The notes under the pieces: generated by a model
The model's database searches: none
Told to the model about the DNA's origin: nothing
Seen by the model: the letters and a program-made list of their open reading frames with translations, nothing else
Part shown: piece by piece, positions 1 to 64,000 of the stretch
How positions within the stretch are numbered: the first letter of the stretch is position 1
How the letters are laid out: every line of letters begins with the position of its first letter
From: Candidatus Harrisonbacteria bacterium
Lineage (GTDB): Bacteria > Patescibacteriota > Minisyncoccia > UBA6257 > UBA11618
Assembly: GCA_016867415.1 (NCBI GenBank)
Contig: VGJO01000002.1
Span: 118,472 to 182,471 of the forward strand
Length of the DNA stretch: 64,000 nucleotides
Reading direction: 5' to 3'
Position numbers and translations under genes: made by a program

Positions 1-449
1 TGAATCAGGAACAAAAAATAAATAAGGAAGAAATAAAAAAAACATTCCATTAAGAAAAACTGTCAAGGTCACATTAAAAAATAATTTCTTTCCCTGCTCA
101 TTACTTTTTTTCTTAATATATAAAGTAACTAAAGAAGGAATAGCAATTATTATGCAAATCAAAATAGTAAGCGCACTTTAAATATTTTTAAGTAAATAAT
201 GTAAATCATGCTCACCAAATAAATAATGCCTACCCTCAGCAGTATTTTGAAATTCTAGTAAAAACTCTAATAATTGAGGAACAAAATACCAATAACAAAA
301 AACAACTATAAATATTAGAAAAACTAAAAAAAAGCTTTTATAGGACCAAGATAAAAAAAACTTTTATGAAAAACTGATGTTTCATCGATTGTGCTTATTA
401 TAAGTTAATTATATTTTTAGAAAAAAATACAAAAACCTTCTTCATGGGG

Positions 450-521
450 TGCGCGCGGGAGGGATCGAACCTCCGACACCTGCAATGTGAATGCAGTGCT
501 CTACCACTGAGCTACGCACGC
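450..521 (-). tRNA. tRNA-Val (anticodon CAC)
   Basis: Hand-folded cloverleaf on minus strand: acceptor GCGTGCG/CGCGCGC (one G-U), D arm GCTC-AGTGGTA-GAGC, anticodon stem CTGCA/TGCAG with loop TTCACAT, T arm GGAGG-TTCGATC-CCTCC; CCA not encoded. Confidence 0.8.
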
Positions 522-594
522 GGTCATTCTTCATTCTATTTCTTTTCCAAAACAAAATGAAGAATACCTATCAATATCTGTATTTTTAAACATT

Positions 595-732
595 ACGCTA
601 GCACTAGATGCAAACGCAGGATTTTTGGATGAAGTTTCCTATTTCTTTTCGAGCAGCGAACGGAGCATACTGGATCTGAGTATGTGAGTACGCAGCGCAG
701 AAAAAAATGGGAAACTTTACCAAAAAGACAAG
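595..732 (+). repeat. Family A intergenic repeat, copy R1 (ends 1 nt before rplL stop codon)
   Basis: Shares ggatttttgga...ttcttttcgagcag...ggagcatactg...agtatgtgag...gaaaaaaat...ccaaaaag...caagc with 9 other copies. Confidence 0.75.
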
Positions 733-1125
733 CTATTTAAGCTCTACCGTGGCGCCAGCTGCTTCAAGCTGCGCCTTAAGCGCATCCGCATCCTCCTTCT
801 TCATCCCCTCTTTCACCGTCTTTGGTGCGGCATCCACCAAAGCCTTCGCCTCAGTAAGACCCAAACCAGTCGCTTCCTTTACTGCCTTGATAACGGCAAT
901 CTTCTGCGCACCGCCATCCTTTAAGACCACATCATAAGTAGACTTTTCTTCCGCCGCTGCTCCTTCTGAAGCTCCGGCACCAGCCGCCATCATAGGCATC
1001 GCCGCCGACACACCAAACTTCTCTTCGATAGCCGAGACCACCTCCGAGAGTTCAATCGCGGTCATCTTCTCAATTTGAGCAAGAAGATCTGCATACTTTT
1101 CCACTAACATTTTTTTATCTTCCAT
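733..1125 (-). CDS. rplL: 50S ribosomal protein L7/L12
   Basis: 130 aa; Ala/Glu-rich hinge; C-terminal domain [24 protein letters not shown]...ELK typical of L7/L12. Confidence 0.93.
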
Positions 1126-1160
1126 ATTTTTATCTTATTTTTATTCTTATATCTAATCTA

Positions 1161-1283
1161 AAGAAGTAATTTTGGAGGATTTTTTTATTTTTCTTCTGAG
1201 TACGGGACGGAGCATACTGCAAGAAGTATATGAGTACCGAACGGAAGAAAAAAATAAAAAAAGACCCAAAAGTACGAAGTGAC
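1161..1283 (+). repeat. Family A intergenic repeat, copy R2 (between rplJ and rplL)
   Basis: aagtaattttggaggattttt...ggagcatactgcaagaagtatatgag...gacccaaaagtacgaag; outer helix gatttttttatttttcttc / gaagaaaaaaataaaaa. Confidence 0.75.
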
Positions 1284-1295
1284 TTCAATAATTAA

Positions 1296-1802
1296 CTATT
1301 TTACTAGAGATTCTTTTCTCGCATTAAGAGCATACATGAGACTCCGGACCGGATATGAAAGCGAAAACGCAATCTGAGTGATAAGTACCGCTCGAGTGGG
1401 TAACTTCGAAAGAGTCACAAAATCCTTAGCCGTTATCTCCTGCTTTTCCGCAAAATTATAGCCGCCTAAGACCTTTAGCTCTTTTTTCTGCTTTTCAAGC
1501 TCTTTCACAAATTTAGAGAGCTTATTCGCCACCTCAATCACATCCCCCATCACAAAGATAGTTGCCGCTTGCGCATCAAACTGCGTCGGATCGTATTCAA
1601 TCCCCGCTTCCTTAAACGCCACCTTCATAAGTCGCTTCTTATACACTGACATTTTTGCATTCAGTTCTCGAAGAAGCGTCCGAAGAACGCGAATATCTTT
1701 TACCGGCACCCCAGAAAAATCAGCAAAAAGGAGGCTATTCGAGGCCTTCATCGTTTCCACGGCTTCCGCAATATGCGCTTGTTTCTGTTTTTTAGTAAGC
1801 AT
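1296..1802 (-). CDS. rplJ: 50S ribosomal protein L10
   Basis: 168 aa; L10 family N-terminus (KKQ..I...V........L..DF.G) immediately upstream of rplL on same strand. Confidence 0.88.
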   Translation of the reverse strand: MLTKKQKQAHIAEAVETMKASNSLLFADFSGVPVKDIRVLRTLLRELNAKMSVYKKRLMKVAFKEAGIEYDPTQFDAQAATIFVMGDVIEVANKLSKFVKELEKQKKELKVLGGYNFAEKQEITAKDFVTLSKLPTRAVLITQIAFSLSYPVRSLMYALNARKESLVK

Positions 1803-1994
1803 TATAGTAGCTCTGATTTTTAAAAAACCAGAAAAAATCTTCGATTATTATTCTTTTTATAAGAATAATAAAAAACGACCTTTCGGCCGCAAACAAAATA
1901 GAAGTAAAGCAATAAAAATTGCTTTTTCCTCGGCAGGACCTCTGGGTTTCCCCCGCCTGCTGTCTGCGGAACTCTTATTAATATATATTGTATT

Positions 1995-2032
1995 CTAAAA
2001 AAAGTAAAGCCCTACTCTATATAATGTAGGGC
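1995..2032 (-). terminator. Rho-independent terminator candidate downstream of trmD
   Basis: Hairpin gccctac-tctatataat-gtagggc followed on minus strand by T-run (plus-strand A-run 1996-2008). Confidence 0.45.
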
Positions 2033-2343
2033 TAAAAAGTCACACCAAGTAAATCTTCTTCTCAGAAATACATGAATCAGAAAGATACCATTTCCGATCA
2101 TTAAGTTTCCTCAGAAGTTCTAATTCTTCTTAATCAATTTCTTCTTTATTTCGAGCGAGCCGCTTTTTCTGAAGCAAAGTGCTACCAAATAAAAAGGTAA
2201 TTTGGGCCTCCACTACTGCTATATTCTTCTATAAAAGAAAATAGTGGTAAAAGGGGAAAAATATTATTCTTCAAAGTGAGCAAACTGAAAAAAAGATGGT
2301 GCGGCCGAAAGAAAGATAAATGGGTAAGACTGGGGTTTATATT

Positions 2344-2991
2344 TTAAAGTTTAAAACTTTTCCTCCATTCCTCGATTTTTTTATGATTTCCTTCTTGTAG
2401 TACCTCCGGCACCTTCCACTCCTTAAATTCCGCCGGACGAGTATAGGTGGGATAGCTTCCTTTTGTTTCTTCCAATGACTCCATCTTTCCTAGTACTCCC
2501 GGCACAAATCGAGAAACCGCATCGATTGTGACCATCGCCGGCAATTCCCCACCAGTAAGGACATAATCGCCAATCGAAAGCTCCTCATCAGCGAGATACT
2601 CTGCCACCCGCTCATCTACCCCCTCATATCGCCCAGAGATTAAAATAAGTTCATCATATTTTTCCGCATATTCTTTCGCCACCTCATTCGTCAGCTTTCT
2701 TCCTCGGGTCGAAAAAAGCACCACCCGCGCCCGCGGTTTTTTCTTCCTTTTCGCAAACTTTGCTTTTATTTTCTCTACCGCTCGATAGATCGGCTCCACC
2801 TTCAAGACCATCCCAGGTCCCCCGCCAAAGGGCGAATCATCCACTGTCTTATGCTTATCTTTCGGATCCGTGTAATCCCTTAGCTGCATGAGCTCCACTT
2901 GAATTGCTTTTTTCTTTTTTCCGCGTGCTAAAACCGATGTCTCAAGATATGAGAATGCTTCTGGAAATAAAGTTATAACCGTAAATTTCAT
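2344..2991 (-). CDS. trmD: tRNA (guanine37-N1)-methyltransferase TrmD
   Basis: ORF 2344..3036; conserved MKFTVITLFPE start and GGGPGMV, ISGRYEGVDER, LTGGELPAMV motifs; start moved to internal Met at 2991. Confidence 0.88.
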   Translation of the reverse strand: MKFTVITLFPEAFSYLETSVLARGKKKKAIQVELMQLRDYTDPKDKHKTVDDSPFGGGPGMVLKVEPIYRAVEKIKAKFAKRKKKPRARVVLFSTRGRKLTNEVAKEYAEKYDELILISGRYEGVDERVAEYLADEELSIGDYVLTGGELPAMVTIDAVSRFVPGVLGKMESLEETKGSYPTYTRPAEFKEWKVPEVLQEGNHKKIEEWRKSFKL

Positions 2992-3016
2992 AGTAATAGT
3001 ATAATTGTTACATTTG

Positions 3017-3052
3017 TAAAAAAATAAAAACCACAAAAAATATTGTGGTTTT
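3017..3052 (-). terminator. Hairpin plus U-tract between KH-protein gene and trmD (attenuator/terminator-like)
   Basis: ccacaa-aaaatat-ttgtgg stem flanked by A/T runs; on minus strand followed by tttttattttttt. Confidence 0.3.
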
Positions 3053-3075
3053 TATTTTTTAAAACTAAAAGCGAG

Positions 3076-3369
3076 TTAGTAGTTACTATCATCGTTCGAG
3101 CTCATTCTTGGCGCTCGTCCGCCCTCCGGCTCCTCAATCTTTAGATTGACGCGGGCATTATTTTTGACACCCACAATTCGGAGTAAGGATCGGATAGCCT
3201 TCGCGGTCGAACCCTGCCGACCTACCACGACTCCCATGTCCTGCGGATTTACTCTCAGGGAAAGTAAAACGCCCATCTCATCGACTTTGCGCTCTACTTT
3301 GACATCCGATGGATTATCAACAATAGCCTCCACTAAAGTCTGCAGAAATTCCTGATCTCTTTCAGCCAT
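3076..3369 (-). CDS. KH-domain RNA-binding protein (YlqC/KhpA-like)
   Basis: 97 aa; VVGRQGSTAKAIRSLL is a KH GXXG loop context; sits between rpsP and trmD as in the conserved rpsP-KH-rimM-trmD-rplS cluster. Confidence 0.7.
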   Translation of the reverse strand: MAERDQEFLQTLVEAIVDNPSDVKVERKVDEMGVLLSLRVNPQDMGVVVGRQGSTAKAIRSLLRIVGVKNNARVNLKIEEPEGGRAPRMSSNDDSNY

Positions 3370-3469
3370 TCTTTCGAAATTTAGTAATAGTCTTTCTTTC
3401 CCGACCTTTTCTGTACCCAGCTAGTATAGCAAAAAGAAGAAAAAGAAGCAAAAAAATAAGGCAAAAGCC

Positions 3470-3757
3470 TTATTTTTTTGCTTCTTCAGCCTTTTTTCTA
3501 CTATGAACCGCAATTTTCTTTCCTTCAATCACCGCATTTTTAACAAGAAGATTATTCACCGTATCTGTCTTCTGCGCTCCGACACTAATCCAGTGCTTCA
3601 CGCGATCTGCATTTATCTTCGTCTCTTTGGAGTGCGGATTGTAATACCCGAGATCTTCAAGCACCTTTCCATCATTTTTGTCTCGGCGCTCATTAACAAT
3701 CAAGCGATATGCCGCCTGATGCTTCTTGCCAATCCGCTTAAGCTTTAATACCAACAT
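3470..3757 (-). CDS. rpsP: 30S ribosomal protein S16
   Basis: 95 aa; MLVLKLKRIGKKHQAAYRLIV...YYNP matches S16 family N-terminus. Confidence 0.9.
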   Translation of the reverse strand: MLVLKLKRIGKKHQAAYRLIVNERRDKNDGKVLEDLGYYNPHSKETKINADRVKHWISVGAQKTDTVNNLLVKNAVIEGKKIAVHSRKKAEEAKK

Positions 3758-3782
3758 AATAAATAAGTGCTCCCAGTATAAT

Positions 3783-3811
3783 AAAACCCCTCCAAATTGT
3801 CAATTAAACGA
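3783..3811 (-). promoter_or_regulatory. Candidate sigma70-type promoter for rpsP
   Basis: On minus strand TTGACA - 17 nt - TATACT ending 17 nt upstream of rpsP ATG. Confidence 0.3.
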
Positions 3812-3879
3812 ATAACCCTTATCTTAATATTACCAAACAGATAATCGTGACAAATATGAGCAGGATTTTTGTCCCTATG

Positions 3880-4067
3880 ATGAGCCTCCACTAGCAATAA
3901 TAGGCTTTAAAAGAAAAAATAAAAACTTCATTAAAGAATGAATAAAATAAGATAAAGCGAGCGAAAGAAAGAGAGGCTTGCGAGGAGGTATGCTGGGCTA
4001 ATGTATGTCGACGAGCAAACAGAATTTTCGACAAAGTCAGAGGAAAAAGAAAAGCGCCAAAAAACAA
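3880..4067 (+). repeat. Degenerate family A-like element, copy R0, abutting smc stop codon; starts with GAGCCTCCAC motif
   Basis: aggtatgctgggctaatgtatgtcgacgagc resembles R8 core cagcatactgggctaagtctgtgagg; 3' end gaaaagcgccaaaaaacaat directly precedes tta (smc stop). Confidence 0.5.
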
Positions 4068-6143
4068 TTATAATTTCATCGACACCACGCGACTATAGCC
4101 TTCCGGAGTCATTGATACGCCATAAATCGCATCCGCCGCCTCCATCACCGCCCGATTATGGGTAATTAATATAAACTGCATCTCTTTTTTCATCTCAGAA
4201 AGAAGCTCTGCAAATCGCCGACAATTCCGCTCATCAAGTGGTGCATCCACCTCATCAAAAAGTAAGAATGGTGGCGCTGATACCGAAGCCAGAGCAAAAA
4301 GCGCCGCTATTCCCAAAAGACTCCGCTCTCCGCCAGAAAATGAAAGCACGCTCTTCGCTCCTTTGTGACCAAGCTCCGCTTGCATCTCCACTCCTTCCTC
4401 TGGAGTAAGAAAAAGTTCTACTTTTCCATCCTTAAACATCCGCAAAAAATTATCCGACAGCCGCTCTTTCACTAAAGAAAACTTCAGAGAAAACTCCTTC
4501 CGAACCAAGTCCTTCAGCTCGCCAATAATCTTTATAAGATTCTCCCGGCTTATTCGTATATCCGCAAGCTCCTTAATAAGGAGAGCATTCCGCTCCTCCG
4601 CCACTCTTGCCTCAAGAAGAACATTTTCATCGATAAGACCTACCCTATTAAGCTCATCCATCGTCCGCTTTCGCTTCCTAGTCACCTCTTCCAAAAGCGG
4701 GGCGGAGCCTTCTCCTATTTCATCAAAAGAAAAATCATCTTCACTCATCCCCACCTCTCTTAGCTCATATTGATACAATTCATTTTCTTTCTGCCACTCC
4801 TCTTCTTGCCGATTGAGCTCCCGGAGCCCATACTCTGTTTCGCGTAATTCATCTTTTTCCTTCTCTATCTCTCTTTCTTTCTCTCTAAACTGCAATCGCA
4901 TTTTCTCTTTTTCCTCCTCAATCTTCTGGAGTTCTTTCTGAAGTTTTTCCCGCACCTGCCTTGCATTTGCTATCTGCTCTTTTTCTTTAGTAAAATCCAA
5001 TTCCTTCTGCGATTCTTGTTTCATTACAAGCTCTTGAGGCTCTTCCTCTCCTAAATATTCTTTCCCCATTTTCCGAATATCTTTGAGCCCCCTCCCCATT
5101 GCCGTCACTCCTCCTTTCTCAATTGCCCGTTCCGCCGTCATAACTATAGAAAAAACTAATTCATTCTCCTGTTTTTTTTGAAGAGATTTTGTAACCGGTA
5201 GAGTCTTGCTAGCCACCACTTCAATGCGCTGCTCCATAAGAGAAACAAAAGAAAAAATCTCCTGCTCTTTCTCCTCCATCTGTCTCTTTATCAACGAAAT
5301 TTTCTTTTCGATAGTTATGAAATCTGGTTGCTCAATAAGCGACATCAAAGTCACCTCTGAAATTCTTTTTAAAAAAGACTCTTTCTGGAGAATAAGTTGC
5401 TCTTTCCGCTCTTTTATTGCAAAAAAATCACGACGCAATAATCCTTTTATTAAAGAAAAATATTGAAGATGAAGCTCAGTGAGTTTCTTTTCGAGATCTT
5501 CCTGTTTCTTTTTCCTCTCTGCTTCACGCCGGAGGATGGTAAGCCGTGGTAAAAGACCTTCAAGTTCTATCTCTGCTCGAGCAATATTTTCCTCAGTGAG
5601 CGTTAGTTTTCGCTCTGCCTCCTCTCCTTTCATTCGGTACCCCTTAAGACCAAAAATTTCCTCGAGAAGGGCTCGTCGCTGAAGAGGCTTTGAAAGTACA
5701 AAAGCATCAGCCTCTCCCTGATTCACAATCATCATTCCCCGCGCCCCGATCCGTGAGTGGGCAAAAAGCTCCACCGCATCCTTGAGCCGCATAGCACTGT
5801 TATTAATAAGACATTCCGAATCCCCATTCTTATATACTCGTCTTGTAATAAGAAGTTCGGGAAAATCGCTAGCCAACTTTCCCTCATGATTCAAAAGCGT
5901 GAGACTTGCATACCCAGCACTCATCCCCTGCTTCTTCTTACTCCCAGAAAATATCAGTCCCGAAAGATCTTCACTCCGAATATTCTTCGCTTCTCGCTCT
6001 CCCAAAACAAACCGAAACGCTTCGACAATATTTGATTTCCCCGAACCATTCGGGCCAACGATCGTGGTCACCCCCGCCGGAAACTCAATCTCCGTCTTCT
6101 CCGCAAATGACTTAAACCCAGAAAGCTCGAGACTCTTTAGCAT
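4068..6143 (-). CDS. smc: Chromosome segregation protein SMC, shortened form (691 aa)
   Basis: N-terminal Walker A FKSF...GPNGSGKSNIVEAFRFVLGE; long coiled-coil; C-terminal LSGGERSLLGIAALFAL...LLFDEVDAPLD signature/Walker B/D-loop. Confidence 0.85.
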   Translation of the reverse strand: MLKSLELSGFKSFAEKTEIEFPAGVTTIVGPNGSGKSNIVEAFRFVLGEREAKNIRSEDLSGLIFSGSKKKQGMSAGYASLTLLNHEGKLASDFPELLITRRVYKNGDSECLINNSAMRLKDAVELFAHSRIGARGMMIVNQGEADAFVLSKPLQRRALLEEIFGLKGYRMKGEEAERKLTLTEENIARAEIELEGLLPRLTILRREAERKKKQEDLEKKLTELHLQYFSLIKGLLRRDFFAIKERKEQLILQKESFLKRISEVTLMSLIEQPDFITIEKKISLIKRQMEEKEQEIFSFVSLMEQRIEVVASKTLPVTKSLQKKQENELVFSIVMTAERAIEKGGVTAMGRGLKDIRKMGKEYLGEEEPQELVMKQESQKELDFTKEKEQIANARQVREKLQKELQKIEEEKEKMRLQFREKEREIEKEKDELRETEYGLRELNRQEEEWQKENELYQYELREVGMSEDDFSFDEIGEGSAPLLEEVTRKRKRTMDELNRVGLIDENVLLEARVAEERNALLIKELADIRISRENLIKIIGELKDLVRKEFSLKFSLVKERLSDNFLRMFKDGKVELFLTPEEGVEMQAELGHKGAKSVLSFSGGERSLLGIAALFALASVSAPPFLLFDEVDAPLDERNCRRFAELLSEMKKEMQFILITHNRAVMEAADAIYGVSMTPEGYSRVVSMKL

Positions 6144-6297
6144 AAAAAAATAAACAGTACCTCTAGTATATCAAAAAAGATTTTTAAAGATAAAAAAAGC
6201 AGTCATCTAGTAACCGATCTTCCTAGTCAAGTTCATAAAAAAAGAAAATTATTTTCCTTGCCTTTTTTCCTCTCAATCAAATGGTTTTGCAATATCA

Positions 6298-6552
6298 TCA
6301 AAATTCATATGAGAAAGATAAGAAAAAAGATTTCTCATAAATTTTAGCTAAAAGTACTTCCCTATCACGATTGATTGTAATCACTTTTCTGAATCTGAGA
6401 AGAGCTTCCCCTCTATAATTTGGCAAAAAATTTGAAATTTTATTAAGAGATGGATGAGGGGGTGTCTCTTCATAATCTAAAAAATATTCCTCTGTTTCAG
6501 GAATATCAATATTTTTTTCCGACGCATATCCGTGCAATTTGTATAGATCCAT
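6298..6552 (-). CDS. hypothetical small protein (weak)
   Basis: 84-aa ORF only; no recognisable motif; overlaps another predicted ORF. Confidence 0.2.
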   Translation of the reverse strand: MDLYKLHGYASEKNIDIPETEEYFLDYEETPPHPSLNKISNFLPNYRGEALLRFRKVITINRDREVLLAKIYEKSFFLSFSYEF

Positions 6553-6611
6553 AAAATAATCCCGAACATCAAGAAAATCTCCACACCACTAAAAAAGCTC
6601 TCTTCCCTATC

Positions 6612-6742
6612 GTGACTATTCTGAAGAAAAGATCTTAATTTTTTATGGTATTTTTTATCTCCTTTTTCCCCAAAAAAATCCTTTTCAAGGACAGAAGAAT
6701 CCATTCTCAGGATTGGATTCTGAGTCACAGAAAGAGAGAAGA
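6612..6742 (+). repeat. Family B repeat fragment (B5)
   Basis: cgtgactattctgaagaaaag...tttttatggtatttttt...ttttcaaggacagaagaa...gagtcacagaaag matches family B 3' module. Confidence 0.55.
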
Positions 6743-6775
6743 AATTTTTTAAAAATAACAGTACAAATCCGTGCT

Positions 6776-7456
6776 TTATTTCTCCAAAGCCTTCTTCGCC
6801 GCCTCCGCCTCTGCCTCCTGCTTTGAAAAGCCTTTTCCCTTCGCTAGCAATACTCCATCCACATACACTCCCACTTCAAAAGTCTTTTCGTGTTCCGGTC
6901 CCTCCTCATGAGTTACCCGGTACTCTGGAGTAATTTTCTTCTCTTTCTGAATCTCTTCCTGAAGGAGGCTCTTAGGATCACGATAATTTCCACTCTTTAA
7001 GACCTCGTGCAAATACTTCATCAAAAATCGATCAAGATACCCCTTCACCGCGCCGTAGCCCCCATCCAGATATATCGCCCCAATCAAAGCCTCCGCCGCA
7101 TTCGCAAGGATCACTTCCATCGCCCGCTTTGTGTCCCGCGCCTCTCCTCGCGATACGAGCATCTTCTTCTCAAGACCACTTTCCTTCGCTACCTCCGCCA
7201 TCATTAAGTAATTGACAAGTGATGCTCGGAGCGGCGTAAGCGCCCCCTCACTTTTCTCTGGAAACCGATGATAAAGCTCCTCAGTCACAATAAGCTCGAG
7301 CACTGCATCTCCTAAAAATTCCAGTCGCTCATTATGAGGAAATGGCCATCTCGGATTTTCATTCAAATATGAGCGATGGGTAATCGCCTCCTTTAAATAC
7401 TCTGGCTTAGAAAATCGATATCCTATAGTTCTCTCTATTTCTCCAATATCCACCAT
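6776..7456 (-). CDS. rnc: Ribonuclease III
   Basis: 226 aa; RNase III signature ERLEFLGDAVLELIVTEELY; C-terminal dsRBD with GxGxSKxxAxxxAA-like KGKGFSKQEAEAEAAKKALE. Confidence 0.9.
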   Translation of the reverse strand: MVDIGEIERTIGYRFSKPEYLKEAITHRSYLNENPRWPFPHNERLEFLGDAVLELIVTEELYHRFPEKSEGALTPLRASLVNYLMMAEVAKESGLEKKMLVSRGEARDTKRAMEVILANAAEALIGAIYLDGGYGAVKGYLDRFLMKYLHEVLKSGNYRDPKSLLQEEIQKEKKITPEYRVTHEEGPEHEKTFEVGVYVDGVLLAKGKGFSKQEAEAEAAKKALEK

Positions 7457-7458
7457 AC

Positions 7459-7965
7459 CTATTCTTTATCCTGAGCTTGTCGAAGGACTTTAACCTCTTC
7501 CTTTTCTTTTTCCTCAGGTTTTTGAGACACTACTTCTTTTGGCAAAGTCGCCTCAATTTCCTTATACACCGTTCCTAAAACACCGTTAATAAATTTACCC
7601 GAATTCGGCCCCCCGTAATTTTTGGCAATCTCAATTGCTTCATTAATCGCCACTTTCGGCGGCACTTCATCCTTATTCGCATGCAAGAGCTCAAAAAGAC
7701 CTATCCGCAAGGCATTTCGATCAATGACCGCCACCTGCGGCAATGGCCACTCCGGCGCCGCCTTCTCAATAATGGCGTCGAGCTCATTAATGTGTTCAAT
7801 CACTCCCGAGACGAGTTTGAAAACAAATTCTGGCTCGTCAAAACCTGGAGCAAACTCATTAATATTGCGCTCCACTATCTTTGCTAAATCTTCCTTCTTA
7901 TCAAGAAAGTCCCATTCATAGAGGGACTGCAGGGCTATTGACCGCCCAAGCTGTCTAGTCGCCAT
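7459..7965 (-). CDS. nusB: Transcription antitermination factor NusB
   Basis: 168 aa; NusB-like helical protein with conserved [15 protein letters not shown]... region. Confidence 0.75.
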
Positions 7966-8010
7966 AATATAAAGTTAATTCTACCACACCACATAAGAAA
8001 GAAGAGTGAA

Positions 8011-8313
8011 TTACTCACTCTTCTTTTCCTCTTCCTTAGATTCGGCTACGACCTCTCCTTCCTCTTTCACTTCTTCTTGCTTTGCCTCTAGAACCACTTC
8101 TTCTTTTTTCTTTCTCGTAGTTTTCTTAGGCTTTATCTCCGCCGTTTTTGCTTCAAGCGGTCCATAATTACCACACTGCAAACATGCTCGATGAGGCAAG
8201 ACCGGACCGCCACACTTCACGCAGACTGCAAGCTTTATTTTCTTCAAAGCATGATGTGACCGTCTTCGGCCCACCTTGCCTTTACTGTGATGTTTAACTG
8301 GTACACCTCCCAT
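8011..8313 (-). CDS. rpmF: 50S ribosomal protein L32 (with Lys/Glu-rich C-terminal extension)
   Basis: N-terminus GGVPVKHHSKGKVGRRRSHHALK and Cys4 cluster CVKCG...CLQCG typical of L32. Confidence 0.75.
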   Translation of the reverse strand: MGGVPVKHHSKGKVGRRRSHHALKKIKLAVCVKCGGPVLPHRACLQCGNYGPLEAKTAEIKPKKTTRKKKEEVVLEAKQEEVKEEGEVVAESKEEEKKSE

Positions 8314-8345
8314 AGTCCGCTAATGATAACAAATAATAGAGAAAA

Positions 8346-8387
8346 GTCAATAAAATCAATTTTAGCTAAAAATTAGATTTTATTGAC
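8346..8387 (-). terminator. 12-bp perfect inverted repeat between rnhB and rpmF (terminator/regulatory hairpin)
   Basis: gtcaataaaatc ... gattttattgac separated by 18 nt. Confidence 0.3.
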
Positions 8388-8439
8388 CCCCGTGAAAGTA
8401 CTCCTCTTTACAGAGTAAACTATATAAATATCTTAAGTA

Positions 8440-9000
8440 TTAATGCAAAAAGCTCTTCCTATGCCACTCAGTCACTCCTAGTTTTTGTATCGCCTCCCTA
8501 TGCTCCCTCGTCCCATACCCTGCATTTCTTTCCCACCCATATCCTTGATATTTTTCCGCAAGCCCTGCCATCACTCTATCTCGCATTACTTTCGCGTATA
8601 CAGCCGCGAGCATCACTGCCGACACTTTCTGATCCGCTTTTATCATTGTCTCTTGATCAACATTTTTATCCACCAAAAAAAGCCCGCCATCAAGAACCAC
8701 TCTATCCCCTTTCTCTCTTACCGCCATATACGCAAAATTCGCACCAAGTCGCGCCGCCTGCAAAATATTTATCTTCTCAATTATTGCAACCGACAGACTC
8801 ACCGCTTCCGCCCTCAAAATTCCCGCCTGCTTCTGCTCCTCAATCCACTCCCACCACCACTCCCGTTCCGGCCTCGGCATCAGCTTCGAATCCCGTATTT
8901 CCTTGGGCAAACAAAGGGACACTGGCACCCGTACCGCCCCTACAGTCACCGGCCCCGCGAGGCACCCCCGCCCCACCTCATCTATTCCAATAAGATGCAT
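8440..9000 (-). CDS. rnhB: Ribonuclease HII
   Basis: 186 aa; N-terminal IGIDEVGRGCLAGPVTVGAV matches RNase HII catalytic motif (DEVGRG). Confidence 0.88.
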   Translation of the reverse strand: MHLIGIDEVGRGCLAGPVTVGAVRVPVSLCLPKEIRDSKLMPRPEREWWWEWIEEQKQAGILRAEAVSLSVAIIEKINILQAARLGANFAYMAVREKGDRVVLDGGLFLVDKNVDQETMIKADQKVSAVMLAAVYAKVMRDRVMAGLAEKYQGYGWERNAGYGTREHREAIQKLGVTEWHRKSFLH

Positions 9001-9010
9001 CTATAGAAAA

Positions 9011-10171
9011 CTATTCAACTTCAGATAAATAATCCTTGCAAGCCACTTTAATATTATCAGGTAGCTTCTGGCTAATATTTTTATATAAAATCACAAAATT
9101 CTTACATTCTTCTCGACTAAAAGTAGTAACCAATTGATTTTTTTTATCTTTACTCTTAATCCTTTGAGCAAAAACCTTACAGGCTTGTTTCGGATCTTTA
9201 CCCAAGCTATTAAGATAAGAAAAAAAATCATTCCTCATCGCAACATCATAATTAAAGTTAGCCTTTCCAGTCGGATTAAGAACTTCTTTAATTTCAGGAA
9301 TTTTATCAATAATGCCGGTTTGTAAAGTTTTACCCCGAATCACAAGAGAAATAAATTTATAGTAAATATCATATCCATATTTATCAATAAAATAACCGGC
9401 TATTAAGGCTCCAGAGTTATAAAGGTCATAAACTTCCTGTTTATCTTGAGAATAAGCCTCTATTTTAAAAAAGGAATCAAAAGAACGACATAACCCGGTA
9501 GGACCAAAAATAATCTTCTTCCTTTCAAAAAACTGCAGGCAAGTTCGATTAACAAAAGACTCGCTCTCTTCTAAAGTACAAGTACCTTCATCAAAGCATC
9601 GAGGAAGAGGGGTTTGGAACATTCGACCCAAAAGTACATGAGATATTTCATGAGGAGCAATATTATCAAGTACATATTGAAAATCATTAGCAATAAAAAA
9701 CATGGTGAAAGTATTGTTTAAGAAAGAAGTTTTACCCTTTCCGAAAAAAGTTAAAAATGTATTTCCACTACCAGCCGGCTCAGAAAGATTAGGGAAAAAA
9801 ATGGAATTAAGTTTAATCTTCACATTTATATAAATATCATCTCCTCGAAGACTACAATTTTGCCTATCACAAAAATTTTTATATTGATCCGCCATTGCAT
9901 CCGCTATTTTTTCAAAATCAACAGCTCGTAAAACAATATCAGAAGAGATAGGAGCTAATTGATCACTTTTTTCAAGATCAGCAATAGGCTGATCTCCAGG
10001 CGTTTGAGAAAAAGTAAAATGAATGACAATTTTAGTTCCATCTTTGTCGGCTATTACCGTCCTTACTATTTCTTCAGTTGCAAGAGAAAGAGCATAAGAA
10101 AAGTAAAAAAATAAGAATAAGAATAAAAAAGTATTTTTAAAATAAAAAAGGAAACCCTTAAAGTTAATCAT
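9011..10171 (-). CDS. Secreted hypothetical protein with HExxH zinc-metallopeptidase-like motif
   Basis: 386 aa; hydrophobic N-terminal signal/anchor (FLFLFLFFYFSYALSLA); HEISHVLLG motif; A/T-rich codon usage. Confidence 0.55.
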   Translation of the reverse strand: MINFKGFLFYFKNTFLFLFLFFYFSYALSLATEEIVRTVIADKDGTKIVIHFTFSQTPGDQPIADLEKSDQLAPISSDIVLRAVDFEKIADAMADQYKNFCDRQNCSLRGDDIYINVKIKLNSIFFPNLSEPAGSGNTFLTFFGKGKTSFLNNTFTMFFIANDFQYVLDNIAPHEISHVLLGRMFQTPLPRCFDEGTCTLEESESFVNRTCLQFFERKKIIFGPTGLCRSFDSFFKIEAYSQDKQEVYDLYNSGALIAGYFIDKYGYDIYYKFISLVIRGKTLQTGIIDKIPEIKEVLNPTGKANFNYDVAMRNDFFSYLNSLGKDPKQACKVFAQRIKSKDKKNQLVTTFSREECKNFVILYKNISQKLPDNIKVACKDYLSEVE

Positions 10172-10980
10172 CTTTTTGGAGCATGCATTTCAATACTTTT
10201 AGCTAGATCTTCAATATTTTTCTTATACCAGTCTTCCCCAAAATTATCTAATAAGACTTTCCTTAAAACAGGATCATTTTTCATATCTGTTATCAATCTT
10301 CTGGTAACTCTTGCCGTAGGCACTATTCCGACTTGATAAATGTTTTCTGTATTAGGAAAATAACCATCATTAATGAGAGTGAACACATCTTTAATATAAG
10401 CAGAATTCTTTTCTAAAAAATCCTTAACCAAAGACCTATAGATTGGTAGAGTAGGATCATTGGGATAATTATCTTGAAGATGACGCAATATAGAGATTCC
10501 AAAGATCATAAAAGCCGCATTCCCCTCTGATAAATTACCCAAATCAGTTGTATTAGGATCAGAAGTTTTGATATTTCTATTACTTCTCACCATTTGTAAT
10601 CTCCATACATTACCAAAATAATAAGCGTCCATCTCATCAAAAAGATAAGACAATTGGGTCCAATAATTATTAGAAAAATAGGTTCCTGACTTTCTGCAAT
10701 ATTTAGCCATATCTTTAGGAATATAAGGTCGTTGGGTATAAGCTTGCAAAGTACTCTGAGATTGAGGGATTACATAAAAGCAAACTCTTTTTGGAGCATT
10801 TCCAGAAAATTGAATATCTTTTACTAGACAAGCAAAAGTATTAGGCTTCTTCCCAGCATTTTTAATGCATCCTACAAGCTTCGTTATAGCCATGAATTTT
10901 TTCGTGAACATTATTATCAGAAAAATTTTTAGAAAGAGCTTCTCTGCAAAGAGCATTATCGCCGCAAGAAGCAAGGTCAT
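10168..10980 (-). CDS. hypothetical protein (start uncertain; ATGA overlap with downstream gene)
   Basis: 270-aa ORF; hydrophobic N-terminus; 5' end overlaps the neighbouring ORF in another frame, so an internal Met start is possible. Confidence 0.45.
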   Translation of the reverse strand: MTLLLAAIMLFAEKLFLKIFLIIMFTKKFMAITKLVGCIKNAGKKPNTFACLVKDIQFSGNAPKRVCFYVIPQSQSTLQAYTQRPYIPKDMAKYCRKSGTYFSNNYWTQLSYLFDEMDAYYFGNVWRLQMVRSNRNIKTSDPNTTDLGNLSEGNAAFMIFGISILRHLQDNYPNDPTLPIYRSLVKDFLEKNSAYIKDVFTLINDGYFPNTENIYQVGIVPTARVTRRLITDMKNDPVLRKVLLDNFGEDWYKKNIEDLAKSIEMHAPKR

Positions 10981-11311
10981 TTACATCATTAATACAAAAA
11001 AAATTAATATCAGATAGATCATTATTATGATTAGTAGGCCCCCGACTATTTAAAACATCGAGTTTACTCTGAAACTCATTTACATCTTTGGCTTTTATTA
11101 TATGAATAATCCTTTTACCATCTTTAAATTCAAAAATACAATTCGAACCCAAAAATCCATCATCGCGAAAAGAGATTATTTTTTTTGTTAAATTTTCTCG
11201 CACAAGAGAATTAATAGAAGAATCATCACAGGCTATTAAAGAATATCGAAGATCCTGAGCAAAAGAAAAAAAAGGAGCAAAAAACAATAGAAGAAGAAAG
11301 AAAAATCTCAT
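10862..11311 (-). CDS. Secreted hypothetical protein
   Basis: ORF 10862..11404; internal Met gives signal peptide MRFFFLLLLFFAPFFSFAQD and removes overlap with upstream gene. Confidence 0.45.
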   Translation of the reverse strand: MRFFFLLLLFFAPFFSFAQDLRYSLIACDDSSINSLVRENLTKKIISFRDDGFLGSNCIFEFKDGKRIIHIIKAKDVNEFQSKLDVLNSRGPTNHNNDLSDINFFCINDVNDLASCGDNALCREALSKNFSDNNVHEKIHGYNEACRMH

Positions 11312-11315
11312 GAAG

Positions 11316-12380
11316 TTAGAAGACACTCCCCACCAAATCAGAAGAATTAGATAATGACCTTTTACATTCTTGAACAGCTTGATCAATCTTATTATTAAAA
11401 TCATTTTTAGCAGTAGCTAAAGCAGCTAGTAAATTCTGATTATTTCTTTGGCTAACAAGATCGGACAGATCTTTAAGAGCCTCATAAGCTAATTGAAAAT
11501 TTTCATTTTTCTTAATTAATGCATCTCGGGTACACTGACCAGGAATAGTATTAGACGAAAGCGAATTATTACCTTCCGGCATAATCACCTGCGGCGGCAA
11601 CTGCATCCGAGCTAAACAATCTTTATAATCTTTATACGCTGCCTGTATTGCCGCAATCTTTTTCTCTGATTCATCTGCGTTGATAGCACAATTAAACGAA
11701 GTCAAAGTTTTTAATAACTTCTGAATCTCGGGAATAGTATTCGATACAAAGTTATCTATATTCAGATCTTTTCCATTTACATAATCCTTAACCGAATCGA
11801 CAAAGTCCACCACATCTTTCTTTTCTTTTGGAGATAAACGACAATACTTGTTTTGAGCTAAATTGACATACCGATCATAAGGCAACCCTCGAATAAGAGT
11901 AATAAGATCACTTTTTTTCTTATCTAGTTCCGCCTTATCCGGTATCGCTGGCTCCAAAAGTCCAGAATTTTTTCTCGCTTCAGTCACAAGACCGCTCACA
12001 TACGCCTCCTTATTCTCTCGCTTGGCATACGCTTCCGGGTCCCCAATCCGTCCCATCACATAGGAAGCAATGCTATTTGCATTTCCTTCGTTAATTCCAT
12101 TAAGCTTCGCCGCATCATTCGGATCAAGCGGGGTATCAAAAAGATACTTCGGTGAGGTGACATTAAAAGTAATCGTATGCGGCCCCAGTTTTCTCACGCA
12201 GGTATAGGTCGTGTGATAAACAGCGTCATCTCCCGGCTTGCACTCCGCCGCCTGCACCTCCTCCGCTAACGGAAAAATAGTTTTTTGTTTAGCAACAACA
12301 AGCAAAAGTAAACTTACAAAAATAAGAGAAAGAATCAAATATTTTTTTCTGTTATTTCCAGTATTTTTTTTCTTTTTCAT
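11316..12380 (-). CDS. Secreted hypothetical protein
   Basis: 354 aa; N-terminal KKKK + hydrophobic signal (YLILSLIFVSLLLLVVA); several Cys; no known motif. Confidence 0.55.
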   Translation of the reverse strand: MKKKKNTGNNRKKYLILSLIFVSLLLLVVAKQKTIFPLAEEVQAAECKPGDDAVYHTTYTCVRKLGPHTITFNVTSPKYLFDTPLDPNDAAKLNGINEGNANSIASYVMGRIGDPEAYAKRENKEAYVSGLVTEARKNSGLLEPAIPDKAELDKKKSDLITLIRGLPYDRYVNLAQNKYCRLSPKEKKDVVDFVDSVKDYVNGKDLNIDNFVSNTIPEIQKLLKTLTSFNCAINADESEKKIAAIQAAYKDYKDCLARMQLPPQVIMPEGNNSLSSNTIPGQCTRDALIKKNENFQLAYEALKDLSDLVSQRNNQNLLAALATAKNDFNNKIDQAVQECKRSLSNSSDLVGSVF

Positions 12381-12383
12381 GAA

Positions 12384-13832
12384 TTAATTAAAATTTCTAA
12401 ATTCTGAAACACGCCACGGTTGAAGTTCAGGATGAGGATATTTATCTACATCGTAGTAAAAGACAGGAATAACACTACCGTCTTTCTGAAACTTGCTATA
12501 ATTTTTATAAGAATGAGGCTTAGCTTCCTGACATGGTACGCACCACGAAGTAGACAGTTGGAGTCGAAATGGTTTGCCGCTCGCCTTTAGTTCCTCAAAC
12601 TGATTATTATCTATTTCAAATGACATCCCTTTTCGAGGATCATCAGGCTTTAGAAGATTATTATTCGGCTGCGTCGCCGGCTTCAAACACGCTACTAGTT
12701 TAATCGGACCAGGCAATTTCACCGCCACCGTCACCTTTGATCCGCATTTTTTATCATTTTCCTCTTTAAGCCGCATAAGCTCATATTCAATCTTCGCTTT
12801 TTTGTCCGACACACTGCACGCCGCCGCTTTCCCCTCTAGTTCATTTTTCTGTTTTTCATAGGTATCGCAAAAAAACTGATCATTTTCCTTAAACGGGGTA
12901 AATGAACAATCATCCTTTTGCTTCTTCAAGCACGCCTGCACCGATTTCAAAAGATCCCCTATATTAAATTTACCTGGATCAGGATATAGATATTTCTCTC
13001 CATCTTTCTCCACGTCCGCTGTTAAGATTTTTAACTCCCACACAAGCGAATAATACGACAACAGCGGTCTTTGAGGAGGTTCAGGTAATGCATTTATTTT
13101 ATTAATGAGCTCAAAAACCACATCTCGATTCTTATTAATATCTTGGAATTTTTTATTTACTTCCACAATATTTGAACCATTCTTTGCAATGGCTGGAATT
13201 TGAAAAATTCCTTTTACATAATTTTTTCCGTTATACTTATCTGCATTATATTTTGCAATCGCCTCATTCGCCGCCTTAATCGCCTTATCGCAATCCGGAG
13301 AAACAATACACGGTTTTTCTTTTATTATTTTATAAGGACCAAAAACCTTCCCATTCTTAGCATTAGTAATAGTAATATATGACTCTCCTTTCTCTTCTTT
13401 TATTGTAACTTCATCACCAGGATAAATTAGTATACAACTAGTCTCTTCTCCATTCTCATCAACTGTACATACTTGTTCCACATTCTTATTCTTATCTTTT
13501 TCCTCCTTCTCATTCTTATATTTAACCTTACATCCTCCCTTACATAAATCAGCTAAAGAAGTATCTGAAGGAACAATATCCACTCCCGAATCATCCATCT
13601 TCCCCGAAAGACAAACTTTCAATTTCTGAGTCAGGGTTTGTACTTCTTTTTTTAGATCTTCAAGCTTAAAAAAATCATCATTATTTATGGCCTCTCGCAG
13701 TAATTCTCTCGCCTTCCTAAGTTCTTCAGAGATAGCCCCGCAATCCGGCCGGGCTTCTTGAGCAAAAGCAAATTGAAAAGAAAAAATACTCAAGAAAAAC
13801 CCCATTAAGAAAAACCAAGCGCTATATTTCAT
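12384..13832 (-). CDS. Cys-rich secreted hypothetical protein with C-terminal thioredoxin-like WCxPC motif
   Basis: ORF 12384..13886; signal peptide from internal Met (MKYSAWFFLMGFFLSIFSFQFAFAQE); about 24 Cys; C-terminal FRLQLSTSWCVPCQ resembles the Trx active-site context (F.AEWCGPCK). Confidence 0.55.
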   Translation of the reverse strand: MKYSAWFFLMGFFLSIFSFQFAFAQEARPDCGAISEELRKARELLREAINNDDFFKLEDLKKEVQTLTQKLKVCLSGKMDDSGVDIVPSDTSLADLCKGGCKVKYKNEKEEKDKNKNVEQVCTVDENGEETSCILIYPGDEVTIKEEKGESYITITNAKNGKVFGPYKIIKEKPCIVSPDCDKAIKAANEAIAKYNADKYNGKNYVKGIFQIPAIAKNGSNIVEVNKKFQDINKNRDVVFELINKINALPEPPQRPLLSYYSLVWELKILTADVEKDGEKYLYPDPGKFNIGDLLKSVQACLKKQKDDCSFTPFKENDQFFCDTYEKQKNELEGKAAACSVSDKKAKIEYELMRLKEENDKKCGSKVTVAVKLPGPIKLVACLKPATQPNNNLLKPDDPRKGMSFEIDNNQFEELKASGKPFRLQLSTSWCVPCQEAKPHSYKNYSKFQKDGSVIPVFYYDVDKYPHPELQPWRVSEFRNFN

Positions 13833-13882
13833 AAACTCTTTCTTGAAGAATATCATAATAAAAAAAGAATGTTTTCCCCAGA

Positions 13883-15604
13883 TCACGGCATCTGCACAAC
13901 CGGCATCGTGATTCCGCCTCGACTTCGCTTATACTGCTTCGGCGGAGTATTAGAGACCTCGTTCACCGCCTCCTGTATCTTCGCCCGCTTAAGCGCCTCC
14001 TCAGCTTCTTTTAAAAGCTCCTCCGCCTCTTCTTTTAATTCCTTCTGAAGCTTCGCCCGCTTAAGCGCCTCCTCAGCTTCTTTTAAAAGCTCCTCCGCCT
14101 CTTCTTTTAATTCCTTCTGAAGCTTCGCCCGCTCAAGCGCCTCCTCAGCTTCTTTTAAAAGCTCCTCCGCCTCTTCTTTTAATCTCTTTTCTTTCATTAG
14201 TCCATTCCCCTTCATACAGTAAGATGGTAAAAGCTTTTGCACCTCCACATCACTAATTGCAAGAACTCTCAGATCGAAATCAGAAAGCTTTTTGGCATTA
14301 TCAATAAAATCACAGATATCATTCACCTTATTATCATCAATATCTTTGATATCTTTTATTTTTTGTTCAATTTCTTTCTTCATCTCACGAAGAGTGGCAA
14401 GATTTGCGTTGATTTTATTCCTATTCTTTTCTGTATTAACAACTGCTACATCCACCCATCCTAAACCTTTTCCTTCACTTAGATTTTTAAACAATTCCTC
14501 AAGCCTATTCACTCGCCCCCAAATCACCTGCAACACTGATTGTAGATTATTCTTCATCAAAACTACCTGCCCTCTATCACAAATCGCTTCTCCCTTCGAA
14601 ATCGTCAGAAAGTCGTTAATAAGTTCAGAAAGTCGTAAAAGATCCTTTTCTTCTCCGCTTCGTTTTTTACCTAGAATTAATGGATCTACTATAGTCACCG
14701 ACCCCCCAATAACCGCCACATGATTATTAGCGTTTTCCATTTGCACCAATTCATTCGCAATAGTAATAAGATACCAATTAATATTTCCTAAAAATGAAAT
14801 ATTAGAAAGCACCTCTTGCACACCTTCTAAGATCTGCTTCTTGGCACTACTTACAATAGCAAGAGAGTCTGCTAAAAATACATTTTCAATATTAGTCTTC
14901 ACTTCATTAAGTACCAGACCCTTTATAAGCTCCTCCGCCGCTCCATACTTCTCCGCAAAAAGATCTGCTAACCGCTCGATCAAATTATCGGGTGATTCCG
15001 TATTCCCTTCTACAAACTTCGTCACGTCTGTAAGAAATTCGAAGACCTCGCTTGGGAAAAGTTTGTTATCTTTTGATTTTGCGCACATAAGCGCCACTCG
15101 ACCCTTCACGCATGCTTTATACTCAGAAGACACTCGGCGAAAAAGCGACACCGCCAAATCCGTTACTACTTTCTTAAGATTTTCCAGTTTATCCTCATTA
15201 TTCTTAAAAAACTTTTGAAGCACCGTATCTACTCGAGTTCGCTGATCATTTGAAAGCCGGCTATATGACGAACTAAAAAATCCTTGGGACACCTCTTCCA
15301 TGATCTTCTGTTCAATATTGATAAAAAATTCATCCCCGCCTAACTTCTCCTCCACCGCTTCCCGAATCGCTTTCTCCGCCTCATCAGCCAAAGCCGGACT
15401 GTTTAGCATCTCATCTACAAGTGTTTTCACTTTAACACAACCCACCCTACACCTTTGTTTGATAAGATCAGCAAGAGTAGTAGGCATCTCTTGAGTCTCG
15501 GGTGATGGTTTTTTAGATACTTCTTGAGCCAAGCTAAAATAAGGAAAAGAGAAACAAACCGTACTCACTACCAAAAGAAAAATCATACCCGTTCTCGAAA
15601 ACAT
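13883..15604 (-). CDS. Secreted coiled-coil hypothetical protein with 3 tandem 24-aa repeats
   Basis: 573 aa; signal peptide MFSRTGMIFLLVVSTVCFSFPYFSLAQE; C-terminal repeats LQKELKEEAEELLKEAEEALKRAK x3; stop-start overlap ATGA with upstream gene. Confidence 0.6.
   Translation of the reverse strand: MFSRTGMIFLLVVSTVCFSFPYFSLAQEVSKKPSPETQEMPTTLADLIKQRCRVGCVKVKTLVDEMLNSPALADEAEKAIREAVEEKLGGDEFFINIEQKIMEEVSQGFFSSSYSRLSNDQRTRVDTVLQKFFKNNEDKLENLKKVVTDLAVSLFRRVSSEYKACVKGRVALMCAKSKDNKLFPSEVFEFLTDVTKFVEGNTESPDNLIERLADLFAEKYGAAEELIKGLVLNEVKTNIENVFLADSLAIVSSAKKQILEGVQEVLSNISFLGNINWYLITIANELVQMENANNHVAVIGGSVTIVDPLILGKKRSGEEKDLLRLSELINDFLTISKGEAICDRGQVVLMKNNLQSVLQVIWGRVNRLEELFKNLSEGKGLGWVDVAVVNTEKNRNKINANLATLREMKKEIEQKIKDIKDIDDNKVNDICDFIDNAKKLSDFDLRVLAISDVEVQKLLPSYCMKGNGLMKEKRLKEEAEELLKEAEEALERAKLQKELKEEAEELLKEAEEALKRAKLQKELKEEAEELLKEAEEALKRAKIQEAVNEVSNTPPKQYKRSRGGITMPVVQMP
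13975..14195. repeat. Three tandem ~72-bp repeats (coding, inside 13883..15604)
   Basis: cgcccgcttaagcgcctcctcagcttcttttaaaagctcctccgcctcttcttttaattccttctgaagctt repeated 3 times nearly perfectly. Confidence 0.9.
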
Positions 15605-15706
15605 AGATACCTTTAGTATACCGCATAGAAATAAAGAAAGAGTGTGGAATAAAAAACCCGCCCATAGTTGAGCGGGGTTTCGGAAAAAGATTTGGGTCTT
15701 CTTCCA

Positions 15707-15982
15707 TTACTTCTCGTCGCTTTCGGGAGAAGGGAGTGTCGGCTTCTCGGGCAAATTGAGTCCCGGAAAAAGCTGCAAGCCTTCGCGGCTCACTTTCCCC
15801 ATCGCCTGCATGGCTTGGAAAGCGTCGGTCACATCCGACGCTGTCTCGATCGAGGCCTCCAAGGAGGCCTCGATCGCTTGAGCACTCGCATCAAGCGCCC
15901 GCTCCACCTTCTTGCTCTCGAAATGGATGAGGAGAGATATCATCAGCACAAACGCGCTCGAAATACCAAAAAACATTTTCAT
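15707..15982 (-). CDS. Small secreted/membrane hypothetical protein
   Basis: 91 aa; N-terminal hydrophobic segment MKMFFGISSAFVLMISLLIHF. Confidence 0.35.
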   Translation of the reverse strand: MKMFFGISSAFVLMISLLIHFESKKVERALDASAQAIEASLEASIETASDVTDAFQAMQAMGKVSREGLQLFPGLNLPEKPTLPSPESDEK

Positions 15983-16079
15983 GACCAGACTCCTGAAAAA
16001 GAGATTTGAATATTTTCAAACTGCCACTATTACTCATATATTATAGCATACCAGATATACAAAAGTCAATAGTAACCCC

Positions 16080-16330
16080 GAAGTTGTCAAGTACCCTTAT
16101 AAAATAAGGGTTCTAGAGATTGTCATCCTAGACCACGATCCAGAATCCAGGGCTTGCCGTCTTTGGCGAGCCTCGCTAAAAGCGGGACCCGGAATCTCGT
16201 AGCGGAGCCCTTAGGCCACGTGGGACAGTATTCTTTCCTTTACGTGGCGAAGACCCTGGAACGGGACAAGGCTTGCCGCTTATGGCGGTATTCATAAGTA
16301 ACTAACTATTTTCTCTTAAGATGTTGTGGG
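16080..16330. ncRNA. Candidate structured non-coding region (unassigned)
   Basis: GC-enriched ORF-free stretch with several stems: gccacgt...acgtggc (7 bp), gggcttgccg/ggcgagcc, ccgc-ttatg-gcgg; ggcttgccg occurs twice. Confidence 0.2.
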
Positions 16331-16387
16331 CTTAACGCAGAGTAGTTTTGTACGAATTTTGCAATTTCTTTGCTCGAAATTATTAAA

Positions 16388-16528
16388 ACGTTACACGTCG
16401 TCAAGCGCAGGATTTTTGGATGGAGTTTGCGATTTCTTTCCGAGGAGCCGCCGCAGCGTACTAAGAGCTAGGTACGTGAGGAGGCACCGCAGGAAAAAAT
16501 CGCAAAATCCGCCAAAAAGACCAGCTCG
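16388..16528 (+). repeat. Family A intergenic repeat, copy R3 (abuts dnaE stop codon)
   Basis: gcgcaggatttttggatggagtttgcgatttctttccgag...cagcgtactaagagctaggtacgtgagg...gaaaaaatcgcaaaatccgccaaaaag; last base 16528, dnaE stop 16529-16531. Confidence 0.75.
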
Positions 16529-19500
16529 TTAAATAGATTTTATCTTCTCGAGTATAAATTTTGGTTCTCCGTTCCTATGACTCATTCGGCCTGAGGCGAG
16601 AATGATTCTCCCCTCCGCCCATTCAAAATTCTTATACTCCTCCACCGTCCGAGGAAATACAATCATCTCGAGTGAATCCCGCGCATCATTCAAGTTTACA
16701 AACATCATCGACTGATTATTCTTGGTAAGAATCTTTTTCACACTTGTCATGAGCCCCGCCACCGCAAAACTCGCCTTCTCATTTGTGACTCCCATCGCGT
16801 CCCTGAGTGTCCGCGCCGTAAGTTTCCCCCGATACGGATTAAACGGATGATCCGAGATATAAAGGCCGAGAAGCTCCTTCTCCCACTCGAGCTTCTGCTT
16901 CACACTCGCGGGTGCTACCTCCTTGAGCTTCAACTGCCCCTTAAACTCATCCTTCATTCCAAAAAGTGATCCCGCCGCCTTCTTCTTATACTCCCTGAGT
17001 AGCTGGCTATACCGCAAAATCTCATCCAAATTTTCATTCGCCATATTCCGCTCGACGCCGAGAGAATCAAAAACTCCGCACTTCACGAGCGCCTCAAGCG
17101 ACTTTTTATTAAGATCCCGATGCTCAATCCGGTTCAAAATATCCCGCATTGTCTTATATGCTCCCCCTCGTCCCCGCTCCTCAATCAAAAGCTTTACGAT
17201 ATTTTCCCCCACATTTTTAATCGCGAGGAGTCCAAATCGAATCTCCAGCTTCTCAGGATACGGTGCAAACTCCACCTCGCTCTCATTGATATCCGGCGGC
17301 AACACTTTGATCCGCATCTTCCGACATTCCTCCACAAGAAACGCCACCCGCTCAATATCCCCCGCATCGTTATTTAAGAGTGCCGTCATAAATTCCACGG
17401 GATAATGCGCCCGCAAATATGCTGTCTGATAGCCAATAAAGGCATAGCAGACCGCGTGCGATTTATTAAATCCATATCGCGCAAACGGTGGAAAGAGCTC
17501 CCAGATCTGGACCGCAATATGATCCGGAATTCCGTTTTCAATCATTCCTTTTGTGAGCTTCTCCCGCTGTTCTTCCAAAAGTGCCTTAATCTTTTTCCCG
17601 ATTGCCTTGCGAAGCGTATCCGCCTCAGCGAGCGTATAGCCGGCGAGATCCCGCGCGATTCGCATCATCTGCTCCTGATAGAGACCGATCCCATACGTGT
17701 CCCGCATGATTGGCTCGAGTCCCGGATGCAAATAGGTCGTCTCCTCTCGCCCATGCTTTCTCGCGATAAACGATGGGATAAGATCCATCGGCCCCGGCCG
17801 ATACGCGGCGACCAATGCCACCAGGTCATCGAGCCGTGTGGGTTGGAGCTCCTTCATATACCGCCGCATACCCGACGATTCAAATTGAAAGACTCCCGTC
17901 GTCTCCCCCCGCTGGAGCATCTCATATGTCTCTGGGTCATCAAGCGGCAAAGTATTAATGTCCACATGCCCCTTTCCGTTTTCTTTAATCAGTCGCACTG
18001 TCTCCTCCATGATCGATAAATTTTTCAGTCCTAAGATATCCATCTTAAGAAGTCCTAGAGACTCAATCGCATGCATTTCAAATTGAGTGATAATCGCCGA
18101 TTCATCCTGTGGCGCATACTGAAGCGGTACATAGTGTGAAAGCGGCTTATCCCCGATCACGATGCCGCAGGCATGCACAGACGCGTGCCGCGTGAGTCCC
18201 TCGAGCTTCCGGGACGCATCGATGATCTGCTTTGCGTCCGCCTCTTTTTCATAGAGCTCTTTGAGCTCTGGCACCGTATCCATCGCCGTCTCCAAGTCCT
18301 CATTAAATGGGATTAGTTTTGCCACCCGATCGCAAAAGCCATAGCTCACTCCAAGCGCTCGCCCCGCATCCCGCACCGCCGCCCGCGCTGCCATCGTCCC
18401 AAAAGTGATAATATTAGCCACTTGATCCTTCCCATATTTATCCCGCAGATATTGCACCACTCGATCCCGCCCCTTATCCGCGATATCGGTATCGATATCC
18501 GGCATTTGAATACGATCGGGGTTTAAAAACCGTTCAAAAAGCAAATCATATTTCAATGGATCCACGTTCGTGATCCCAGTGATATACGCCACGATCGATC
18601 CGGCCGCCGAGCCTCTCCCTGGTCCCACGATGATCCCTTGGCTCCGCGCCCAAGCTATAAAATCCTGCACGATAAGAAAATATGCCGGATACCCCATCCG
18701 CTCGATGACCGAGAGCTCATACTCCACCCGATCTAGCACTATTTTATTTGGCTCCGCCCCATACCGTGTTGGCAGTCGCCCTTCTACAATTTTTCTCAAG
18801 TATGTCGCCGCTGTCTCATCTTCAGGCAAGGGAAATTTGGGCAAAATGGTTTTCCCCAGTTCCAACGTTACCTTGCATCGCTCCGCGATTTTTCCCGTGT
18901 TCTCAATCGCCTCCGGCAAATCGACAAAACATTCCCGCATCATGGCCTCACTCCTCATGGAGAAATCATCCATCCGCATGCCGCCTGCCTTCCCTGCAAT
19001 CTTTCTTGGCCCCTGAGCCTCTCCCTCCACATTACCGCTATGCAGCTTATTGCTCATCTGCACCGCGAGCAGTATCTCATGATATGGCGCATCCTCCTTC
19101 TTCTTATAGTGCACGTCCTGTGTGGCAACCAGTGGCGCCCCGATCTCCTTGCTTATCCAAAGCAACCCCGCCCGCACTCGCTCATGATCTTCTGGAAAAC
19201 ATTTCGGGTGATGCGACACTTCAATAAAATAATTATCTTTGCCAAAAATATTCTGATGGCGCTTCGCCGCCTCCAATGCCTCCTCCCGCTTCCCCAATAG
19301 CAAGTTGCGAATCACCTCGCCCGAATAGCATCCCGAGAGCGCAATCAGCCCCTCGTGATACTCTGAAAGGAGCTCCATATCCATCCGCGGCTTATAATAA
19401 AAACCCTCAAGATTCGCCCGAGTAGTCAGCTGAATCAAATTTTTCCACCCTGTCTCGTTTTCGCAAAGAAGCGTGAGGTGATAGTACTTATTATCCACTC

Positions 19501-19780
19501 CATGCACCTTCTCGTGCCGACTCCTTGGCGCCACATAGGCCTCCACTCCCAAGATCGGCTGAATCCCCACCTTTTTGGTCTTCTCATAAAATTCGATAAG
19601 CCCATACATATTCCCGTGGTCCGTAAGCGCCACCGCTCCCATCCTCATCTCCTTTGCCCCAGCAATGATGTCCTCGATCTTCATCAGTCCATCCAAAAGC
19701 GAAAAATGCGAGTGTAGATGCAGATGGACAAAACCCCTCTTCTCCCCTTCCATATGCCTCCATTCTAATACCTCCTTCAA
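16529..19780 (-). CDS. dnaE: DNA polymerase III alpha subunit
   Basis: 1083 aa; N-terminal PHP domain FVHLHLHSHFSLLDG; polymerase core; C-terminal OB region; true start may be an internal Met about 9 codons in. Confidence 0.92.
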   Translation of the reverse strand: MKEVLEWRHMEGEKRGFVHLHLHSHFSLLDGLMKIEDIIAGAKEMRMGAVALTDHGNMYGLIEFYEKTKKVGIQPILGVEAYVAPRSRHEKVHGVDNKYYHLTLLCENETGWKNLIQLTTRANLEGFYYKPRMDMELLSEYHEGLIALSGCYSGEVIRNLLLGKREEALEAAKRHQNIFGKDNYFIEVSHHPKCFPEDHERVRAGLLWISKEIGAPLVATQDVHYKKKEDAPYHEILLAVQMSNKLHSGNVEGEAQGPRKIAGKAGGMRMDDFSMRSEAMMRECFVDLPEAIENTGKIAERCKVTLELGKTILPKFPLPEDETAATYLRKIVEGRLPTRYGAEPNKIVLDRVEYELSVIERMGYPAYFLIVQDFIAWARSQGIIVGPGRGSAAGSIVAYITGITNVDPLKYDLLFERFLNPDRIQMPDIDTDIADKGRDRVVQYLRDKYGKDQVANIITFGTMAARAAVRDAGRALGVSYGFCDRVAKLIPFNEDLETAMDTVPELKELYEKEADAKQIIDASRKLEGLTRHASVHACGIVIGDKPLSHYVPLQYAPQDESAIITQFEMHAIESLGLLKMDILGLKNLSIMEETVRLIKENGKGHVDINTLPLDDPETYEMLQRGETTGVFQFESSGMRRYMKELQPTRLDDLVALVAAYRPGPMDLIPSFIARKHGREETTYLHPGLEPIMRDTYGIGLYQEQMMRIARDLAGYTLAEADTLRKAIGKKIKALLEEQREKLTKGMIENGIPDHIAVQIWELFPPFARYGFNKSHAVCYAFIGYQTAYLRAHYPVEFMTALLNNDAGDIERVAFLVEECRKMRIKVLPPDINESEVEFAPYPEKLEIRFGLLAIKNVGENIVKLLIEERGRGGAYKTMRDILNRIEHRDLNKKSLEALVKCGVFDSLGVERNMANENLDEILRYSQLLREYKKKAAGSLFGMKDEFKGQLKLKEVAPASVKQKLEWEKELLGLYISDHPFNPYRGKLTARTLRDAMGVTNEKASFAVAGLMTSVKKILTKNNQSMMFVNLNDARDSLEMIVFPRTVEEYKNFEWAEGRIILASGRMSHRNGEPKFILEKIKSI

Positions 19781-19902
19781 ACCCCGCTTCCTCTCCTGTG
19801 TATATCTTTTTCAAAAAAACATTCCTAATTTTTTTTCAAATCCACACCTCTCATCCACCGTCAAAAAGAAAAAGAGGGCCATTTGCCCTCTCTTTAGGAA
19901 AT

Positions 19903-20595
19903 TTAGTCTCCTTTTAAATAAAATATTGGAAGAATTTCTTCTTCAAGAATTTTCTTAATTTCTCCAATTCTTTGAATTTCAACCTGAGAAATAATTCCAA
20001 ATCCTTGAAGAATTCTTTGATAACCAAGAATTGTCTTTTGAGATAAGAGGCATTTCTCAGTCTCCCTGTTCCACGCACGCCTATTCTTTTGCTCCGAAAA
20101 AAAGACTTTTATCAAATGCAAGGTAGGTGTTAGAAATAAAGATCCTTTTGCAATGATTCTCAGCCTCCCTGTTCCATCAAGCTCTGCGGCAGCAATACCT
20201 TCAATTCTATGAAAGATCTTAGGTAATGTTGGAAATAGAGATCCTTTTGCAATAATTCTTGGAAGAAAAAGAAATGTGTTAAGCATCTCAAATGCCAACA
20301 TCTCCACTTGCTCCGCTTCTAAATCACTGCATAAAGAAGATAACTTTTCGGTCTCTGTCTCAAAATCAGAAAGCAAATGGACATGAGCTTCCCATTCTAA
20401 AAAATCATCCTCTTCCATGTTTTTTTCAATATATTCCAAAAACACAAAAGAAAAATGATTTAGTTCAAAGATTGATTTATAAAACAAATATCCTGCATTT
20501 TTTCCATAAATCTGATTGGTGAGAGTAAAAAAAATTTCACTCCAAAATCCTTGAGAAACCAAAAGTAGTTCTTCTTGATTCTGAGTTAATTTCAT
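19903..20595 (-). CDS. hypothetical protein with internal ~100-bp imperfect tandem duplication
   Basis: 230 aa; duplicated peptide RIIAKGSLF.TP/LPKIF; nucleotide repeats near 20058 and 20155 share ttctcag.ctccctgttcca. Confidence 0.4.
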   Translation of the reverse strand: MKLTQNQEELLLVSQGFWSEIFFTLTNQIYGKNAGYLFYKSIFELNHFSFVFLEYIEKNMEEDDFLEWEAHVHLLSDFETETEKLSSLCSDLEAEQVEMLAFEMLNTFLFLPRIIAKGSLFPTLPKIFHRIEGIAAAELDGTGRLRIIAKGSLFLTPTLHLIKVFFSEQKNRRAWNRETEKCLLSQKTILGYQRILQGFGIISQVEIQRIGEIKKILEEEILPIFYLKGD

Positions 20596-20746
20596 TCGAT
20601 ATCTCCCTTAAAACCTAGCTATATTTAACCAGGTAATACTATAAAATTTCCAAAGTACTTTATTAATAAATATCAATTAATTAGATTATTGTCAATATCT
20701 CCCAAAAACCAAAAATATATGTAAGAATAAAGGAAATATTCTACCT

Positions 20747-22495
20747 ATGCCTTCCAAAAAGACCGCCATTTCTTCCCTCGATGCCATCCGCCATTCCCTC
20801 TCCCATGTCCTCGCAATCGCCGTATTAAAAAAATTCCCCGATGCTAAGCTCGCTATCGGCCCCACAATCGACGATGGCTTTTATTATGACTTCCTTCTCC
20901 CCTCCCCGCTCTCAATCGACGATCTCCCTGAACTCGAAGAATCTATGCGAGAGATCATCAAAGCTAATCTTCCCTTCTCCGGCGAAAAAGTAAGCGCGAA
21001 GATTGCCCGGGATTTTCTCCCCGACGCCCCCTTCAAACATGAATTAATTGATGAGCTCGAAAAAAAAGGCGAAGAAATCTCACTGTATAAGACTGGCGAC
21101 GCCTTCATCGATCTCTGTCGCGGTGGCCATGTGAATAATACGAGCGAAATCCCGCTCGACTCCTGGAAGCTTCACAAAGTCGCTGGTGCCTACTGGCGCG
21201 GCGACAATAAACGCGAGCAACTCACTCGCATCTATGGTCTCGCTTTCGAGTCAAAAACCGCCCTCGATGCTCACCTCACGCTCCTTGCTGAAGCCGAAAA
21301 ACGCGACCACAAGAAACTCGGTCCCGAGCTTGGCCTCTTTTTCTTTCACGACACTGCCCCGGGCATGGCCTACTGGCTCCCTAAGGGCATGATCGTCATG
21401 AATGAACTTGTTAATTTCTGGCGCAAAGAGCATGAAGCTCGTGGCTACAGTGAGATCAGTTCCCCACTCATCAACAAAAAAGCTCTCTGGGAGACCTCCG
21501 GCCACTGGGAACACTATAAGGATGATATGTTTATTTGCGACCACGGCGAAGATGAAGTCTATGGTGTCAAAGCCATGAACTGCCCCAATGCCATGATCGT
21601 CTTTGGCTCCACCACTCGCAGTTACCGCGATCTCCCTCTCCGCCTTTCCGATACCGATATGCTCCATCGTCATGAGCTTTCCGGCACCTTAAATGGCCTT
21701 CTCCGCGTACGGAGTTTCCGCCAAGATGATTCTCACAATTTCATCACCGAAGATATGGTAAAAAGCGAATACGAAGCCATCCTCGAGATCGCCGACCGCT
21801 TTTATTCCATTTTTGATTTGAAGTACCGTCTCCGCCTCAGTACCCGACCCGAGAAATTCCTAGGTGATAAAGAGACCTGGGACAGAGCCGAACGAGAACT
21901 AAAAGAAATCTTAGATACCCGCTGCGGTAAAGATGGTTACGAAATTGCCGAGGGCGATGGCGCCTTCTATGGACCAAAAATAGACATCGTGATGGAAGAT
22001 GCCCTAGGCCGAAAGTGGCAAATGGGCACCATCCAGCTCGACTTCCAGCAGCCCCGTCGCTTTAATCTCGAGTACACGGGTGCCGATGGCAAAAAACATA
22101 CTCCCATCGTCATTCACCGAGTCATCTATGGATCGCTCGAGCGCTTCATTGGAATCTTGATTGAACACACTGCCGGCCATTTCCCTCTCTGGCTCTCCCC
22201 GGTCCAAGTAAAGATAGTAAATGTCGGCCTCGACCATGAAGCGTTTGCTAGTAAACTCAAGGATGAATTAAAAATTGCCGGCATTCGCGCTGAGCTAGAT
22301 GCCAGTAACGAAACCCTCGGAAAAAAAATCCGCACCGCCCGCCTCGAAAAAGTCCCCTACCTCATCGTCGTTGGCGACAATGAAATCAGCTCCAAGAACT
22401 TCAATCTTGAAGCCCGCGAAAAAGAAAAGAATTATACGGGTGGAAAAGACGAGCTCATCTCCCACCTCCACTCCCTCATTAAAGCTAAAAAATAA
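20747..22495 (+). CDS. thrS: Threonyl-tRNA synthetase (lacks N-terminal TGS domain)
   Basis: 582 aa; begins at editing-domain motif RHSLSHVLAIAV (HxxxH); class II motifs incl. HRHELSGTLNGLLRVRSFRQDDSHNF; C-terminal anticodon-binding domain. Confidence 0.88.
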   Translation: MPSKKTAISSLDAIRHSLSHVLAIAVLKKFPDAKLAIGPTIDDGFYYDFLLPSPLSIDDLPELEESMREIIKANLPFSGEKVSAKIARDFLPDAPFKHELIDELEKKGEEISLYKTGDAFIDLCRGGHVNNTSEIPLDSWKLHKVAGAYWRGDNKREQLTRIYGLAFESKTALDAHLTLLAEAEKRDHKKLGPELGLFFFHDTAPGMAYWLPKGMIVMNELVNFWRKEHEARGYSEISSPLINKKALWETSGHWEHYKDDMFICDHGEDEVYGVKAMNCPNAMIVFGSTTRSYRDLPLRLSDTDMLHRHELSGTLNGLLRVRSFRQDDSHNFITEDMVKSEYEAILEIADRFYSIFDLKYRLRLSTRPEKFLGDKETWDRAERELKEILDTRCGKDGYEIAEGDGAFYGPKIDIVMEDALGRKWQMGTIQLDFQQPRRFNLEYTGADGKKHTPIVIHRVIYGSLERFIGILIEHTAGHFPLWLSPVQVKIVNVGLDHEAFASKLKDELKIAGIRAELDASNETLGKKIRTARLEKVPYLIVVGDNEISSKNFNLEAREKEKNYTGGKDELISHLHSLIKAKK

Positions 22496-22957
22496 TCCTC
22501 TTGCTTTACCTTTCTCCCTATGCTTTAATAAAAAGATATTTTTTAGAACCTTGTCAATTTAACCCCGAATCCATCATTGGATTCACTTCTAAGAAAGGAA
22601 AAGGAATATGTTGCAACGCGCCTATTCGACCCAAAGTAGGAGACTCCGGTCAAGTAAAGCGCGCAAACCAAAGTTTATTTTTGCTCTATTTCATCGAAGG
22701 ACCAAAAAAAAACCTTGGGAAAAAATCCCCAGGGAAGTGACTGCCAGTCATCTCCACGAGGCTATCGTCGCTTTTGTGGAAATTCCCGAAGGCAATCATT
22801 TGCGCAAACATCAGCCCGTGAGCCGCAACGAAAATGGCAAGATCACGAGCTTTCATCCAGAGACCACTCATCTCAAAGTGGATCTTGTTGAGAGTTATTC
22901 TTAACTCTCTTCAAATCTTTCCTGTATTTCCCTCTTCATCATTTCTACAAATAGGAT

Positions 22958-23278
22958 ATGAAGCCTATGTCTGCAAAAATCCGGTCACAAAAAAGTCTCC
23001 CGGTCTCAATCCTCTCCCATTTCTCCTTCTACATCTGGCAAGAAAAGAGTTGGGAAGAAACACCGATCAAGACTTACGCCTTGAGTAAAGGAGACGCCCT
23101 TCAAAAAATGAAGCGGCGCATCCCTGATAAATTTCAAAAAATCGCCTTCCATCCCTCAGGAAATGAAGAAAGCGTCTTCACCCGCCTCACAAATTCTTTC
23201 AAAGTCGATACATCAGGCCTCGGCACTCACAAAGATCCCATAAACGAATCTCTCCCTCAAAGAAAAGCCACAGCCTGA
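22958..23278 (+). CDS. hypothetical small protein (followed by its own terminator)
   Basis: 106-aa ORF ending 20 nt before a strong hairpin + T-tract; no recognisable motif. Confidence 0.3.
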   Translation: MKPMSAKIRSQKSLPVSILSHFSFYIWQEKSWEETPIKTYALSKGDALQKMKRRIPDKFQKIAFHPSGNEESVFTRLTNSFKVDTSGLGTHKDPINESLPQRKATA

Positions 23279-23297
23279 CTTCTCCCCTCTTTCTCCC

Positions 23298-23330
23298 GCC
23301 CCGGACAATCGTGTCCGGGGATTTTTTTAT
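23298..23330 (+). terminator. Rho-independent terminator
   Basis: ccccggaca-atcg-tgtccgggg followed by atttttttat. Confidence 0.65.
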
Positions 23331-23339
23331 CTTGTCATT

Positions 23340-23675
23340 CCAGATTAAATCTAGAATCTATATAAATAAAAAGCTTGAGCGATAGCAAAAGCTCACCTAA
23401 GGTGTAAACCTTCGTTTCATAAAAACGAAGAAATCAATCTTTGATTAAAAAAAGTCGGAGACTTTTTACTCCCTCCTCCACTACTCACGCCACCCAATCT
23501 CTCTACTACCAAAGAAACTTTTATCTTCTCCTAAAATGACCATCCACAGAAAAATGGCATGGTTTTTTTATGGTAATGCTTTTTCTTCTTCTGTCCTCAA
23601 CGGATTGCCATAAAAAAAATTTTCAAGGACAGAAGAAAAAGCCGCTGGGCTTTTTATGGGTCACGGAAGGAAAAG
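23340..23675 (+). repeat. Family B composite repeat, near-full copy B1
   Basis: ataaataaaaagc...cttcgtttcataaaaacgaag...aaaaaagtcggagacttttt...ccaaagaaactttt...atgaccatccacagaaaaatggcatggttttttt...ttttcaaggacagaag...gggtcacggaagg. Confidence 0.65.
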
Positions 23676-23701
23676 AGAAAGTTTCTAAAAAACAATAAGC
23701 T

Positions 23702-25117
23702 TTATCTCTTTAAGATATCCAGTAAAACAGACTTGATAATCTCTGGATTTCCTTGGCCTTTTAATTCCCTCATCACTTGTCCTAAGAAAAACTGGAGAAG
23801 ATTTTTATTTCCTGCCCTATATCTCATTACCACCTCTTCATTTTCAGAAACCACTTTCTCCACTACCTCCTGAATTCTCTTCTTATCCGAAATCTGTCCC
23901 AACCCCCTCTCTTCCACCAGTTTTTTTGGCGAAATTCCTTTCTCTTGCATCACTCCAATCAAATCCTTCGCTGTTCGGCTATTTATCTCTCCACTACTTA
24001 AAAGATAAATGAGCTCGGAAAGTGCCAAGGGCTTTATCCGTAGCCCCTCAAACTCCACTCCCTTTTCTTTCAAAAAACCAAAAATATCTGACGTTAAATA
24101 ATTATAGACTAGTCCCGCCTGACGCTTATCTTTAAGCTCCGATACCGCCTCCTCAAAATATTCCGCTATTTTTGGATCTTCTATCAAAATATCTGCCTGT
24201 TCTCTTGTAAGTTCATATTCCTTAGTCATCCGGACTCGCTTTTCCTCCGGAAGTTCTGGGATACTCCGCCGTATTTCTTCTATCTTAAATGCCTCTTTGG
24301 TAAACGGTGGCAAATCCGGCTCTGGAAAATAGCGGTAGTCATGCGCCTCTTCCTTGCTCCGCTGAGATACTGTTTTTTTCTCCACATCATCCCATCCGCG
24401 TGTTTCCTGCGTTACTTTCTCTCCATTCTTGATCAGCTCTTCCTGTCGCGCCGCTTCATAATCAATCGCGTCCGCGAGCGCCTTAAAGCTATTAATATTT
24501 TTTACCTCTACCTTCGTCCCCATGTTAAGCGACACGTTAGCCTCGAGCCGCATCTCTCCCCGCTCCATATTTCCGCCTGATACATTGAGGTACCGCAAAA
24601 TCCGCTGGAGCTCCTCGGCAAATTCTTTCGCCTGCTCCGCACTCCGGATGTCCGGCTCAGTCACAAGCTCCATGAGCGGCACCCCCGCCCGATTTAAGTC
24701 CACAAGACTCGCGTCTTTTGCGTGAGCAAGCCGCCCCGCATCCTCCTCCAAATGAATCCGAGTAATCCCTACCCCCAAGAGCTTTCCACCCGAAACAATT
24801 GGCTCATCATATTGCGAGATCTGATACCCCTTTGGCAGATCCGGATAAAAATAATTCTTCCTATCAAATTTCGCCCGACCGCTCGGAAATATCTCTCCGC
24901 CCAAAGCTAATCCCACCTTGATCACCGACTCAATTGCTTTTTTGTTTGCGACCGGCAGTGCCCCCGGATGCCCCGCGCAGATCGGGCAGACATGCTCATT
25001 CGGCCGGCCCTGATGCGGATCATTCAGACACTCGCAAAACATCTTCGTCTTCGTAAGTAGCTCCGCGTGAATCTCTAAGCCCACCGTCACCTGATATTTC
25101 TTCTCCCTACTTTCCAT
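23702..25117 (-). CDS. gatB: Asp-tRNA(Asn)/Glu-tRNA(Gln) amidotransferase subunit B
   Basis: ORF 23702..25237; GatB motifs YQVTVGLEIHAELLTKTKMFC...NEHVCPICAGHPGALP; start moved to internal MESREKK. Confidence 0.88.
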   Translation of the reverse strand: MESREKKYQVTVGLEIHAELLTKTKMFCECLNDPHQGRPNEHVCPICAGHPGALPVANKKAIESVIKVGLALGGEIFPSGRAKFDRKNYFYPDLPKGYQISQYDEPIVSGGKLLGVGITRIHLEEDAGRLAHAKDASLVDLNRAGVPLMELVTEPDIRSAEQAKEFAEELQRILRYLNVSGGNMERGEMRLEANVSLNMGTKVEVKNINSFKALADAIDYEAARQEELIKNGEKVTQETRGWDDVEKKTVSQRSKEEAHDYRYFPEPDLPPFTKEAFKIEEIRRSIPELPEEKRVRMTKEYELTREQADILIEDPKIAEYFEEAVSELKDKRQAGLVYNYLTSDIFGFLKEKGVEFEGLRIKPLALSELIYLLSSGEINSRTAKDLIGVMQEKGISPKKLVEERGLGQISDKKRIQEVVEKVVSENEEVVMRYRAGNKNLLQFFLGQVMRELKGQGNPEIIKSVLLDILKR

Positions 25118-25310
25118 AACTATTGCTCCCGCATTCTCCCACATTTCCTCTCTTTTTTCCACATTGCTTCTCCATAACGTACTCGTGATGGAAGGATCCG
25201 AAATCCAGTACATATACTTTGTCACTATAAGCGGCATTATATAAATTCTCTCCGTTTTTTCGTTTTCTAATTTCCAAATACTAATTACTAAACACTCTTT
25301 TATCTTGAGC

Positions 25311-25607
25311 TTATCGAAAGATAAAAAAAGAACTCCTGCAAGAGCCCTTTTGTAATAGGAAAAGAGAATTTCCGACTCTGCCGCCGAAAGTGATCACCTT
25401 AATCCCAAAAGTGCCGGTGAGCATTCCTTTGATAATTTGCCCAATCGAAGTTGGGTAGCGAGGCATATCCACCATACACACCTCAATCCCTCCTCCTAAT
25501 TGACCCTTAAGCCAATGACAGAGAAGTGGGGATTGGGTCGCCTTACCAGCTCCATCCGGCCCCTCGATCGCCACCGACACATGCTCCGGCTTCAGAGAAA
25601 AACTCAT
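25311..25607 (-). pseudogene. tmk: Thymidylate kinase N-terminal fragment (truncated after ~90 aa)
   Basis: VAIEGPDGAGKATQS P-loop and MPRYPTSIGQIIKGML (compare LRFPERSTEIGKLL in eukaryote/archaeal-type TMPK); ORF terminates early, no room for the rest before gatB. Confidence 0.5.
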
Positions 25608-25711
25608 AATTCCTTTCCCTTCTCTTTCTCTAAAAGTAAAAAGTTTTCAAACTCATTTTTTGTGAAAAATGAGAAACCGCCCCCACTCTACCAAACTCTC
25701 TCCCCTTCTGC

Positions 25712-25737
25712 AAATAAAAAACCGCGGAAACGGTTTT
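25712..25737 (-). terminator. Terminator candidate downstream of rplK
   Basis: aaaccg-cggaaa-cggttt hairpin with T-run on minus strand. Confidence 0.35.
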
Positions 25738-25899
25738 TTAGAAAAGAATAACACTACACAAAGAAAAGACGTGACTAACAGAATAGTTTCTGAGATAAAA
25801 TTTCCAAGATCAAGGCGTAAGAAAATTTTTACGAGGGTAGCTGTACAAAGGAGTACTGCGACTGAGAAAAATTTTCTTGCAACGATGATATTGGGAATT

Positions 25900-26331
25900 T
25901 TAGCCAGAAATCTCGATGCCCATATTCTTGGCCGTCCCCGCAATAATCTTAATCGCCGCCGCTTCATCATAGGCATTTAAGTCATTCTTCTTGCGCTCGG
26001 CAATTTCCTTCACCTGTGCCATCGTCACTTTTCCCACGATAGTCTTAGCCCCTGTCGCCGATCCCTTTTCAATCCCCGCCGCCTTCTTAAGCAAGACCGA
26101 GGCCGGAGGAGTACCGAGAGTGAAGCTAAAACTTCGATCTTCATAGACGGTAATGAGCGCTGGTACCATCTCGCCTGGCGTCATGTCCTTGGTCGCGTCA
26201 TTAAACTCCTTGCAAAAACCGGCAATGTTAATACCGTGCTGACCAAGCGCCGGACCAATAGGAGGCGCTGGATTTGCCTGCTTGGCCGGAGCCAAGAGCT
26301 TTAATGTAGTTTTAATAGGTTTTCCTGCCAT
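25900..26331 (-). CDS. rplK: 50S ribosomal protein L11
   Basis: 143 aa; [27 protein letters not shown] and C-terminal [15 protein letters not shown] typical of L11. Confidence 0.93.
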
Positions 26332-26416
26332 ATCTCTAAAAAGTCCCTCTATAGTATCAAACTAATCTAAAAAACGCAAATAAATCTTATTCCAAAAATT
26401 TTGATTACTTTCGTAC

Positions 26417-26553
26417 ATCCAGCACAGATGTAAGTGAAGTAATTTTGGAGGATTTTTCGATTTTCTTTTCGAGCAGGCATCGGAGCATACTGCGGGAAGT
26501 ATGTGAGAAGCCAGCGCATAAAAAAAATCGAAAAAGACCCAAAAGTACAAGCG
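26417..26553 (+). repeat. Family A intergenic repeat, copy R4 (abuts nusG stop codon)
   Basis: aagtgaagtaattttggaggatttttcgattttcttttcgagcaggcatcggagcatactgcgggaagtatgtgagaagccagcgcataaaaaaaatcgaaaaagacccaaaagtacaagcg; nusG stop 26554-26556. Confidence 0.8.
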
Positions 26554-27135
26554 TTAAACCTTTTGGACTTGGAGGGAGTCCAGCTCTAAATCCGTTTCCC
26601 GTCCGAAAATCTGCACCGCCACCTTCACTCTTCCTCTCTCCTTATCCACTCCCATCACCTTGCCATCATAATCCTTAAAGGGACCATCAATAATCTTCAC
26701 TAAATCATTCTCATTAAGATCAATGGTAAATTCCTGATCTTCCCTTCCCATTCGCGCAAGCAGGGCATCTACCTCGTGCTTGGAAAGTGGTACAGGTCGA
26801 GTCGTCTCCGGTCCTACAAAGCGAGTCACTCTCGGCGTATTCCGTACCACGTACCAAGTATCTTCATTCATGATCATGTCCACCAAGACATATCCTGGAT
26901 AAATTTTCTCTTCAATCACTCGCCGCTTACCATTCTTCACTTTGATTTTTTTCTCCTTTGGCACTACTACGGAAAAAATCCGATCTTCCATGGAAAGAGA
27001 TCCTACCCGCTGATCAAGATAACGCTTCACCGCATCTTCATAGCCAGAGTAAGTATGCACTGCATACCAATGTCGCTCACCCGAAAGCTTCCCTCCCTCG
27101 ACTATATTTCCTCCCTTCTCTTTATTGTCTTCCAT
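26554..27135 (-). CDS. nusG: Transcription termination/antitermination factor NusG
   Basis: 193 aa; NGN domain HWYAVHTYSGYEDAV; KOW motif near C-terminus; secE-nusG-rplK synteny. Confidence 0.9.
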   Translation of the reverse strand: MEDNKEKGGNIVEGGKLSGERHWYAVHTYSGYEDAVKRYLDQRVGSLSMEDRIFSVVVPKEKKIKVKNGKRRVIEEKIYPGYVLVDMIMNEDTWYVVRNTPRVTRFVGPETTRPVPLSKHEVDALLARMGREDQEFTIDLNENDLVKIIDGPFKDYDGKVMGVDKERGRVKVAVQIFGRETDLELDSLQVQKV

Positions 27136-27144
27136 AATTCAAAT

Positions 27145-27336
27145 CTATAAGATATTAAATAAGTTCTGTAATCCGGAGAGAAATGCGAAATCAAAAACTC
27201 CCAAAAGTATCGCCATCACGAGCGAAAACCCAATCACAGTAATAGTCATTTGAATTGTCTCTTGTGCATCCGGCCACTGAATCCGAGAAAATTCCCCCAT
27301 TGATTCGGTCAAAAATCTTTGCAACTGCGCAAACAT
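27145..27336 (-). CDS. secE: Preprotein translocase subunit SecE
   Basis: 63 aa; single TM helix ITVIGFSLVMAILLGVFDFAF; position immediately upstream of nusG. Confidence 0.75.
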   Translation of the reverse strand: MFAQLQRFLTESMGEFSRIQWPDAQETIQMTITVIGFSLVMAILLGVFDFAFLSGLQNLFNIL

Positions 27337-27363
27337 GATAAATAAAATGTAATATAGGAATCG

Positions 27364-29292
27364 TTATATGTCAAGATTAGTCACCGAAATAGCGTGGGTC
27401 TGAATAAAATGTTTTCGAGGCTCCACCACACTTCCCATGAGGATATCAAAGAGTTTATTTGCCTCCTCCGCATCCTCCATCATCACCTGTTTCAATATTC
27501 GATTTCGTGGATCAAGAGTGGTTTCTCTAAGTTGATCCGGATTCATTTCTCCAAGACCCTTATAGCGTTGAATAGAAATTCCTCTTAGACCCCCTTCTGG
27601 GTCAATTCTTTTAAGCAAGGCTTCTTTCTCTGCGTCCGAATAGACATAATGAGTCTCCTTGCCTTTTTTAATGTTATACAAGGGCGGCTGAGCAATATAG
27701 ACATATCCGTTTCTTAGCACCTCTGGGAAATACCGATAAAAAAGTGTGAGAAGAAGAGTACGGATATGTGATCCATCTACATCCGCATCAGTCATGATTA
27801 CAACCTTATGATAGCGAAGCTTGGTAAGATCAAATTCCTCGGCAATTGCCGTCCCCAGTGCTACAACCAACGACCGGATCTCAGCGTTTGCAAGCATCTT
27901 ATCCACGCGTGCTTTTTCTACGTTTAAAATCTTACCTTTTAGCGGCAAGATTGCCTGCGTTCGACGATCCCGACCCATGCGTGATGATCCACCGGCCGAG
28001 TCTCCCTCTACGATAAAGAGCTCACTCTCCTCCGGCTTTCGGCTGGTGCAATCAGCTAATTTTCCCGGTAAAGACAAACCCTCTAAGACTCCTTTGCGCA
28101 AAATAGTCTCCTTGGCCGCTTTTGCCGCCTTGCGCGCCTTAGCCGCCAGCATACACTTCTCGATCATCCGCTTAGCATCTGCTCCATTCCGCTCCAAGAA
28201 ATCCTTAAGCGCCTCGGCCACTACCGACTCGACCGCCGTTCTCGCTTCTGTACTCCCCAGTTTTCCCTTGGTCTGACCCTCAAACTGCGGCTCCGGCATC
28301 TTGATAGAGACAATCGCTACCAATCCCTCTCTCACATCATCTCCGGTAAGATTATCCTTCGTATCCTTAATATACCCTCCTTGCTTACCGAAATCATTGA
28401 TCACTCGAGTGAGCGCCGAACGGAAACCAGTAAGGTGTGTCCCACCATCCATCGTATAAATATTATTTACAAAAGAAAGCTCCTTCGTCTCAAGTTCATT
28501 GGCATACACCATCGCCACTTCGACAAACATGCTTTGCCACGCCTTCTCTACATAAAACATTTCCTGTTGCAACGGAGCTTCTTCCTCGGAGATATGTCGA
28601 ATAAATGATTTAATTCCGTTTTCAAAATAAAATCCGTGATAATCTCCTTGAGGATTAGTCCGATAATCAATTACTTCAATCGTAATCCCTTTGGTAAGAT
28701 AGGCCTGCTGGCGCAAGTGATCCAAGATTTTTTTCAACGAAAATTCCGTCGTCTGAAAAATAGTGTCATCCGCCCAAAAAGCAATCTTTGTCCCCTGCTT
28801 TTCCGTCTTCCCCACTTTCTTTACCGCGCCCTGAGAATCTCCTCGCTTAAATTCTTGTCGATGAATATTCCCATCCCGATAGACCTCGGCTACCAATTTG
28901 TTTGACAAGGCATTCACGACCGACGCGCCCACGCCATGCAAGCCACCAGATACTTTATATCCCCCACCGCCAAACTTGCCTCCCGCATGAAGAATAGTAA
29001 GCACCGTCTCAAGTGTTGAAAGTCCCGTCTGTGGATGCTTCTCAACTGGGATTCCTCGCCCGTCATCCTCTACCGCCACTCCGCCATCAGCCAAAAGTTC
29101 CACCCGGACCTTCGTGGCATGTCCGGCCAAAGCTTCGTCAACCGAGTTGTCCACGATCTCCCAGATCATGTGGTGCAGTCCCTCCGGCCCCGTTGAGCCA
29201 ATATACATACCCGGCCGCTTCCGGACCGGCTCAAGACCCTCAAGTACTTGAATACTTTCCGCCGAATACTGCTCTTTCTTGTTCTCCGCCAT
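27364..29292 (-). CDS. gyrB: DNA gyrase subunit B (type IIA topoisomerase ATPase subunit)
   Basis: 642 aa; GHKL ATPase N-terminus VRKRPGMYIGSTG...HHMIWEIVDNSVDEALAG; TOPRIM EGDSAGG; C-terminal tail. Confidence 0.88.
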   Translation of the reverse strand: MAENKKEQYSAESIQVLEGLEPVRKRPGMYIGSTGPEGLHHMIWEIVDNSVDEALAGHATKVRVELLADGGVAVEDDGRGIPVEKHPQTGLSTLETVLTILHAGGKFGGGGYKVSGGLHGVGASVVNALSNKLVAEVYRDGNIHRQEFKRGDSQGAVKKVGKTEKQGTKIAFWADDTIFQTTEFSLKKILDHLRQQAYLTKGITIEVIDYRTNPQGDYHGFYFENGIKSFIRHISEEEAPLQQEMFYVEKAWQSMFVEVAMVYANELETKELSFVNNIYTMDGGTHLTGFRSALTRVINDFGKQGGYIKDTKDNLTGDDVREGLVAIVSIKMPEPQFEGQTKGKLGSTEARTAVESVVAEALKDFLERNGADAKRMIEKCMLAAKARKAAKAAKETILRKGVLEGLSLPGKLADCTSRKPEESELFIVEGDSAGGSSRMGRDRRTQAILPLKGKILNVEKARVDKMLANAEIRSLVVALGTAIAEEFDLTKLRYHKVVIMTDADVDGSHIRTLLLTLFYRYFPEVLRNGYVYIAQPPLYNIKKGKETHYVYSDAEKEALLKRIDPEGGLRGISIQRYKGLGEMNPDQLRETTLDPRNRILKQVMMEDAEEANKLFDILMGSVVEPRKHFIQTHAISVTNLDI

Positions 29293-29417
29293 AGATATAA
29301 ATAAGTAACTTAATTATAGCAAAAAAAAGAAGGCTCCACCACCCCCTTTTATTCTCTAAAAAACACTCATTCTAACCAGCGTAAGTAAAGTATTTTTGCT
29401 TTGTCCGCCGTAGCCTC

Positions 29418-29517
29418 TGGCGAAGGAGGAGAATTTTTCGATTTTCTTTCAAAAAAGCCAGGGTAAAGCGGAGAGAACGTGATAGTTTGTACTCAAACTA
29501 TCACGTTCTACAAGCGC
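29418..29517 (+). repeat. Family A variant, copy R5 (alternative central palindrome)
   Basis: ggaggagaatttttcgattttctttc shared with family A; central perfect palindrome gaacgtgatagttt-gtactc-aaactatcacgttc; ends ctacaagcgc 8 nt before the stop of 29526..29873. Confidence 0.5.
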
Positions 29518-29525
29518 TTTTCCTT

Positions 29526-29873
29526 TTACATTTGGCAAGCCAAAAAAGCGCACTGTCTATCACTCGTCACGCCTTTAATCTTATTCCCCCCATTATCAAA
29601 ACACCCAAGGTCCGGCTCCACTCCCGTCGCTACATTTTTATTTCCCCAACCAAACGCTCGAGTCGGATTATTATCACACTCTCGCACAATAAGCGTCTTC
29701 TGATCCAATCCTTCTGAAGCCTGTACTCGCTTCTCCTCCGAATCACTGAAATACACCTGAGTATAAATAATATAAAGACCTACCGCCACCAAAAACAAAA
29801 ACCAAAAATCTCTCCGGTGGGAAGAAAAAAACGACCCTTTATTACCCTTATCGCTTCCTTTTTTCTTTTTCAT
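29526..29873 (-). CDS. Small membrane-anchored hypothetical protein
   Basis: 115 aa; KKKKGSDKGNKG then TM WFLFLVAVGLYIIY; 4 Cys in C-terminal part. Confidence 0.45.
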   Translation of the reverse strand: MKKKKGSDKGNKGSFFSSHRRDFWFLFLVAVGLYIIYTQVYFSDSEEKRVQASEGLDQKTLIVRECDNNPTRAFGWGNKNVATGVEPDLGCFDNGGNKIKGVTSDRQCAFLACQM

Positions 29874-29933
29874 ATCCTAAGTATAAAACAAAGAGAAAAG
29901 AAAAACTGGGGATAAGTACTTCTATATAAAAAT

Positions 29934-31853
29934 CTAAAAAATTTCTACTCCATTCTTTGAAAGAGACTGGATGATATCCGACATTCTCCCGTCCACTTCT
30001 TCATTAGTAAGAGTTTTCTCCTTGCTCTGAAAATACATTCTATAAGTAAAAATACTCTTACCTTCCTTCTTATATTCATCTCTTTGATAAAAATCAGAGA
30101 GAAGCTCTCTCCCCGCTTTTATCATCTCTGACTCTAATTCTCCAAAAGAAACTTCCCTGGAAAGGGAAAAAGAAATATCTCGAAAAGTTACCGGGTACAC
30201 TGACTCCGCCTCATATTTCTTTTCGAAAGAAATGAAAGATAAAAGCCTCGTAAGACTAATTTCTCCGTATGCCACTCCTTCTGCATGCCCGACTACCCCT
30301 ACCACCTTCCCCTGCAAAGAGAGGAAAAGCTTATCATCTTTTTGTTCTTCTATAAGAGAAGAGGGAGAAATGTTTTTTATAATAGCTTGAAGTACTCCTT
30401 TCACTTCTCGAATTCCTTCTCGTTCGCGGGAGGAAGAGAAAAAAGTCGCCACAGTCTCCTCCTTCACTTTTCCTATATTTTTCACATACACATTTCCAAT
30501 TTCAAACATTCTCACTTGAGAAAAATCCTTCGCCGCTCTCTTTACCACCTCTTTCCCGAGAGTGATCAAAGTTTTTCTCCCACGCGCATACAAAGCCGCC
30601 GTCGGATTTTCTATTTTCACAGCTTCTCCCTCATCCCCTATCACTCCCCAATTCCCAGTCTCTTCCGCTTCTCGCTCTGAAACAAAGCTATGCGTCTTGA
30701 TCTCTTGATACGAAGTAGCGATTAATCGTTCTCGCACTACTCTTTCAAGCATATGAAGCCCCTCCTCTTCATTAGAAAATAAATAAACCTGTGGCGAAAT
30801 AAGAGAAAAGTTATTATATCCATAGATTCGCCCCACTTCCTCCGCCACGTCTTCAATCGTCTCAATATCTGTCCGAACACTCGGAACAATAATTTGTTTT
30901 CCGGAAAATCCGAATCCTGCATCCTGAAGAATCTTTTTCATTTCTTTGGGTGTAATCTCTACCCCTAAAATTTCCAAAATTCGATCCGGATCAAAAACTA
31001 TTTTCTTCGCTAATGCTTTTTTCGGATATGCATCAAAAGTCTTTCCAAGTTTTGCTCCTGTGATTTTGATAAGAAGATTAATCGCCATCTCCATACCCGC
31101 CCCTACAAGCTCAGCAGATAAGCCATGAGCAAATCGTGAAGAAGCATCCGTAATCACTCCCACTCGTCGGGCTGTTTCCCGCACCGTCGTCCCATCAAAA
31201 TTAGCCGCGGTAAGAACAATATCTTCAGTCTCTGCATTAATCTCTGCCCGCTCCCCGCCCTTAATTCCAGCAAGATCAAGCGCGCCTCTTGTATCAGCAA
31301 GCATTAATTCTCCTTTTTGGAAAAAAATTTGCTCTCCAGTGAGAAGCTTCACTTCTTCTCCTTGTTTCGCCTCTCGCACCACAATCTGTTTACCCTCCAT
31401 TTTTTGAAAATCAAAAGCATGCAAGGGCTGTCCAGTCATAAGCGTCACATAATTAGTAACATCGACCACATTATTAATCGGCCGCATCCCTGAGTGCAGT
31501 AAGACGTCCTGAAGCCACTTCGGCGAAGGACTAATCCTCACTCCTTCCATATACACAGTCATACACCGAGCGCACTTTTTAGTCTGAATAACGGCTTTAA
31601 CAGATCCCTTTTTTACTACTCGGACTTTCGTAAGCTTTTTCTCTTTCCAGCGCTTTCCGGCCGCCGCGTAAAGTTCTCGAGTAAGACCAAGATACGAAGC
31701 CGCATCATATCGATTAGGCAAAATCTTAATATCAATCGTATCTCCTACAATATCCTCCACTTCAAATAAATGTGTGGTCAGCCGCTCGCGTACATCTTCC
31801 GCCGATTTTACAAACGGCGCCATCTCTCTAATTTTTTGTATTGAAAATTTCAT
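29934..31853 (-). CDS. pheT: Phenylalanyl-tRNA synthetase beta subunit (short form)
   Basis: 639 aa; B3/B4 and B5 domains, catalytic-like core and C-terminal FDX-ACB domain (TYRMYFQSKEKTLTNEEVD); follows pheS. Confidence 0.85.
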   Translation of the reverse strand: MKFSIQKIREMAPFVKSAEDVRERLTTHLFEVEDIVGDTIDIKILPNRYDAASYLGLTRELYAAAGKRWKEKKLTKVRVVKKGSVKAVIQTKKCARCMTVYMEGVRISPSPKWLQDVLLHSGMRPINNVVDVTNYVTLMTGQPLHAFDFQKMEGKQIVVREAKQGEEVKLLTGEQIFFQKGELMLADTRGALDLAGIKGGERAEINAETEDIVLTAANFDGTTVRETARRVGVITDASSRFAHGLSAELVGAGMEMAINLLIKITGAKLGKTFDAYPKKALAKKIVFDPDRILEILGVEITPKEMKKILQDAGFGFSGKQIIVPSVRTDIETIEDVAEEVGRIYGYNNFSLISPQVYLFSNEEEGLHMLERVVRERLIATSYQEIKTHSFVSEREAEETGNWGVIGDEGEAVKIENPTAALYARGRKTLITLGKEVVKRAAKDFSQVRMFEIGNVYVKNIGKVKEETVATFFSSSREREGIREVKGVLQAIIKNISPSSLIEEQKDDKLFLSLQGKVVGVVGHAEGVAYGEISLTRLLSFISFEKKYEAESVYPVTFRDISFSLSREVSFGELESEMIKAGRELLSDFYQRDEYKKEGKSIFTYRMYFQSKEKTLTNEEVDGRMSDIIQSLSKNGVEIF

Positions 31854-31857
31854 AAGC

Positions 31858-32853
31858 TTACTTTAGTCGCATTTCTCCGCCAAATTGCTGGAGAAATTTC
31901 ATATCATTCTGATAGAAAAAACGAATATCCGGCACTCCATATTTCACCATCGCCAAACGCTCTACCCCAAGACCAAAAGCGAATCCCGAAATTCCTTTTG
32001 GATACTTCACTGCCTGGAATACTTTAGGATGCACTAGTCCCGCCCCGCCCATCTCAAGCCATCCCTTCCCCGGCAAATACACATCCACCTCAATCCCCGG
32101 CTCCACAAAAGGAAAATAACTCGGGCGAAATCTCGTCTTTATTTTTTGCCCGGAAAAAAATCGCTTAAAGAAAGCATCGAGAGTATAAAGGAGATTAGCC
32201 ATGCTCACTTTTTCTCCTACGAGCAGTCCCTCGGCCTGATGAAAATTAATTTCATGGGAAAAATCCGTCGCTTCATGACGAAATACCCGACCCACGGAAA
32301 TTATTTGAAACGGCGGCTCATTTTTTTCCATATAGCGAATTTGCACCGCCGAAGTCTGCGTCCGCATCAGTCTCCCCTCCTCCCGAGGCGCTACAAAAAG
32401 CGTATCCCACATTTCCCGTGCCGGATGATCCGCTGGAATATTAAGCGCGTCAAAATTATATCGTTCCGTTTCTATCTCCGGCCCCGCCACGGACAAAAAT
32501 CCAAATCCTTCAAAAATCCGTTCAATTTCCCGAATAGTCGTCGTAAGAAGATGCTCTCCTCCAGTCGGTACAGTTTTTCCCCGTCCGGTTAAGTCTAATA
32601 ATTCATCTTTAGCAAAATTCTTTTCCTGAATGGAAAGTAAACTTTCCACGGTGACTCGTAATTGCTGAAGAATTGGACCAACATCTCTCTTCTGATCGAC
32701 TGACAAACCTGGCAATCGTTTCATAAGCTCCGTAATCTTTCCCTCTTTCCGTCCCAGATAAAAAATTCGCGCTTGAGAAAGCTCTTCCGCTGTCTGAGCC
32801 GCCAAAATCCTTTCCTCCGCCTCCTTCAAGAGAGCTTCAACTTCCTCTTTCAT
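31858..32853 (-). CDS. pheS: Phenylalanyl-tRNA synthetase alpha subunit
   Basis: 331 aa; class II motifs FDALNIPADHPAR, RTQTSAVQIR, FRPSYFPFVEPG. Confidence 0.92.
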   Translation of the reverse strand: MKEEVEALLKEAEERILAAQTAEELSQARIFYLGRKEGKITELMKRLPGLSVDQKRDVGPILQQLRVTVESLLSIQEKNFAKDELLDLTGRGKTVPTGGEHLLTTTIREIERIFEGFGFLSVAGPEIETERYNFDALNIPADHPAREMWDTLFVAPREEGRLMRTQTSAVQIRYMEKNEPPFQIISVGRVFRHEATDFSHEINFHQAEGLLVGEKVSMANLLYTLDAFFKRFFSGQKIKTRFRPSYFPFVEPGIEVDVYLPGKGWLEMGGAGLVHPKVFQAVKYPKGISGFAFGLGVERLAMVKYGVPDIRFFYQNDMKFLQQFGGEMRLK

Positions 32854-33079
32854 AAGTAATAAAAAGATACCTTACTAACCAACAATTTTCAAAAAACATA
32901 ATAGTTGGTAAAAAATAATATTCGCTTAAAAGCGTAGAATTTTTTGTCCAGAGCTAAGAAGAAACGAGAATTAGGAGAAAGCATACGTAATCTGTATACC
33001 GTAGGTGCTAAGTAATCTCGGCATAAGACGACTAAACGGAATTTTAAAACCGCTCTGAACAAAAAAACAGCGAAAGCAT

Positions 33080-33113
33080 ATAAAAATCCCCCTGAGATAT
33101 TTCACTCAGGGGG
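33080..33113 (-). terminator. Rho-independent terminator after 33137..34039
   Basis: ccccctgag-atatttca-ctcaggggg with T-rich run downstream on minus strand. Confidence 0.5.
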
Positions 33114-33136
33114 CGGGACTTTCAAAATCCTCAGGT

Positions 33137-34039
33137 TCAGTGATTGTTTAAGATCTGGCTCGGCGTCTTCCCTTGGAAGGAAGACCGGGTCCGCGCCGTC
33201 GAGACTTTCATCTGCGGTTGTTGATACCGCATCTGAGGTTGCACAGTTCGCGGCGCCTGAGAGCCAACAGGGATTACCACCGCGCCCGCCAAGAATCGAT
33301 CTCGTTCTTCTCGAGAGACTTCGGTGCGAACACCGTTTCGCTCAATGAAGAACCGATCCTTACGAACCACCGCCACTTGATCACTCGAGCTTGGCTTCCG
33401 ACCCGGATACGGGCTAAAGGTCGGTTTCGCTTCCGGTTCTTGAACCTTCGGCGTCGAAAGCTTCGGTTGCTTCGGCGTGAGCTGAAGCTCCTGCACCGGC
33501 GGCTCCTCTTCACTGTCGAAGTTGAGCTCGAGTTCCTGCGAAGGCACGGACGGCGAAGCTACTGGTGCCTTCGCCTGCTGACTCTTCGATGCATTCGGCG
33601 GGGCTTGTCGCGTCACCTCCGGCGGTTCTTGCGAACCGCCATTAGTACCCGAAGCCTTCGACGCATTCTTCTGATCAAGGAGCTGTTTGATTCCAGCCAG
33701 CTCATCTGGATTGAGATCCCGAAGCAGAAGTGCTGCGGCCGATGATTGACCTTCTTGGATGAAGATCATATCGTGACTGGTGCCAGCCAGTTGCCGCTTG
33801 ATGGCAACCTTGATCTGATCCTCGAGCGGCAGTGCTTTGAACGCTTCCTCTGCCTTCCGCTGATCAGACTGCAAGACCGAGTCTTGACCTTCGCGCCGAC
33901 CCTGATTCAGAGCCTTTTCGCGAGCCGTCGCGACCGCCTCATCGACAGTCTTCTGGACATTCGGAGAGACGCAGTAAGCGATGATCGCCACAAGCACTCC
34001 GCCGAAAAAAACACCAACGAATTGCCAAAAATTCTTCAC
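33137..34039 (-). CDS. Membrane-anchored low-complexity (Pro/Gln/Ser/Glu-rich) hypothetical protein
   Basis: 300 aa; N-terminal TM FWQFVGVFFGGVLVAIIAYCV; long disordered-looking tail. Confidence 0.5.
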   Translation of the reverse strand: MKNFWQFVGVFFGGVLVAIIAYCVSPNVQKTVDEAVATAREKALNQGRREGQDSVLQSDQRKAEEAFKALPLEDQIKVAIKRQLAGTSHDMIFIQEGQSSAAALLLRDLNPDELAGIKQLLDQKNASKASGTNGGSQEPPEVTRQAPPNASKSQQAKAPVASPSVPSQELELNFDSEEEPPVQELQLTPKQPKLSTPKVQEPEAKPTFSPYPGRKPSSSDQVAVVRKDRFFIERNGVRTEVSREERDRFLAGAVVIPVGSQAPRTVQPQMRYQQPQMKVSTARTRSSFQGKTPSQILNNH

Positions 34040-34251
34040 AGGGCACCTACTTTCGTTTTGAGGGAGTTTTTAAACTTCATTCATAGGGTTACTAAACATT
34101 CACCCTTTCTCTTATATTATAGCATACTAAATACACCAATGTCAATATATAGCCCAAAAACTATTAATAAAACCTGTAAAATAAGGATAATTTACAATTT
34201 TAATTGTGCGTAAACAGTCTATTTGTAAAAAATCTAATCCCAAGGGCCGCC

Positions 34252-34299
34252 TAGAAAATAAAACCGCTTTTTCTATAAAAAAGCGGATTTATTTTCTTT
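34252..34299. terminator. Bidirectional terminator-like hairpin downstream of tRNA-Met
   Basis: aaaccgcttttt-ctat-aaaaagcggattt flanked by A/T runs on both sides. Confidence 0.45.
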
Positions 34300-34305
34300 T
34301 CGGGG

Positions 34306-34444
34306 TGGCTGGGGTGGGGAGTCTTACTACTCGAAACTTTTCTCATAAAGAAAAGTTTCTGCGTCCGTAAACCCCTCGGTTTACGATATCCGCCACGGAA
34401 AACTTCCGTTTCCCGACCCCTTCCCCTTCGACCCCCACCCCAGC
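34306..34444. repeat. Duplicated copies of the tRNA-Met 3' end (direct 14-nt copy at 34306-34319; 18-nt perfect inverted copy at 34428-34444)
   Basis: tggctggggtgggg (34306) repeats tRNA 3' segment at 34465; ttcgacccccaccccagc (34428-34444) is the exact reverse complement of gctggggtgggggtcgaa in the tRNA. Confidence 0.7.
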
Positions 34445-34464
34445 ATAAAAAAGCAAGCTTTTTG

Positions 34465-34538
34465 TGGCTGGGGTGGGGGTCGAACCCACGACCTAGGGGT
34501 TATGATTCCCTCGCTCTAACCAACTGAGCTACCCAGCC
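34465..34538 (-). tRNA. tRNA-Met or tRNA-Ile2 (anticodon CAT), elongator type
   Basis: Cloverleaf resembling elongator tRNA-Met: GGCUGGG acceptor, GCUCAGUUGGUUAGAGC D arm, loop AUCAUAA, T arm GUGGG-UUCGACC-CCCAC. Confidence 0.75.
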
Positions 34539-34669
34539 TACTTCTACAGAGAATGTAAAGCTCATAATAGCTTATTTTCCGGCACTTTAAAAGATGTAAT
34601 CATTTTTCTTTACGTGACTACCTTAGCGTTTATACCTCCTATTCCGGAAAAGTAAAACGTATCCTTATT

Positions 34670-34812
34670 GCGACCTTCTGCAGAAAAGAAGCTTGGCTTT
34701 TTTGTGATATGCTTTTGTCTAGTTTTCTATCCTCAAAGGCATACCACAAAAAATTCTTTTCGAAGCCTGAATGAGAGCTCGCAGGAGCTTTCATGTGTCG
34801 TAATAAGGATAT
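34670..34812 (+). repeat. Family B repeat, 3' module copy B4
   Basis: gaccttctgcagaaaag...ttttttgtgatatgcttttg...cataccacaaaaaattcttttcgaagcctgaatgagagctcgcaggagctttcatgtgtc. Confidence 0.6.
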
Positions 34813-34835
34813 TTTTTACTTTTCCCCTCCCTTTG

Positions 34836-34907
34836 TTGCCGGGGTCGGATTTGAACCGACGACCTTCGGATTATGAGCCCGACGAGCTACCACTGCTCCA
34901 CCCGGCG
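34836..34907 (-). tRNA. Initiator tRNA-fMet (anticodon CAT)
   Basis: Near-identical to canonical bacterial initiator: CGCCGGGUGGAGCAGUGGUAGCUCGUCGGGCUCAUAAUCCGAAGGUCGUCGGUUCAAAUCCGACCCCGGCAA with C1xA72 mismatch and three G-C pairs in the anticodon stem. Confidence 0.85.
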
Positions 34908-34958
34908 ATACTGAAAATTAACCTCCTAATTATATAAAGTTTTTAGAAAAAAGACAAG

Positions 34959-35663
34959 CTAAGCAAAAGCAATAATATCAGCAATTTCTCCTCTCAATGA
35001 TGCTCCCCCCACTAAAGTACCCTCAATAACACTTTCCTTTAAAAAATCTTCGGCATTGTTTTTGTCCACCGAACCTCCATACAAAAATTTCACTTTCGTA
35101 AAGTCTTTTTTTTCAACAACTTCCCGTAATCCTTCAATCACCTTTACTGCTCTTTCGGGCACATCCGCCTCCGCCCCAGCATTCGTCGAAATCGCCCACC
35201 ATGGCTCATACGCCACATGCATCTCCTTCTCCTCCAATCCCCGCAATTCAAAAAGTACTCGCTCTAAACTTTCTCTCACTATTCTTTCTCCCCCTCCCTT
35301 TTCCTTCTCCCCCACACAGATAATCGGCACCATCCCGGAAAAGATTACCGCTCGCGCCTTCTCCCCTACTTCTCTATCCGTCTCCCCCAAACGCCGCCGC
35401 TCACTATGCCCGATAATAATCGCTTTCACGCCAAGATCCTTAAGTTCCGTAGCGGTCACCTGTCCTGTCTGCCCCCCAGGCCTCGGAAGCGCTACGTCCT
35501 GTGCCGCCAAACTCGCCTTCTCTAAGGTCTCCCTCACCGCCTCAAGATACACAAACGGCGGCGCCACAAAGACAAATGGAAAATCACACTCCTTCGCGAG
35601 CCGTACTGCCTCCCGTCTTGTCCCAGGATTCGCCTTCCAATTCGCCACAATCACCTTCCCCAT
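34959..35663 (-). CDS. tpiA: Triosephosphate isomerase
   Basis: 234 aa; ANWKAN, IIGHSERR, VGEKEKGG-like and FLYGGSV motifs. Confidence 0.9.
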   Translation of the reverse strand: MGKVIVANWKANPGTRREAVRLAKECDFPFVFVAPPFVYLEAVRETLEKASLAAQDVALPRPGGQTGQVTATELKDLGVKAIIIGHSERRRLGETDREVGEKARAVIFSGMVPIICVGEKEKGGGERIVRESLERVLFELRGLEEKEMHVAYEPWWAISTNAGAEADVPERAVKVIEGLREVVEKKDFTKVKFLYGGSVDKNNAEDFLKESVIEGTLVGGASLRGEIADIIAFA

Positions 35664-35747
35664 ATTCCTTCCATCATTATATCACTTCAAAAAATCTTCC
35701 AGATTTTAAAAAATCATTTCCTCAGATTTTACAGATTAAATAAATAT

Positions 35748-35882
35748 CCTCAGTTCCATGAAGTAATTTTGAATAAAGTTTCGCGATTCTTTCCGAAGAG
35801 CCAAGGAAGCACTACTAAGAGCTGAGTATGTGAAGAGGTGCCATAGAAAAAACCGCGAAAATTCTCCAAAAGTACGAGCGCC
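35748..35882 (+). repeat. Family A intergenic repeat, copy R6 (abuts mrdA stop codon)
   Basis: gaagtaattttgaataaagtttcgcgattctttccgaag...ctgagtatgtgaag...gaaaaaaccgcgaaaattctccaaaagtacgagcgcc; mrdA stop 35883-35885. Confidence 0.75.
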
Positions 35883-37712
35883 TTAAGGTTTCCCAAACCG
35901 ATGAGCATACCACCAGCTAAATACTTGATGCGCTATCGGAATAGTGTTTAGACTCCCATCCTTTGAATCCTCGATTAAAACTAAAATCGCAATTTTCGGA
36001 TCTTCCGCTGGCGCATATCCCACAAAAAACGCATTAGTCTTTTTATTATTCTGAATCTGCGCGCTTCCCGTCTTTCCCGAAATCATCATTGGAATATTAT
36101 TCAGCAAATGTGCCGTCCCATATTCCTTCGTCACCGAATCCCGTAATCCTTTTTTTATCTCATAGATAAGCGGATAAAGATCCGAAAGATCCAAGGACAT
36201 TTTAGGCTCATGGAGCGCCGCAATATTTCCCCTCGCATCCGTCACCGACTTTCCCACAAACGGTACAAATTCCTTCCCATCATTTGCAATCATTGCAATC
36301 GATGAAATAAGCCGCAAAGGCGTAAGCGCCAAATCCCCCTGCCCAATGCTCACATTGTAGGTATCTCCAATCCGCCACGCCGATCCCGTCTTTTCTTCCT
36401 TTTCCTCCGGAGTATAAAAAAATCCTTTTCCCTCCGCCGGCAAATCCACTCCCGTCTTCTCCCCAAACTGAAATCTAGCCCACCATTCCTGAAGCTTCTT
36501 GATTCCCAGTCCCTTCGTCCGCTCAAATCCTCCTCCAACATAGTAAAAATAGACATTGCTCGAGCGGGCGAGCGCAGAATACAGATTTACCCAACCGTGC
36601 GGTTTCCAATCCAAAAATCGTGATGGCTTATCAGGAAAATATGGATTAGGAATTTCAATATGTCCTTTAGAATAAAATTCATCCGTCGTTTTCATCACTC
36701 CCTCCTTTAGCCCTGCAAGCGCCACAAAGGGTTTGTACGTTGACCCTGGTGAGTAGACTCCCGACAATGCCCGATTAAAAAGCGGCTGCCCGGAAGCACC
36801 CAGATACTTCGCCGGTTCATTATTGTTGTAAGATGGAAAATTAACTAAAGATAAAATCTCTCCCGTCTTGGGATTAATCGCTATCCCCACTCCGGCCGTG
36901 CGTGAGAGTCTCGTAAGTCCTTCCTGAAATGCCTTATAAAATACCCGCTGTAATGGTGCGTCAATCGTAGTCACCAAATCATGTCCCAACTCCGACTTTT
37001 GCGTCACTGTCTCCGAAAGGATCTTTCCCTTAACATCTCGAAACTTGGTAAAAATCCCATCCTTACCTTTAAGATCTTTATTATACTGTGCCTCCAGTCC
37101 CGTGTCCCCGACTATAAACTGCCCCGAATCATGGAGTCGAGTATAGCCCAAAACATGAGCAAATATCTCCGGGTCAAAATATTCTCGTTTATAATCATTC
37201 CGCACTCGGAGCGCCGGAAAAGAAAGTACCTTTGCTTCGAGCGCTTGCTCCACTGGTATATTATGAAGAAGCACCACTTCTCCCCCCTCACCTTTCTTAA
37301 ATTTTTCTATTTTTTCTCCCACTCCTTCTCCCGGAAAAATAAGCGCTAATATAGACAGCATTTCTCTTTGCTCCTCTTTCTTCATCTGAAAATAATCCGC
37401 CACCGATAGCGTCAAAGAAAAAGCCGGCGAATTCCGCAAAAGCGGCTCATGATTTCTATCATAAATAATTCCCCGAAGAGCTGGGGTCCGGATCTCTTTA
37501 TTGACATTTGATTCCGCCCGCACCCGATAATTTTCGCCTTGAATAACGGAAAAATAAAATACTCGCAAAAAAAGAAAAAAGATAAGCCCGCTTGTGGTAA
37601 GGAGCATGAATGAAAAAACTCTCTCCGAAATGCCTAATTCTATCCGGCCATAGCGCCTGTTTTCTTCAAAAAGAGCCTCATCAAAATCAATTTGTGGCTT
37701 TATATTCTTCAC
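35883..37712 (-). CDS. mrdA: Penicillin-binding protein 2 (peptidoglycan D,D-transpeptidase)
   Basis: 609 aa; N-terminal TM; dimerisation domain; transpeptidase motifs STYKPF, SSN, KTGS/A; follows mreBCD. Confidence 0.85.
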   Translation of the reverse strand: MKNIKPQIDFDEALFEENRRYGRIELGISERVFSFMLLTTSGLIFFLFLRVFYFSVIQGENYRVRAESNVNKEIRTPALRGIIYDRNHEPLLRNSPAFSLTLSVADYFQMKKEEQREMLSILALIFPGEGVGEKIEKFKKGEGGEVVLLHNIPVEQALEAKVLSFPALRVRNDYKREYFDPEIFAHVLGYTRLHDSGQFIVGDTGLEAQYNKDLKGKDGIFTKFRDVKGKILSETVTQKSELGHDLVTTIDAPLQRVFYKAFQEGLTRLSRTAGVGIAINPKTGEILSLVNFPSYNNNEPAKYLGASGQPLFNRALSGVYSPGSTYKPFVALAGLKEGVMKTTDEFYSKGHIEIPNPYFPDKPSRFLDWKPHGWVNLYSALARSSNVYFYYVGGGFERTKGLGIKKLQEWWARFQFGEKTGVDLPAEGKGFFYTPEEKEEKTGSAWRIGDTYNVSIGQGDLALTPLRLISSIAMIANDGKEFVPFVGKSVTDARGNIAALHEPKMSLDLSDLYPLIYEIKKGLRDSVTKEYGTAHLLNNIPMMISGKTGSAQIQNNKKTNAFFVGYAPAEDPKIAILVLIEDSKDGSLNTIPIAHQVFSWWYAHRFGKP

Positions 37713-38116
37713 GCGTTATGAATATTTCTCCCTATTATATAGAATATCTCTCCAAAAAAAACAAAAAGTAAAAAATCCCAAAAAGAGAGGGAAAAAGTTC
37801 CCAAAAGCACTCCCGCTCCTAGCAAAACAAAAAGTTGATTAAGCTCCGCTCGAAAAGGAAAATTTTTTTGAATGACATATGTCAAAATAACCATCAAAAA
37901 CAATATTCCCATAAAACGAATTTCAAACGGCGATGATAAAGAAAAGACCACTGAAAATGCATACAAAAGCATCGCGTCAAATAGATTAGGAAGAAGTGCT
38001 ACCAAAGCAAGAAGAAGAGGTACAAATACTGGCAAAGATTGATGAGAAAAAAAAGATACCGCCCAAATTTTTTGCAAAAAAGCGACCACAAAAAGAACTA
38101 TGATTGAATAAGCCAT
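37709..38116 (-). CDS. mreD: Rod shape-determining protein MreD (putative)
   Basis: 135-aa polytopic membrane protein positioned between mreC and mrdA. Confidence 0.55.
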   Translation of the reverse strand: MAYSIIVLFVVAFLQKIWAVSFFSHQSLPVFVPLLLALVALLPNLFDAMLLYAFSVVFSLSSPFEIRFMGILFLMVILTYVIQKNFPFRAELNQLFVLLGAGVLLGTFSLSFWDFLLFVFFGEIFYIIGRNIHNA

Positions 38117-38853
38117 ACTTCTGATATGTCTGCCATATCATATGGCAAGCGAAGTTTTGCCTCAAAAAAAAGCCCCTCTGTCGACTGAGCAAGTTCTGTA
38201 TCCACTTCTCCTATCTTCATCCCATAAGGCAAACCGCGCCCAGCAGTAAAAATAACATCTCCTGGCTTTATCTGCTTTTCCTTCTCTCCCAATACCATCT
38301 GTAATATTGGTTCTGGTCCGCTCTTTACAAGACCACTTCGCGCCGGCTCACCCACCCGAATTGGTATTTGCCACCCTGGTGAAAAGATAGTCTTTACGAC
38401 AGCATAATGCTTCTCGACCAATTGTACTACCCCCAAGAAAATCTCCCCGCCAATCGTCACCACCGCCCCCTCTTTTACTCCTGCTTTCTGCCCTGCTTGA
38501 ATGACTATGGTATTTATCTCGGGATAACCCGATCCGGCAAGCACTTTCGCCGGAAGCAAGTCGTTGGTAAATGCCAAAGTTGACGAGACAATATCTTCAA
38601 ACTGATTTGCCTTGAGTAGCGCAATCTCCGCTTTTAAAACCTCATTTTTTAAAAGTAACACCCGTTGCTCTCGCTCGGAAAGTGCTGGGGAAAAAATCCC
38701 ATAAAAAAAATATTTCACCTGCCCCACTCCCGTATTGAAAAAAGCCACCGCCCTATCCCGATGCAGCACAAAAAATTCTCCCGCTAAAAACCACAAGATA
38801 AAAATGATTGCCGTTGCTAAAAAAGACTTCATCTCTTTACCATAATTCTGCAC
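38098..38853 (-). CDS. mreC: Rod shape-determining protein MreC
   Basis: 251 aa; N-terminal TM + coiled coil (LLLKNEVLKAEIALLKANQ) + beta-rich C-terminal domains; downstream of mreB. Confidence 0.75.
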   Translation of the reverse strand: MQNYGKEMKSFLATAIIFILWFLAGEFFVLHRDRAVAFFNTGVGQVKYFFYGIFSPALSEREQRVLLLKNEVLKAEIALLKANQFEDIVSSTLAFTNDLLPAKVLAGSGYPEINTIVIQAGQKAGVKEGAVVTIGGEIFLGVVQLVEKHYAVVKTIFSPGWQIPIRVGEPARSGLVKSGPEPILQMVLGEKEKQIKPGDVIFTAGRGLPYGMKIGEVDTELAQSTEGLFFEAKLRLPYDMADISEVWLIQS

Positions 38854-38880
38854 TGTAAAGAACGATAATAGAAAATTATA

Positions 38881-39960
38881 TTATATGCGAATCTCTTTTG
38901 GTAAAAGCGGCTGGGAAAGAATACCCATAAACTGGGGAAAATTTTCCACCGCGATTCCCGTCCCTCGAGCCACGCACGTAAGTGGATCATCTATGATATA
39001 CGTTGATACAAAAAGCTCCTTCGCGACCAGCTCATCAAATTTCTTAAGCATTGATCCTCCTCCGGAAAGAAACACTCCCCGCCGCAAGATATCCCCCGCA
39101 AGCTCCGGCGGAGAGATCTCCAAAACCTCGCGAATCGCATCTACAATCGTCTTCAGAGATCGGATAATTGCAGTCCGCACATGGATATCTTTCACTACCA
39201 CCTCCTTTGGAAGACCCGTCGCCAAATCTCTTCCTTGCACTGCCATCTCAAGCCGCTCCGTAAGGGGCATCGCCGAGCCAATCTGGACTTTGAGCTCCTC
39301 TGCTGTCGGCTCCCCAATTACTAAACGAAATTCATCTCGTACAAATCGGATAATCTCTTCATTAAGCTTGCCTCCGGCAATTTTCAGAGTCTTGCTCTTC
39401 ACCGTCCCATTCATGGAGATAATCGCAATCTCCGTAGTCCCCTCCCCAATATCCACAATCATGCTCGCCGTCGGCTCATCGATCGGCAACCGTGCTCCCA
39501 AAGAGACCGCCAGCGGTTCATCAATCAAATATGCCCTAGAAACTCCGGAAGAGACCACTACATCCTCCACCGACTTTCTTTCGACCTCCGTAAGATTAGA
39601 CGGCACCCCCACGACCGCTCGCCGGAAGTTACCAAAAGCCCCTCCCCCCAAAGCCTGTTTCAAAAAAGTCTTTAGAATCTCCTGAGTCACCTCAAAGTCA
39701 GAAATTACTCCGTTTACAATCGGCTTCACTACTTCTACATGCAAAGGCGTCCGTCCCATCATCTTCTTTGCCTCATCCCCCACCGCGATCACCTGCCCTG
39801 TCTTAGTATTGATGGCTGCAAGCGTCGCTTCTTTCACCACAATCCCGCTCCCTGCCACATAAATAAGCGTATGTGCCGTCCCTAAATCAATCCCTACATC
39901 CTTCGCAAAATAATGAAGAGGATTAAAACCAAATTCCGTCAACTTGGAAAAAGAAAACAT
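38881..39960 (-). CDS. mreB: Rod shape-determining protein MreB (actin homolog)
   Basis: 359 aa; IDLGTAHTLIYV phosphate-1, DIGEGTTEIAIIS phosphate-2, FLSGGGS adenosine motifs. Confidence 0.92.
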   Translation of the reverse strand: MFSFSKLTEFGFNPLHYFAKDVGIDLGTAHTLIYVAGSGIVVKEATLAAINTKTGQVIAVGDEAKKMMGRTPLHVEVVKPIVNGVISDFEVTQEILKTFLKQALGGGAFGNFRRAVVGVPSNLTEVERKSVEDVVVSSGVSRAYLIDEPLAVSLGARLPIDEPTASMIVDIGEGTTEIAIISMNGTVKSKTLKIAGGKLNEEIIRFVRDEFRLVIGEPTAEELKVQIGSAMPLTERLEMAVQGRDLATGLPKEVVVKDIHVRTAIIRSLKTIVDAIREVLEISPPELAGDILRRGVFLSGGGSMLKKFDELVAKELFVSTYIIDDPLTCVARGTGIAVENFPQFMGILSQPLLPKEIRI

Positions 39961-40112
39961 CGTGCATACAAACTAATCTATCTCCTTTATTTTTTCAATC
40001 TCTCTTATTGTCATCCCGGGCTTAACTCGGAATCCAGTAATCTACCTCCAAAGGAGGTATTATAAGATTCCTTACCTTTTTCTCGTTTATAAAACATTAG
40101 ATAAAAAAATCC

Positions 40113-40136
40113 CATGCATTATTTGCATAATGCATG
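40113..40136. promoter_or_regulatory. Perfect 10-bp inverted repeat (candidate operator) upstream of mreB
   Basis: catgcattat-ttgc-ataatgcatg located about 150 nt upstream of mreB start. Confidence 0.3.
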
Positions 40137-40359
40137 AGACAAACACCCTCCCTCGGAAAAATTTACCGAGAGAAAACAAACCAATTGATCGGGTTAGTGA
40201 GATCGCGGAGGTAAATGAGATTGGTAGTCTGCCAATCCTTTTCCTTCGCAAAAGTACAAGTAGACTACCGCTCGTCAAATACTCAGAGTTTCTTTACCTA
40301 GGGGTGAGCCTTTGTTTTTTAAAACAGAGGATACATTATCGATTGTACCCAATCGATAT

Positions 40360-40592
40360 TGCATAAAAAAGTCCCCGACTTTTTACTCACCCCGTCTACC
40401 CTACCATCCTCACCTAATTCTAGCATCACCAAGAAATATTTCTCTCCCTTGAGTGACCATCCGCAGAAAAGTGGCATGGTTTTTTTGTGTTGTTATTTTG
40501 TCTTCCCTGCCCTCAAAAGAACAACACAAAAAACACTTTTCGAGGAAAGAATAAAAAATTCGCAGGAATTTTTTATGCGTCACGAAGAGGAG
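40360..40592 (+). repeat. Family B composite repeat, copy B2
   Basis: aaaagtccccgactttttactcacc...ccaagaaatattt...gagtgaccatccgcagaaaagtggcatggtttttttgtgttgttattttg...caacacaaaaaacacttttcgagg...atgcgtcacgaag. Confidence 0.65.
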
Positions 40593-40623
40593 AGAAATAT
40601 TTCAAAAAATACCCAATACAAAA

Positions 40624-41823
40624 TTATCCAAAAACCCTCTTAATCATTTCTTCCTCCCCCACCACCTCACTCTTTGCTCTTCCTCTTTTCTTAATCTCCA
40701 CCTCCCCCTCTGGTACCCGATCCGAGATCACTATTCTATAAGGGCACCCGATCATATCCGCATCCACAAATTTTACTCCCGCCGGCTCCTCCCGGTCATC
40801 AAAAAGCACTTCATGTCCCTGAACTATTAATTTTTCATACAAATCCTTTGCTCGCTCCCGCGTCTTCTCCTCCTTCCCAAGCACCAAAAGATGTGCTTGA
40901 AACGGCGCCACGGCCTCCGGCCAGACGATCCCCTGCTCATCATGAGACACCTCGACAATCGTCCCTAAGACTCGTGTCGGCCCGATCCCATACGACGCCA
41001 TAAAAAACTTTTCTGAAAATCGCTTCCCTAGTCGGAAAATATTTCCCACCTCAATCGCCTTTTTCTCCTCTATCTTTCCCTTACTGCACTGCGGACACTG
41101 CTCTCCCGCGCCCACCTTAGCAATCTCTTTGTTCTGGCAAAAGCCACACCCCGCTTCGCAGACATAGATAAGATCCTCTCCCGACTCCGCCACCACCTGA
41201 AACTCATGTGTGTAGTCTTTAGTAAAATCCCCTCCCGAAGCTTCGCAGACAAGCGCCTGAAGGCCTACTCGCGCAAATACTCGCTTGTACGCCTCTGCCA
41301 CCACCTCGTAGTATGCGCGCATATCCGCCTCTGTCGCATGAAAACTATATAAGTCCTTCATGAGAAATTCCCGTCCGCGCAAAATACCGCTCTTCGCCCG
41401 CGCCTCTTTCCGAAACTTAGTCTGGATCTGATATACTGCCCTCGGCAAAAACTTTTCCGCCACCAAATATTTCTCGCCAATCTCTGCGATTACCTCCTCG
41501 TGCGTCCAGCCGAGTCCATATTCCTCTCCATCCGCCCCAGTAAGCTTGTAGACTACAGGCACTTCCCACCGTCCCGACTGCTCCCAAATTCGCTTCGGGA
41601 TCAAAGCCGGCATCGAGAGCTCCTCCGCTCCCACGCCATTCATCTCCTCTCGGATAATCGCATTGATTTTATGTAGTACTCGCTGCCCAAGAGGCAAAAG
41701 CGTATACACCCCTGCCGCCGTTTTTGACAGAAAGCCAGCCCGGATCAAATACCGCGCATTGATAGCCTCCTCATCCTTAGGCCACTGATCTAAGACCCGC
41801 GCAAACTGCCTAGACTGTAACAT
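40624..41823 (-). CDS. proS: Prolyl-tRNA synthetase, minimal form without editing insertion (probable)
   Basis: 399 aa; class II motif 2 RGREFLMKDLYSFH; WEQSGRWE; Cys-rich insertion CEAGCGFCQN...CPQC; C-terminal anticodon-binding domain. Confidence 0.6.
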   Translation of the reverse strand: MLQSRQFARVLDQWPKDEEAINARYLIRAGFLSKTAAGVYTLLPLGQRVLHKINAIIREEMNGVGAEELSMPALIPKRIWEQSGRWEVPVVYKLTGADGEEYGLGWTHEEVIAEIGEKYLVAEKFLPRAVYQIQTKFRKEARAKSGILRGREFLMKDLYSFHATEADMRAYYEVVAEAYKRVFARVGLQALVCEASGGDFTKDYTHEFQVVAESGEDLIYVCEAGCGFCQNKEIAKVGAGEQCPQCSKGKIEEKKAIEVGNIFRLGKRFSEKFFMASYGIGPTRVLGTIVEVSHDEQGIVWPEAVAPFQAHLLVLGKEEKTRERAKDLYEKLIVQGHEVLFDDREEPAGVKFVDADMIGCPYRIVISDRVPEGEVEIKKRGRAKSEVVGEEEMIKRVFG

Positions 41824-42125
41824 TTCTCCTTATTTTAATCTGATTAACCAAAATTGCCAATAAAACACATTAACTACTATCACATTTATTAATTTATTTT
41901 TAAGATGCTCTAGATCTTTAATAATCTATAAGCAGAGAAAAGGAGATGATTTTAAAGACACCTCGCTCCTCTCTTCTTTCTTTCTACTGGGAAAGAAGTG
42001 ATCTCCAATAAAAAAAGATTATTCTTTTTTCCCCTCTCTTCTTCAAGTAAGAGAAATCCAGAAAGGTAAAAAAACAACCCCTTTTCTCTGACCTCTCTCC
42101 ACCCGCCCACCTGGCAAGTTTTTCA

Positions 42126-43157
42126 TTACAAAAATCTAGTTATATCTTTCACCGTCACCAAAATTATCAAAAGGAAAAGCAACGCGAGTGACAAAGAATT
42201 CGCCGCCATCTGAAATTTTTCCGAAAGATTCCGTCCCCGCACTTTTTCAATGAGAAGAAAAAGTAATCGTCCCCCATCGAGCGCCGGTATTGGCAAGCTA
42301 TTAAGTACCGTAAGATTGATGGACAAAAGTCCTAAAAATTGAAAGAGGTATGCTATCCCCGAGGCATAGGTCCCTGCCCCCACTTCCACAATTCCCACCG
42401 GCCCCAAGACATCAGCCGGCAAAAAGAAAAGTTGTGTCAGAGAAATGAGGATGAGAAAGACCATCTTAAACGCCATTAATAATCCTTCATAAGCACTAGA
42501 AAAAAACCCTCTTTGCTCTACCCCCGCGAATTCGGATAAAGCCACTCCCAAAGCTCCTTTATCTTCATGAGACACAAGAGGAATTACTGGTGTCAGTACC
42601 ATCTCTTTTCCCTTCCGTCGTATGGTAAGTGCTGCTTCTTTCCCTTGATGCGCCTTGATATATTCTACAAACACCCTTGAATCAGGAAAACCAATCACCT
42701 CATCGCCCACCATAAGTCCCGCCGCAAGCGCCGGAGATTCTGGAAAGATCTTATCAATAATAATCCGAGGCATCGTCCCGATCATAAACACCAGCGCAAA
42801 AAGCAGCCATCCAAAAAGAAAATTCATGATGACTCCGGCCGCCAGCACCACCGCCTTCGCTCCCGGCCTTGCTGCCACAAAACTCTCCTCTTTAGTAAAA
42901 AAAGCTTGAACAGCATTTTGATCTTCGTCTTTTCCAGTCACTTCTCCGTTTTCTTCGAAAATCTTTACAAATCCGCCAAGAAAAATGAGTCCGAGCGAAT
43001 ATACCGTCCGTCCAATCTTTTTTTGCAAAATCCGTGGCGGAAATCCGATAGCAAATTCAATCACCCCCATCCCATAATACTTAGCCGCCAAAAAATGTCC
43101 CAGTTCATGAACAAAAACCAGTGCCGACAAGCCCAAGAGCACTAAAAGAATTCCCAT
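42126..43157 (-). CDS. rseP: Site-2 protease RseP (M50 zinc metalloprotease)
   Basis: 343 aa; HELGH zinc motif in first TM region; PDZ-like middle; C-terminal LDGG motif region (ALDGGRLLF). Confidence 0.85.
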   Translation of the reverse strand: MGILLVLLGLSALVFVHELGHFLAAKYYGMGVIEFAIGFPPRILQKKIGRTVYSLGLIFLGGFVKIFEENGEVTGKDEDQNAVQAFFTKEESFVAARPGAKAVVLAAGVIMNFLFGWLLFALVFMIGTMPRIIIDKIFPESPALAAGLMVGDEVIGFPDSRVFVEYIKAHQGKEAALTIRRKGKEMVLTPVIPLVSHEDKGALGVALSEFAGVEQRGFFSSAYEGLLMAFKMVFLILISLTQLFFLPADVLGPVGIVEVGAGTYASGIAYLFQFLGLLSINLTVLNSLPIPALDGGRLLFLLIEKVRGRNLSEKFQMAANSLSLALLFLLIILVTVKDITRFL

Positions 43158-43168
43158 CGCTTCAATAA

Positions 43169-43735
43169 TTAATTATTTGCTAACTCCTCGCTTTTTTTTC
43201 TTATCATCTCCTCGATCATCTTATTCCCGCCATTAATCACCTCCTGAATCTCCGACAAAGTCCGAAATCGCTGATCCTCGCTGATAAGCCCCTCCGCCTC
43301 CACTCTCTTTACCATCTTGTTTGCTTCATCTCGGACCCATCGCAAGCGAATTCGGGTCTCCTCCGCCATCTTGCCAATAAGCTTAATAAGTTCTTTTCGC
43401 CGTTCCTCCGAGAGAGCCGGTAAATTGATCCGGATCGACGCGCCCGCCACCGACGGATTCACCCCAATCCCCGCGTTTTCGATCGCTTTCGCCACATCAT
43501 TTGCTGCACCCGCATCCCAAACACTGATCTGAATTTCCCGCGGCGGCACAATTGAGATTGATCCCAAGGCTTTTATGGGCATCCTTTGCCCAAAATACTC
43601 CACCTGAATATCTTCGACAAGCTTAGTGCTCGGCCGATTGCTCCGCACTCCCCCAAACTCACCCTTAAGATGCTCCACCACCTTACTGACTTCTTCCTTT
43701 ATTTTTTTTATCTCCAGTTCCATATACATTATCAT
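43169..43735 (-). CDS. frr: Ribosome recycling factor
   Basis: 188 aa; conserved RRF core ...IRINLPALSEERRKELIKL...RIRLRWVRDEANK. Confidence 0.9.
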   Translation of the reverse strand: MIMYMELEIKKIKEEVSKVVEHLKGEFGGVRSNRPSTKLVEDIQVEYFGQRMPIKALGSISIVPPREIQISVWDAGAANDVAKAIENAGIGVNPSVAGASIRINLPALSEERRKELIKLIGKMAEETRIRLRWVRDEANKMVKRVEAEGLISEDQRFRTLSEIQEVINGGNKMIEEMIRKKSEELANN

Positions 43736-43920
43736 TCCGGCTTTGCCTCATCTTGGTGTACTCGCAGCGGCAAAACCCATAATCCATTTTTCTGTCTCTC
43801 CTTAAAGAGGCAAGTTTACAATAATCCTACCTTTTTCAAAACATCATTATAAAATAAATCACCACAAATATAAAGACATTGGATACAAATATAAAAAAAG
43901 TGCTCCAAAAAACAAAATCA

Positions 43921-44643
43921 CTACCCACTGAAAGATTCCTTCCATGCTTCAAGCTGTAATCGTTTATTAAGTGGCGATCGGGAAAACCCCTGATAAAGAG
44001 ACACAAGTCCCCGCAAAGCCTTTGCATACTTTTCCGAATCCCGAGACAAAATATACATTCCCGCCCGCAAAAAATCAAAGATATCAAAGGCTACCTCACT
44101 CGCCGCCATCTCTTTAATAAAGGCCATCCGCCCCGCATCTTTACTTCGCATAAACTTTTCAAACTTCTCCACCCACTCTTCTTTAGTAAAGATCTTACCC
44201 CCTGACATGTCAGGGAAAAAATATTGCTGCGCCCGTGATCGGATCGGCGAAAGAAGCCGCCCCGCCTCTGCAGTAACTAGAAGTATCATTCCATCCTTCG
44301 GTGGCTCTTCGAGAATCTTCAAAATAGCATTCTGTGCCGCCCCAGTCATCCTCTCTGCTCCCATTACAACAAGCAATCGCTTCTTCCCTCGCCCCTTCCC
44401 TAAAAAAAGAAACCGTCTCCCTTCTCGCGCCGTCTCAATCCCAATCGATCCCGATTCATTCGGCCGGATCATCATACTGTCAGATAAAACTCCTTTATAT
44501 TCCTGCCACTCTCCTGTCTCGAGATACCCCATCATTCCCCCCAGAAATTCCTCCGTCACCCCCCCGGAAAATAAACAAGCATGCGGCAACCCGCCCTGCA
44601 TCACCTGCCCCTTCACAAACTCCTTCACCCCTGCTCCTCTCAT
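43921..44643 (-). CDS. holB: DNA polymerase III delta-prime-like subunit (degenerate P-loop)
   Basis: 240 aa; sensor/box motif TGAAQNAILKILEEPP and LLSPIRSRAQ typical of clamp-loader delta-prime/gamma; no intact Walker A. Confidence 0.6.
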   Translation of the reverse strand: MRGAGVKEFVKGQVMQGGLPHACLFSGGVTEEFLGGMMGYLETGEWQEYKGVLSDSMMIRPNESGSIGIETAREGRRFLFLGKGRGKKRLLVVMGAERMTGAAQNAILKILEEPPKDGMILLVTAEAGRLLSPIRSRAQQYFFPDMSGGKIFTKEEWVEKFEKFMRSKDAGRMAFIKEMAASEVAFDIFDFLRAGMYILSRDSEKYAKALRGLVSLYQGFSRSPLNKRLQLEAWKESFSG

Positions 44644-44808
44644 AGTCTTTTCTATACTAATCCCTTTTCCTTTAAAAATAAAAAGGTTGGCGCGAAATGT
44701 AAGCCTACCTAGGGATGAGTCTCTCTTAAAGGGAGAATAGAAAAACTTATATTTCTCTCCTTGCTTTTATCTACACCATTCATGTATTTTATAAACACTT
44801 CCATGCCC

Positions 44809-45816
44809 ATGTTTGTCCGAAAAATTGGTATTGATCTTGGCACGGTAAATACCGTCGTCTATGCAGAAGGCCTTGGTTTTGTGGTCAATGAGCCCACAAT
44901 AGTTGCTCTTTCCTACCCCGACAACACCGTCATCGCCGTCGGTCGCGAAGCAAAGGAAATGGTGGGCAAGACTCCCGAAGACATCGTCGCTTACCGTCCA
45001 CTCAAAGACGGTGTCATCGCTGACTATTATATTACGCGCGCGATGCTCAAGTATTTCATTAGTAAAGCTCTGGGTAATTTTAATTTTTTCAAACCCGATC
45101 TGGTAATCAGCGCTCCCGCTGGCATCACCCCTAACGAAAAAAGAGCGATTACAAACGCCGCCTTGGAATCAGGTGCGAAGACCGTTGCTATAGTAAAAGA
45201 GCCTATCCTCGCCGCTCTTGGTGCTGGCATCCCGATCAACTCTCACTCGGGTAATATGATCATCAATATCGGCGGTGGCACGGCTGAAGTCGCAGTCATC
45301 TCCTTAGGCTCCGTCGTCTCCTGGTCATCGCTACGCGTCGCCGGAAACAAATTTGATCAAGCGATTATCGATCTTATTAAACGAAAATATTCTCTCTCTA
45401 TTGGCGAGCAAACCGCCGAAACTATCAAAATCCAGATCGGCGCCGCCCTCCCCGCCCGCCAAAAGCTCGAAATGGAGACTCGCGGTCGCGACCTCATCTC
45501 CGGCCTGCCAAAAAATATCATAGTCAATTCCAATGAAATCGCCGAAGCCTTGAATCCCCACCTCATGGATATTGCCACCGCCGCTCAAAATGTCTTCAAC
45601 AATACCCCGCCCGAGCTCGTCGCCGACGTTATGGAAAAAGGCATTATTATCTCTGGTGGCGGCGCCCAGATCCGCTACATTGATGAGTTCTTCAAGCGGA
45701 TGCTTGGCGTCGAGGCCTACATCGCCGAAGAGCCTCTTTTCTGCGTCGCCAAAGGATCCTCTCTCATCCTCTCCCACCTCGACACATACAAACGCACCCT
45801 CTTAAACAAAAGATAA
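44809..45816 (+). CDS. Second MreB/Mbl-like actin homolog
   Basis: ORF 44761..45816; MreB motifs from internal Met: IGIDLGTVNTVVY, NIGGGTAEVAVIS, IISGGGAQI; one of only three plus-strand genes. Confidence 0.85.
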   Translation: MFVRKIGIDLGTVNTVVYAEGLGFVVNEPTIVALSYPDNTVIAVGREAKEMVGKTPEDIVAYRPLKDGVIADYYITRAMLKYFISKALGNFNFFKPDLVISAPAGITPNEKRAITNAALESGAKTVAIVKEPILAALGAGIPINSHSGNMIINIGGGTAEVAVISLGSVVSWSSLRVAGNKFDQAIIDLIKRKYSLSIGEQTAETIKIQIGAALPARQKLEMETRGRDLISGLPKNIIVNSNEIAEALNPHLMDIATAAQNVFNNTPPELVADVMEKGIIISGGGAQIRYIDEFFKRMLGVEAYIAEEPLFCVAKGSSLILSHLDTYKRTLLNKR

Positions 45817-45980
45817 AAAAAATTATTTTTGAAGCCTGAATGAAAGCTTGCTGGATCATAGGACTTTTTGTGCTCTAATAGTCTGAAGATCCACAGTACT
45901 TGGGGGCCTTTCATGTATTGGGAAAAACTTGAGCTTATTTTTTTCCTCTCCCTCTAAATTACTATCTACTAGCCACTGCT

Positions 45981-47276
45981 TTATTTTTCTCTTACTATCT
46001 CTGCCCCCAACACCCTCAATCTCCCATCAATCTCGGCATACCCCCGATCGATTTCCTCTACCCCAGAAATTACTGACTCTCCCTCAGCAATCAAAGCTGC
46101 AATGAGATTCACCATCCCTGATCGCAAATCCCGCACCGTCGTCTCTACCGCAATAAGATTCGTCGGCCCTTCAATCACTGCCACATGCCGAAATCCTTTT
46201 CCACTATAGTGACATTCCTCCCCTTTCGGACACTCGGTCTTAATCTCTATCTTTGCTCCCATCGCAATAAGATCATCAGCGTAATGAAACCGATCTTCAT
46301 AGATCGTCTCATGCATCACCGATCTTCCCTTCGCCTGCGTAAGCAAGGCCACAAATGGCTGCTGCCAATCCGTCATAAAGCCCGGATGGGGCGCCGTCAT
46401 AATCTCCGTCCCGATAAGCTCCTTTGCCCGGAAAAAACGAATTCCTTCTTCCTTTACCTCATACTCTCCTCCTACTCGCCGAAATGCATTTAGAAAATTA
46501 ATAAGAGTATCTTGCCTTGCCCCTTTGGCAAAAATATCTCCATTAGTCGCCGCCGCAAGGCAAGCAAAAGATACTACCTCATTTCTGTCCGTGATCACCT
46601 CATGCGTCACGCCATGAAGTTTCTTTACCCCTTCAATAAAAATTTTCCGATCCACCCCCATTTCAATAATTGCTCCCATTTTCTGGAGCATCTTAATAAG
46701 TTCCATTATCTCTGGTTCTACCGCCGCTCCAGTAATTATCGTCTTTCCCGAAGCCAAAACTGCTGCTAAAAGAGTATTCTCAGTCGCTCCTACTGATGGA
46801 AATGAGAGATGAATCTCCGCTCCATGCAGACCCTCCAACGCCTCAGCGTAGTAGGTATGATCGCGCACCTCAATCCTTGCTCCTAGTTTTTGAAGCGCTT
46901 CGATATGCAAATTTACTGGCCTCGCCCCAATCTTATCCCCCCCCAAAAATGGCACTTCCACTCTTCCCACTCGAGCAAGAAGAGGCCCAAAAGCCAAAAT
47001 AGGGATTCGATTTCTCCGCGACAAAGTGAGCGCCTGAAAATTTTCTATTTTTTCCGTCCGAATCCGAAGACTATCTCCCTCGTGAATAATGTCACTCCCA
47101 AAAACACTCAAGAGTTCTTCGGTAATCTCAATATCCCCAATTTTAGGAAAATTATTCAGCACACATTCTTCATCAGTAAGAAGCGAAGCGATCATCATCT
47201 TCGTCGCCGCATTTTTCGCTCCAGAAATATTCGCCTCTCCCCTCAGCGCTTTTCCACCCCGAACCCTGAATTTCAT
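45981..47276 (-). CDS. murA: UDP-N-acetylglucosamine 1-carboxyvinyltransferase
   Basis: 431 aa; N-terminus KFRVRGGKALRGEANISGAKNA; typical two-domain EPT fold signature. Confidence 0.9.
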   Translation of the reverse strand: MKFRVRGGKALRGEANISGAKNAATKMMIASLLTDEECVLNNFPKIGDIEITEELLSVFGSDIIHEGDSLRIRTEKIENFQALTLSRRNRIPILAFGPLLARVGRVEVPFLGGDKIGARPVNLHIEALQKLGARIEVRDHTYYAEALEGLHGAEIHLSFPSVGATENTLLAAVLASGKTIITGAAVEPEIMELIKMLQKMGAIIEMGVDRKIFIEGVKKLHGVTHEVITDRNEVVSFACLAAATNGDIFAKGARQDTLINFLNAFRRVGGEYEVKEEGIRFFRAKELIGTEIMTAPHPGFMTDWQQPFVALLTQAKGRSVMHETIYEDRFHYADDLIAMGAKIEIKTECPKGEECHYSGKGFRHVAVIEGPTNLIAVETTVRDLRSGMVNLIAALIAEGESVISGVEEIDRGYAEIDGRLRVLGAEIVREK

Positions 47277-47505
47277 ATATTGTATGAATGTAACCTAAAA
47301 AAACCTTTCCGGCAATTTACGGCGTAGCTATAAGCATACTCGCTTCAATTTGCTCCACCTCTTGAAGCGATAAAATCAATCACACCAATCAAAATATCCG
47401 TACTCCCCGCTCTCTCCTCTTGAGAAAAATTCGCGCCGCCCACGTTGACCTCGATGAACCCCGATCAAAAAGCCATTTGTACTCAATATTCCGTATCCCC
47501 TTTCT

Positions 47506-48939
47506 TTAAGGGAATTGATGCAAAAAATCAAAAAAGTGGTAGATGGCAGGTGGCAGTATCGGTAGTAATGATTGCAGTAATAGTAGTGATAATGCAGGTG
47601 CAGGTGCAGGTGCAGGTGTAGGTGCAGGTGTAGGTGCAGGTGTAGGTGTAGATGTAGGTTCAGGTGTAGGTGTAGGTGTAGGAGTAGGTGTAGGAGTAGG
47701 TGTAGGAGTAGGAGGAGGAGCAGGAGGAGGAGCAGGAGGAGGAGGAGGAGGTGGAGGAGGAGGAGGAGGAGGTGGAGGTGGAGGTGGAGGTGGAGGTGGA
47801 GGAGGAGGTGGAGGTGGAGGTGGAGGTGGAGGAGGAGTAAGTTCAGTTGCATGAGGAGGTTCAGGTGTAGGTTCAGGTGTAGGTTCAAGTGTAGGTGAGC
47901 CGTCTACTAGGGCGCCGCCATCGCCGCCATTGCCGCGATTGCCGCCATCGCCACCATTGCCACCATTGCCACCATTGCCGCCATTGCCGCCATTGCCGCG
48001 ATTGCCGCCATTGCCGCCATCGCCGCCATTGCCGCCATCGCCTGTATTGCCTGTATTGTCTGTATTGCCTGTGAATCCAGTCAACTTTGAAATTTCATTT
48101 AATATTAGTTTACGTTCATCAGAATCTCTCAAAAATTTTTCGGCTATTTTTTCAATTTTCGCTTCTATTTCGGCTTGGCTTTTTGGTGACCAAGATTCAA
48201 TAGCGGCAGGCAAAGAACTGGCTTCAATAAAACTATCATTGATGAATACTGGCACTTCTTCTCTCCTTGATTCTCCTCCATACGCTTGGGCTGTTAACCT
48301 CCCCATTTCATTGTTCTTATTCGAAGCAAATCCCCGTTTCCATCCCAATTTTTGCTCTATCCATCTGACCACCCACTGCTCAAAGGATTCGGCCGCTGCC
48401 GCATTCGCCTGCAAGCTTGCGAATCGGACACCCACCGAATAACTCCCGAAAGTATAGTGGTAAAAAAACAATGTATCTTCATTTGTATCCGGATTAATTC
48501 CATTTTTCCCGTTTTGTGGATCAATCGGCAAAGCATCAATCTGAATCCCAGGAATCTGCCGAAAATCAATTGGTAGCCAACCACTTCCATCAATCTGCGT
48601 AAGTCGCTCTTTTGGCACACATCGGTAATCATACCCCTCCGCTAATTGAAGCAAACCCCGATCTCTCCAATAGCCACAAGTCGGATCATCATCTGGTAAG
48701 GAAACATAGACAAGCCGCCGCTCCCCTAAAAGAGCATATTGAGCCTGCTCATCTATAAAGCTAATAAGTTGAGAAAGAAACTTAAGATCTTTATTGCGTT
48801 GCCGATCTACCTGAAAACGAAAAAATTCCAAAGGATTAATCGTCACCGAAAATACCCCTGCAATAAGAAAAAAAGACACCCCGATAAGCAAGGCTTTCAC
48901 CGGAAAAGATAAACGCTCGAGCCTCTGCATGAGCTCCAT
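47506..48939 (-). CDS. Membrane-anchored/secreted hypothetical protein with GN-rich, poly-Pro (34 P) and (TP)n tail
   Basis: 477 aa; N-terminal TM ALLIGVSFFLIAGVF; ~300-aa globular region; then GNGGNGGDGG repeats, P34 run, TPTPTP repeats, hydrophobic C-terminus. Confidence 0.65.
   Translation of the reverse strand: MELMQRLERLSFPVKALLIGVSFFLIAGVFSVTINPLEFFRFQVDRQRNKDLKFLSQLISFIDEQAQYALLGERRLVYVSLPDDDPTCGYWRDRGLLQLAEGYDYRCVPKERLTQIDGSGWLPIDFRQIPGIQIDALPIDPQNGKNGINPDTNEDTLFFYHYTFGSYSVGVRFASLQANAAAAESFEQWVVRWIEQKLGWKRGFASNKNNEMGRLTAQAYGGESRREEVPVFINDSFIEASSLPAAIESWSPKSQAEIEAKIEKIAEKFLRDSDERKLILNEISKLTGFTGNTDNTGNTGDGGNGGDGGNGGNRGNGGNGGNGGNGGNGGDGGNRGNGGDGGALVDGSPTLEPTPEPTPEPPHATELTPPPPPPPPPPPPPPPPPPPPPPPPPPPPPPPPPPAPPPAPPPTPTPTPTPTPTPTPTPEPTSTPTPAPTPAPTPAPAPAPALSLLLLQSLLPILPPAIYHFFDFLHQFP
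47594..48062. repeat. Coding simple-sequence repeats (hexamer ggtgca/ggtgta, trimer gga/ggt, nonamer gccgccatt)
   Basis: Visible runs caggtgcaggtgcaggtgtagg..., ggaggaggaggtggaggtgg..., gccattgccgccattgccgcgattgcc... Confidence 0.9.
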
Positions 48940-48962
48940 AAAAAAAGTATATCACTAAAAAA

Positions 48963-49385
48963 TTATTTATTCTCCACAAACGCCTTCTTTCTAGGCCAAA
49001 AAAAACTAAAAAATACGAGCGCACCAGAAAGATCATTCATGAAATCAGTCATAGTGTCCGGCAAGCCTGGCTGAAGAAAATGTTTTTGTAAATAAAGATC
49101 GCCTAGGAATTCATACCCTTCCCACAGCACCGAAAAAAGCGCCACAAATGAGAGACCAAAAAAAAGCCGCAACCACGGCTTCCCTAAAGTCTCAGCAATT
49201 CCAGTCCGATAGATAAAAAAATCAAAAAGAGATGCAAGCCATACCCCTCCTGAAAAGTGTAAAATATTATCTGTCCAAAGTGATTGGAAATGCCAGCCAA
49301 AATAAAGCGTCAACCAAAAACCAAAAACTAAGACAAAAGAGAAAAGAGCGGCCCTTCGGGCCGTCACTTTTATCGCTTGCTCCAC
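48963..49385 (-). CDS. Polytopic membrane hypothetical protein
   Basis: 140 aa; 3-4 predicted TM helices; 16-nt overlap with rpsI. Confidence 0.45.
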   Translation of the reverse strand: MEQAIKVTARRAALFSFVLVFGFWLTLYFGWHFQSLWTDNILHFSGGVWLASLFDFFIYRTGIAETLGKPWLRLFFGLSFVALFSVLWEGYEFLGDLYLQKHFLQPGLPDTMTDFMNDLSGALVFFSFFWPRKKAFVENK

Positions 49386-49768
49386 TGCGGAGCACGCCGG
49401 GCCTTCTTAAGACCAGGCTTCTTTCTTTCCACCATTCGCGAATCTCTGGTGAGAAAGCCTAGTTTCCGTAATCGCTTCCGATATTCTTCGTTATGCCGGA
49501 CAAGCGCTCTCGAGATAGCATGTCGCACCGCCTCCGCCTGAGCCGTCAATCCCCCACCCATCACTTTCACTGAAGCTCCTATCTGATCTGCTATATGAAG
49601 CCCCGCAAGAGCTTGTCCAGCAATAGATCGCTGACCGTCAGTTTTAAAATAGTCTTTGACAGACTTTCCATTAATAGTAATCGCCGTCTCTTTCATGAGT
49701 AAGCGGGCCCGCGCCGACGCGGTCTTTCTTCGTCCCACTCCTTCCACATATCGTTCCTTAGTCTTCAT
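49370..49768 (-). CDS. rpsI: 30S ribosomal protein S9
   Basis: 132 aa; C-terminal LTRDSRMVERKKPGLKKARRAPQWSKR signature. Confidence 0.92.
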   Translation of the reverse strand: MKTKERYVEGVGRRKTASARARLLMKETAITINGKSVKDYFKTDGQRSIAGQALAGLHIADQIGASVKVMGGGLTAQAEAVRHAISRALVRHNEEYRKRLRKLGFLTRDSRMVERKKPGLKKARRAPQWSKR

Positions 49769-49794
49769 AGTCTTTTGCTAAATAAATAAAAAAA

Positions 49795-50145
49795 TTAATT
49801 AGTGACCGATAAATTAGCCATCATTTTTCGACGAAGAGAATTCTTTGGAAGCATATTAAATACCGCTCGCCGCAAGACCCATTCTGGTGATTTTTCCATC
49901 GCCTGCTTTAAAGTCTTTTCCTTTAAGTGACCCATGTAGCCAGTATGTTTATAGTAGATCTTCTGGTCATATTTCTTACCAGAAAAATCCATCTTGCTAG
50001 CATTCATCACCACCACTTTTTCTGTCCCTGGTCGTTCGTGAGTATAGTCCGGTCGGTGCTTGCCCTGCAAAAGTACGGCAATCTCCGAAGCCAATCGTCC
50101 GAGTCTCTTTGCCGAAGCATCCAAGTTGTGAGTCTTTTTTTCCAT
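49795..50145 (-). CDS. rplM: 50S ribosomal protein L13
   Basis: 116 aa; L13 family (DASAKRLGRLASEIAVLLQGKH...YKHTGY.G). Confidence 0.88.
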   Translation of the reverse strand: MEKKTHNLDASAKRLGRLASEIAVLLQGKHRPDYTHERPGTEKVVVMNASKMDFSGKKYDQKIYYKHTGYMGHLKEKTLKQAMEKSPEWVLRRAVFNMLPKNSLRRKMMANLSVTN

Positions 50146-50150
50146 AATTA

Positions 50151-50498
50151 TTATTTCACGAGTTCAATTACCGCAAGCTTTGCCGCATCCCGCTTTCTCC
50201 GCTCGCCTAATTTCACAATTCGGGTATAGCCGCCATTTCGCTCTTTATACTTCGGAGCAATTTCATAAAAAAGCTTCTCCGCTGCCTCCTTGCTATTAAG
50301 CCGGGAAATAGCCAATCGAAGATCACTCACCCGATTCCGTCGAGTAATAGTGACGAGTCGCTCAAAAAGCGGCCGCACAAAGCGAGCTCGATCCTCCGTC
50401 GTCTTCATTTTGCCATGCATGATCAAATTTACCGCTAAATTGCGAATAAACGACCGCCGCATACCCTTCTTTCTATGAAATTTCTTAACTAAAGCCAT
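50151..50498 (-). CDS. rplQ: 50S ribosomal protein L17
   Basis: 115 aa; HRKKGMRRSFIRNLAVNLIMHGKMKTT aligns with L17 N-terminus; follows rpoA. Confidence 0.88.
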   Translation of the reverse strand: MALVKKFHRKKGMRRSFIRNLAVNLIMHGKMKTTEDRARFVRPLFERLVTITRRNRVSDLRLAISRLNSKEAAEKLFYEIAPKYKERNGGYTRIVKLGERRKRDAAKLAVIELVK

Positions 50499-50583
50499 AC
50501 CAAAATAAATGTTTACAAATTCTACTATAACCCAAACAAAAAATCAATACTAAAAATTTTCAAAATAAAAGCATTATTTCATC

Positions 50584-50805
50584 ACGCTAGCACCCAGCAT
50601 AAGCGAAGTAATTTTGAGCTTATTTTCGTTCTTCTTTTCTAAAAAGGTACCGGAGCATACTACAGGAAGTATGTGAGGAACGTTTTTAGAAAAAAGGATG
50701 AGCCTCCACTACTACTAGATAAACAAAGAAAAAGAAGAAACAGAATAATCAGTAGAAGAGAGATAAGGTCGGCTACACGAGCGAAAGAAGCCAAAAATAC
50801 GAGCG
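50584..50805 (+). repeat. Family A repeat copy R7 carrying a ~100-nt nested insertion (GAGCCTCCAC motif)
   Basis: acgctagcacccagcataagcgaagtaattttgag...ggagcatactacaggaagtatgtgagg... then atgagcctccactactactag...aatcagtagaag... then gccaaaaatacgagcg; rpoA stop 50812-50814. Confidence 0.7.
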
Positions 50806-50811
50806 TTCTCT

Positions 50812-51573
50812 TTACTTCTTTTTTTCTTTCTTCGAAGAAGAAACCGAAGAAGATGTAATTTCAAAGAGAGAAATCTTTTGGAAGTGTTCTTGGAGCACCG
50901 TACACGCCTTGTGCAATGCCTCCGAAGGACTCGTCGAACCATCCGTCTCAATCTGAATCAAGACTTTATTATAGTCTGTCCGATCCCCTACCCGCATGTT
51001 CTGCACGGTAAAATTAGCCTTAATAATCGGAGAAAAAATTGCATCCAAGACAATCACCCCCACTGGCAGCTTTTCAGTCTTCATTGATTCCGCAGTTCGA
51101 TAACCCAAGCCATTTTCTACGGTAATTTCCATATCAAGCTCCGCTGATTTATTCGACAATTGAGCGATATGCGCCTCCGGATTAATCACTTCGACTTCGG
51201 AATTAACCTTTATGTCCCCTGCAGTCACTTCCTTTTCTCCTTTTACTTTAAGAGATAAGACCTGTGGCTCTTCCGAATGAAGCGTAAATCGAATTTTCTT
51301 AAGATTAAGCAAAAGCTCTACCACATCCTCTACCATGCCTGGTAAAGTAGAAAACTCATGATTAACATCCTTTAACTTTATTCGGGTAATCGCCGCGCCC
51401 TTCAAAGAAGAATAAAGTACTCGCCGCAAAGCGCTACCAATCGTAATCCCATATCCGGTATAGAGGCCTTCAATCTCAAACTCACCCGTAGTGGCCGTCT
51501 CTTTGACCTTTTTTATCTGTAATGCCTCGGAAATATTTGTTATTTTCATGTATTCTGAATCCTTATAGAGCAA
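50812..51573 (-). CDS. rpoA: DNA-directed RNA polymerase alpha subunit, N-terminal domain only (253 aa)
   Basis: alpha-NTD motifs GYGITIGSALRRVLYSSL, TRIKLKDVNHEFSTLPG; ends in SSSVSSSKKEKKK without a recognisable alpha-CTD. Confidence 0.85.
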   Translation of the reverse strand: MLYKDSEYMKITNISEALQIKKVKETATTGEFEIEGLYTGYGITIGSALRRVLYSSLKGAAITRIKLKDVNHEFSTLPGMVEDVVELLLNLKKIRFTLHSEEPQVLSLKVKGEKEVTAGDIKVNSEVEVINPEAHIAQLSNKSAELDMEITVENGLGYRTAESMKTEKLPVGVIVLDAIFSPIIKANFTVQNMRVGDRTDYNKVLIQIETDGSTSPSEALHKACTVLQEHFQKISLFEITSSSVSSSKKEKKK

Positions 51574-51635
51574 GATAATCTCAAGCTCACAGGAACATTG
51601 CTTTTATATTCAGACTATTTATATTAAAGAATAAA

Positions 51636-52250
51636 CTATTTTGCGTAATAGTCAACAACGATGTTTATCTCAAATGGAGATTCCACATCTTTTGGCTTTG
51701 CCGTTACCTTACCCTGAAGCTTATCTTTATCAATTTCCAGCCACACTGGTGCCTCATGCCGCTTAATAGTATTTGGGAGATCGGCAAATAAAGGGTGAGT
51801 CTTTGATTGTTCTCTAATAGCCACTATATCCCCCACCTTCATTTCTCGGGAAGGAATAGTCACTTTCCGTCCATTTACCGTAATATGACCATGAGAAACA
51901 AGTTGTCTTGCAATTGCTCGTGAAGCAGCAAGACCCAAGCGATAGATAACATTGTCTAATCGGCTTTCCAAAAGCTGCAAGATCGCCACGCTGGTCGACA
52001 TCTTGGATTTATTTGCCCTGAAAAACAAATTTTTCAAATATGTCTCAGAAATTCCATAGGTATAGCGAATCTTCTGCTTTTCCATGAGCTGAAGACCCGT
52101 TTCCGACAATGCCTTTCTCCGAGCCTTGCCATGCATACCGGGTCGAAAAGGCCGTTTGGCCATCGCCGACTTTGGCGTCGCGCTCCGATAAGCCTTTAGA
52201 CCAAGTTTTACTCCGAGCGCTCGTTCTATCTTTTCTTTAGTAGTAAACAT
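51636..52250 (-). CDS. rpsD: 30S ribosomal protein S4
   Basis: 204 aa; S4 domain LESRLDNVIYRLGLAASRAIARQLVSHGHITVNGRKV. Confidence 0.92.
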   Translation of the reverse strand: MFTTKEKIERALGVKLGLKAYRSATPKSAMAKRPFRPGMHGKARRKALSETGLQLMEKQKIRYTYGISETYLKNLFFRANKSKMSTSVAILQLLESRLDNVIYRLGLAASRAIARQLVSHGHITVNGRKVTIPSREMKVGDIVAIREQSKTHPLFADLPNTIKRHEAPVWLEIDKDKLQGKVTAKPKDVESPFEINIVVDYYAK

Positions 52251-52256
52251 AAAAAA

Positions 52257-52706
52257 TTAAATTTTTCTAGCTTTCTTTGGCTTAGGACCATTATGTGGAA
52301 TAGGAGTGACATCTTTAATTCCTAAAATAGTAAAACCATTATTAAGCAAAGATCGCACTGCGGAGTCTCTACCACCACCCACACCATTCACATAGACCGT
52401 CACATTAAACGGGCCGGACTTCTTAAGCTTTTCCGCAATCGCCGCAATAATCTTACTTGCCGCAAATGGCGTCGCCTTCTTTGGTCCAGAAAATCCCAAG
52501 GAGCCTGCTGATGCCCAAGCAATTACATTCCCTTTGGCGTCCGTGACCGTAATATGAGTATTATTGTAAGAAGCTTTGATGTATACTCGGCCTTCCTCCA
52601 CCTTTGAAGAAACGCTCTTTGCCATTTTGACCATAGCGGTCTCAACAGCCTCACCTTGCTTTAACACCTCTTCCTGACTTTCTGCTGCTACTTTTTTCTT
52701 TCCCAT
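52257..52706 (-). CDS. rpsK: 30S ribosomal protein S11
   Basis: 149 aa; C-terminus ...GIKDVTPIPHNGPKPKKARK typical of S11. Confidence 0.92.
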   Translation of the reverse strand: MGKKKVAAESQEEVLKQGEAVETAMVKMAKSVSSKVEEGRVYIKASYNNTHITVTDAKGNVIAWASAGSLGFSGPKKATPFAASKIIAAIAEKLKKSGPFNVTVYVNGVGGGRDSAVRSLLNNGFTILGIKDVTPIPHNGPKPKKARKI

Positions 52707-52717
52707 ATATAAAATCG

Positions 52718-53101
52718 TTACTTAAGATCAACTTTTCTCTTACCCGATCCGGCCGTCTTACGCACATTACCCCGCACCGTTCTCGAATTGGTCTTCGTTC
52801 GCTGACCGTGCACCGGCAACTTTCTCATGTGTCGAAGACCTCGATACGCCCCAATTTCTTTTAAGAGCTGGACATTCTGCCGAATCTGTAATCGAAGCTC
52901 TCCCTCTACTTTATAATTTTTTTCAATATATTCCTTAAGAAGTCCCACTTCGTTTGCCGCTAAATCTTTAGCTCGCTTATTTGGATCTATCTTTGTTGCT
53001 TGTAAAATTTCCCGAGCGGCAGTAAAACCCACACCGTAAATATAGGGTAATGCCCGCTCAATTCTCTTATTATCCGGAATATTGATACCAAGAAGTCTCA
53101 T
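52718..53101 (-). CDS. rpsM: 30S ribosomal protein S13
   Basis: 127 aa; MRLLGINIPDNKRIERALPYIYGVG typical S13 start. Confidence 0.92.
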   Translation of the reverse strand: MRLLGINIPDNKRIERALPYIYGVGFTAAREILQATKIDPNKRAKDLAANEVGLLKEYIEKNYKVEGELRLQIRQNVQLLKEIGAYRGLRHMRKLPVHGQRTKTNSRTVRGNVRKTAGSGKRKVDLK

Positions 53102-53108
53102 AATTTAT

Positions 53109-53222
53109 TTAGCCTTGTCGCTGTTTGTGCTTAGGCGTCTTGCAGATCACAAAAACTCTTCCTCCTCTGCGGACGGTCTTACAATGCAAACATCTCTTTT
53201 TTACCGAAGATTGTACCTTCAT
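53109..53222 (-). CDS. rpmJ: 50S ribosomal protein L36
   Basis: Not in ORF track (37 aa); hand-translated [37 protein letters not shown] between infA and rpsM, with C..C...C..H zinc ribbon. Confidence 0.8.
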
Positions 53223-53230
53223 AAATATAT

Positions 53231-53449
53231 TTATAATCGTCGCGTAATTCGCCCGCGATCAACGTCATATGGAGTCATCTCCACCTGCACCTTATCTCCA
53301 GGCAATACTTTTATATAATGCATGCGCATTTTGCCTGAAAGATGAGCCAAAATCAAGCGCCCATCCTCAAGCTCTACCCGGAAATTAGTTCCCGGAAGAT
53401 TTTCAAGAACAGTTCCCGAAACTTTTATGACGTTATTATCTTGAGTCAT
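53231..53449 (-). CDS. infA: Translation initiation factor IF-1
   Basis: 72 aa; S1-like OB fold [43 protein letters not shown]. Confidence 0.92.
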
Positions 53450-53522
53450 TAGAAACCCCTATGTATAACAGCTAAAAAGCCGTAAAAACATGTAAGAGAA
53501 AGTCTAACATAGCCCACTCCTG

Positions 53523-55220
53523 CTAGTCAACAGTGACATGTATCTTTTCAGGAGCCATCGGCGCTGATCCCGCCCAAATTGGGAAAAAAGAGATATCTGC
53601 TTTCTTAAGGCCTGGAATAGCTAAAATCATTGCTTGTAATTCCGCCTCATTCTTACCTACTAACATCTTTCTTACTGATTGAGGATCAATCACCTGTTCT
53701 GCCTTCGCCGTAAATACTGTATTAAGCTTAATTCTCTGCAAGGAAGGATCGCTTGCTTCAGCCATCGAATAGGTAAGAGTATGACTCTTTAATCTCCACC
53801 CCTCTCCAAGACCAGTAAGAGTTTTCGTCTCAAGGAGTTTCGAAAGATCTACTTCCTTAAAAGCTAAGATCTGCATCTCGCCTTCAAAGAAGGCGGCAAA
53901 CTTTCCCACCTCTCTCGACTCTGATTTAATCACTTCCTTCGTCAAGAAAAACTTTTCTGCATTTGGTAAGACTGTATAGCCTTTTGGAATCTGTTTGGAT
54001 AATTCAAGAGAAAGAGCCTGCCGAAAAGCATTTGTCACCTGCTCTCGAGCCTTAGCCATATCTTGGTCCGTAGGATATGCGATTTCTCCCATAAATCCTC
54101 CTGCTAATTGATTTCGAAGCTCTCCATAAAAACCAGCGTACTTTTCAGGAAATTGTTTGAATCCAGGAATAGTAAGTTTAGCCACAGGACCAATGTTGTA
54201 CTCCGCTCCCGCCTTGTCAGCAATCACTTCCGCTTCCGTAAGCGAAGGGGTTATCTTGCCATTTACAATTTTTGCCCCCGGCACAGTCACCGCCTCCGTC
54301 AAGCGAAAAATCTTTCCATCCTTCTCAAATCGAGTATTTTTAACAAGTGGCTGAGCTTCCGAACTGTACGCGTTATAAATATAAATCCTTCCTTTTGATT
54401 TTTCCGCTACCTGCTTCTTGGAAGATGCCGAAAAAAGAAATTCCCCATTCTTTGTCTTGGAAAAAATCTCTCCTGGCACCTCCCCAGGAATCGCCTGGCC
54501 CACTCCTACTATCATCTTTTCATTCAAAGTAATCTCCTTTTTCTTGGTAGTAATCGCAATCGTTGCTTGCTTGAAGTATTCTGTGCCATAGATCCCTAAT
54601 CCTAGGATTGCTATGAGTCCCAAAAGCACCTTCGTCACTGCCGCCACTGGAAACTTTCCCGGCTTTGTCTCCCGTGGCGCATACGCTCGCGAGAGACCCT
54701 CTTCTGCCTGCAAAAAAACATCATCTCCCACCCGCTCCCCATATGTCTTTGGCCGGGCAACTCCAGCATATACTTCTTCCTCTTCAGTCTCCTCTCCTAC
54801 TTCCTCTTCTTCCTCAGCTTCTTCTTCCGCTTCTCCGTCAGAATCCGGAGTCGGCGAATCTGGCTTCGGCTCTCCCACACCTTCCTCATCCTCTTCTTCG
54901 TCTCTGTAGCCCATTCCCGTCATCTTCGGCGCCACCTCTCCATTTTCTTTCTCTTTTTCAAAAAAAGGATTATAGGCTTTAAGACCCAAATCCCGAGCAT
55001 GAGCAAGGATCTTTTCATCCACCGATTCAATCGATAATTCAATAGAAAGAGTCTTTGCCCCCTCCTGTAAAAAAGCTAAAGCCGCGATCTTTGGATTAGC
55101 AATCTCCGCTCCTTTTGGTACTACGAGCACCAACTCTCCTTTTTGAGCAGCAAAGACTCGCGCCGCAACCTCCGGAAGTTTCTCCTTTTTCCCAACCTCA
55201 ATTCGTACTCGTTCCTTCAT
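53523..55220 (-). CDS. Bitopic membrane hypothetical protein (cytoplasmic N-domain, acidic linker, one TM, ~350-aa extracytoplasmic domain)
   Basis: 565 aa; acidic stretch DEEEDEEGVGE...EAEEEAEEEEEVGEETEEEE; TM VAAVTKVLLGLIAILGLGIY; no known motif. Confidence 0.55.
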   Translation of the reverse strand: MKERVRIEVGKKEKLPEVAARVFAAQKGELVLVVPKGAEIANPKIAALAFLQEGAKTLSIELSIESVDEKILAHARDLGLKAYNPFFEKEKENGEVAPKMTGMGYRDEEEDEEGVGEPKPDSPTPDSDGEAEEEAEEEEEVGEETEEEEVYAGVARPKTYGERVGDDVFLQAEEGLSRAYAPRETKPGKFPVAAVTKVLLGLIAILGLGIYGTEYFKQATIAITTKKKEITLNEKMIVGVGQAIPGEVPGEIFSKTKNGEFLFSASSKKQVAEKSKGRIYIYNAYSSEAQPLVKNTRFEKDGKIFRLTEAVTVPGAKIVNGKITPSLTEAEVIADKAGAEYNIGPVAKLTIPGFKQFPEKYAGFYGELRNQLAGGFMGEIAYPTDQDMAKAREQVTNAFRQALSLELSKQIPKGYTVLPNAEKFFLTKEVIKSESREVGKFAAFFEGEMQILAFKEVDLSKLLETKTLTGLGEGWRLKSHTLTYSMAEASDPSLQRIKLNTVFTAKAEQVIDPQSVRKMLVGKNEAELQAMILAIPGLKKADISFFPIWAGSAPMAPEKIHVTVD

Positions 55221-55270
55221 ATTATAATTATATATTTCTTCTAAAAATCTGTAAGAGCTTCAGCTTTGGA

Positions 55271-56392
55271 TTATAAAATCCCCATCCACTCCATCCGACG
55301 CTTAAGAAGTGAAATAAGTCGAGGATCACCTCCTCGAAACAAGACTTCTCCAAAATGCAGCAAAAAAAGCAAAAATCCCGGTCGCACCCTCTCCCCTTCT
55401 TTATAATCAAATGATACCAATCCTGCATCAAAAGAAAAAGCTTTATTTTTCCCCAAATCTACCTCCGCCACCCCGCTCTTTCTCCCCCTCTCTCCCTGTG
55501 AAAAAGAAAAGTCCTGATATGGTGCAAATAATATCCCCTCCTTCACCCCCTTCCGCTTGCAAAAAGCAAATAAAAGAGCTCTCAACTTTTCTTCCTCATC
55601 TTTATACAGCATCTCAATTTTTTCTCTTACCTCTCTACTCATCCCTCCGCTCTCATAAAGCGCCATGATCATTTTTCCCTCCCCCGCTCCCACTCCAAGC
55701 ATTTCTTCTAACTCACTCCTCAAAGCTTGCAAGCCTCGCACCTCATTCCCTATTTGCCGCTCCGCTCCTGATCCTTCCTCAACAAAAAATAAATCCCTGT
55801 GCCCTAGAAAAAACACCCCTTGCTCTCCTCGCCGCAAAGAAAGAGAAAAAGGAAGAAAAAAAGTACTGCAGCCCACTTCAGGAAAGTGAGAAAGTAATTC
55901 TTTCATTTCTTTAGTGCAAAAAATCACTGCAATCCGCACCTTGATCTCCCGCACCGATTCCTCAAACACCCTCTCTATATTTTCTTCTTTCTTCCCATCA
56001 ATCTCCCATTGAAGCAAAGATATGGAATAAAGTCTTTGTTCTGCCTCCATTCCCGCAAGTGCCTCTTGCAAAAGCCGCGATATCATCCCATCAAGCTCCC
56101 CCTCCTCCAATCTCCTTCCCGAAAGATCCCAAAAAAGATGCACCCACCGCATCCGTCCCACCAATCGAGAATCCGAAAAAAATGCGTATCGAAAAAAATC
56201 TTTCCCCTTCCCTGAGATTTCCTTCATTGTCATCAGCATTTCCCTCACTCCCTCCCCTTCAGAAACAAAAGAAAAGCGCGTCTCTTCCCGCCTCTCCCCC
56301 GAAAAAGATTTCACAAACCGATACGTAAAAAATTTTCCCCCATCCTCAAACCCCAAAACCCCCTCCTTCATATACTGCGATTGTACACCCAT
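55271..56392 (-). CDS. Cytoplasmic hypothetical protein (373 aa)
   Basis: ORF only; no Walker or other recognisable motif; co-oriented 50 nt upstream of 53523..55220. Confidence 0.5.
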   Translation of the reverse strand: MGVQSQYMKEGVLGFEDGGKFFTYRFVKSFSGERREETRFSFVSEGEGVREMLMTMKEISGKGKDFFRYAFFSDSRLVGRMRWVHLFWDLSGRRLEEGELDGMISRLLQEALAGMEAEQRLYSISLLQWEIDGKKEENIERVFEESVREIKVRIAVIFCTKEMKELLSHFPEVGCSTFFLPFSLSLRRGEQGVFFLGHRDLFFVEEGSGAERQIGNEVRGLQALRSELEEMLGVGAGEGKMIMALYESGGMSREVREKIEMLYKDEEEKLRALLFAFCKRKGVKEGILFAPYQDFSFSQGERGRKSGVAEVDLGKNKAFSFDAGLVSFDYKEGERVRPGFLLFLLHFGEVLFRGGDPRLISLLKRRMEWMGIL

Positions 56393-56463
56393 TTTCCTCT
56401 TTAACTCTAAGAATAAATCTTTAGAGTACTAATAGAGATAAAAAGACAAGTGATACTTCTATG

Positions 56464-56534
56464 TCGGGCTGCCGGGAATCGAACCCGGGCTACAAACACC
56501 CCATGCTCGCGTACTACCATTATACTACAGCCCG
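56464..56534 (-). tRNA. tRNA-Pro (anticodon GGG)
   Basis: Cloverleaf: acceptor CGGGCUG/CAGCCCG, D arm GUAU-AAUGGUA-GUAC, anticodon stem CGAGC/GUUUG (2 G-U) loop AUGGGGU (U33, G37), T arm CCGGG-UUCGAUU-CCCGG. Confidence 0.65.
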
Positions 56535-56583
56535 TAGTATTACTTTCTGCAAAATTTTACCCTAAAAATCCCCTTTAATCCAG

Positions 56584-56622
56584 CCAAAATAAAATCCCGT
56601 GCTTACGGGATTTTATTTATAT
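56584..56622. terminator. Terminator hairpin between rpmB/R8 and tRNA-Pro
   Basis: aaaatcccgt-gctt-acgggatttt flanked by A/T runs on both strands. Confidence 0.5.
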
Positions 56623-56640
56623 TATGTCTTTTGTTTAAAT

Positions 56641-56780
56641 AACAGCGAATAACGTAAGCGAAGTAATTTTGGATGGAGTTTGCGATTTCTTTTCGAGCAG
56701 GCACCGCAGCATACTGGGCTAAGTCTGTGAGGAGCCAGCGGAGAAAAAAATCGCAAAATCCGCCAAAATTACAAGCACCC
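56641..56780 (+). repeat. Family A intergenic repeat, copy R8 (ends 2 nt before rpmB stop codon)
   Basis: aacgtaagcgaagtaattttggatggagtttgcgatttcttttcgagcaggcaccgcagcatactgggctaagtctgtgaggagccagcggagaaaaaaatcgcaaaatccgccaaaattacaagcaccc. Confidence 0.8.
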
Positions 56781-56782
56781 AG

Positions 56783-56971
56783 CTACTTGGTAGACTTAAC
56801 AGAAGTCCGCATGCATTGAGTACACAACAAACCCCTACTTCCATCAGGCAAAGTTCCCTTCTGTAAATTCGGCTGCTTTCTCGTCCAATTCACCGGATTA
56901 TAATGGCCGCGCAAGAGCTTTCTCGCCCCCACCATTCGCGATCCTTTTTTACACACTGCACACTGTCTCAT
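56783..56971 (-). CDS. rpmB: 50S ribosomal protein L28
   Basis: 62 aa; CAVCKKGSRMVGARKL..GHYNP..TRKQPNLQK matches L28 family pattern. Confidence 0.75.
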   Translation of the reverse strand: MRQCAVCKKGSRMVGARKLLRGHYNPVNWTRKQPNLQKGTLPDGSRGLLCTQCMRTSVKSTK

Positions 56972-57269
56972 ACAAGTAAAATTAAGTATCCGTAATTCTA
57001 CCTTATCTCCTCTTTTTTTGCAAATGAATCAGAGCGGACGGCAAAAAAATCATGTAGCCACACCATATCCTGCCTATCCGGCTGCCTTGCCTCCCCCGAC
57101 GCGCCGATTGGTTGCACCACATAAATGATCTTATATTGGAGAAGTTCCTTTTTCCTAATATGTTCCCATACCACCTGATCCTGTGTTACTCATGTTGTCT
57201 TCGCCGTCCATCATACCACCTGAGCCTTTGTTTTCTTAAAAAAAATAATTCAATCGAAGATTGAAGAAA

Positions 57270-57590
57270 AAAGTCTTTGACTTTTTGCTCACCCCTCCAC
57301 TCTCTCCTCTCTTTATTACATCTCAATCTCTGCGCCAGCAAAGAACTCTACCTTTCCCGTGAGTGACCTTCTGCAGGACGAGCTTCCACAAAGAAAAATA
57401 TTCTTTAAAGAAAAAAACAAAAGCATCAGTATAAAAAGACTAAAACAAGATAAAGTCAGCGAGGCATGGTTTTTTCATGGTGTTATTTTTTCTTCTTCTT
57501 TCCCAAAAATAACACCATGAAAAATTTTCTCCGAAGCCTGAATGAAAGCTCGCAGGAGCTTTCATGTGTCACGAAGGGGAAAGGTGGGGT
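57270..57590 (+). repeat. Family B composite repeat, copy B3
   Basis: aaaaagtctttgactttttgctcacc...gtgaccttctgcag...catggtgttatttttt...aaaataacaccatg...gcctgaatgaaagctcgcaggagctttcatgtgtcacgaagg. Confidence 0.7.
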
Positions 57591-57644
57591 TCTTCTAAAA
57601 GATAAAAAGTACTGGATTCCAGCTCGGGGGCCGGAATGACAAGC

Positions 57645-59390
57645 TTACTTAACTACCGCTCTAATACGTCTTATTCCTGCCCCCACCGCCTCGTCTTTCA
57701 CAATCTGAAACTCCCCCACCTCCCCTGTATGCGTCACATGAGGCCCCCCGCAAAATTCCTTTGAGATCGCCTCATCAAGACTTTTTCCTACATAATACAC
57801 CTTCACCCGCTCTGGATATTTTTCTTTAAAGAAATATAAAGCTCCCGTTCTCTTAGCCTCTTCTATTGGCATCTCTTCATATGAGACCAAGAGATCCTCA
57901 CTCACCATATTACGCACCCAAGTCTCCACCTGCCGCAGTTCCTCCTCGGTGAGTTTCCGAGGCGCCGCATAGTCAAATCGTAATCGCTCACTGGTAATAT
58001 CACTCCCTGCCTGCTTGACCTCTGGTCCCAGCACTTCCCGAAGTGCCGCCTGTAGCAAATGCGTCGCCGTGTGAAGCCGAGTCACCTTCTTCACCTCCTC
58101 CTCGCTCCCCGCCTTTAGCTCTCCTGTATCCAGGATTAATCCGTGCCCGCCAAACTTCTTTTCCATCCCCGCCTTTGACACCTCCCGATGCTTCTCCATC
58201 TCCGCATCAAATTCCGCTCGAGTAAAAGCCAGCCGCCCCTCGCCCCGGTCCTTGATCACTTCATAAGACAATCCATAGCTTTCATACAAACGAAAGGCTT
58301 CCTTCGCCCCGATCTTCATGATGCTAGCCATCTCCCGCAACCCTTTCCCTAGGCTTTTCTCAAACTTTCCCCGCTCTTTGGTGAGTACCTGAAAGGCCTC
58401 GTGTGCCCGCAAGTCATAGAGTCCCTTATATATCCCCTCAATCTGCTCAAAAATCTTTTCGTAAGGAATCTTTCGTTCCCGCGCCAAAACCCGTCGAATG
58501 AGCCGCCGCAAGACATAGCCCACCTCTTTATTCGATGGCATGACCCCATCGCTTATGAGAAAAAGAGCGCTTCGCAAGTGATCCGCAATCATCCGCTGCT
58601 CCCTCTCCTCTGTCACTTCTCCTCCTATCTCTTCCGCTATCTTTTGAAGCGGCCCTACCTCATACACCGATTTCTTTGCATTAATAATTGTTACGAGCCG
58701 CTCAAGACCCATCCCAGTATCTACTCCGGGACTTGAGAGATTCTCAAGACTCGCCTTCCCTGAAAGAAGCTCCTCCCGACTCCCTGAACAAAAAAACTGA
58801 TTAAAGACAATATTCCAGACCTCAATCCCATCCACATAGATCTCCGTCGTCGGTCCGCATGGACCATTCTTCCCCGTCGGCCCCCAAAAATTATCCTCCA
58901 TTCCCGAAAAATGGATCCGCTCCTCTGGTATCCCCATCTCTTCCCTCCAGATCCGAAAAGACTCCTCATCCCTCGGCACTCCGTCTGTCCCTTCAAAGAC
59001 CGAAACCTCGATCCGGGACACATCCACCCCTAATTCCTTCACAATAAACTCATACCCAAAGCGAATGCTTTCTTCTTTGAGATAATCACCAAAAGAAAAA
59101 TTCCCGAGCATTTCAAAAAAGGTGAGATGCGTATCATCCCCCACCTCATCGATATCACTCGTCCGAAAGCACTTCTGCGCCGACGCCACCCTCCGCCCGC
59201 CAAAATCCCGCATCGGATCCAGCTCCCCTGTATAATATTTCTTAAATTGCTGTACTCCCGCCGTAGTCAAAAGCACCGACGGATCATCAGGTAAAAGCGA
59301 AGACGACGAAACCACCCGATGCCCCTGCCGCTCAAAATACTCCAAAAATTTTTTCCTCACCAAAAAATAATCCATAGAAACTTCCCTCAA
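57645..59390 (-). CDS. alaS: Alanyl-tRNA synthetase, short form (catalytic + tRNA-recognition + editing domains; no C-Ala domain)
   Basis: 581 aa; class II core ...FEMLGNFSFGDY...; editing-domain HTATHLLQAALREVLG and CGGPHV. Confidence 0.88.
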   Translation of the reverse strand: MREVSMDYFLVRKKFLEYFERQGHRVVSSSSLLPDDPSVLLTTAGVQQFKKYYTGELDPMRDFGGRRVASAQKCFRTSDIDEVGDDTHLTFFEMLGNFSFGDYLKEESIRFGYEFIVKELGVDVSRIEVSVFEGTDGVPRDEESFRIWREEMGIPEERIHFSGMEDNFWGPTGKNGPCGPTTEIYVDGIEVWNIVFNQFFCSGSREELLSGKASLENLSSPGVDTGMGLERLVTIINAKKSVYEVGPLQKIAEEIGGEVTEEREQRMIADHLRSALFLISDGVMPSNKEVGYVLRRLIRRVLARERKIPYEKIFEQIEGIYKGLYDLRAHEAFQVLTKERGKFEKSLGKGLREMASIMKIGAKEAFRLYESYGLSYEVIKDRGEGRLAFTRAEFDAEMEKHREVSKAGMEKKFGGHGLILDTGELKAGSEEEVKKVTRLHTATHLLQAALREVLGPEVKQAGSDITSERLRFDYAAPRKLTEEELRQVETWVRNMVSEDLLVSYEEMPIEEAKRTGALYFFKEKYPERVKVYYVGKSLDEAISKEFCGGPHVTHTGEVGEFQIVKDEAVGAGIRRIRAVVK

Positions 59391-59464
59391 AGATACCTCA
59401 ATCTACAGTCATTTTTCAATGTCTTTTAGAGAAATCCCCTTTAGACATTGCTAAAGATCGCAAG

Positions 59465-59770
59465 ACATGTCGGATCCGCGAAGTAATTTTGGAGGATTTT
59501 TCGATTTTCTTTCCGAGTATGAGCCTCCACTACTAAAAGATAGTCTTATGCAATATAAAAACAATAGAATCAGTAGTGAAAATCAGAAAGAGGAACGATG
59601 AGCACAAGAGAGTATATCGAAGGCGATTAGTACTCTAATCGCCTGAAGATCCCGAGTACTCTTGGGGCAATCCATTCTGTGAGTACCGAGCACAGAAAAA
59701 AAATGAAAAGGAGCCTCCACAAGCAATAGTAGAAAATTAGAAAAGGTCAGCGACCCAAAATTACGAACAC
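59465..59770 (+). repeat. Family A repeat copy R9 split by a ~215-nt nested insertion bounded by GAGCCTCCAC-type repeats; abuts stop of 59771..61051
   Basis: gcgaagtaattttggaggatttttcgattttctttccgagt | atgagcctccactactaaaag...ggagcctccacaagcaatagtag | ...cagcgacccaaaattacgaacac followed by cta (stop, minus). Confidence 0.65.
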
Positions 59771-61051
59771 CTAAAAAGAATCAAAGAGCCACGCTTCTAC
59801 TCGCACATCTGGGAAAGTCAACTTCCTATCCTTTACTACCTCCAAAATATTCTCAATCCTCTCTCGTTGATCCGGATTCTCTATCTTAAGCCTCTCAAAT
59901 TCCTTTATATATACCCGCTCTGAATTATTCGGGGTGGTAAGAAATAAAAGCGTCTGAAAAAGGACAGCTACCGCCCGATTCGCTTCGAAAAGCGCCTGCT
60001 CCGGCTGATTATTTTTAAGAAATAGATCTGCCTGATCAAGGAAAAATTGTACCTGATCAATATTCTTTTTCATTGCTCCTTCCGTATCCCACTTCTCTGC
60101 CACCTTTAGCATTTCTCGAGAAAAACGAACGGCCCTAAGCTCCACCTTTTTTATCTCAATTGGCGCTCCAATCATTTTAATGATTTCAAGATTAAGACTA
60201 TCAAAAGTAGCTCGCTCAGCCTCAGAGACCCTGGCCCGAATTGCCACGAGAGCTTGCAGTTTCAAAAGCGGATCAAGATTAGCGGAAAGGAAAAGATTCT
60301 GTTCCTCCCGAGCAATCTTCAAAGCCCGATTAAGATAGCTAAGCATTTCCTCCGAAAGTCGTAAGAGCTCATATTGGTCAGCTGAGCTAAGGCCCGGCTG
60401 AATTGCCGCATCAATAAAAAAATTAAAAGCCGTTACTGCAAGCACCGGATTCGCTTCTTCTAAAAAAAAGACTCGATATTTCTCGCGCACGGTCTCCCCC
60501 GTCGTTCCTAAATCAAAGATAGCTTTAAGAAGCGCCTGCTTCTCTTTTAGCACTACCTCTCCCAAAGGGAGATTAGAAAAAACATCCACATTGGAGTAGC
60601 TAAGATCTAAGGCCTTTGCCTGGATAGCCGGCGAATATGACCTCTGTTTCAGAGCGGCAAACTTCGGCTGAAATGCTCTAAACTGATCTGCATACTGTCG
60701 CACCGCCACTCCCACTGCCTCGCTCCCTTCTGACATGATACCCGAAAGTTTCGTGACCTCCGCCTCCTTGTCTCTTAAGATCGAAAGCTCAAGCAAATTA
60801 CGCTTTTCATCCGAAAAAGTCGTCGCTCGGCGAATCCCCCGTCCCCACTCCTTAAAAAAGTAAAAAGGATTAGAGGGTAAAAGCCCCTCATCCCCCGGGG
60901 CTGCAAAGGTCGAGCCAGAAAAAACTAGAAGACACCCCAAAACAAGCAATGTCTGCTTTAAAATATTTGTAGTAAACTGACGTATACTCATGTGAGTTTT
61001 TATTATATCATATCCACCACAAAAATCAAGGAAAATCCCCCATTTTTTCAT
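59771..61051 (-). CDS. Secreted hypothetical protein
   Basis: 426 aa; signal peptide LLVLGCLLVFSGSTFAAPG; largely helical-looking, no known motif. Confidence 0.5.
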   Translation of the reverse strand: MKKWGIFLDFCGGYDIIKTHMSIRQFTTNILKQTLLVLGCLLVFSGSTFAAPGDEGLLPSNPFYFFKEWGRGIRRATTFSDEKRNLLELSILRDKEAEVTKLSGIMSEGSEAVGVAVRQYADQFRAFQPKFAALKQRSYSPAIQAKALDLSYSNVDVFSNLPLGEVVLKEKQALLKAIFDLGTTGETVREKYRVFFLEEANPVLAVTAFNFFIDAAIQPGLSSADQYELLRLSEEMLSYLNRALKIAREEQNLFLSANLDPLLKLQALVAIRARVSEAERATFDSLNLEIIKMIGAPIEIKKVELRAVRFSREMLKVAEKWDTEGAMKKNIDQVQFFLDQADLFLKNNQPEQALFEANRAVAVLFQTLLFLTTPNNSERVYIKEFERLKIENPDQRERIENILEVVKDRKLTFPDVRVEAWLFDSF

Positions 61052-61224
61052 TCTGAACTTGATCTATAAAATATCCTCTCCAAAACTAAAAAACCTTATT
61101 TCACAAAAAAATTTTGACAGAAATAATAAATATTTTATGTTAAAAAATAATTATAACATAATAATGGAGAATAGGACAATTTCGCCAAAAGAATGGCCGT
61201 CTTTCACTCGTCCCTCCCTTCCTG

Positions 61225-61440
61225 CGACACCTCGCCACGGGATTTTTTATAAATAAAAGGGCTTAAGTGAAGTGAAAGACTACCAAAGGAGTATGTCTTC
61301 GTTTCTGGGAAACGAAGAAAAGAAATATTAATTGTGTTCAATCAAAATTTCTTTGAAAAGATTGTAAATCTTTTGCTTACTCCTCCACTTTCCGCCCCGC
61401 CAATCTCGACATTACCAAAGAAATATTTTTTTAAAACAAT
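61225..61440 (+). repeat. Family B repeat, 5' module only (B7)
   Basis: ataaataaaagggcttaagtg...cttcgtttctgggaaacgaagaaa...cttactcctccactttccgcc...ccaaagaaatattttt parallels 23340-23520 of copy B1; runs to the rpoD stop. Confidence 0.5.
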
Positions 61441-62819
61441 TAATAGTCCTCCAACGTATAAGACTTTTCGTGGTTCTTAATCCGTTGCAGCGCCTTCGCC
61501 TCAATCTGCCGAATTCTCTCTCTCGTCACACCAAACTCCTTTCCCACCTCTTCCAAGGTATGCGTCACCCCATCATCGAGCCCAAATCGCATCATAAGAA
61601 TCTTCTGCTCTCGCTCAGTAAGATCTACTAAGACCTCCTTAATCCTTTCCCGAAGTAAGGACTGCGTCGCCGACTGCGCCGGGGTGAGACTGCTGTCATC
61701 TGGAATAAAATCCGAAAGCACCGAATCATTATCATCCTCATCGCCGAGAGGCGCCTCTAGTGAAATTGTATCCTGAGAAATCTGCTGGATATGATGGATC
61801 TTCTCCACTGGCATTCCCATTTCAATCGCTATTTCTTCCGGCAATGGTTCTCGGCCAAGCTCTTGAAACAACCGCCGCTTCGCCTGAGTATATTTGGAAA
61901 TAGTCTCCACCATATGCACTGGAATTCGGATTGTCCGGGACTGATCCGCTAGAGCACGAGTGATCGCCTGCCGGATCCACCAGTGAGCATACGTCGAAAA
62001 TTTAAAGCCTCTCCGGTAATCAAATTTTTCCACCGCTCTGGTAAGACCAATATTTCCCTCTTGGATAAGGTCAAGAATACTCAAATTCGGACTCCGATTG
62101 GCATATCGCTTCGCAATCGAGACCACAAGCCGCAAGTTTGCCTTGATAAATTGCCGTCGTGCTTCCTCATCCCCTCTCTCAATCCTTTTTGCCAACTCCT
62201 TTTCCTGATCAGAAGTAAGAAGATCTGTCTTACCAATAGATTTTAGATAAATCTGGACCGCATCTGGCAGACCCTGGAGCAGACGTTCGTCAGAAATATC
62301 CTCCATAGAAATCCTCGCTTCATCCGGCACCTCAATAAGCTGCGCCGTCTCTACTACTTTAATATTCATCCGCTCGAGCTCCTCATAAATTTCATCCAAG
62401 AAACCCACACTCATCTCAATATCAGGAAAAACACTCAAGACCTCCTGATCCGTCACAAAACCTCGGTCCTTGCCCCGATCAATAAGCTCTTCCAAATTTT
62501 TTTTCTTCTCCTGCTCCTTAGGAGTGAGTTTCATTCCTTCTACTCGCTCCAAAAAAGTCTTTTTTCTCGGCACCTCTTCTTTTGCCTTTACAACCGGTTT
62601 CTTGACCTGTTTAAGCTTTTTCAGCTCCTCCCCTTTTTTCGCCACAGCCAAAAATTTCTTCCCTTTGGAAGAAATTTTCTTCTTAATCACCACCTTCTTT
62701 TTCTTATCCTGAGTAGACCGAATTATTTTTTTAGAAGCAGCAATTTTTTTTCCTCCGCTTTTTTTCCCACCACTCCCTTTGCGAGACTTCACCTTGGTCT
62801 TTATAGACATTATCCGCAT
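61440..62819 (-). CDS. rpoD: RNA polymerase sigma factor RpoD (sigma-70 family) with Lys-rich N-terminal region
   Basis: 459 aa; region 2.x motifs [39 protein letters not shown]; region 4 HTH ...[24 protein letters not shown]. Confidence 0.9.
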
Positions 62820-63017
62820 TATGCTAGTCTACATCCTCTTTGTCAAACATATTGCAATAAAAAATAATCTTATTTAGCAGAAAGTTTTCCGAGGATTTTT
62901 TCCGAATGGCTAGGCGCCTTTGAGCATTGCGACCAAGATGTACATAGAGGAAGTACTTCGCGGGAGCAAGCGGAGAAGGCAACAACGCCATTCGGAAAAA
63001 AGACCGAAAACTATAAA

Positions 63018-64000
63018 TTATTTCACGGTTTTCTTTATTCTCTCAAACTCCTTTAATTTTTTCATAAGCTCCTCTCCTCCTCCCCGTTCCTCGAGCTCTC
63101 GAATCTTTCCTCGTAATACAAAAAGCTGCCGTTTCATCCTATCCTTAGCAAGAAGCTTTTCAAGCATCACAAGCGTCATCTTCCGCTCATCTTCTCCCAA
63201 ACTCCCATTCACATACGTTGCCTGAAGCAAATCTTTTTCGGAAAGTCGAGAAAGATCCTCCACCTCCTCTCCTATAAGCTCTCCTCCCAAATCCTTCACT
63301 CGCGCCATAAGAAACAATCTCCTATCAGTCACTCCTTCATCCCGACTTTCTTTTTGTTTTACTTCATCATAAAAAGATTCGTCTTTCACTTGATCCTTAC
63401 CTAATCGTTTTACCTCTTCCTTGAGCGCTTCAAGTGACACTCCTGTCCGCGCCGCCACCTCCTTATACCACTCCTCCTGATCAATCGCCGATGCTAATCC
63501 TTGGATCCGAGAAAGGATTATGGTAAGCCCCTCTTTCTTTTTCTTTTCATCCTGGACAATATCACTGCTCAGATACTTCGCAAAAAAATATTCCTTCGTC
63601 GAAACCGCCTCTTTTAATTTTTTCTTGAGCTCTCCTGGCGCTTCTTTCACCATCTCCGCCGGATCTTTTCCCGAAAAAGAAATCACTTTGACAGCAAAAT
63701 CCAACGAATGCGCTAAGTCAATCGAGCGCTCCGCCGCCTTCTGCCCGGCCGCATCCATGTCAAAACCCAAAAGAATTTTATCCGTCATTTTTTTCAAAAT
63801 CCGCAATTGCTCAAGCGTCAGTGCCGTCCCTGATGACGCCACCACATTCTTCACTCCGTCTTGATAGCTCATAAGCACGTCCATCTGCCCCTCGACAATC
63901 ATCACATACCCCCAATCCTTCACATGCGGCTTTGATTTGTGATATCCATACAAAATCCGCGACTTTTTATACGCCAATGTCTCCGGCGTATTCACGTACT
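63018..64000 (-). CDS. dnaG: DNA primase DnaG (C-terminal part; N-terminus beyond window end)
   Basis: TOPRIM motifs YVMIVEGQMDV and LGFDMDAAGQKAA; dnaG-rpoD synteny; ORF open at position 64000. Confidence 0.85.
   Translation of the reverse strand, partial: YVNTPETLAYKKSRILYGYHKSKPHVKDWGYVMIVEGQMDVLMSYQDGVKNVVASSGTALTLEQLRILKKMTDKILLGFDMDAAGQKAAERSIDLAHSLDFAVKVISFSGKDPAEMVKEAPGELKKKLKEAVSTKEYFFAKYLSSDIVQDEKKKKEGLTIILSRIQGLASAIDQEEWYKEVAARTGVSLEALKEEVKRLGKDQVKDESFYDEVKQKESRDEGVTDRRLFLMARVKDLGGELIGEEVEDLSRLSEKDLLQATYVNGSLGEDERKMTLVMLEKLLAKDRMKRQLFVLRGKIRELEERGGGEELMKKLKEFERIKKTVK

Follow-up and report, generated by a model that had tools for sequence, protein, structure and literature searches.

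A dispersed family of co-oriented, covarying hairpin repeats between core genes of a Candidatus Harrisonbacteria lineage

About 2.5% of a 64-kb, essential-gene-rich stretch of DNA from a Candidatus Harrisonbacteria bacterium (64,000 nucleotides, hereafter the window) consists of a single family of structured repeats, family A, whose members are found even in ribosomal-protein and RNA-polymerase operons. We favour, with moderate confidence, the interpretation that family A is a non-autonomous palindromic insertion of the REP/REPIN/ERIC/MITE kind, selected as folded single-stranded DNA (ssDNA) at the replication fork, and in the sequences searched here it is confined to this Ca. Harrisonbacteria lineage. 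Few known genomes are as small and streamlined as those of Patescibacteria (CPR), in which selfish DNA is generally considered scarce, and no description of a REP-, REPIN- or MITE-type family in Patescibacteria turned up in literature searches.

The genes of the window, assigned with Pfam on sizeable open reading frames (ORFs), encode core functions and lie nearly all on the − strand (rplJ/rplL with an L10 leader, SMC, RNase III at 6776–7456, NusB, DnaE, ThrRS, GatB, NusG, L11, GyrB, PheST, PBP2, MreBCD, RpoA, L17, S4/S11/S13, AlaRS, RpoD and DnaG; dnaG, at 63018–63995, is a fragment within the window, with no entry found in a protein look-up). The L7/L12 protein of the window matches, at 100% identity, a protein from a metagenome-assembled genome of a 'Candidatus Harrisonbacteria bacterium' and is at most 70% identical to those of the next relatives. 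The same DNA recurs in several metagenomes from freshwater, comprising the Ga0194xxx series and a number of SRR/ERR runs. No transposase, recombinase or RAYT-like gene was found with Pfam among all sizeable ORFs of the window, no RAYT or transposase among selected ORFs and called genes of related loci from the same organism, and no tnpA, tnpB or integrase was seen in the available sequence of the organism.

Four approaches agreed on seven full copies in the window: exact-seed repeat finding, a degenerate pattern for the 5′ arm, a covariance model (CM) built from six copies, and a sequence-only nhmmer profile. The original prediction had described a dispersed, co-oriented, intergenic repeat, and repeat finding, CM and nhmmer all confirm this, with every window copy on the + strand; its list of ten copies survives in part, containing the seven full copies alongside one split by inserts (R9), one that is a fragment only (R5) and one doubtful member (R0), and missing two members, a new divergent copy (62878–63017) and a solo fragment (16338–16373). 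The unit measures approximately 120–145 bases and lies in intergenic DNA between essential genes. Full copies score 104–131 bits with the CM, except for R7, which scores lower (53.7 bits) because its 3′ arm carries an insert, and the 22-nt degenerate 5′-arm pattern gave 7 matches in the window against 0.00 expected.

R1 (595–734; 5′ tail 595–613, hairpin 614–734; CM 128.2 bits; RNA fold −51.5 kcal/mol, z = −6.4) is placed between the rplL stop codon (733) and a tRNA-Val gene, and R2 (1161–1283; model match 1161–1280; CM 117.8 bits) occupies the spacer of the rplJ–rplL operon. R3 (16388–16528; model match 16405–16526; CM 126.5 bits; fold −57 kcal/mol) adjoins the dnaE stop codon (16529) and has TTAAA at both flanks; beside it is the newly found solo 5′-arm fragment (16338–16373, + strand; nhmmer positions 2–37, E = 0.007). 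R4, the copy originally flagged (26417–26553; model match 26434–26553; CM 129.1 bits; fold z = −5.1 on the + strand and −5.6 on the − strand), is flanked by the stop codon of nusG (26554) on one side and by rplK, with a promoter-like site and its start codon (26331), on the other; the spacing is identical in all metagenome contigs that reach rplK. R6 (35748–35882; model match 35758–35880; CM 103.5 bits), the weakest fold, lies between the stop codon (35883) of the PBP2 gene (mrdA-like) and tpiA; R7 (50584–50805; model match 50603–50805; nhmmer E = 2 × 10−19), whose 3′ arm holds a module of ~95 nt ('ATGAGCCTCCAC...'), lies between rpoA and rplQ; and R8 (56641–56780; model match 56658–56777; fold −52 kcal/mol), the best CM match at 131.2 bits, lies between tRNA-Pro and the stop codon (56783) of a 62-aa ORF that is probably rpmB/L28, for which Pfam gave no family.

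The remaining members are degenerate or divergent. R5 (29379–29517, + strand; nhmmer 29428–29465, E = 0.006) keeps its start, with terminal matches recognized by eye from ~29379, and its 5′ arm, and contains an insert; a perfect 15-bp hairpin (29475–29508) has replaced its 3′ arm. R9 (59465–59770, also delimited as 59478–59770; + strand), between the stop codon (59771) of a 426-aa ORF and alaS, is split by two inserts, with nhmmer recovering its 5′ arm (59478–59523, E = 7 × 10−9) and 3′ part (59669–59725, E = 2 × 10−4) separately. The new copy R10 (62878–63017, + strand; CM 23.7 bits, E = 0.002; fold −57 kcal/mol, z = −8.0) separates rpoD from the dnaG stop codon (63018), belongs to a divergent subfamily and is 84% identical to a stretch at an unrelated locus (L056:2794–2927); reading R10 and the copy at L056:2793 as one orthologous locus was rejected because the neighbouring genes are unrelated, leaving two copies of the subfamily. 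R0 (3858–4067, + strand) is a doubtful member: it is a composite of other small repeats, it was matched by neither CM nor nhmmer, its resemblance to family A is only terminal (a 12-nt start at 3860 and a loosely matching end), and its core (3965–4027) is 77% identical to L095:17643–17702, a different small repeat.

Every intact copy folds into a single long imperfect hairpin of ~50 pairs, on either strand and with RNA or DNA parameters. Most copies have fold z-scores of −4 to −8, with 0 of 200 shuffles as stable; the fold of R6 is weaker. The unit comprises a 12–20-nt 5′ tail of two subtypes (ACGCTAGCAC...GTAAGCG or GTGTCAGTTMC), an imperfect hairpin of ~110 nt and a short 3′ end common to the copies, GAGCGCC(C)T(T)A. 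The hairpin ends read GCG-AAG-TAATTTTGG ... CCAAAAGTAC-GAG-CGC, and inside it are a GGA/GA loop, A·A mismatches that are conserved and a pair of boxes that covary freely, together with conserved T/A tracts (TTTTGG/CCAAAA and TTTC.../...GAAAAAAAT) and conserved apical segments (GGAGCATACT...AGTATGTGAG); the GA-rich loop and the A·A mismatches are thus conserved while the pairs that flank them vary freely. The arms are T-rich or A-rich and individually non-palindromic, and modules are recombined differently among copies, giving a mosaic. The outer stem GTAATTTTGG/CCAAAAGTAC could act as terminal repeats, and no terminal inverted repeats were found beyond the hairpin itself. Flanking direct repeats (TTAAA or TTAA(A)) are clean only at R3 and loose at R1, with no consistent target duplication. 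Two motif resemblances in the 5′ tail were rejected: an IS66-like 'GTAAGCG' end, since the other end of the element is not its inverted complement, and the ssoA CS-6 motif 'TAGCGT', which occurs only in R1 and R7 and was taken as coincidence.

The variants quoted in the original prediction proved exact, both for the outer helix, or box 1 (CGATT/AATCG in R4, GCGAT/ATCGC in R3 and R8, CCTAT/ATGGG in R1 and TTATT/AATAA in R2), and for the apical hairpin (GCATACT/AGTATGT versus GCGTACT/GGTACGT). Box 1 also occurs as GGGAT/ATCCC and CGCGA/CGCG. In all, six or more variants of box 1 and seven or more of box 2 are fully complementary, and the A·A mismatches keep the same positions. The pattern of box 2 is NN-A-NNN-R-NN / NN-A-NNN-A-NN; all seven of its pairs covary around the fixed A·A mismatch. 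The alignment and covariance model that had been proposed as a check were built, and the compensatory pairs are clearly above those in shuffles: RNAalifold found double changes in 15 of 41 pairs among six copies, and in a wider set of 17 distinct copies, from the window and other contigs of the same organism, 91.7% of cells were paired (77% in shuffles) and double changes affected 20 of the 41 pairs and 100 cells (14.7 and 36 in shuffles), covariation values reached by 0 of 500 column shuffles. Sliding the partners by 1–3 columns reduced pairing to 39–51% and the covariation score from 0.37 to below 0.09. Copies are 60–90% identical yet 92% paired, and a strain-level G→A change converts a conserved G·T to an A–T pair. 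As predicted, this abundance of compensatory change goes beyond recent copy-paste and indicates that an intramolecular hairpin is under constraint.

Comparison with relatives identifies the copies as insertions. The rplJ–rplL spacer, 170–185 nt here, is only 9 nt in two relatives (L082 and L083) and 41 nt in a third (L080), with 125 nt of unrelated sequence in L077; relatives with 61–70% identical L7/L12 keep the gene order, and the CM found no copies in 79 kb from six loci of relatives. Since copies are absent from the orthologous spacers of relatives, those in the window are insertions. Among approximately 20 metagenome contigs covering R1, R2 and R4 there was no presence/absence polymorphism at these loci, and therefore no sign of current mobility; R1 is identical across nine metagenome contigs except for one G→A, and the sole strain-level indel is a 44-nt slippage deletion outside the element (in L074). 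Many of the ~20 contigs end inside a copy, and assembly breaks inside copies join the module mosaic and the decayed, split and nested copies (R5, R7 and R9) as signs of a selfish element. For genome analysis more generally, the copies break metagenome assemblies and affect the calling of stop codons.

The 5′-arm pattern gave 22 single, taxonomically scattered matches in 185,579 GTDB species-representative genomes, all attributable to chance except one (L016), and the metagenome pattern scan gave true copies only in Ga0194xxx contigs. None of the genes on these copy-bearing contigs is shared with the window; the housekeeping genes that they do carry are different single-copy ones, the annotation is Harrisonbacteria, and the contigs most probably come from elsewhere in the same genome. 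The exception, L016, from a goat-rumen metagenome-assembled genome labelled Clostridia, is a 120-nt hairpin with the same ends (GTAATTTTGGATGGATTTTTG ... CAAAAGTACGAG), including the outer stem, and a different interior; judged from its sequence, it is a lead to a possible wider family defined by its ends, and such sharing would be expected if an enzyme reads those ends. The single pattern match in viral contigs was unconfirmed by the CM, and blastn against plasmid, phage and E. coli collections revealed no similarity.

All copies share one orientation relative to nucleotide skew. The third-codon-position GC skew (GC3) of the coding strand in the window is +0.57 for − strand genes and about −0.5 for + strand genes, and thus goes with the DNA strand, irrespective of which strand is coding; L056 and L033 show this too. 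In five contigs, 24 of 24 copies (counted from the window, L056/L033/L029 (one 92.6-kb contig), L040 and L025) are oriented alike, with the same strand of the repeat always falling on the C-rich one (flank skew there −0.10 to −0.33). Four of them, all verified, run in the same direction as neighbouring genes encoded on the C-rich strand (in ftsE–ftsX, hyp–ychF, M16 peptidase–AI-2E transporter and metG–tatD), and two copies in L040 are probably also sense to their genes. This is suggestive of an orientation that follows replication-associated strand asymmetry and not transcription, on a discriminating sample of 4–6 copies in two contigs, for which the chance of full agreement, were those copies randomly oriented, is 0.06–0.016. 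Extending the contig with lagging-strand genes yielded no further copies. We infer from the gene-strand majority that the G-rich strand is the leading strand; a skew change near L095:16 kb resembles an island with tRNAs and not a clean origin.

Relative to genes, the window copies are antisense, with the 3′ end 0–15 nt from the stop codon of the right-hand gene, and the 35–105 nt on the left usually include the beginning of the next gene together with a promoter-like site. Three copies lie within normally co-transcribed operons (rplJ–rplL, rpoA–rplQ and nusG–rplK). In at least seven copies the stop codon used lies in the terminal CC(C)T(T)A motif of the element, the complement of this 3′ end often being the TAA or TAG stop codon of the neighbour; its complement GTAGGG is also present at L056:8191, where no gene ends. 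The element may supply the stop codon, or may insert beside such a tetranucleotide: on the G-rich strand, by eye, 16 of 20 copies have (G/T)TA(A/G) at 0–12 nt on the 5′ side of the hairpin foot, where it usually coincides with the stop codon of the neighbour; one of the four copies without a gene end keeps it (L056:8191). Intrinsic termination was rejected as a function, since neither strand has a run of T past the hairpin and copies lie inside operons; canonical terminators exist elsewhere in the window.

These positions are also what might be expected of a host cis-acting RNA (a 3′-end stabilizer, an RNase III processing site or an unconventional terminator between transcription units), an explanation that we regard as rather unlikely. 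The copies in the window begin 0–15 nt past stop codons and upstream of the promoter-like site of the next gene, their stems would form long, near-perfect double-stranded RNA in an organism with an RNase III gene (6776–7456), and they are fixed in all sampled populations, with pairing kept despite 60–90% identity; precedents are the link of Correia elements to RNase III and the ERIC copies at 3′ ends in Yersinia (PMC10969869). Opposed to this are the constant orientation relative to the replication strand, with the four verified copies sense and the rest antisense to genes, the location of copies inside obligate operons (rplJ–rplL, rpoA–rplQ and ftsE–ftsX) with no U-tract, which argues that they are not terminators, their absence from the orthologous spacers of relatives, and the existence of decayed copies. 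In a strand-specific structured RNA, G·U should be much better tolerated than A·C. An overall excess of G·T (44 versus 20) was rejected as a guide to the strand because it stems from two columns in which G·T is the majority, and with those two conserved columns set aside the counts are nearly symmetric (G·T 23 versus A·C 20). An RNA is not favoured because it is the replication strand that orientation follows, because G·T is about as frequent as A·C, and because copies in operons occur in both orientations. The original prediction of a folded structure under selection, as RNA or as a cruciform, is therefore upheld for the constrained hairpin, with RNA not the favoured form.

We instead favour selection on an intramolecular hairpin in a single strand, most likely ssDNA at the replication fork. 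Insertion, decay and nesting, mosaicism, lack of coding capacity and structure-preserving variation around fixed mismatches all argue for a folded-ssDNA element, as do the lack of clear duplications, the symmetric wobble and the replication-strand polarity. The hairpin would be recognized by a structure-specific enzyme, either an HUH/Y1-type transposase (as in IS200/IS605 and REP–RAYT) or an analogue, with the G-rich strand, that is, the lagging-strand template, as the putative active strand; insertion beside (G/T)TA(A/G) would explain why copies lie 0–15 nt from the stop codons of leading-strand genes. Once inserted, copies would be co-transcribed with their neighbours, placing long hairpins in 3′ untranslated regions (UTRs) or intercistronic spacers, where they may be RNase III substrates or 3′ stabilizers; such RNA-level effects, by analogy with those of Correia or ERIC, are plausible, and would be a secondary consequence and not the reason for the family. 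More tentatively, the hairpins could be substrates of a structure-specific ssDNA enzyme at the fork either as a REPIN/RAYT-like replicator or as replication-polar signals co-opted by the host, a possibility to which we give limited credence. Against a mobile element, 92% pairing at 60–90% identity could mean host-level selection at each locus.

The observation that family A has the size, AT-richness, intergenic sites, nested inserts and copy number of MITEs (PMC10969869) raises the alternative of a classical MITE, mobilized in double-stranded form by a DDE transposase through terminal inverted repeats, with the covariation incidental. The same ends around another interior in L016 and the TTAA(A) that flanks R3 and, less cleanly, R1 would agree with this. 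We nevertheless consider it improbable: a reader of double-stranded ends would not select internal complementarity, when 20 of the 41 pairs covary and mismatches are conserved, the target-site duplication is not consistent, a strict orientation rule is unexpected for symmetric ends, and there was no matching insertion sequence in the plasmid, phage and E. coli collections.

It is very improbable that the copies encode small RNAs transcribed independently from the + (C-rich) strand, most of them antisense to the 3′ ends of genes. In 13 of 17 copies that strand has a slightly more stable fold (mean 3.8 kcal/mol, P ~ 0.05), as it has in 9 of 10 copies with DNA parameters; it has internal loops rich in purines (A·A and tandem G·A-like), as is typical of structured RNA, and a conserved G·U closes the apical stem. 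The better-folding C-rich strand is not the presumed lagging-strand template, which counts against the ssDNA reading. Small RNAs are opposed by the lack of a recurrent promoter upstream or terminator downstream of the copies, by a 3′ end that runs directly into the neighbouring ORF, by the symmetric wobble and by the status of the copies as insertions missing in relatives. Rfam gave no match either: at the gathering threshold only tRNAs and the L10 leader pass in the window, and relaxed scans of R3 and R4 returned only sub-threshold, miRNA-like hairpin noise. An integron-type attC or other site-specific recombination site marking gene cassettes is barely credible, since, despite co-oriented, imperfect palindromes of similar length directly after ORFs, conservation of structure over sequence and of unpaired bases, and GTTAAAT and GTTAAAC at the ends of R3 and R4, the neighbours are core genes (rplL, rplJ, dnaE, nusG, rpoA and dnaG) syntenic with element-free relatives, the RYYYAAC/GTTRRRY core pair is missing from most copies and no integrase was seen.

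If the more tentative reading is correct and the hairpins do serve an ssDNA enzyme at the fork, as a replicator or as host signals, family A would be the first system of this sort in the ultra-small genomes of Patescibacteria, and its architecture, one 50-bp hairpin whose stem combines invariant A·A mismatches with 'barcode' boxes, would be new. A matching HUH enzyme, should one exist, would carry REPIN-like replicators into a new phylum. The family is fixed across several metagenomes, its long hairpins just past stop codons may matter for mRNA fate, and its covariation and strict polarity make it a tractable natural data set on what reads such hairpins.

Among known systems, family A resembles REPIN or REP–BIME elements with RAYT, which are likewise intergenic, high-copy, non-coding, hairpin-forming sequences of ~100 nt; those elements leave no target duplication, and family A has no consistent one. 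Compensatory changes are common in REPIN hairpins (PMC3116915), and REP stems vary while remaining complementary, with TnpA-REP requiring a stem mismatch and a 5′ GTAG (PMC3333891); family A has both compensatory hairpin changes and conserved stem mismatches. REPINs and REPs are also thought to act on ssDNA at the fork and are vertically inherited and fixed, to which family A can be likened. It differs in having no sequence similarity to them and arms that are not small palindromes, and so no REP doublet: in place of a REP of 20–40 nt, or a REPIN of two palindromic REPs, family A is one 50-bp hairpin, its GTAG-like tetranucleotide is variable and confounded with stop codons, and no RAYT was found in the annotated sequence. 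The proposed likeness to IS200/IS605 lies in structure-specific recognition of imperfect ssDNA hairpins, without inverted-repeat ends or clear duplications, and in replication-oriented insertion 3′ of a tetranucleotide at the lagging-strand template, where IS608 acts (PMC3333891; PMC5027513); the orientation of family A is likewise fixed. Unlike IS200/IS605, which have two short subterminal hairpins with guide sequences at the left and right ends, family A has one 50-bp hairpin with short tails, neither tnpA nor tnpB was seen, and the target tetranucleotide is here only a candidate. With no similarity, no REP arms, no end pair and no enzyme found, family A is not a member of the REP/REPIN or IS200/IS605 families.

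ERIC/YPAL, Correia (NEMIS), RUP, BOX, SPRITE and QMITE2 are similar imperfect palindromes of ~100–200 bp in intergenic DNA or 3′ UTRs, and elements of the ERIC/Correia/MITE group form nested clusters and are co-transcribed as stable stem-loops, some of them cut by RNase III or altering mRNA stability (PMC10969869). None of them shares sequence similarity with family A, and Correia and RUP differ in having defined terminal repeats and TA duplications; as to ERIC, whose 127-bp consensus is from Enterobacteria, R8 had no blastn match (word size 11) in 5,426 E. coli genomes. No element of this group is known to have strict replication-strand polarity or such internal covariation. The attC sites, such as the Vibrio cholerae repeats, are similar in length, position after ORFs, co-orientation with replication, conservation of structure and unpaired bases, and function as folded ssDNA, as proposed here for family A; they differ in their R″/R′ core sites, their integrase and their cassettes, in place of which family A has core syntenic genes as neighbours. 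The original statement that the repeat is not recognizable as REP, BOX, ERIC or Correia type is correct for its sequence, which had no match in Rfam or in E. coli genomes with ERIC, REP and BIME, and too strong as to kind, since insertion, decay and hairpin covariation place it among such elements. Family A is a previously undescribed member of the known class of palindromic dispersed repeats; its host phylum, the cleanness of its covariation and its polarity relative to replication make it notable.

Many metagenome contigs end within or shortly past a copy of family A, the dispersed, co-oriented intergenic hairpin repeat (L071, L072, L076 and L087-L091), and these repeats are assembly breakpoints for this Ca. 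Harrisonbacteria organism. A short module that begins ATGAGCCTCCAC(TAC)... was seen at window positions 3880, 50698, 59519 and 59710, and at L040:7740-7781 on a metagenome contig most likely from the same genome. Within the window, it is confined to family A copies (R0, R7 and, twice, R9), occupies the identical point of the 3' arm in R7 and R9, and starts, on the + strand, with a mini-ORF of 4-6 codons, MSLH(Y)(Y)*; the module could represent either an element nested in these copies or a variant form of the arm.

A further small hairpin repeat, GGCTTGCGAGGAGG...GACGAGCAAAC, occurs at window 3965-4027 and at L095:17643-17702 (the two loci are 77% identical), and forms the core of what the original prediction listed as copy R0. 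In copy R5, which is degenerate, the 3' arm has given way to a perfect 15-bp hairpin (GAACGTGATAGTTTG-TACT-CAAACTATCACGTTC, 29475-29508), and a terminator-like hairpin with a T-run lies just downstream on the - strand (29350-29325). The window also holds a second intergenic dispersed repeat family, unrelated to family A (23449-23640, 40366-40555, 57268-57580, 34668-34800, 45817-45855, 6631-6763 and 61356-61389), in which a terminator-like hairpin, AAAAAGTC...GACTTTTT, is joined with ...CCTCCACT and followed by the hairpins GGCATGGTTTTTTT...CCATAAAAAAAA and GAAGCCTGAATGAAAGCTCGCAGGAGCTTTCA. Its copies are co-oriented, as in family A, and L040:9497-9612 is a further copy, 93% identical.

GC skew at the third codon position was very strong and strand-linked across the whole window and in metagenome contigs bearing family A (L056, L033, L029/L095, L040 and L025): about +0.57 on the coding strand where genes lie on the - strand, and about -0.5 for those on the + strand (ThrRS, 20747-22495, and MreB, 44761-45816). 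On L095, 11 + strand genes follow one another (998-16114; including ProRS-like, MetRS and LeuRS genes), interrupted by one small - strand ORF; this run is a long-term resident of the C-rich strand. The adjoining 1.8 kb (L095:16100-17950) has few genes and carries tRNA-like sequences and small HTH genes. GC skew switches sign within this stretch. Skew is near zero in the Fur-ZnuABC-CobW block that comes after it, so the stretch may represent either an acquired island or a landmark of replication.

Six - strand ORFs in succession (9011-15604; 180-573 aa), with RNase HII on one side and a short ORF of 91 aa (15707-15982) on the other, had no match in Pfam, nor did the 91-aa ORF itself. Long in-frame tandem repeats occur in the ORF at 13883-15604 (three 72-nt units, 13969-14188) and in that at 47506-48939 (12-nt and 9-nt units, 47578-48084; low complexity, Gly/Pro-rich), and neither ORF matched Pfam.

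Beyond this organism, a contig of a goat-rumen MAG labelled Clostridia (JAFSVX010000065.1) carries a 120-nt hairpin adjoining tRNA genes (L016:426-545), whose termini are the same as in family A but whose interior is unrelated. This hairpin may be distantly related, and that relationship, if real, would be a hint that recognition rests on the ends.

Follow-up and report, generated by a model that had tools for sequence, protein, structure and literature searches.

A gene-less module bounded by copies of the tRNA 3' end follows methionine tRNA genes in two deeply diverged CPR genomes

The window, by which we mean the whole 64-kb stretch of DNA analysed here, carries on its minus strand a gene for tRNA-Met(CAU), placed at 34464-34538 by ARAGORN and at 34465-34538 by Rfam (64.9 bits). 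Between this gene and its terminator lies a gene-less module of 159 nt (34305-34463). The neighbouring genes, all on one strand, encode MreB, MreC, PBP2, TIM, PheS/PheT, GyrB, SecE, NusG and L11; every neighbour is a housekeeping gene, and no integrase, island or mobile-element gene was found within 10 kb. Homologues of the TIM protein are labelled Parcubacteria, Colwellbacteria or Paceibacterota and the nearest is 52% identical, leaving aside a single 99% match on a JGI contig, which places the host in a sparsely sampled CPR lineage. That JGI contig, Ga0194128_10000477, equals the window over the 6.7 kb compared but for 3 substitutions, and being near-identical it yields no covariation. The tRNA itself is elongator-type, although it could be a tRNA-Ile2 (lysidine) in place of Met. 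In the order of transcription, the parts of the locus are these:

34835-34907, minus strand: upstream initiator tRNA-fMet gene, with a C1-A72 mismatch (ARAGORN; Rfam).
34646-34825, minus strand: structured spacer between both tRNA genes, closed by a 29-bp stem; context, outside the module.
34464-34538, minus strand: tRNA-Met(CAU) gene, elongator-type, CCA not encoded (ARAGORN; Rfam).
34464-34484, minus strand: copy A, comprising the T-loop, the 3' strands of T-stem and acceptor and the discriminator of the tRNA itself, plus 1 nt (repeat search).
34448-34463, minus strand: spacer mini-hairpin of 16 nt, AAAAAGC-UU-GCUUUUU, the tip of a 28-nt quasi-palindrome between A and B.
34427-34444, minus strand: copy B, 18 nt that exactly reverse-complement tRNA positions 54-71.
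34414-34426, minus strand: B', a G-rich stretch (GGGGAAGGGGUCG) that forms a second, degenerate copy in inverted orientation.
34396-34415, minus strand: hairpin H1, 8 bp with a GGAA loop.
34361-34393, minus strand: hairpin H2, with a core of 8-9 bp at 34366-34385 plus a 3-bp outer extension.
34333-34359, minus strand: hairpin H3, 12 bp with a UAU loop; not conserved in the second locus, L009, described below.
34305-34323, minus strand: copy C, the distal direct copy, perfect over 15 nt (34305-34319) and about 19 nt long with one inserted T.
34253-34304, minus strand: post-repeat flank CCCGAAAAG, then the intrinsic terminator (34253-34297) that ends the tRNA transcript.

Copy A, the last 21 nt of the tRNA, is the template for both repeats. 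The perfect inverted repeat spans 18 nt (34427-34444 against 34467-34484) with 22 nt between its arms, and it widens to 28-nt arms of 89% complementarity that stand 2 nt apart. A first-pass annotation of the locus had recognised the perfect 18-nt inverted copy, with its arm starting one base off at 34428 and only 20 nt between the arms. It had also seen a direct copy of the tRNA 3' end, given there as 14 nt; the copy is 15 nt long (GTGGCTGGGGTGGGG, at 34305-34319 and 34464-34478), and similarity reaches about 19 nt if one T is inserted (on the minus strand, GAC[T]CCCCACCCCAGCCAC). The direct repeat extends from within the T-loop to the first base after the discriminator, and its two copies enclose 144 nt holding no ORF. 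Copy B and the degenerate inverted copy at 34414-34426 together resemble a 15-nt tandem duplication, and form a G-quadruplex-type motif.

These repeats are far above chance. Matches as long as the 15-nt direct and the 18-nt inverted repeat were each reached in 0 of 200 shuffles of the downstream 250 nt, and all three exact occurrences of the 12-mer GCTGGGGTGGGG in the whole 64 kb fall at the tRNA-Met locus. No comparable repeats were found at the other three tRNAs of the window. We also considered a 10-nt repeat, GCTTTTTTAT (34275-34284 and 34445-34454), as a possible target duplication, and set it aside as a low-complexity chance match.

The tRNA, the module and the terminator lie on one strand, and the perfect-consensus promoter of the next gene comes after the terminator. 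A promoter scan found no promoter-like site between tRNA-Met and the terminator. With a common strand and no promoter in between, the module should be transcribed as the 3' trailer of tRNA-Met, a role in the transcript that we infer from position. Transcription of the unit likely starts at a promoter-like site at 34929-34957, by the upstream tRNA-fMet. The structured spacer that follows this first tRNA (34646-34825) holds a 40-nt motif repeated elsewhere in the window.

The terminator, which the first-pass annotation had predicted after the direct copy, is indeed there: at 34253-34297, a 10-bp stem is followed by TTTTATTTTC (minus strand). It is a hairpin of its own downstream of the distal copy, which disposes of the suggestion that the repeat is simply part of a terminator. 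The A-B hairpin is followed by GGGGAAGGGG, with no U-tract, and a terminator scan finds a terminator only at 34264-34286 and its tail, 150 nt further on. Nor do the repeats appear to belong to a known RNA such as a two-piece tmRNA, a group I intron or SRP RNA. With Rfam 15 at gathering thresholds, the whole window yields tRNAs only; at E<=10, the module and the L009 locus yield no SRP, 6S, RNase P or group I match. The best non-tRNA matches in the module are generic hairpins (mir families) and a permuted tmRNA (12.9 bits, E=3.3). This last match covers the A-B hairpin and merely reflects that hairpin; its score is far short of the gathering threshold (47), and ARAGORN calls no tmRNA. Patescibacteria tRNA genes do often carry group I introns (PMC13011429), but the introns on record lie within the anticodon loop, at position 35/36, and not at the T-loop or 3' end (PMC13011429), and the module is too short for one. 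We regard the terminator and known-RNA readings as effectively refuted.

Folding predictions give copy B two possible partners. It can pair with A over 18 bp, in a hairpin predicted at -44.1 kcal/mol (z=-7.6), or with C over 12 bp plus 3 bp across a 1-nt bulge. The B-C pairing, in which copy C supplies the 3' strand of the closing stem, would close a 137-nt four-way junction with three internal hairpins (-69 kcal/mol, z=-5.5). Its closing helix would reproduce tRNA positions 60-71 as a continuous 12-bp helix, followed in the window by a C-A-CCC tail. Folding is more favourable for the sense strand (-69.0 kcal/mol) than for the antisense (-61.3 kcal/mol), and all four G.U pairs in the hairpins of the window and of L009 are valid on the tRNA-sense strand only. 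Nearest-neighbour energies, which leave out tRNA tertiary structure, modifications and the order of transcription, put the global minimum, with A-B paired, at -138.8 kcal/mol and the cloverleaf plus B-C junction at -122.1 kcal/mol. A state in which the tRNA is rebuilt from the distal copy comes to about -129 kcal/mol, an approximate figure since its anticodon stem was indexed one base off. In this model the A-B duplex would out-compete the native tRNA fold in the window by about 17 kcal/mol, and with A-B so favoured some mechanism must deal with B.

By tracing TIM homologues to their contigs, we reached a second member of the family. In P0002, P0003, P0007, P0011, P0018 and P0033 there is no tRNA-Met near TIM, and P0004 (L009) alone was informative. 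L009 is a distant Parcubacteria-type contig whose TIM is 50% identical to that of the window, and its insert stands behind an initiator tRNA-fMet gene (3332-3404). A covariance model built from the window core alone (34358-34428), searched against 161 kb, picks out L009 3414-3483 with E=2.6e-8 and a score of 35.9 bits, the next match having E=0.29; within the 64-kb window the model finds a single copy of the core. The L009 stretch GAAAGGGUCGGAAAACGGGAGUUUUCCG matches the G-rich motif and H1 of the window and is followed by an H2-like hairpin. Over H1 and the four bases 5' of it, 22 of 24 nt are the same, and the 3' part of B' (GGGGUCG) is kept.

Both H1 and H2 fold in the two genomes. In the model alignment all eight pairs of H1 are kept, its one stem difference being a G.U pair in the window against A-U in L009, and nine pairs of H2 are kept through three two-sided changes and one one-sided change; the outer 3 bp of H2 are not kept. 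Judged from this alignment, the core is homologous in the two loci and constrained as a structure of the sense strand. A reading of the core as small ORFs (frames of 21 and 35 aa sharing KGSxNGSFP) was rejected: there is no ribosome-binding site, and the likeness follows the conserved hairpin.

The repeats in L009 are copies of its own tRNA. Located 2 nt after the tRNA gene, GAUUUGCAC is a 9-nt inverted copy of the T-loop of the L009 tRNA-fMet, and the distal copy, UCCCUCUUCCGCAAC, copies the end of the fMet tRNA at 14 of 15 positions (TCCCTCTTCCGCAAC at 3503-3517 against TCCCTCTCCCGCAAC at 3390-3404). After it come CCCUGUAAAGAAAAG and then a terminator. The repeat thus matches whichever tRNA is upstream, elongator Met in the window and initiator fMet in L009, and it spans tRNA positions of about 57/60 to 74 in the former and about 54/60 to 74 in the latter. 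The flank after the distal copy is alike in both (CCCYGWAAAGAAAA), though the tRNAs differ. No integrase or island gene was found on the L009 contig.

Two further arrangements were tried on this pair of loci and not upheld. The first, which was rejected, would have the tRNA interrupted in its T-loop and its true 3' end supplied by the distal copy: in the window the distal T-loop is degenerate (UAAGACU vs UUCGACC), and in L009 Watson-Crick pairs join the 5' strand to the proximal copy, against a G.U pair for the distal one. The second is a strand-swap fold common to both genomes, which is strongly favoured in the window but not in L009, where the tRNA fold is not out-competed (-85.9 vs -86.2 kcal/mol). 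No clear equivalent of the tRNA-mimicking B-C closing helix was recognised in L009. With B left out, the G-rich 5' motif is still predicted to pair with the C-rich 3' copy in both genomes.

We next to these occupied sites place three without an insert. MurD, encoded beside the L009 tRNA-fMet, was traced to two lineages, L021-L023 and L026. In L021 and L026 an orthologous, near-identical and unusual tRNA-fMet gene, divergent from murD, runs straight into a terminator with no insert, and the flank of the L021 empty site resembles what follows the distal copy. The window's own tRNA-Met has a single empty-site comparison, a gene in one Uhrbacteria MAG that is identical over the last 29 nt and lacks the module; this MAG was the one genome retrieved from a genome collection by the exact 29-mer of the tRNA 3' part. 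An exact 20-mer of the tRNA end retrieved the same Uhrbacteria sequence from a metagenome collection, with three chance matches in GC-rich contigs; both collections were queried with the tRNA 3' end. The Uhrbacteria MAG has, after its terminator, a 22-nt, 91% inverted copy of tRNA positions 42-62.

These comparisons make the module an insertion/deletion polymorphism, with direct repeats of the tRNA's 3' end at its two borders. The difference could reflect either gain or loss of the module, since empty sites could stem from deletion between the direct repeats. An empty site at the window locus would read as the tRNA joined directly to CCCCGAAAAG.

The first-pass annotation had taken the direct copy for a footprint of insertion at a tRNA gene, and the geometry agrees: an intact tRNA is followed by a displaced, same-orientation copy of its 3' end. 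Its leading explanation, however, was a relic, left by a genomic island or prophage that once stood between attL and attR and was then excised or deleted. The orientation and extent of the direct repeat are right for this, and the terminator downstream of copy C has the look of a native tRNA trailer, to which the L021 empty-site flank is similar. Against it, precise excision by site-specific recombination restores a single attB and leaves no duplication, whereas two copies are present, and the 10 kb on either side hold no gene of an integrase or an island. Viral contigs searched with four patterns (the tRNA end, the B...C stem, and the H1 core in strict and degenerate form) gave nothing, or chance matches in GC-rich phage genes. 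In BLAST searches against phages and plasmids the tRNA body alone matches, to other tRNAs. The 144 nt are not random debris but share a conserved, structure-constrained core with an element at another tRNA in a distant genome, and since two deeply diverged genomes share that core, independent decay of two islands does not account for it. We consider an island relic very unlikely.

Local replication accidents, that is, template switching or quasi-palindrome correction together with slippage, with neither a family nor a function behind them, are another conceivable source of the repeats. A single template switch generates a perfect inverted repeat (PMC8794818), B and B' have the appearance of a 15-nt tandem duplication, and inverted T-arm fragments are also seen near other tRNA genes in related contigs. 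Such accidents leave the homologous L009 core unexplained, as well as the same extent of the repeat relative to tRNA structure at two different tRNAs, and we hold them improbable as an account of the whole. Local template switching may explain how B arose, or became a perfect 18-mer, in this genome, but not the family.

Among the alternatives raised earlier, a miniature element fits best, given the homologous core with the same geometry behind a different tRNA and the orthologous fMet genes of two lineages that lack the insert. Our favoured reading, held tentatively and at somewhat short of even confidence, is a small insertion module without genes, sited at the 3' ends of Met-tRNAs, whose repeats have the geometry of an att duplication by a T-loop-class integrase and which is kept as a structured tRNA trailer; two members of it are known. 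It would belong to a small family of non-coding elements in CPR bacteria of the Parcubacteria/Paceibacteria type, located at methionine tRNA 3' ends, each member bounded by a duplicated segment of the resident tRNA from the T-loop to one base beyond the discriminator.

The most likely origin of such an element would be insertion by recombination within the T-loop-to-discriminator segment. The proximal copy A would then complete a working tRNA, and the distal copy C would be the displaced duplicate. When tyrosine integrases make their crossover in the T-loop, just this repeat geometry results, and the extent of the repeat fits the T-loop sublocation class of tRNA-gene integration reportedly defined by Williams in 2002. 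A conserved pair of RNA hairpins is the only cargo, and the element would therefore be non-autonomous, a miniature att-flanked element that lost its integrase. Transcribed as a trailer, it would in this genome have B paired with C, closing the four-way junction with a 12-bp terminal helix that copies the acceptor/T-stem stack and ends in A-CCC. The recombination mechanism, any present mobility and the role as trailer RNA are inferences from n=2 members.

A tRNA, a displaced fragment of it and empty sites make up the signature of integrated elements at tRNA genes (PMC4383910). Measured by the Islander principle, the two loci show the displaced same-orientation 3' fragment, the identity block that runs from a crossover loop (anticodon loop or T-loop) to the 3' end of the gene and an unoccupied site in other genomes, and they lack the integrase and the island-sized cargo. 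As with islands and prophages integrated by tyrosine integrases, the tRNA gene is intact and regenerated, its 3' segment from the T-loop onward recurs downstream in direct orientation, and relatives have an empty site. The module differs from them in measuring only 144 nt, without integrase or genes, and in having an extra inverted copy and a conserved, RNA-type interior.

A CIME is an att-flanked element without an integrase (PMC5704250). In layout the module resembles CIMEs: attL/attR-like repeats, which would be putative att sites, flank it at a tRNA 3' end, it has no recombinase of its own, and in principle a related integrase could move it in trans. It departs from them in that CIMEs are kilobase-scale decay products of identifiable ICEs/IMEs in Firmicutes. 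The element here measures about 115-145 nt, an order of magnitude smaller, and has the same tiny core in two deeply diverged genomes. The viral, phage and plasmid searches revealed no parent element (ICE/IME).

Classification as a MITE does not suit the module. Only in the window do B and C act as terminal inverted repeats (12-15 bp), their counterparts in L009 matching at 6 of 9 positions; the flanks have no short target duplication, and the element is present as a single copy in 64 kb.

Integron attC sites are imperfect hairpins of 57-141 nt whose outer arms are inverted and direct copies of the recombination core. They are alike in the layout of the hairpin arms and in the direct copy at the preceding junction, but the module has no integron integrase, cassette ORF or GTTRRRY core, so that the analogy is one of layout only.

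Another parallel is E. coli tyrT, where downstream repeats each begin with the last 19 nt of the tRNA-Tyr gene. There, too, about 19 nt from the tRNA 3' end are directly duplicated within the transcribed trailer, ahead of the terminator. The tyrT repeat differs in being a 178-bp tandem repeat with a small ORF and no inverted copy, and it is non-homologous and from another phylum.

Two features sit uneasily with the miniature element. Copy B is not explained by the integrase model, and the similar flank after C in both loci would be unexpected if C were a displaced fragment of the host, for it should then be unrelated host DNA. The conserved unit may instead run through C to the terminator, which would fit a functional trailer better than an att boundary. 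Neither a second copy in the 64-kb window nor an integrase or a circular form came to light.

The principal alternative is a functional tRNA-trailer RNA, vertically inherited and co-transcribed with the Met tRNA, whose closing helix would imitate the acceptor/T-stem stack. In one variant, RNase P, RNase Z and the CCA-adding enzyme would cut out and finish this RNA like a tRNA; in another, the antisense copy B would compete with tRNA folding and so tune the maturation of tRNA-Met. The first-pass annotation had likewise raised a structure affecting tRNA 3' processing. The module may have such an effect: it separates the tRNA from its terminator, and full pairing of its hairpins is reached on the tRNA-sense strand only.

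Several observations favour a trailer RNA. At both loci the module occupies the interval from tRNA to terminator, on the same strand as the tRNA; its hairpins carry compensatory changes as well as G.U pairs valid on the sense strand only, and the G-rich 5' motif can pair with the C-rich 3' copy in both genomes without B. The predicted junction has a cloverleaf-like four-way shape, its B-C helix is a 12-bp copy of tRNA positions 60-71 ending in C-A-CCC, and in the window the modelled A-B pairing beats the native tRNA by about 17 kcal/mol. Known tRNA-like processing signals include p4.5S RNA, an RNase P substrate with an ACCC tail, acceptor/T-arm minihelices and the eukaryotic mascRNA from MALAT1. 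In the window the module has, like them, a predicted 12-bp helix of the acceptor plus T-stem type, followed by a discriminator and CC, downstream of another RNA in what should be one transcript. The predicted helix of the module is, however, sequence-identical to the adjacent tRNA, and the L009 member is without the helix.

Mimicry would need a 12-bp helix, not identity to the adjacent tRNA, and L009 offers no convincing minihelix and a tRNA fold that is not out-competed. The patchy distribution, with absence from two orthologous fMet genes and one near-identical tRNA-Met, also speaks against a vertically inherited RNA, and no Rfam family matches. On balance we judge a trailer RNA alone to be somewhat doubtful. 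The element reading and the trailer reading are not mutually exclusive.

A further and bolder possibility, which we think unlikely, is an undescribed class of gene-less Patescibacteria elements at Met tRNA 3' ends whose transcript has an active role and carries sense and antisense copies of the host tRNA's T-loop/acceptor strand on a conserved two-hairpin scaffold. Such an RNA might be excised and finished like a tRNA, might toggle the maturation of tRNA-Met by strand exchange between the two copies, or might help to guide its site-specific insertion at tRNA ends.

CPR/Patescibacteria genomes are very small, and few mobile elements or regulatory RNAs can be recognised in them. Island finders that look for a tRNA and a displaced fragment would drop such cases as too short, or miscall them, and the core gives a concrete search model for surveying Patescibacteria genomes. 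If the miniature-element reading is true, a conserved module of about 115-160 nt at methionine tRNA genes would be the smallest known relative of the tRNA-targeting integrative elements, raising the question of which enzyme moves it. Alternatively, if the trailer reading is true, the module would be a small RNA of a new, tRNA-linked type, borrowing the identity of a tRNA in order to be processed itself.

Upstream of the tRNA-Met(CAU) gene, the spacer that separates it from the initiator tRNA-fMet contains an intergenic motif of ~40 nt, which reads GACACATGAAAGCTCCTGCGAGCT[C/T]TCATTCAGGCTTCG on the minus strand of the window and includes a hairpin of 10 bp. The motif occurs at three places:

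Copies of the ~40-nt intergenic motif in the window
34761-34799, minus strand: full copy, between tRNA-fMet and tRNA-Met
57532-57570, minus strand: full copy, ~75 nt past the stop of a 581-aa ORF; 97% identical
45817-45848, minus strand: third copy, partial

Past each of the two full copies lies a long, terminator-like hairpin rich in A/T, and the sequences of these hairpins differ. The motif could be a family of repeats or else an element of 3'-UTRs.

Some other tRNA genes, in related CPR contigs, likewise have their own T-arm copied in inverted orientation nearby:

Inverted T-arm copies in comparison contigs
L007 9911-9932: 22 nt, 91%, 3' of the terminator of an Uhrbacteria tRNA-Met
L009 1871-1881 and 2031-2040: CCGGATTTGAA and CGGATTTGAA, flanking tRNA-Asp on both sides
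L021 5465-5477: GGGACTCGAACCC, past tRNA-Asp

As T-arms are alike between tRNAs, these copies are not demonstrably self-specific. None of the tRNA genes examined (in the window, L009, L013, L021, L024 and L026) encodes the full CCA; in this set the discriminator is most commonly followed by C then A (as in ACAAA), with a CC/CCC continuation in a minority (tRNA-Val of the window, tRNA-fMet of L021 and two tRNA-Asp genes). The distal direct copies of the tRNA 3' end in the module likewise continue with CC/CCC past the discriminator.

Initiator tRNA-fMet genes adjoin murD in three lineages:

tRNA-fMet genes adjoining murD
L009 3332-3404
L021 3872-3945, minus strand
L026 380-452, minus strand

All three share a non-canonical T-loop, UGCAAAU, in which position 55 is G rather than the near-universal U, and their D-loop reads AGUAGUA, as against AGUGGUA in the tRNA-fMet of the window. 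The tertiary pair between D-loop and T-loop thus seems to have covaried.

Elsewhere in the window, a ribosomal protein L10 leader (1859-1987, minus strand; Rfam RF00557, 52.1 bits) has the expected ribosomal-protein context. Over 6.7 kb, the window differs from JGI contig Ga0194128_10000477 at only three positions (35390, 35399 and 35403), all of them substitutions to C, within 14 nt and inside the TIM gene.

Within the module, GGGGTGGGGGTCGAAGGGGAAGGGG (34417-34441, minus strand) is a canonical G-quadruplex motif, to which both the inverted copy (B) of the tRNA-Met 3' segment (A) and the degenerate G-rich second inverted copy (B') contribute. Across the 64 kb there are only three motifs of this type; all of them are on the minus strand, where every gene identified in the window also lies.

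The tRNA-fMet to tRNA-Met spacer (34646-34825, minus strand) has a closing stem of 29 bp with 90% complementarity, and within it sits a hairpin of 20 bp (fold z=-5.7). If the A-B duplex of 28 bp is counted too, this one transcript would carry several long, predicted double-stranded stems of the type cut by RNase III.

Follow-up and report, generated by a model that had tools for sequence, protein, structure and literature searches.

What kind of protein is encoded by a gene whose last third is made of simple-sequence repeats, and what role might such a protein play at the surface of a patescibacterial (Paceibacteria-like) cell? Patescibacteria live attached to other cells, with pilin-type proteins being the best candidates for host contact, and their pilin repertoire has barely been characterised. 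For the gene analysed here, located on the minus strand of a 64-kb window (i.e. the whole stretch of DNA that was analysed), the preferred reading, to which a probability of roughly 0.55 is assigned, is that of a membrane-anchored former pilin carrying a fast-evolving extended stalk, a function which we infer from the comparisons described below. Surface proteins of this general type are already known, and the gene encodes an unusual form of one rather than a new system.

Organisation of the gene and its repeat tract

The ORF was found to be intact, and the same 477-aa product is encoded on an independent JGI contig (L006). The gene, its parts and its immediate neighbours are as follows, in the direction of transcription except for the whole ORF, which is given first.

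47506..48939, minus strand: whole ORF, putative pilin-derived surface protein; 477 aa plus stop, intact
48963..49385, minus strand: small membrane protein, upstream neighbour; kept in related loci L007, L008 and L078
48895..48939, minus strand: leader MELMQRLERLSFPVK, aa 1–15; Leu10 at −1, Ser11 at +1 and Lys15 (48895–48897) at the pilin Glu5 position in the hhalign register
48841..48894, minus strand: hydrophobic helix (corresponding to pilin α1N), aa 16–33, probably a signal-anchor; Kyte-Doolittle 2.44
48415..48840, minus strand: pilin-like α1C and head domain, aa 34–175 (phmmer relatives, subfamily alignment and hhalign)
48079..48414, minus strand: predicted helical segment, aa 176–287 (AF2 secondary structure, low confidence)
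47914..48078, minus strand: Gly/Asn/Asp-rich (GN/GD) repeats, aa 288–342; 9-nt units GCCGCCATT x14.3 and GCCTGTATT x3.7 (plus strand)
47836..47913, minus strand: linker ALVDGSPTLEPTPEPTPEPPHATELT, aa 343–368, with a 12-nt (EPTP) repeat (Tandem Repeats Finder and translation)
47734..47835, minus strand: uninterrupted run of 34 prolines (P34), aa 369–402; CCTCCA/CCT mosaic
47593..47733, minus strand: APPPAPPP with (TP)n and (AP)n, aa 403–449; 6- and 12-nt units
47509..47592, minus strand: weakly hydrophobic, aromatic 28-aa tail LSLLLLQSLLPILPPAIYHFFDFLHQFP, of doubtful significance
45981..47276, minus strand: murA, downstream neighbour; kept in all seven related loci examined

The last third of the protein was shown to be the product of 9-, 6- and 12-nt repeats, translated as (GNG/GDG)n, P34 and (TP/AP)n, with a repeat-encoded reading frame that is uninterrupted over about 480 nt. 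Tandem Repeats Finder identified 14.3 copies of GCCGCCATT (47914–48042, score 195), 3.7 copies of GCCTGTATT (48040–48072), an AGGTGG-type 6-nt array of 40 copies (47596–47837, score 211) and a 12-nt array (47857–47896), each repeat unit being a multiple of 3 nt. These arrays include the top short-unit repeat score of the 64-kb window, in which the sole higher score belongs to a 72-bp repeat (2.8 copies) located elsewhere. Furthermore, P34 is the only run of at least four prolines in all minus-strand frames of the window, GC skew is positive in just one of the 64 1-kb bins, namely that containing the bulk of the repeats, and the longest proline run among 150 family representatives is 10 residues, compared with 34 here. 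A sequence-only reading of this stretch had described the repeats as coding and as unusual, and both descriptions hold, the latter within the window. It had also regarded the polyproline stretch as simple-sequence DNA, which is correct insofar as the run is repeat-encoded; however, the DNA is a mixture of CCTCCA and CCT tracts, of which the longest perfect one spans 35 nt, rather than a pure trinucleotide array.

Searches of the whole protein against Pfam and NCBIfam returned nothing useful, the sole NCBIfam row being a low-complexity match to IsdX2 (E 0.15), and neither collection detected a domain past aa 175, such as the folded module of a modular pilin of the PilB/PilC type. The alternative reading frames past the repeat tract were found to conceal no C-terminal domain, and a promoter and terminator scan revealed no excess over the shuffled expectation. 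RTX calcium-binding repeats are nonapeptides (GGxGxDxUx); this assignment was rejected, as the unit here comprises 9 nt, i.e. three amino acids (GNG/GDG), lacks a hydrophobic position and has no Pfam match. A PEP-CTERM assignment of the repeats and tail was similarly rejected on motif grounds.

Homology of the N-terminal region to type IV pilins

The N-terminal region, previously taken for a single globular domain of ~300 aa, was instead resolved into a transmembrane helix, a head of ~140 aa and a helical segment; what had been missed is that this N-terminal module is, from its alignments, a type IV pilin derivative. An exhaustive phmmer search recovered 1288 relatives, 530 of which at E<=1e-10, while a word-indexed homolog search had returned only 2 proteins, or 7 with a profile. 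Profile comparison showed that residues ~12–175 are homologous to a large Patescibacteria family of type IV pilin-like proteins: hhalign of the subfamily to which the protein belongs against the canonical family gave a probability of 100% (E 2.9e-46, 157 columns), and BLASTP against the pilin-like protein P0002, which itself matches Pfam N_methyl at 26.1 bits (cut-off 21.2), gave 36% identity over 148 aa.

A helix of ~21 hydrophobic residues equivalent to α1N (Kyte-Doolittle maximum of 2.44, aa 16–34) and an amphipathic α1C were both present, and the NP motif lies at the same distance as in canonical relatives. The α1C and head regions harbour the motifs NPxEF..RDRQR..DL, VYxSLPD, GWLPID and LPIDPxNG, and Cys88 and Cys107 are invariant in the subfamily alignment, the head being putatively Cys-bridged. 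AF2 models were poor (pLDDT of 38.8 from the single sequence and 51.8 from a 6-sequence alignment), with low-confidence continuous helices at residues 12–33 and 36–65; a Foldseek search of the second model against the PDB yielded no match below E 1 and was disregarded. A PDB sequence search with aa 1–287 returned nothing useful, leaving the head without a solved homolog, and the canonical family profile matched solved pilins at α1N only. Given the low quality of the AF2 models, a pilin fold of the head is predicted solely from the sequence homology.

Loss of the class III pilin signal in the subfamily

Judged from the aligned sequences, the subfamily was shown to have lost the class III pilin signal, with the small −1 residue, F1 and T2 being absent and Glu5 being replaced by Lys or Arg. 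The Pfam N_methyl model (PF07963) matched none of 19 subfamily members, as compared with 37 of 40 canonical relatives, and no N_methyl match was obtained for this protein in either Pfam or NCBIfam. With the NP motif as anchor, residues were counted per column for 111 canonical relatives and for 15 subfamily sequences in addition to this protein. Position −1 is S, G or A in 109/111 canonical sequences and position +1 is Phe in 110/111, whereas both are variable in the subfamily (Leu10 and Ser11 here); position +5 is Glu in 110/111 canonical sequences, whereas the 15 subfamily sequences exhibit Arg (nine), Lys (four) or Gln (two), with Lys15 in this protein. A further-upstream start is impossible for this ORF.

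The conservation pattern of the two halves of the helix was also found to be inverted, since conservation of α1N is poor among subfamily members (2.03 bits) and good among canonical relatives (1.25 bits), with corresponding values for α1C of 1.15 and 1.60 bits. C-terminal modules were found among relatives, i.e. TSP3_bac in 6/19 subfamily members and Laminin_G_3 in 23/40 canonical ones, with Cys-rich ends also occurring. Unlike these relatives, the protein encoded here lacks a recognisable binding or distal module, which counts against the preferred reading of a membrane-anchored former pilin; the adhesin-like role suggested from the sequence alone is hypothetical.

Genomic context and orthologs

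Positional orthologs were identified in seven related loci, directly upstream of murA and, where that flank was captured, downstream of rpsI (L007, L008, L026, L077 and L079, with L078 on the rpsI side). Contig searches succeeded with a 5-sequence alignment as query, whereas a single-protein query found nothing. In some loci a DUF2238 membrane protein lies between rpsI and the gene; for the upstream membrane protein of the window, a precomputed Pfam annotation assigns DUF2238 to the same product, whereas a separate hmmscan assigned no family. The C-terminal regions of the seven loci differ or are unrelated. At the equivalent place, orthologs from other lineages possess a linker of low complexity, rich in P, S/N or E. 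Compared with the Harrisonbacteria ortholog, MurA is 64% identical, whereas the protein under study aligns by its head only (48%). Genes for pilins or pilus machinery were sought within the 64-kb window and none was found; since canonical relatives are also scattered, this absence is a weak point of argument.

At this locus, a pilin module has been cleanly converted throughout a clade: the signal has been lost, Glu5 has become Lys or Arg and the constraint on the core helix has been relaxed. The chromosomal position of the gene is constant, but its putatively exposed C-terminal half is replaced per lineage and shifts in length by slippage within one species, which makes it a candidate fast-evolving surface determinant, with possible relevance to host range or to escape from phages or predators.

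Comparison with known pilin-like systems

P0002-type patescibacterial pilin-like proteins (annotated as 'type II secretion system protein') resemble this protein in the transmembrane helix, α1C and head, share with it the motifs NPxE..RD..R..DL, VYxSLPD, GWxP(I/V)D and LPIDPxN as well as the Cys pair, and are likewise modular with a variable C-terminal part. They differ in bearing a canonical class III signal and, in many cases, a Laminin_G_3 (ConA-like) domain, whereas the subfamily described here lacks S/G/A(−1)-F-T-L-I-E and N_methyl, has Lys or Arg for Glu5 and, in this protein, carries no lectin module.

A similar combination of a patescibacterial pilin-type N-terminal module and a large C-terminal extension is found in PilX1 and PilX2 of TM7x (Nanosynbacter lyticus, Saccharibacteria), large minor pilins reported to lack predicted PilD signal peptides, of which PilX2 is required for host binding (PMC11623550). 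From their descriptions, these are set apart by their pilus loci and folded jelly-roll or β-propeller domains, as opposed to an rpsI–murA locus and helical and low-complexity regions only. PilB and PilC of Streptococcus sanguinis also carry a C-terminal graft on a pilin module (PMC8179133), but combine a canonical, PilD-processed class III signal and a short linker with a vWA or lectin module, as opposed to a non-canonical signal and a low-complexity stalk of ~160 residues. GspK-type tip pseudopilins share the absence of Glu5 (bioRxiv 10.1101/2025.02.12.637803) while keeping the prepilin cleavage site and a non-polar +5 residue; here, that site has been lost and a basic residue occupies +5.

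These parallels bear on the possibility that the protein is still a pilus subunit, i.e. a non-canonical minor or tip pilin that the type IV pilus machinery would incorporate first (or last), with its Lys or Arg pairing with the Glu5 of an adjacent canonical pilin and its Pro-rich tail displayed from the pilus. The conserved pilin module with its invariant α1C and head residues, and a charge reversal that falls exactly on the Glu5 column, are consistent with such a role, as are the PilX1/PilX2 and GspK-type precedents and the view that modular pilins are tip-exposed (PMC8179133). Nevertheless, this appears unlikely: the subfamily lacks a small −1 residue and a conserved cleavage context, α1N, which packs in the filament core, is no longer conserved, and the genes kept beside it encode MurA, RpsI and a membrane protein and include no pil genes, the lack of pilus machinery in the window being a weaker objection.

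The proline-rich stalk and the C-terminal tail

Proline-rich rigid spacers are known from the Pro-rich region of TonB, Gram-positive wall-spanning regions and the PT linkers of glycoside hydrolases, and stretches composed of P, TP, AP and EP should adopt an extended polyproline-II conformation and serve as spacers. The protein described here differs from these in that P34 is uninterrupted and in that it has no LPXTG/sortase signal and no TonB C-terminal domain.

Of the envelope-protein architecture previously proposed, the strong N-terminal transmembrane helix, the head and the extended Pro-rich region were retained, but the hydrophobic end was not. The tail reaches a 19-residue Kyte-Doolittle maximum of only 1.67 and includes three prolines, compared with 2.44 for the N-terminal helix; it is missing from orthologs L007, L008 and L026, and is swapped for ITAIITTDTATCHLPLF in L058, a +1 variant from another assembly. 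As this variant frameshifts the tail, the hydrophobic end is considered an unreliable feature. Classification as an LPXTG (sortase-anchored) surface protein was rejected, since LSLLLLQSLLPILPPAIYHFFDFLHQFP has neither LPXTG nor a basic end and its hydrophobicity is weak. An xVYxxF C-terminal motif in common with the Harrisonbacteria ortholog was dropped, being too short and missing from L026.

It is quite improbable that the N-terminal helix serves as a Sec signal peptide and is removed by cleavage near [AS]-[IV]-T-I-N-P to yield a released or wall-associated protein, or that the protein is instead held by a C-terminal tail anchor, with a wall-spanning Pro-rich region, as known from Gram-positive bacteria, and a distal, functional head. 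Three residues ahead of the NP motif, the subfamily does conserve a small residue, either Ala or Ser, the order of head, Pro-rich region and hydrophobic end resembles wall-spanning regions beside C-terminal anchors, and it is the head, not the tail, that is conserved. However, the hydrophobic core, at 18–20 residues, is longer than would be expected if the signal peptide were cleaved, the weakly hydrophobic tail contains three prolines and Gln without an LPXTG-like motif or basic end, orthologs end in soluble modules lacking such a tail, and a frameshift replaces it in one variant.

Variation of the repeat tract within the species

Metagenome contigs of the same species, with flanks at least 99.5% identical to the window, were compared at the level of assemblies rather than reads. 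The GN array is one unit (9 nt) shorter in L068 and the TP/AP array is 12 nt shorter in L059, both in frame, while L063 exhibits a different TP arrangement. In-frame unit changes of −9 and −12 nt are expected from slipped-strand mispairing, in agreement with the in-frame length variation predicted from the sequence alone. As in a contingency locus, the copy number of short tandem units within the ORF thus differs between strains; on/off phase variation via out-of-frame units does not apply, as all units are multiples of 3 nt.

Mis-assembly, raised as a concern by the sequence-only reading, has largely been settled for P34, which is unchanged in four assemblies (the window, L006, L058 and L059), but not fully for the 3' junction, which is of the window type in 9/10 contigs. 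A frameshift within the repeats, which that reading had considered fatal to the tail as coding sequence, was not observed in the window, where the frame is open; only the +1 junction variant (L058) shifts the tail, altering the last 28 residues only. A divergent allele was observed in L001, from a strain ~99.5–99.75% identical; it differs sharply from window position 48282 (aa ~219) onwards and keeps the order of a helical, a G/D/N-rich and a P-containing region. The gene of this sister strain appears interrupted (a stop and a frameshift in L001, a 1-nt deletion in L005), which counts against the preferred reading.

That the low-complexity third is functionless, representing neutral simple-sequence expansion within a gene that is decaying or can be dispensed with, or that its lengths and 3' junction are short-read artefacts, as might be suspected from most short-read contigs ending within perfect tracts, the L058 variant, the disrupted sister-strain alleles and the absent distal module, is very unlikely in view of about 480 nt of repeats that stay open in frame, units and length changes that preserve it, the constancy of P34, the window-type junction of 9/10 contigs, linkers at the equivalent place in orthologs from other lineages, and the retained order of regions in the L001 allele.

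Proposed role

In the membrane-anchored former pilin favoured here, the basic residue together with the hydrophobic helix would function like any conventional Sec signal-anchor with N-in, C-out topology, so that the protein would be retained in the membrane instead of undergoing prepilin peptidase cleavage and polymerisation. The C-terminus would be carried across the wall or S-layer by the G/N segment, which is flexible, and the polyproline-II rod, which is rigid, with 34 prolines at ~0.31 nm each corresponding to ~10 nm, and aa 343–449 to roughly 30 nm at full extension. The exposed part would be tuned or diversified by slipped-strand changes and by replacement of alleles.

A point against this reading is that the Lys or Arg in place of Glu5 might serve in specific pairing rather than as a positive-inside residue. 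A speculative extension, to which only a low probability is given, is that the subfamily represents a charge-reversed, unprocessed pilin partner, whose Lys or Arg would dock on a canonical Glu5 within the membrane, and which would prime, cap or tether a type IV pilus while its C-terminal region (a polyproline line of ~30 nm here) reaches the host. If true, this would constitute a previously undescribed pilus component, kept beside murA in a Paceibacteria clade.

From established EF-P biology, thirty-four prolines in a row are expected to stall ribosomes; efp was sought within the 64-kb window and is absent from it, which counts against the preferred reading. P34 represents a natural test case of a minimal translation apparatus confronted with 34 consecutive prolines. 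As short-read contigs break inside the gene, genes of this kind are probably under-counted in MAGs.

Reading frame and repeat tract

The repeat-bearing ORF was found to be open over its whole length, and the arrays, proline run (P34), (TP)n segment and tail described in the sequence-only reading were all confirmed.

Features of the repeat-bearing ORF (nucleotide arrays from Tandem Repeats Finder)
47506..48939, minus strand: ORF, open over 477 codons
48040-48072: second 9-nt array
47914-48042: 9-nt array, GCCGCCATT x14.3
47857-47896: 12-nt array
47596-47837: 6-nt AGGTGG-type array, 40 copies
aa 288-342: GN/GD repeats, coding-strand translation of the repeat arrays
aa 369-402 (window 47734-47835): P34, exactly 34 consecutive prolines

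Further products of the arrays on the coding strand are EPTP repeats, APPPAPPP, (TP)n, (AP)n and a 28-residue tail. These arrays are the top-scoring short-unit repeat arrays of the window, and P34 is the sole run of at least four prolines in all minus-strand frames of the 64 kb. GC skew is negative in 63 of the 64 1-kb bins; the sole positive bin is the one that contains most of the repeat tract. The DNA encoding poly-proline is a CCTCCA/CCT mosaic, in which a perfect tract extends over at most 35 nt.

Pilin ancestry and loss of the class III signal

Curated libraries returned no match for the 477-aa protein. The first homolog search identified a Patescibacteria protein (P0002) annotated as a type II secretion system protein, which exceeds the Pfam N_methyl threshold (26.1 versus 21.2 bits) and shares 36% identity with the 477-aa protein across the first 148 residues. 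When phmmer was run exhaustively against 1.84 billion representatives, 1288 relatives emerged, 530 of them with E<=1e-10; every match falls in residues ~10-180. Among the best 150 of these 1288, distant members carry the prepilin motif (S/G/A)-F-T-L-I-E-L-L, the closest ~17 (40-46% identity) lack it, as does the 477-aa protein, and the longest proline run is 10. Profile-profile comparison of these closest relatives (the subfamily) with 40 canonical relatives, i.e. patescibacterial pilin-like proteins with a class III signal, gave a probability of 100% (E 2.9e-46, 157 columns) and aligned Lys15 of the 477-aa protein to pilin Glu5. Of the canonical relatives, 37 of 40 match Pfam N_methyl and 23 contain a Laminin_G_3 lectin-like module, while their profile matched the solved type IV pilins PilA, GspG, PpdD and geopilin at alpha1N, the N-terminal half of the pilin helix. 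Judged from these alignments, the N-terminal module is pilin-derived, yet the class III signal features that define type IV pilins were absent on testing.

None of 19 subfamily members showed an N_methyl match; six contain bacterial TSP3 repeats. Column counts were made with every sequence anchored on the conserved NP motif. Canonical relatives carry S/G/A at -1 in 109 of 111 sequences, and Phe1, Thr2 and Glu5 in 110 of 111 each. In the subfamily, the residues at -1 and +1 are variable and position +5 is occupied by Arg (nine), Lys (four) or Gln (two) in the 15 sequences counted, the 477-aa protein also having Lys. Conservation of the two helix halves is inverted between the groups: alpha1N is better conserved than alpha1C in canonical proteins (1.25 versus 1.60 bits), whereas it is far less conserved in the subfamily (2.03 versus 1.15 bits). 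The ORF listing takes the earliest start codon available downstream of a stop, which leaves no room for a concealed canonical leader upstream.

One relative of 697 aa (P0018) contains three tandem copies of the sub-domain that forms the head, the Cys-containing domain after the N-terminal helix (SxPxxxxxC...YxC...NGSGWxPxD...LPI), followed by a lectin-like region, indicating that the head can act as a repeatable module.

Genomic position and C-terminal diversity

The window represents a Patescibacteria housekeeping stretch (ribosomal proteins, rpoA, murA, mreB, gyrB, dnaE and others), and neither pilus machinery nor a canonical pilin was found within its 64 kb. When species-representative genomes and metagenomes were scanned, a Candidatus Harrisonbacteria MAG and related MAGs proved to carry subfamily members. 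Contigs L007, L008 and L026 share the order rpoA-rplQ-rplM-rpsI-(small membrane protein)-[subfamily gene]-murA-mreB, and the rpsI side in L078 has the same arrangement. L077 (502-3188) and L079 (3-1952) carry two tandem subfamily paralogs directly upstream of murA. The shared gene order identifies the gene as a positional ortholog. Compared with the Harrisonbacteria ortholog, MurA is 64% identical, and of the 477-aa protein the head alone aligns (48%). The orthologs (722 and 631 aa) have unrelated C-terminal regions, in which S/N-rich or P/G-rich linkers precede folded or TSP3-containing modules; subfamily members share a low-complexity linker behind a helical segment. Of the tandem paralogs, one is long and either carries TSP3 repeats or terminates in Cys-rich sequence; the other is short and has a terminal C...CC motif.

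The upstream 140-aa membrane protein (48963-49385, minus strand) is listed as Pfam DUF2238 in precomputed tables, and hmmscan at E<=1 gave no match. A terminator-like hairpin (49349-49363) lies within the annotated 5' end of its gene, so the true start may be further downstream. In the window, mreB (44761-45816, plus strand) and murA are convergent. Three related genomes have mreB behind murA in the same orientation (L007 5815-6822, L008 3971-4978, L026 8308-9315), so the window carries a local inversion, which is also present on the same-species contig L065. A second mreB paralog (38881-39960) lies beside mreC/mreD/PBP2-like genes.

Within-species variation

Exact-protein look-ups of both neighbouring genes recovered more than 20 same-species contigs from independent JGI, ENA and Logan assemblies. 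Three of them cover the whole gene: the L006 product has 477 aa and matches the window exactly, and the products of L059 and L058 have 473 and 470 aa. P34 is unchanged in all four assemblies, the window included. The predicted in-frame variation in repeat units was borne out at assembly level: L059 has one 12-nt ACACCTGCACCT unit fewer, and the GN array of L068 is one 9-nt unit shorter. In L058, two additional GCACCT units overwrite the junction (net +1 nt), changing the tail to ITAIITTDTATCHLPLF; the window-type junction was observed in nine of ten contigs. The TP arrangement differs in L063, from a strain with a 99.5% identical flank. The gene is rarely assembled whole, because most short-read contigs stop within perfect tracts (47766-47808, 47606-47666 and 47970-48034).

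Contigs L001 and L005 represent a 99.75% identical strain, near-identical to the window up to 48282 (aa ~219). Past this point, the identity of L001 falls to about three-quarters, with indels, before alignment is lost altogether; its segments are still ordered as helical, G/D/N-rich and P-containing. Its frame (860-1181) is broken, with a stop after aa 235 and reading continuing in another phase where the allele diverges, and L005 (7758-8420) lacks one nucleotide of a GGGG run (window positions listed for the disruption, 48726 and 48282). The disruption could be genuine pseudogenisation, reflect phase variation or be an error in the contigs.

Proposed architecture and alternatives

The analysis establishes that the protein descends from a pilin and has lost the class III signal; also established are a strongly hydrophobic N-terminal helix, a weak tail, conserved position, lineage-specific C-terminal regions and assembly-level repeat polymorphism. 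A membrane-anchored ex-pilin with an extended polyproline stalk is the favoured composite reading (probability roughly 0.55). The basic residue and ~19 hydrophobic residues would act as a Sec signal-anchor, holding the protein in the membrane, its pilin-like head on the exterior. Flexibility would come from the G/N segment, and the Pro-rich part would adopt the shape of a polyproline-II rod. Polyproline-II rises ~0.31 nm per residue; P34 would measure ~10 nm and aa 343-449 up to ~30 nm, enough to span a wall or S-layer. By established knowledge (cited as reference 41 in PMC12992588), EF-P should be needed to translate 34 consecutive prolines; no efp gene was found in the 64-kb window.

A non-canonical minor or tip pilin is a plausible but unlikely alternative: TM7x PilX1 and PilX2 (PMC11623550) and the Glu5-less GspK-type tip pilins speak for it, and the missing cleavage context and relaxed alpha1N weaken it. 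By Kyte-Doolittle hydrophobicity, the N-terminal helix is strong (2.44) and the C-terminal tail weak (1.67), with three prolines. Signal peptidase I cleavage, with or without anchoring by this tail, appears somewhat less probable again, and a neutral, decaying or artefactual tail is improbable.

In its mode of action, the 477-aa protein would have its closest parallel in modular pilins or surface proteins derived from pilins. Membership tests for type IV pilins, LPXTG proteins and RTX proteins each gave a negative result. Earlier work describes modular pilins (PMC8179133) as well as large pilins of Patescibacteria that lack PilD signals (PMC11623550). In the literature searched, no description was found of this subfamily, marked by the Glu5-to-Lys/Arg change and the fixed position beside murA, or of the extreme polyproline stalk, which is encoded by repeats and varies in length within the species.

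Other features of the window

Six consecutive ORFs (386, 270, 180, 354, 500 and 573 aa) occupy an AT-rich stretch (GC 0.31-0.41) at 9011-15604 on the minus strand, most with a hydrophobic N-terminal segment. At E<=0.01 none of them matches a Pfam family, the one exception being a thioredoxin-like end, itself sub-threshold, in 12384-13886; the region may be a secreted/surface protein cluster or an acquired island. Within ORF 13883-15604, a near-perfect 72-bp x2.8 tandem repeat (13979-14183; 99% matches, TRF score 403) encodes KELKEEAEELLKEAEEALKRAKLQ-type helical units. A 300-aa ORF (33137-34039, minus strand) with an N-terminal TM helix, a P/Q/S/K-rich low-complexity body and a local GC peak of 0.55 may represent another envelope protein. 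Almost every gene across 1-64000 is on the minus strand.

Follow-up and report, generated by a model that had tools for sequence, protein, structure and literature searches.

The 64,000-nt stretch of DNA analysed here (the window) comes from a Candidatus Harrisonbacteria bacterium of the Patescibacteria. Its genes lie nearly all on the minus strand and its GC skew is monotonic; the window falls wholly on one replichore, and the directions of transcription and replication coincide. The stretch under study, positions 57270-57590, sits in the 3' flank of alaS, whose stop codon is at 57645; AlaS (581 aa) and the ProS protein encoded elsewhere in the window (399 aa) are both short forms. The first-pass annotation had described this stretch as one copy of a non-coding, modular, multi-hairpin repeat (Family B) that recurs in gene 3' flanks in a single orientation and contains a module bounded by GTGAC and GTCAC. 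Folding and the two covariance models introduced below bear this description out, the bounding pair being the inner helix, P1, of the predicted fold. The flagged stretch belongs to a longer composite with the following parts, in which P0 to P3 denote helices of the core:

57221-57609, minus strand: whole alaS composite, in the order P0, core, distal module, extension on that strand (limits from BLAST against the proS and gatB copies)
57577-57596, minus strand: 5' arm of P0, AGAAGAACCCCACCUUUCCC, pairing with 57340-57358
57568-57572, minus strand: 5' arm of P1, GUGAC, which is the plus-strand "gtcac" end of the first-pass annotation
57542-57565, minus strand: P2 hairpin, AUGAAAGCUC-CUGC-GAGCUUUCAU
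57471-57524, minus strand: P3, a long hairpin rich in A/U whose apical loop is purine-rich (pairing and inverted self-match)
57378-57462, minus strand: nested module X, an insert of ~85 nt found among the cores only in the alaS copy
57363-57367, minus strand: 3' arm of P1, GUCAC, the plus-strand "gtgac" start of the first-pass annotation
57340-57358, minus strand: 3' arm of P0, GGGAAAGGUAGAGUUCUUU (fold and flank duplex)
57237-57352, minus strand: distal module, UUCUUUGCUGG..GAGAUUG..GUGGAGGGGUGAGC, then two hairpins (distal-module model and alignment)
57267-57286, minus strand: distal hairpin 1, AAAAAAGUC-UUU-GACUUUUU
57250-57264, minus strand: distal hairpin 2, UCAAUC-UUCG-AUUGA

A small hairpin precedes P0 in the alaS flank, and a promoter-like site at 57239-57210, on the downstream edge of the composite, fits an adjacent candidate RNA.

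Family B recurs at several places in the window. Self-comparison by BLAST links its copies pairwise with E-values of 1e-9 to 4e-30 (23432-23691 with 40351-40609, 40473-40594 with 57463-57583, 34688-34799 with 57461-57570, 6576-6755 with 23496-23691, and 23354-23522 with 61241-61428), and ungapped repeat finding also recovers the family (as D9, D10 and D13-D15 of that search). A covariance model built from five cores (R1) and run over the whole window with filters off returns exactly those five, at 108-146 bits, the next best match scoring 16 bits; the alaS core is matched at 57356-57580 with 140 bits. A second model for the distal module (R2) returns exactly four modules in the window, at 91-115 bits against 22 bits for the next best match; three of the four are joined to a core, and the alaS module (57237-57352) scores 101.5 bits. 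Outside the alaS flank, the window contains these copies:

23354-23699, minus strand: gatB copy, with core at 23529-23672, or 23508-23695 including P0, distal module at 23421-23523, and an extension in common with the rpoD copy (BLAST, folds, R1, R2)
40305-40609, minus strand: proS copy, with core at 40446-40591, or 40425-40607 including P0, and distal module at 40325-40443 (BLAST, folds, R1, R2); identical in six contigs from other samples
34655-34826, minus strand: tRNA-fMet spacer copy, core only (34663-34809), between tRNA-fMet (34835-34907) and a second tRNA-Met (34464-34538)
6576-6760, minus strand: rnc copy, a core (6605-6736; 108 bits with R1) whose P3 is degenerate, plus just the opening part of the distal module
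61241-61430, minus strand: rpoD copy, distal module (61317-61429; 115 bits with R2) and extension, no core, beginning directly after the rpoD stop
45817-45930, minus strand: fragment in the murA 3' flank, consisting of J2/3 and a P2-like hairpin with extra loop sequence

The murA fragment is 87% identical over 39 nt to 34748-34786 and 57519-57557 and reaches only 12.6 bits with R1. Repeat finding, self-BLAST and the two models place copies at or near all seven sites proposed at first pass, and the motifs listed there are all present (AAAAAGTC-N4-GACTTTTT, CCTCCACT, CCAAAGAAA, GTGACC..GCAGAAAAG..GGCATGGTTTTTT, TTTTCGAG and the hairpin ATGAAAGCTC-GCAG-GAGCTTTCAT). The gene names alaS, gatB, proS, rnc, rpoD and murA were also correctly assigned, and the tRNA at 34835-34907 is a tRNA-Met (CAT), by eye with the C1xA72 initiator feature. 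Core and distal module occur together in the gatB, proS and alaS copies; the other sites hold a core only, a distal module only or a fragment. Neither R1 nor R2 finds a further copy in ~19 kb of additional DNA of the same organism (two loci), for a total of ~83 kb covered and five cores, a sample of low statistical power. The Family B repeat is real and well beyond chance.

Pairwise identity among the five cores is only 54-73%. Read on the gene-sense (minus) strand, RNAalifold folds them into a three-way junction, and the core forms a domain of ~170-190 nt in which P0 and P1 close a junction bearing a short P2 and a long P3. P1 is the GUGAC/GUCAC helix, with three of its five pairs invariant and 96% of cells paired. 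P2 is a hairpin of ~10 bp in which seven of ten pairs have changed on both sides among the copies. P3 rises from a GAAAAG/CUUUUC base through a 7-nt bulge (ACCAUGC) to a long A/U-rich hairpin whose loop is rich in purines; compensatory change affects seven of its 18 pairs, and 95% of cells are paired. The outer stem, P0, spans 10-31 bp and is found in all copies. Its 5' arm is rich in pyrimidines and its 3' arm in purines, and the sequence of the arms differs from copy to copy while complementarity is kept (CCUUUCCC, AUAUUUCUCUCC, CUUUUCCU, UAUCCUUAUUAC, CUCUCUUUCU). The P0 flank duplexes have predicted energies of -17 to -29 kcal/mol, as compared with -6 to -13 kcal/mol when shuffled (alaS, -23.8 against a shuffled mean of -12.9; tRNA spacer, where P0 and P1 together form a 31-bp stem, -26.1 against -5.8), and whole-domain folds range from -44 to -88 kcal/mol. 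Because the flanks outside P1 also pair, GTGAC/GTCAC is the inner helix of a larger closed domain and not its terminus. The second hairpin, which the first-pass annotation called perfect, has the sequence given there only in the alaS and tRNA-spacer copies; elsewhere a different sequence forms the same hairpin.

The alignment and covariation check that had been proposed for these copies gave strong support for a fold conserved despite divergence. Standard pairs fill 91% of core pair cells, compared with 47-52% when the partners are slid and 78% when shuffled. Changes on both sides occur in 18 of 39 core pairs, as opposed to 0-4 in the slid controls, and none of 500 shuffles reaches the observed values for pairing and both-side change. 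One-sided variation is confined to two of the 39 pairs, which means that the helices are almost purely Watson-Crick.

These results also dispose of the alternatives that Family B merely reflects chance similarity or low complexity in A/T-rich spacers, or that it is an RNA family already described, such as a T-box, ribozyme or leader. The spacers are indeed A/T-rich, several modules contain homopolymer runs, a three-way junction is found in the hammerhead as well, and three copies adjoin aminoacyl-tRNA synthetase or amidotransferase genes as T-boxes do. However, covariance scores stand ~100 bits over background, BLAST E-values descend to 4e-30, and neither the slid nor the shuffled controls attain the observed pairing. 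At Rfam 15 gathering thresholds the window yields only four tRNAs and an L10 leader, with nothing for Family B on either strand; relaxing the cutoff to E 10 brings up, for the alaS and proS spacers, only generic hairpin matches (miRNA and leader models) far below threshold, and no T-box or ribozyme model. By eye, the junctions do not contain the CUGANGA...GAAA of a hammerhead, and a T-box, checked by eye for its UGGN bulge, is contradicted by the placement of the element downstream and not upstream of genes. The artefact and known-family readings are effectively refuted by the Rfam searches, R1 and the slid and shuffled controls, and we attach next to no probability to them.

A more serious alternative is that the copies are paralogues of a structured RNA serving the host, whether a cis-acting domain of 3' UTRs and tRNA spacers, signalling processing, stability or a link to translation for genes of the translation apparatus, or a small RNA expressed on its own, with the three-way-junction fold itself under selection. 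We consider this possible, though rather doubtful. Strong compensatory change at such low identity speaks for it, as do apical loops that are purine-rich on the gene-sense strand. Against it, the unpaired junction columns are conserved no better than the stems (mean pairwise identity 0.60 versus 0.69), G·U pairs show no strand bias in full folds including P0 (21 for minus, 16 for plus), neither strand folds consistently better, and no promoter-like site of the element's own lies inside the three full copies scanned on either strand. Choosing a functional strand by counting G·U against A·C was tried and dropped, because the plus strand leads by 11 to 3 over the 39 core pairs, the full folds give 21 minus and 16 plus, and the energies are mixed. 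It may be noted separately that the copies are old and divergent with helices nearly all Watson-Crick, a state that also fits a host-selected structured RNA.

The near purity of the helices bears equally on a different proposal, that Family B acts as DNA, with a single-stranded or cruciform fold serving as the site for a recombinase or Y1 transposase (in the manner of PATE, REP-RAYT or attC) or for a nucleoid or topoisomerase protein. Almost pure Watson-Crick pairing would fit DNA palindromes or template-switch correction; the proS copy contains no G·U pair on either strand, and the two one-sided pairs among 39 point the same way. We nevertheless hold this proposal to be distinctly improbable, for reasons given below.

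The interval between a minus-strand stop codon, or the tRNA-fMet 3' end, and the copy behind it is 8-45 nt, with P0 starting ~18 nt after the gatB stop, ~17-21 nt after those of proS and rnc, ~45 nt after that of alaS and 8 nt after tRNA-fMet, and orientation is the same in 10 of 10 module copies at seven sites. From this spacing and co-orientation, it follows that the copies are probably transcribed as 3' UTR or tRNA-spacer RNA. The tight, constant spacing and uniform orientation are features that a host RNA would also show, and spacing just behind stop codons fits a constraint on the transcript better than one on DNA. If the element acted as DNA, its orientation would follow the direction of replication and not that of transcription; on a single replichore, replication explains the uniform orientation equally well, and because the two directions coincide throughout the window, orientation cannot separate an RNA-level from a replication-linked cause. 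The gatB copy lies between convergent genes and so is not a leader for a downstream gene.

Three of the four protein genes preceding a core (gatB, proS and alaS) encode tRNA-charging enzymes, and the fifth core follows tRNA-fMet, an association that favours a host RNA and could, although noticed post hoc, point to function. A specific version of this idea would be an undescribed class of structured RNA domain, a three-way junction on a helix of 10-31 bp, resident in a CPR lineage behind tRNA-charging genes (within their 3' UTRs) and in the tRNA-fMet spacer and selected for its structure as a processing or stability signal (e.g. an RNase III entry site) that coordinates genes of the translation apparatus; we judge it unlikely.

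The distal module is optional behind the core. Its alignment reveals a conserved UUCUUUGGU...GAGAUUG stretch, a GGAGG-rich stretch and two hairpins, AAAAAGUC-N4-GACUUUUUU followed by CAAUC/GAUUG, and the module ends in an A-tract, hairpin and U-tract. The hairpin AAAAAGUC-N4-GACUUUUUU combines a U tract and a mirror A tract with only 2-3 G-C pairs, and a scan with a terminator consensus makes no call there; the spacers do contain canonical terminators at other positions (40140-40109 and 23299-23320). A reading of the module as a small ORF was rejected on inspection by eye: copies differ from one another within hairpin loops, in ways that shift the reading frame, and JGI gene calls are inconsistent.

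A further layer of modularity is seen in the alaS core, where the ~85-nt module X (57378-57462) has no counterpart in the other copies, a point on which the first-pass annotation needs correction. Module X replaces the GAAAAG arm of the P3-base helix and breaks that helix. It is 76% identical to 3879-3964 (self-BLAST E 1.6e-9) and also related to 50695-50755 and 59516-59576, and at these other sites it stands beside copies of Family A, the other repeat family of the window. Module X is thus a third repeat, nested in both families. For a host RNA with its fold under selection, a tolerated helix-breaking insertion of 85 nt is awkward, as are the degenerate P3 of the rnc copy and the separate occurrence of modules; modular shuffling, nesting and tolerated damage are typical of mosaic selfish repeats. 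Together, Families A and B and module X are found in 16 of 31 spacers of at least 150 nt and make up ~30% of the bases of those spacers. About half of the long spacers are thus occupied, and the first-pass figure of most is somewhat overstated.

The borders of the copies were inspected for traces of transposition. No target-site duplications, for which the first-pass annotation had recommended a check, are found at the GTGAC/GTCAC ends; the sequences on either side are not direct but inverted repeats, and they lengthen the closing helix. Direct repeats within the 35-nt flanks reach at most 4-6 nt, the level seen in shuffled sequence, except at proS, where an 11-nt perfect direct repeat (GAAATATTTCT) was considered and rejected as a duplication: it is explained by its own palindromy and belongs to P0, and the alaS, tRNA and rnc copies offer no parallel. 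The first-pass annotation had allowed that the copies might turn out to be termini of a known IS element beside its transposase; no transposase, integrase, Y1 enzyme or RAYT is present among the 30 window ORFs scanned, nor do the genes called in the ~19 kb of added flanks include a transposase or integrase. Only the 5-bp GTGAC/GTCAC is conserved where a classical MITE would have terminal inverted repeats, and the duplication that marks classical MITEs, Correia elements (CREEs) included, is likewise absent. The outer arms vary, and such closing arms do not look, from their sequences, like terminal inverted repeats recognized by a transposase.

For a DNA-level element, the missing terminal inverted repeats and target-site duplications could be an argument in favour, as this is typical of IS200/IS605-type elements and compatible with a PATE of that type, although no TnpA is seen in the 83 kb. 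The 30 ORFs scanned include no Y1 transposase, RAYT or integrase for such an element, and its borders display neither a conserved cleavage tetranucleotide nor attC core sites. The GTGAC/GTCAC ends lie within longer, variable stems, and the neighbours are housekeeping genes rather than cassettes, which also sets Family B apart from integron attC sites. From the REP/BIME pattern it differs in that its unit is a branched domain of ~170-190 nt. What Family B does resemble is a modular repeat of the BOX type (a functional class, not a homology group), with its separable modules, non-coding character, stable folds and restriction to one lineage. Because Family B departs from the MITE, REP and attC patterns, it is filed only as working like such elements.

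The distribution of Family B was traced in metagenomes and in related genomes. Metagenome contigs from JGI, ENA and Logan samples encode identical ProS, RpoD and L10 proteins, and the contigs of the organism are 99.8-100% identical to the window, with no presence/absence polymorphism among them; the population is clonal. An apparent 97% AlaS variant proved to be the same DNA, altered by loss of one base from an A run, on an error-rich 1.9-kb contig with 18 mismatches over its length. In the organism's short-read assemblies, the repeats coincide with contig ends, and they also give rise to spurious ORF calls. The lineage stands apart in the databases, the nearest AlaS outside the organism's own cluster being ~61% identical. 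The closest genome available (L007, AlaS 61%) has, upstream of alaS, a homologue of the gene found there in the window; this homologue overlaps the alaS start, and the next gene follows 70 nt after alaS. The same junctions thus measure 0 and 70 nt in that genome versus 380 and ~1250 nt in the window, where the 380-nt junction contains Family A and the ~1250-nt junction contains Family B, a possible ncRNA, rpmB, Family A and tRNA-Pro. These compact junctions in the relative, set against long ones in the window, indicate that the repeats are gains in this lineage.

More broadly, neither R1 nor R2 has a match at the alaS loci of 34 Patescibacteria relatives (587-608 kb), and nothing similar was found in IMG/VR by two pattern scans or in phages and plasmids by BLAST. 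A metagenome scan with the pattern CCAWGCNNNTTTTCTGNNGANGGTC returned 15 loci, none of which scores with R1; these were treated as chance matches, the two inspected lying in GC-rich, coding-looking sequence. On these comparisons, Family B is restricted to its own lineage. Its absence from all 34 related alaS loci, together with the lack of any spacer there in relatives, weighs against a host-functional RNA. In the literature searched, no description of dispersed repeat families in Patescibacteria genomes was found.

Among described repeats, the pneumococcal BOX and SPRITE elements offer the closest parallel, being likewise small, non-coding and dispersed, with extensive predicted RNA structure and confinement to one lineage (Croucher et al. 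2011; PMC3049150). The boxA-boxB(n)-boxC architecture of BOX finds its counterpart in the core, distal module and extension of Family B, and as with Family B these repeats are enriched downstream of coding sequences, SPRITE near 3' termini in a terminator-like position (PMC3049150). BOX and SPRITE are co-transcribed with neighbouring genes, and SPRITE is without an identified cognate transposase (PMC3049150). On the grounds of one lineage, enrichment downstream of coding sequences and extensive secondary structure, BOX, RUP and SPRITE were judged to be parasitic yet to form RNA structures that probably influence the genes co-transcribed with them (Croucher et al. 2011; PMC3049150). Compared with BOX and SPRITE, to which no sequence relationship was seen, Family B is far more divergent (54-73% identity) and carries compensatory changes. 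Its core is a three-way junction on a 10-31 bp stem and not a simple hairpin or inverted-repeat unit, and its host is a bacterium of the candidate phyla radiation whose genome is otherwise compact.

Correia elements carry a TA target duplication, whereas in Family B no duplication is found and the closing arms vary. The two are alike in that CREEs, at ~100-150 bp, have ends that pair into a long hairpin in the transcript and alter expression of adjacent genes (PMC2649163), and once transcribed the elements are cut or protected by RNase III (PMC2649163); the window of Family B contains an RNase III gene, rnc. Conserved terminal inverted repeats of 26 bp set CREEs apart from Family B, as do their IHF site and their promoter-forming ends (PMC2649163).

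Family B also recalls REP/BIME and ERIC/IRU elements in forming a mosaic of palindromic units and short motifs at gene 3' ends. Those elements are extragenic palindromic units arranged in mosaics, at gene 3' ends and within operons, and stabilize upstream mRNA against 3' exonucleases. REPs are ~35-nt palindromes of conserved sequence linked to RAYT transposases; the units of Family B, in contrast, are ~5 times longer, branched and conserved mainly in structure, and no RAYT is seen in the ORFs scanned. The attC sites of integrons are imperfect palindromes at gene 3' ends, in a single orientation, kept as structure and not as sequence and folding when single-stranded. Family B shares the position, the single orientation, the conservation of structure rather than sequence and a fold formed by one strand. 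It has none of the R''/R' core sites (RYYYAAC / GTTRRRY), the window contains no integrase or attI, and in place of a cassette array its neighbours are essential housekeeping genes scattered over 55 kb.

Taken together, these comparisons make it most likely that Family B represents no new kind of system but falls among the hairpin-forming selfish repeats known from other bacteria (BOX, Correia, REP). The reading we favour, with confidence that goes about halfway, is of a lineage-specific, modular dispersed repeat of gene 3' flanks, maintained in structure and probably co-transcribed, whose helices would act on the transcript. What the sequence comparisons show is a repeat with its fold, modularity and position, absent from relatives; its transcription, mobility and action on RNA are inferred. 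Under this lineage-specific-repeat reading, modules may have spread into, or been retained at, insertion-tolerant positions directly behind genes, positions at which related genomes have no spacer. Once on a transcript, the long perfect helices could form a barrier to 3' exonucleases, aid a terminator or serve as an RNase III substrate. The fold, in turn, might be kept because the spreading mechanism needs structure, or through an effect at the RNA level.

Patescibacteria genomes are small and tightly packed. The Family B fold is unusually well maintained for its divergence. The repeats expand junctions from 0-70 nt, as in the relative, to 380-1250 nt, and a reduced, probably symbiotic genome can thus still carry or exploit structured repeats. 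If the copies are transcribed, about a dozen housekeeping transcripts would gain very stable 3' structures, and Family B would offer a route to study the 3'-end processing of mRNA and tRNA in an uncultured lineage.

Transfer RNA-charging enzymes account for three of the four protein genes with a Family B core (the three-way junction of this 3'-flank repeat) behind them, namely gatB, proS and alaS but not rnc, and the fifth core lies behind the initiator tRNA-Met gene:

23702-25237, gatB
40624-41823, proS
57645-59390, alaS
34835-34907, initiator tRNA-Met

For the protein genes, the probability of this pattern by a rough binomial calculation is ~0.003, a value to be read in light of the pattern having been spotted post hoc with n=5. 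A mundane explanation of the association is that these genes lie at the ends of transcription units.

Two non-coding stretches adjoining Family B copies are candidate RNA genes in their own right:

40100-40300, minus strand, ~200 nt, with the proS Family B copy on its upstream side and mreB downstream
57030-57212, minus strand, spacer with the alaS Family B copy on one side and rpmB on the other

As judged from sequence, the first is a candidate for a small RNA gene and is closed by a strong intrinsic terminator at 40140-40109 (a 14-bp stem, then a U run). The second, a candidate ncRNA by folding prediction, is preceded by a promoter-like site at 57239-57210 (TTAAGA-18-TATGAT, with a TG upstream) with a predicted transcription start at GGACGGC. 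Its predicted fold (-56.9 kcal/mol, z -3.1) has a long closing stem formed by GGACGGCGAAGAC and UUUUUUUGCCGUCC, and an Rfam search with E up to 10 returned zero matches. The 6S and SRP RNAs were considered as its identity by eye only, and the JGI gene calls for the same organism place a 58-aa ORF here.

Two further repeats of the window are Family A and module X:

600-748, 1153-1279, 16397-16532, 26421-26553, 35759-35894, 50580-50695, 56650-56783 and 59479-59531, Family A
3879-3964, 50695-50755, 59516-59576 and 57378-57462, module X, third repeat of the window, ~85 nt

Four of the eight Family A copies were checked, and these carry inverted self-matches of ~110 nt, i.e. long imperfect hairpins. 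Some copies of the family lie within normally compact operons, at nusG / A / rplK and rplJ / A / rplL. Module X follows the pattern GAGCCTCCAC ... A-rich ... AGCGA; three of its copies adjoin Family A copies or lie within them, and the fourth is embedded in the alaS Family B core. A diverged Family A copy with module X seems to lie at 3860-4060, behind smc.

Further features of the window are as follows:

16018-16109 and 34094-34186, in spacers, two-copy direct repeat, 71-74% identical, AAAC..CTCATATATTATAGCATAC.., with no relation to families A and B
47506-48939, minus strand, 477-aa ORF with long tandem 9- and 12-nt repeats
9011-15604, minus strand, five consecutive ORFs of 270-573 aa

With tandem units of the GGT/GCA/GGA and GCC-ATT types, the 477-aa ORF would by its sequence encode a low-complexity, Gly/Ala/Pro-rich protein. 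The five-ORF block, for which Pfam gave zero matches, has low GC (0.31-0.34) in part (9-12 kb) and a 72-nt tandem repeat at 13969-14188. The block may be an island that was acquired or that evolves fast.

Finally, two Logan short-read contigs from the same organism stop at repeat borders, L074 at 57597, where a Family B copy has its outer border, and L073 at 59483, where a Family A copy starts (59479), which suggests that the Family A/B repeats or their hairpins break short-read assemblies.
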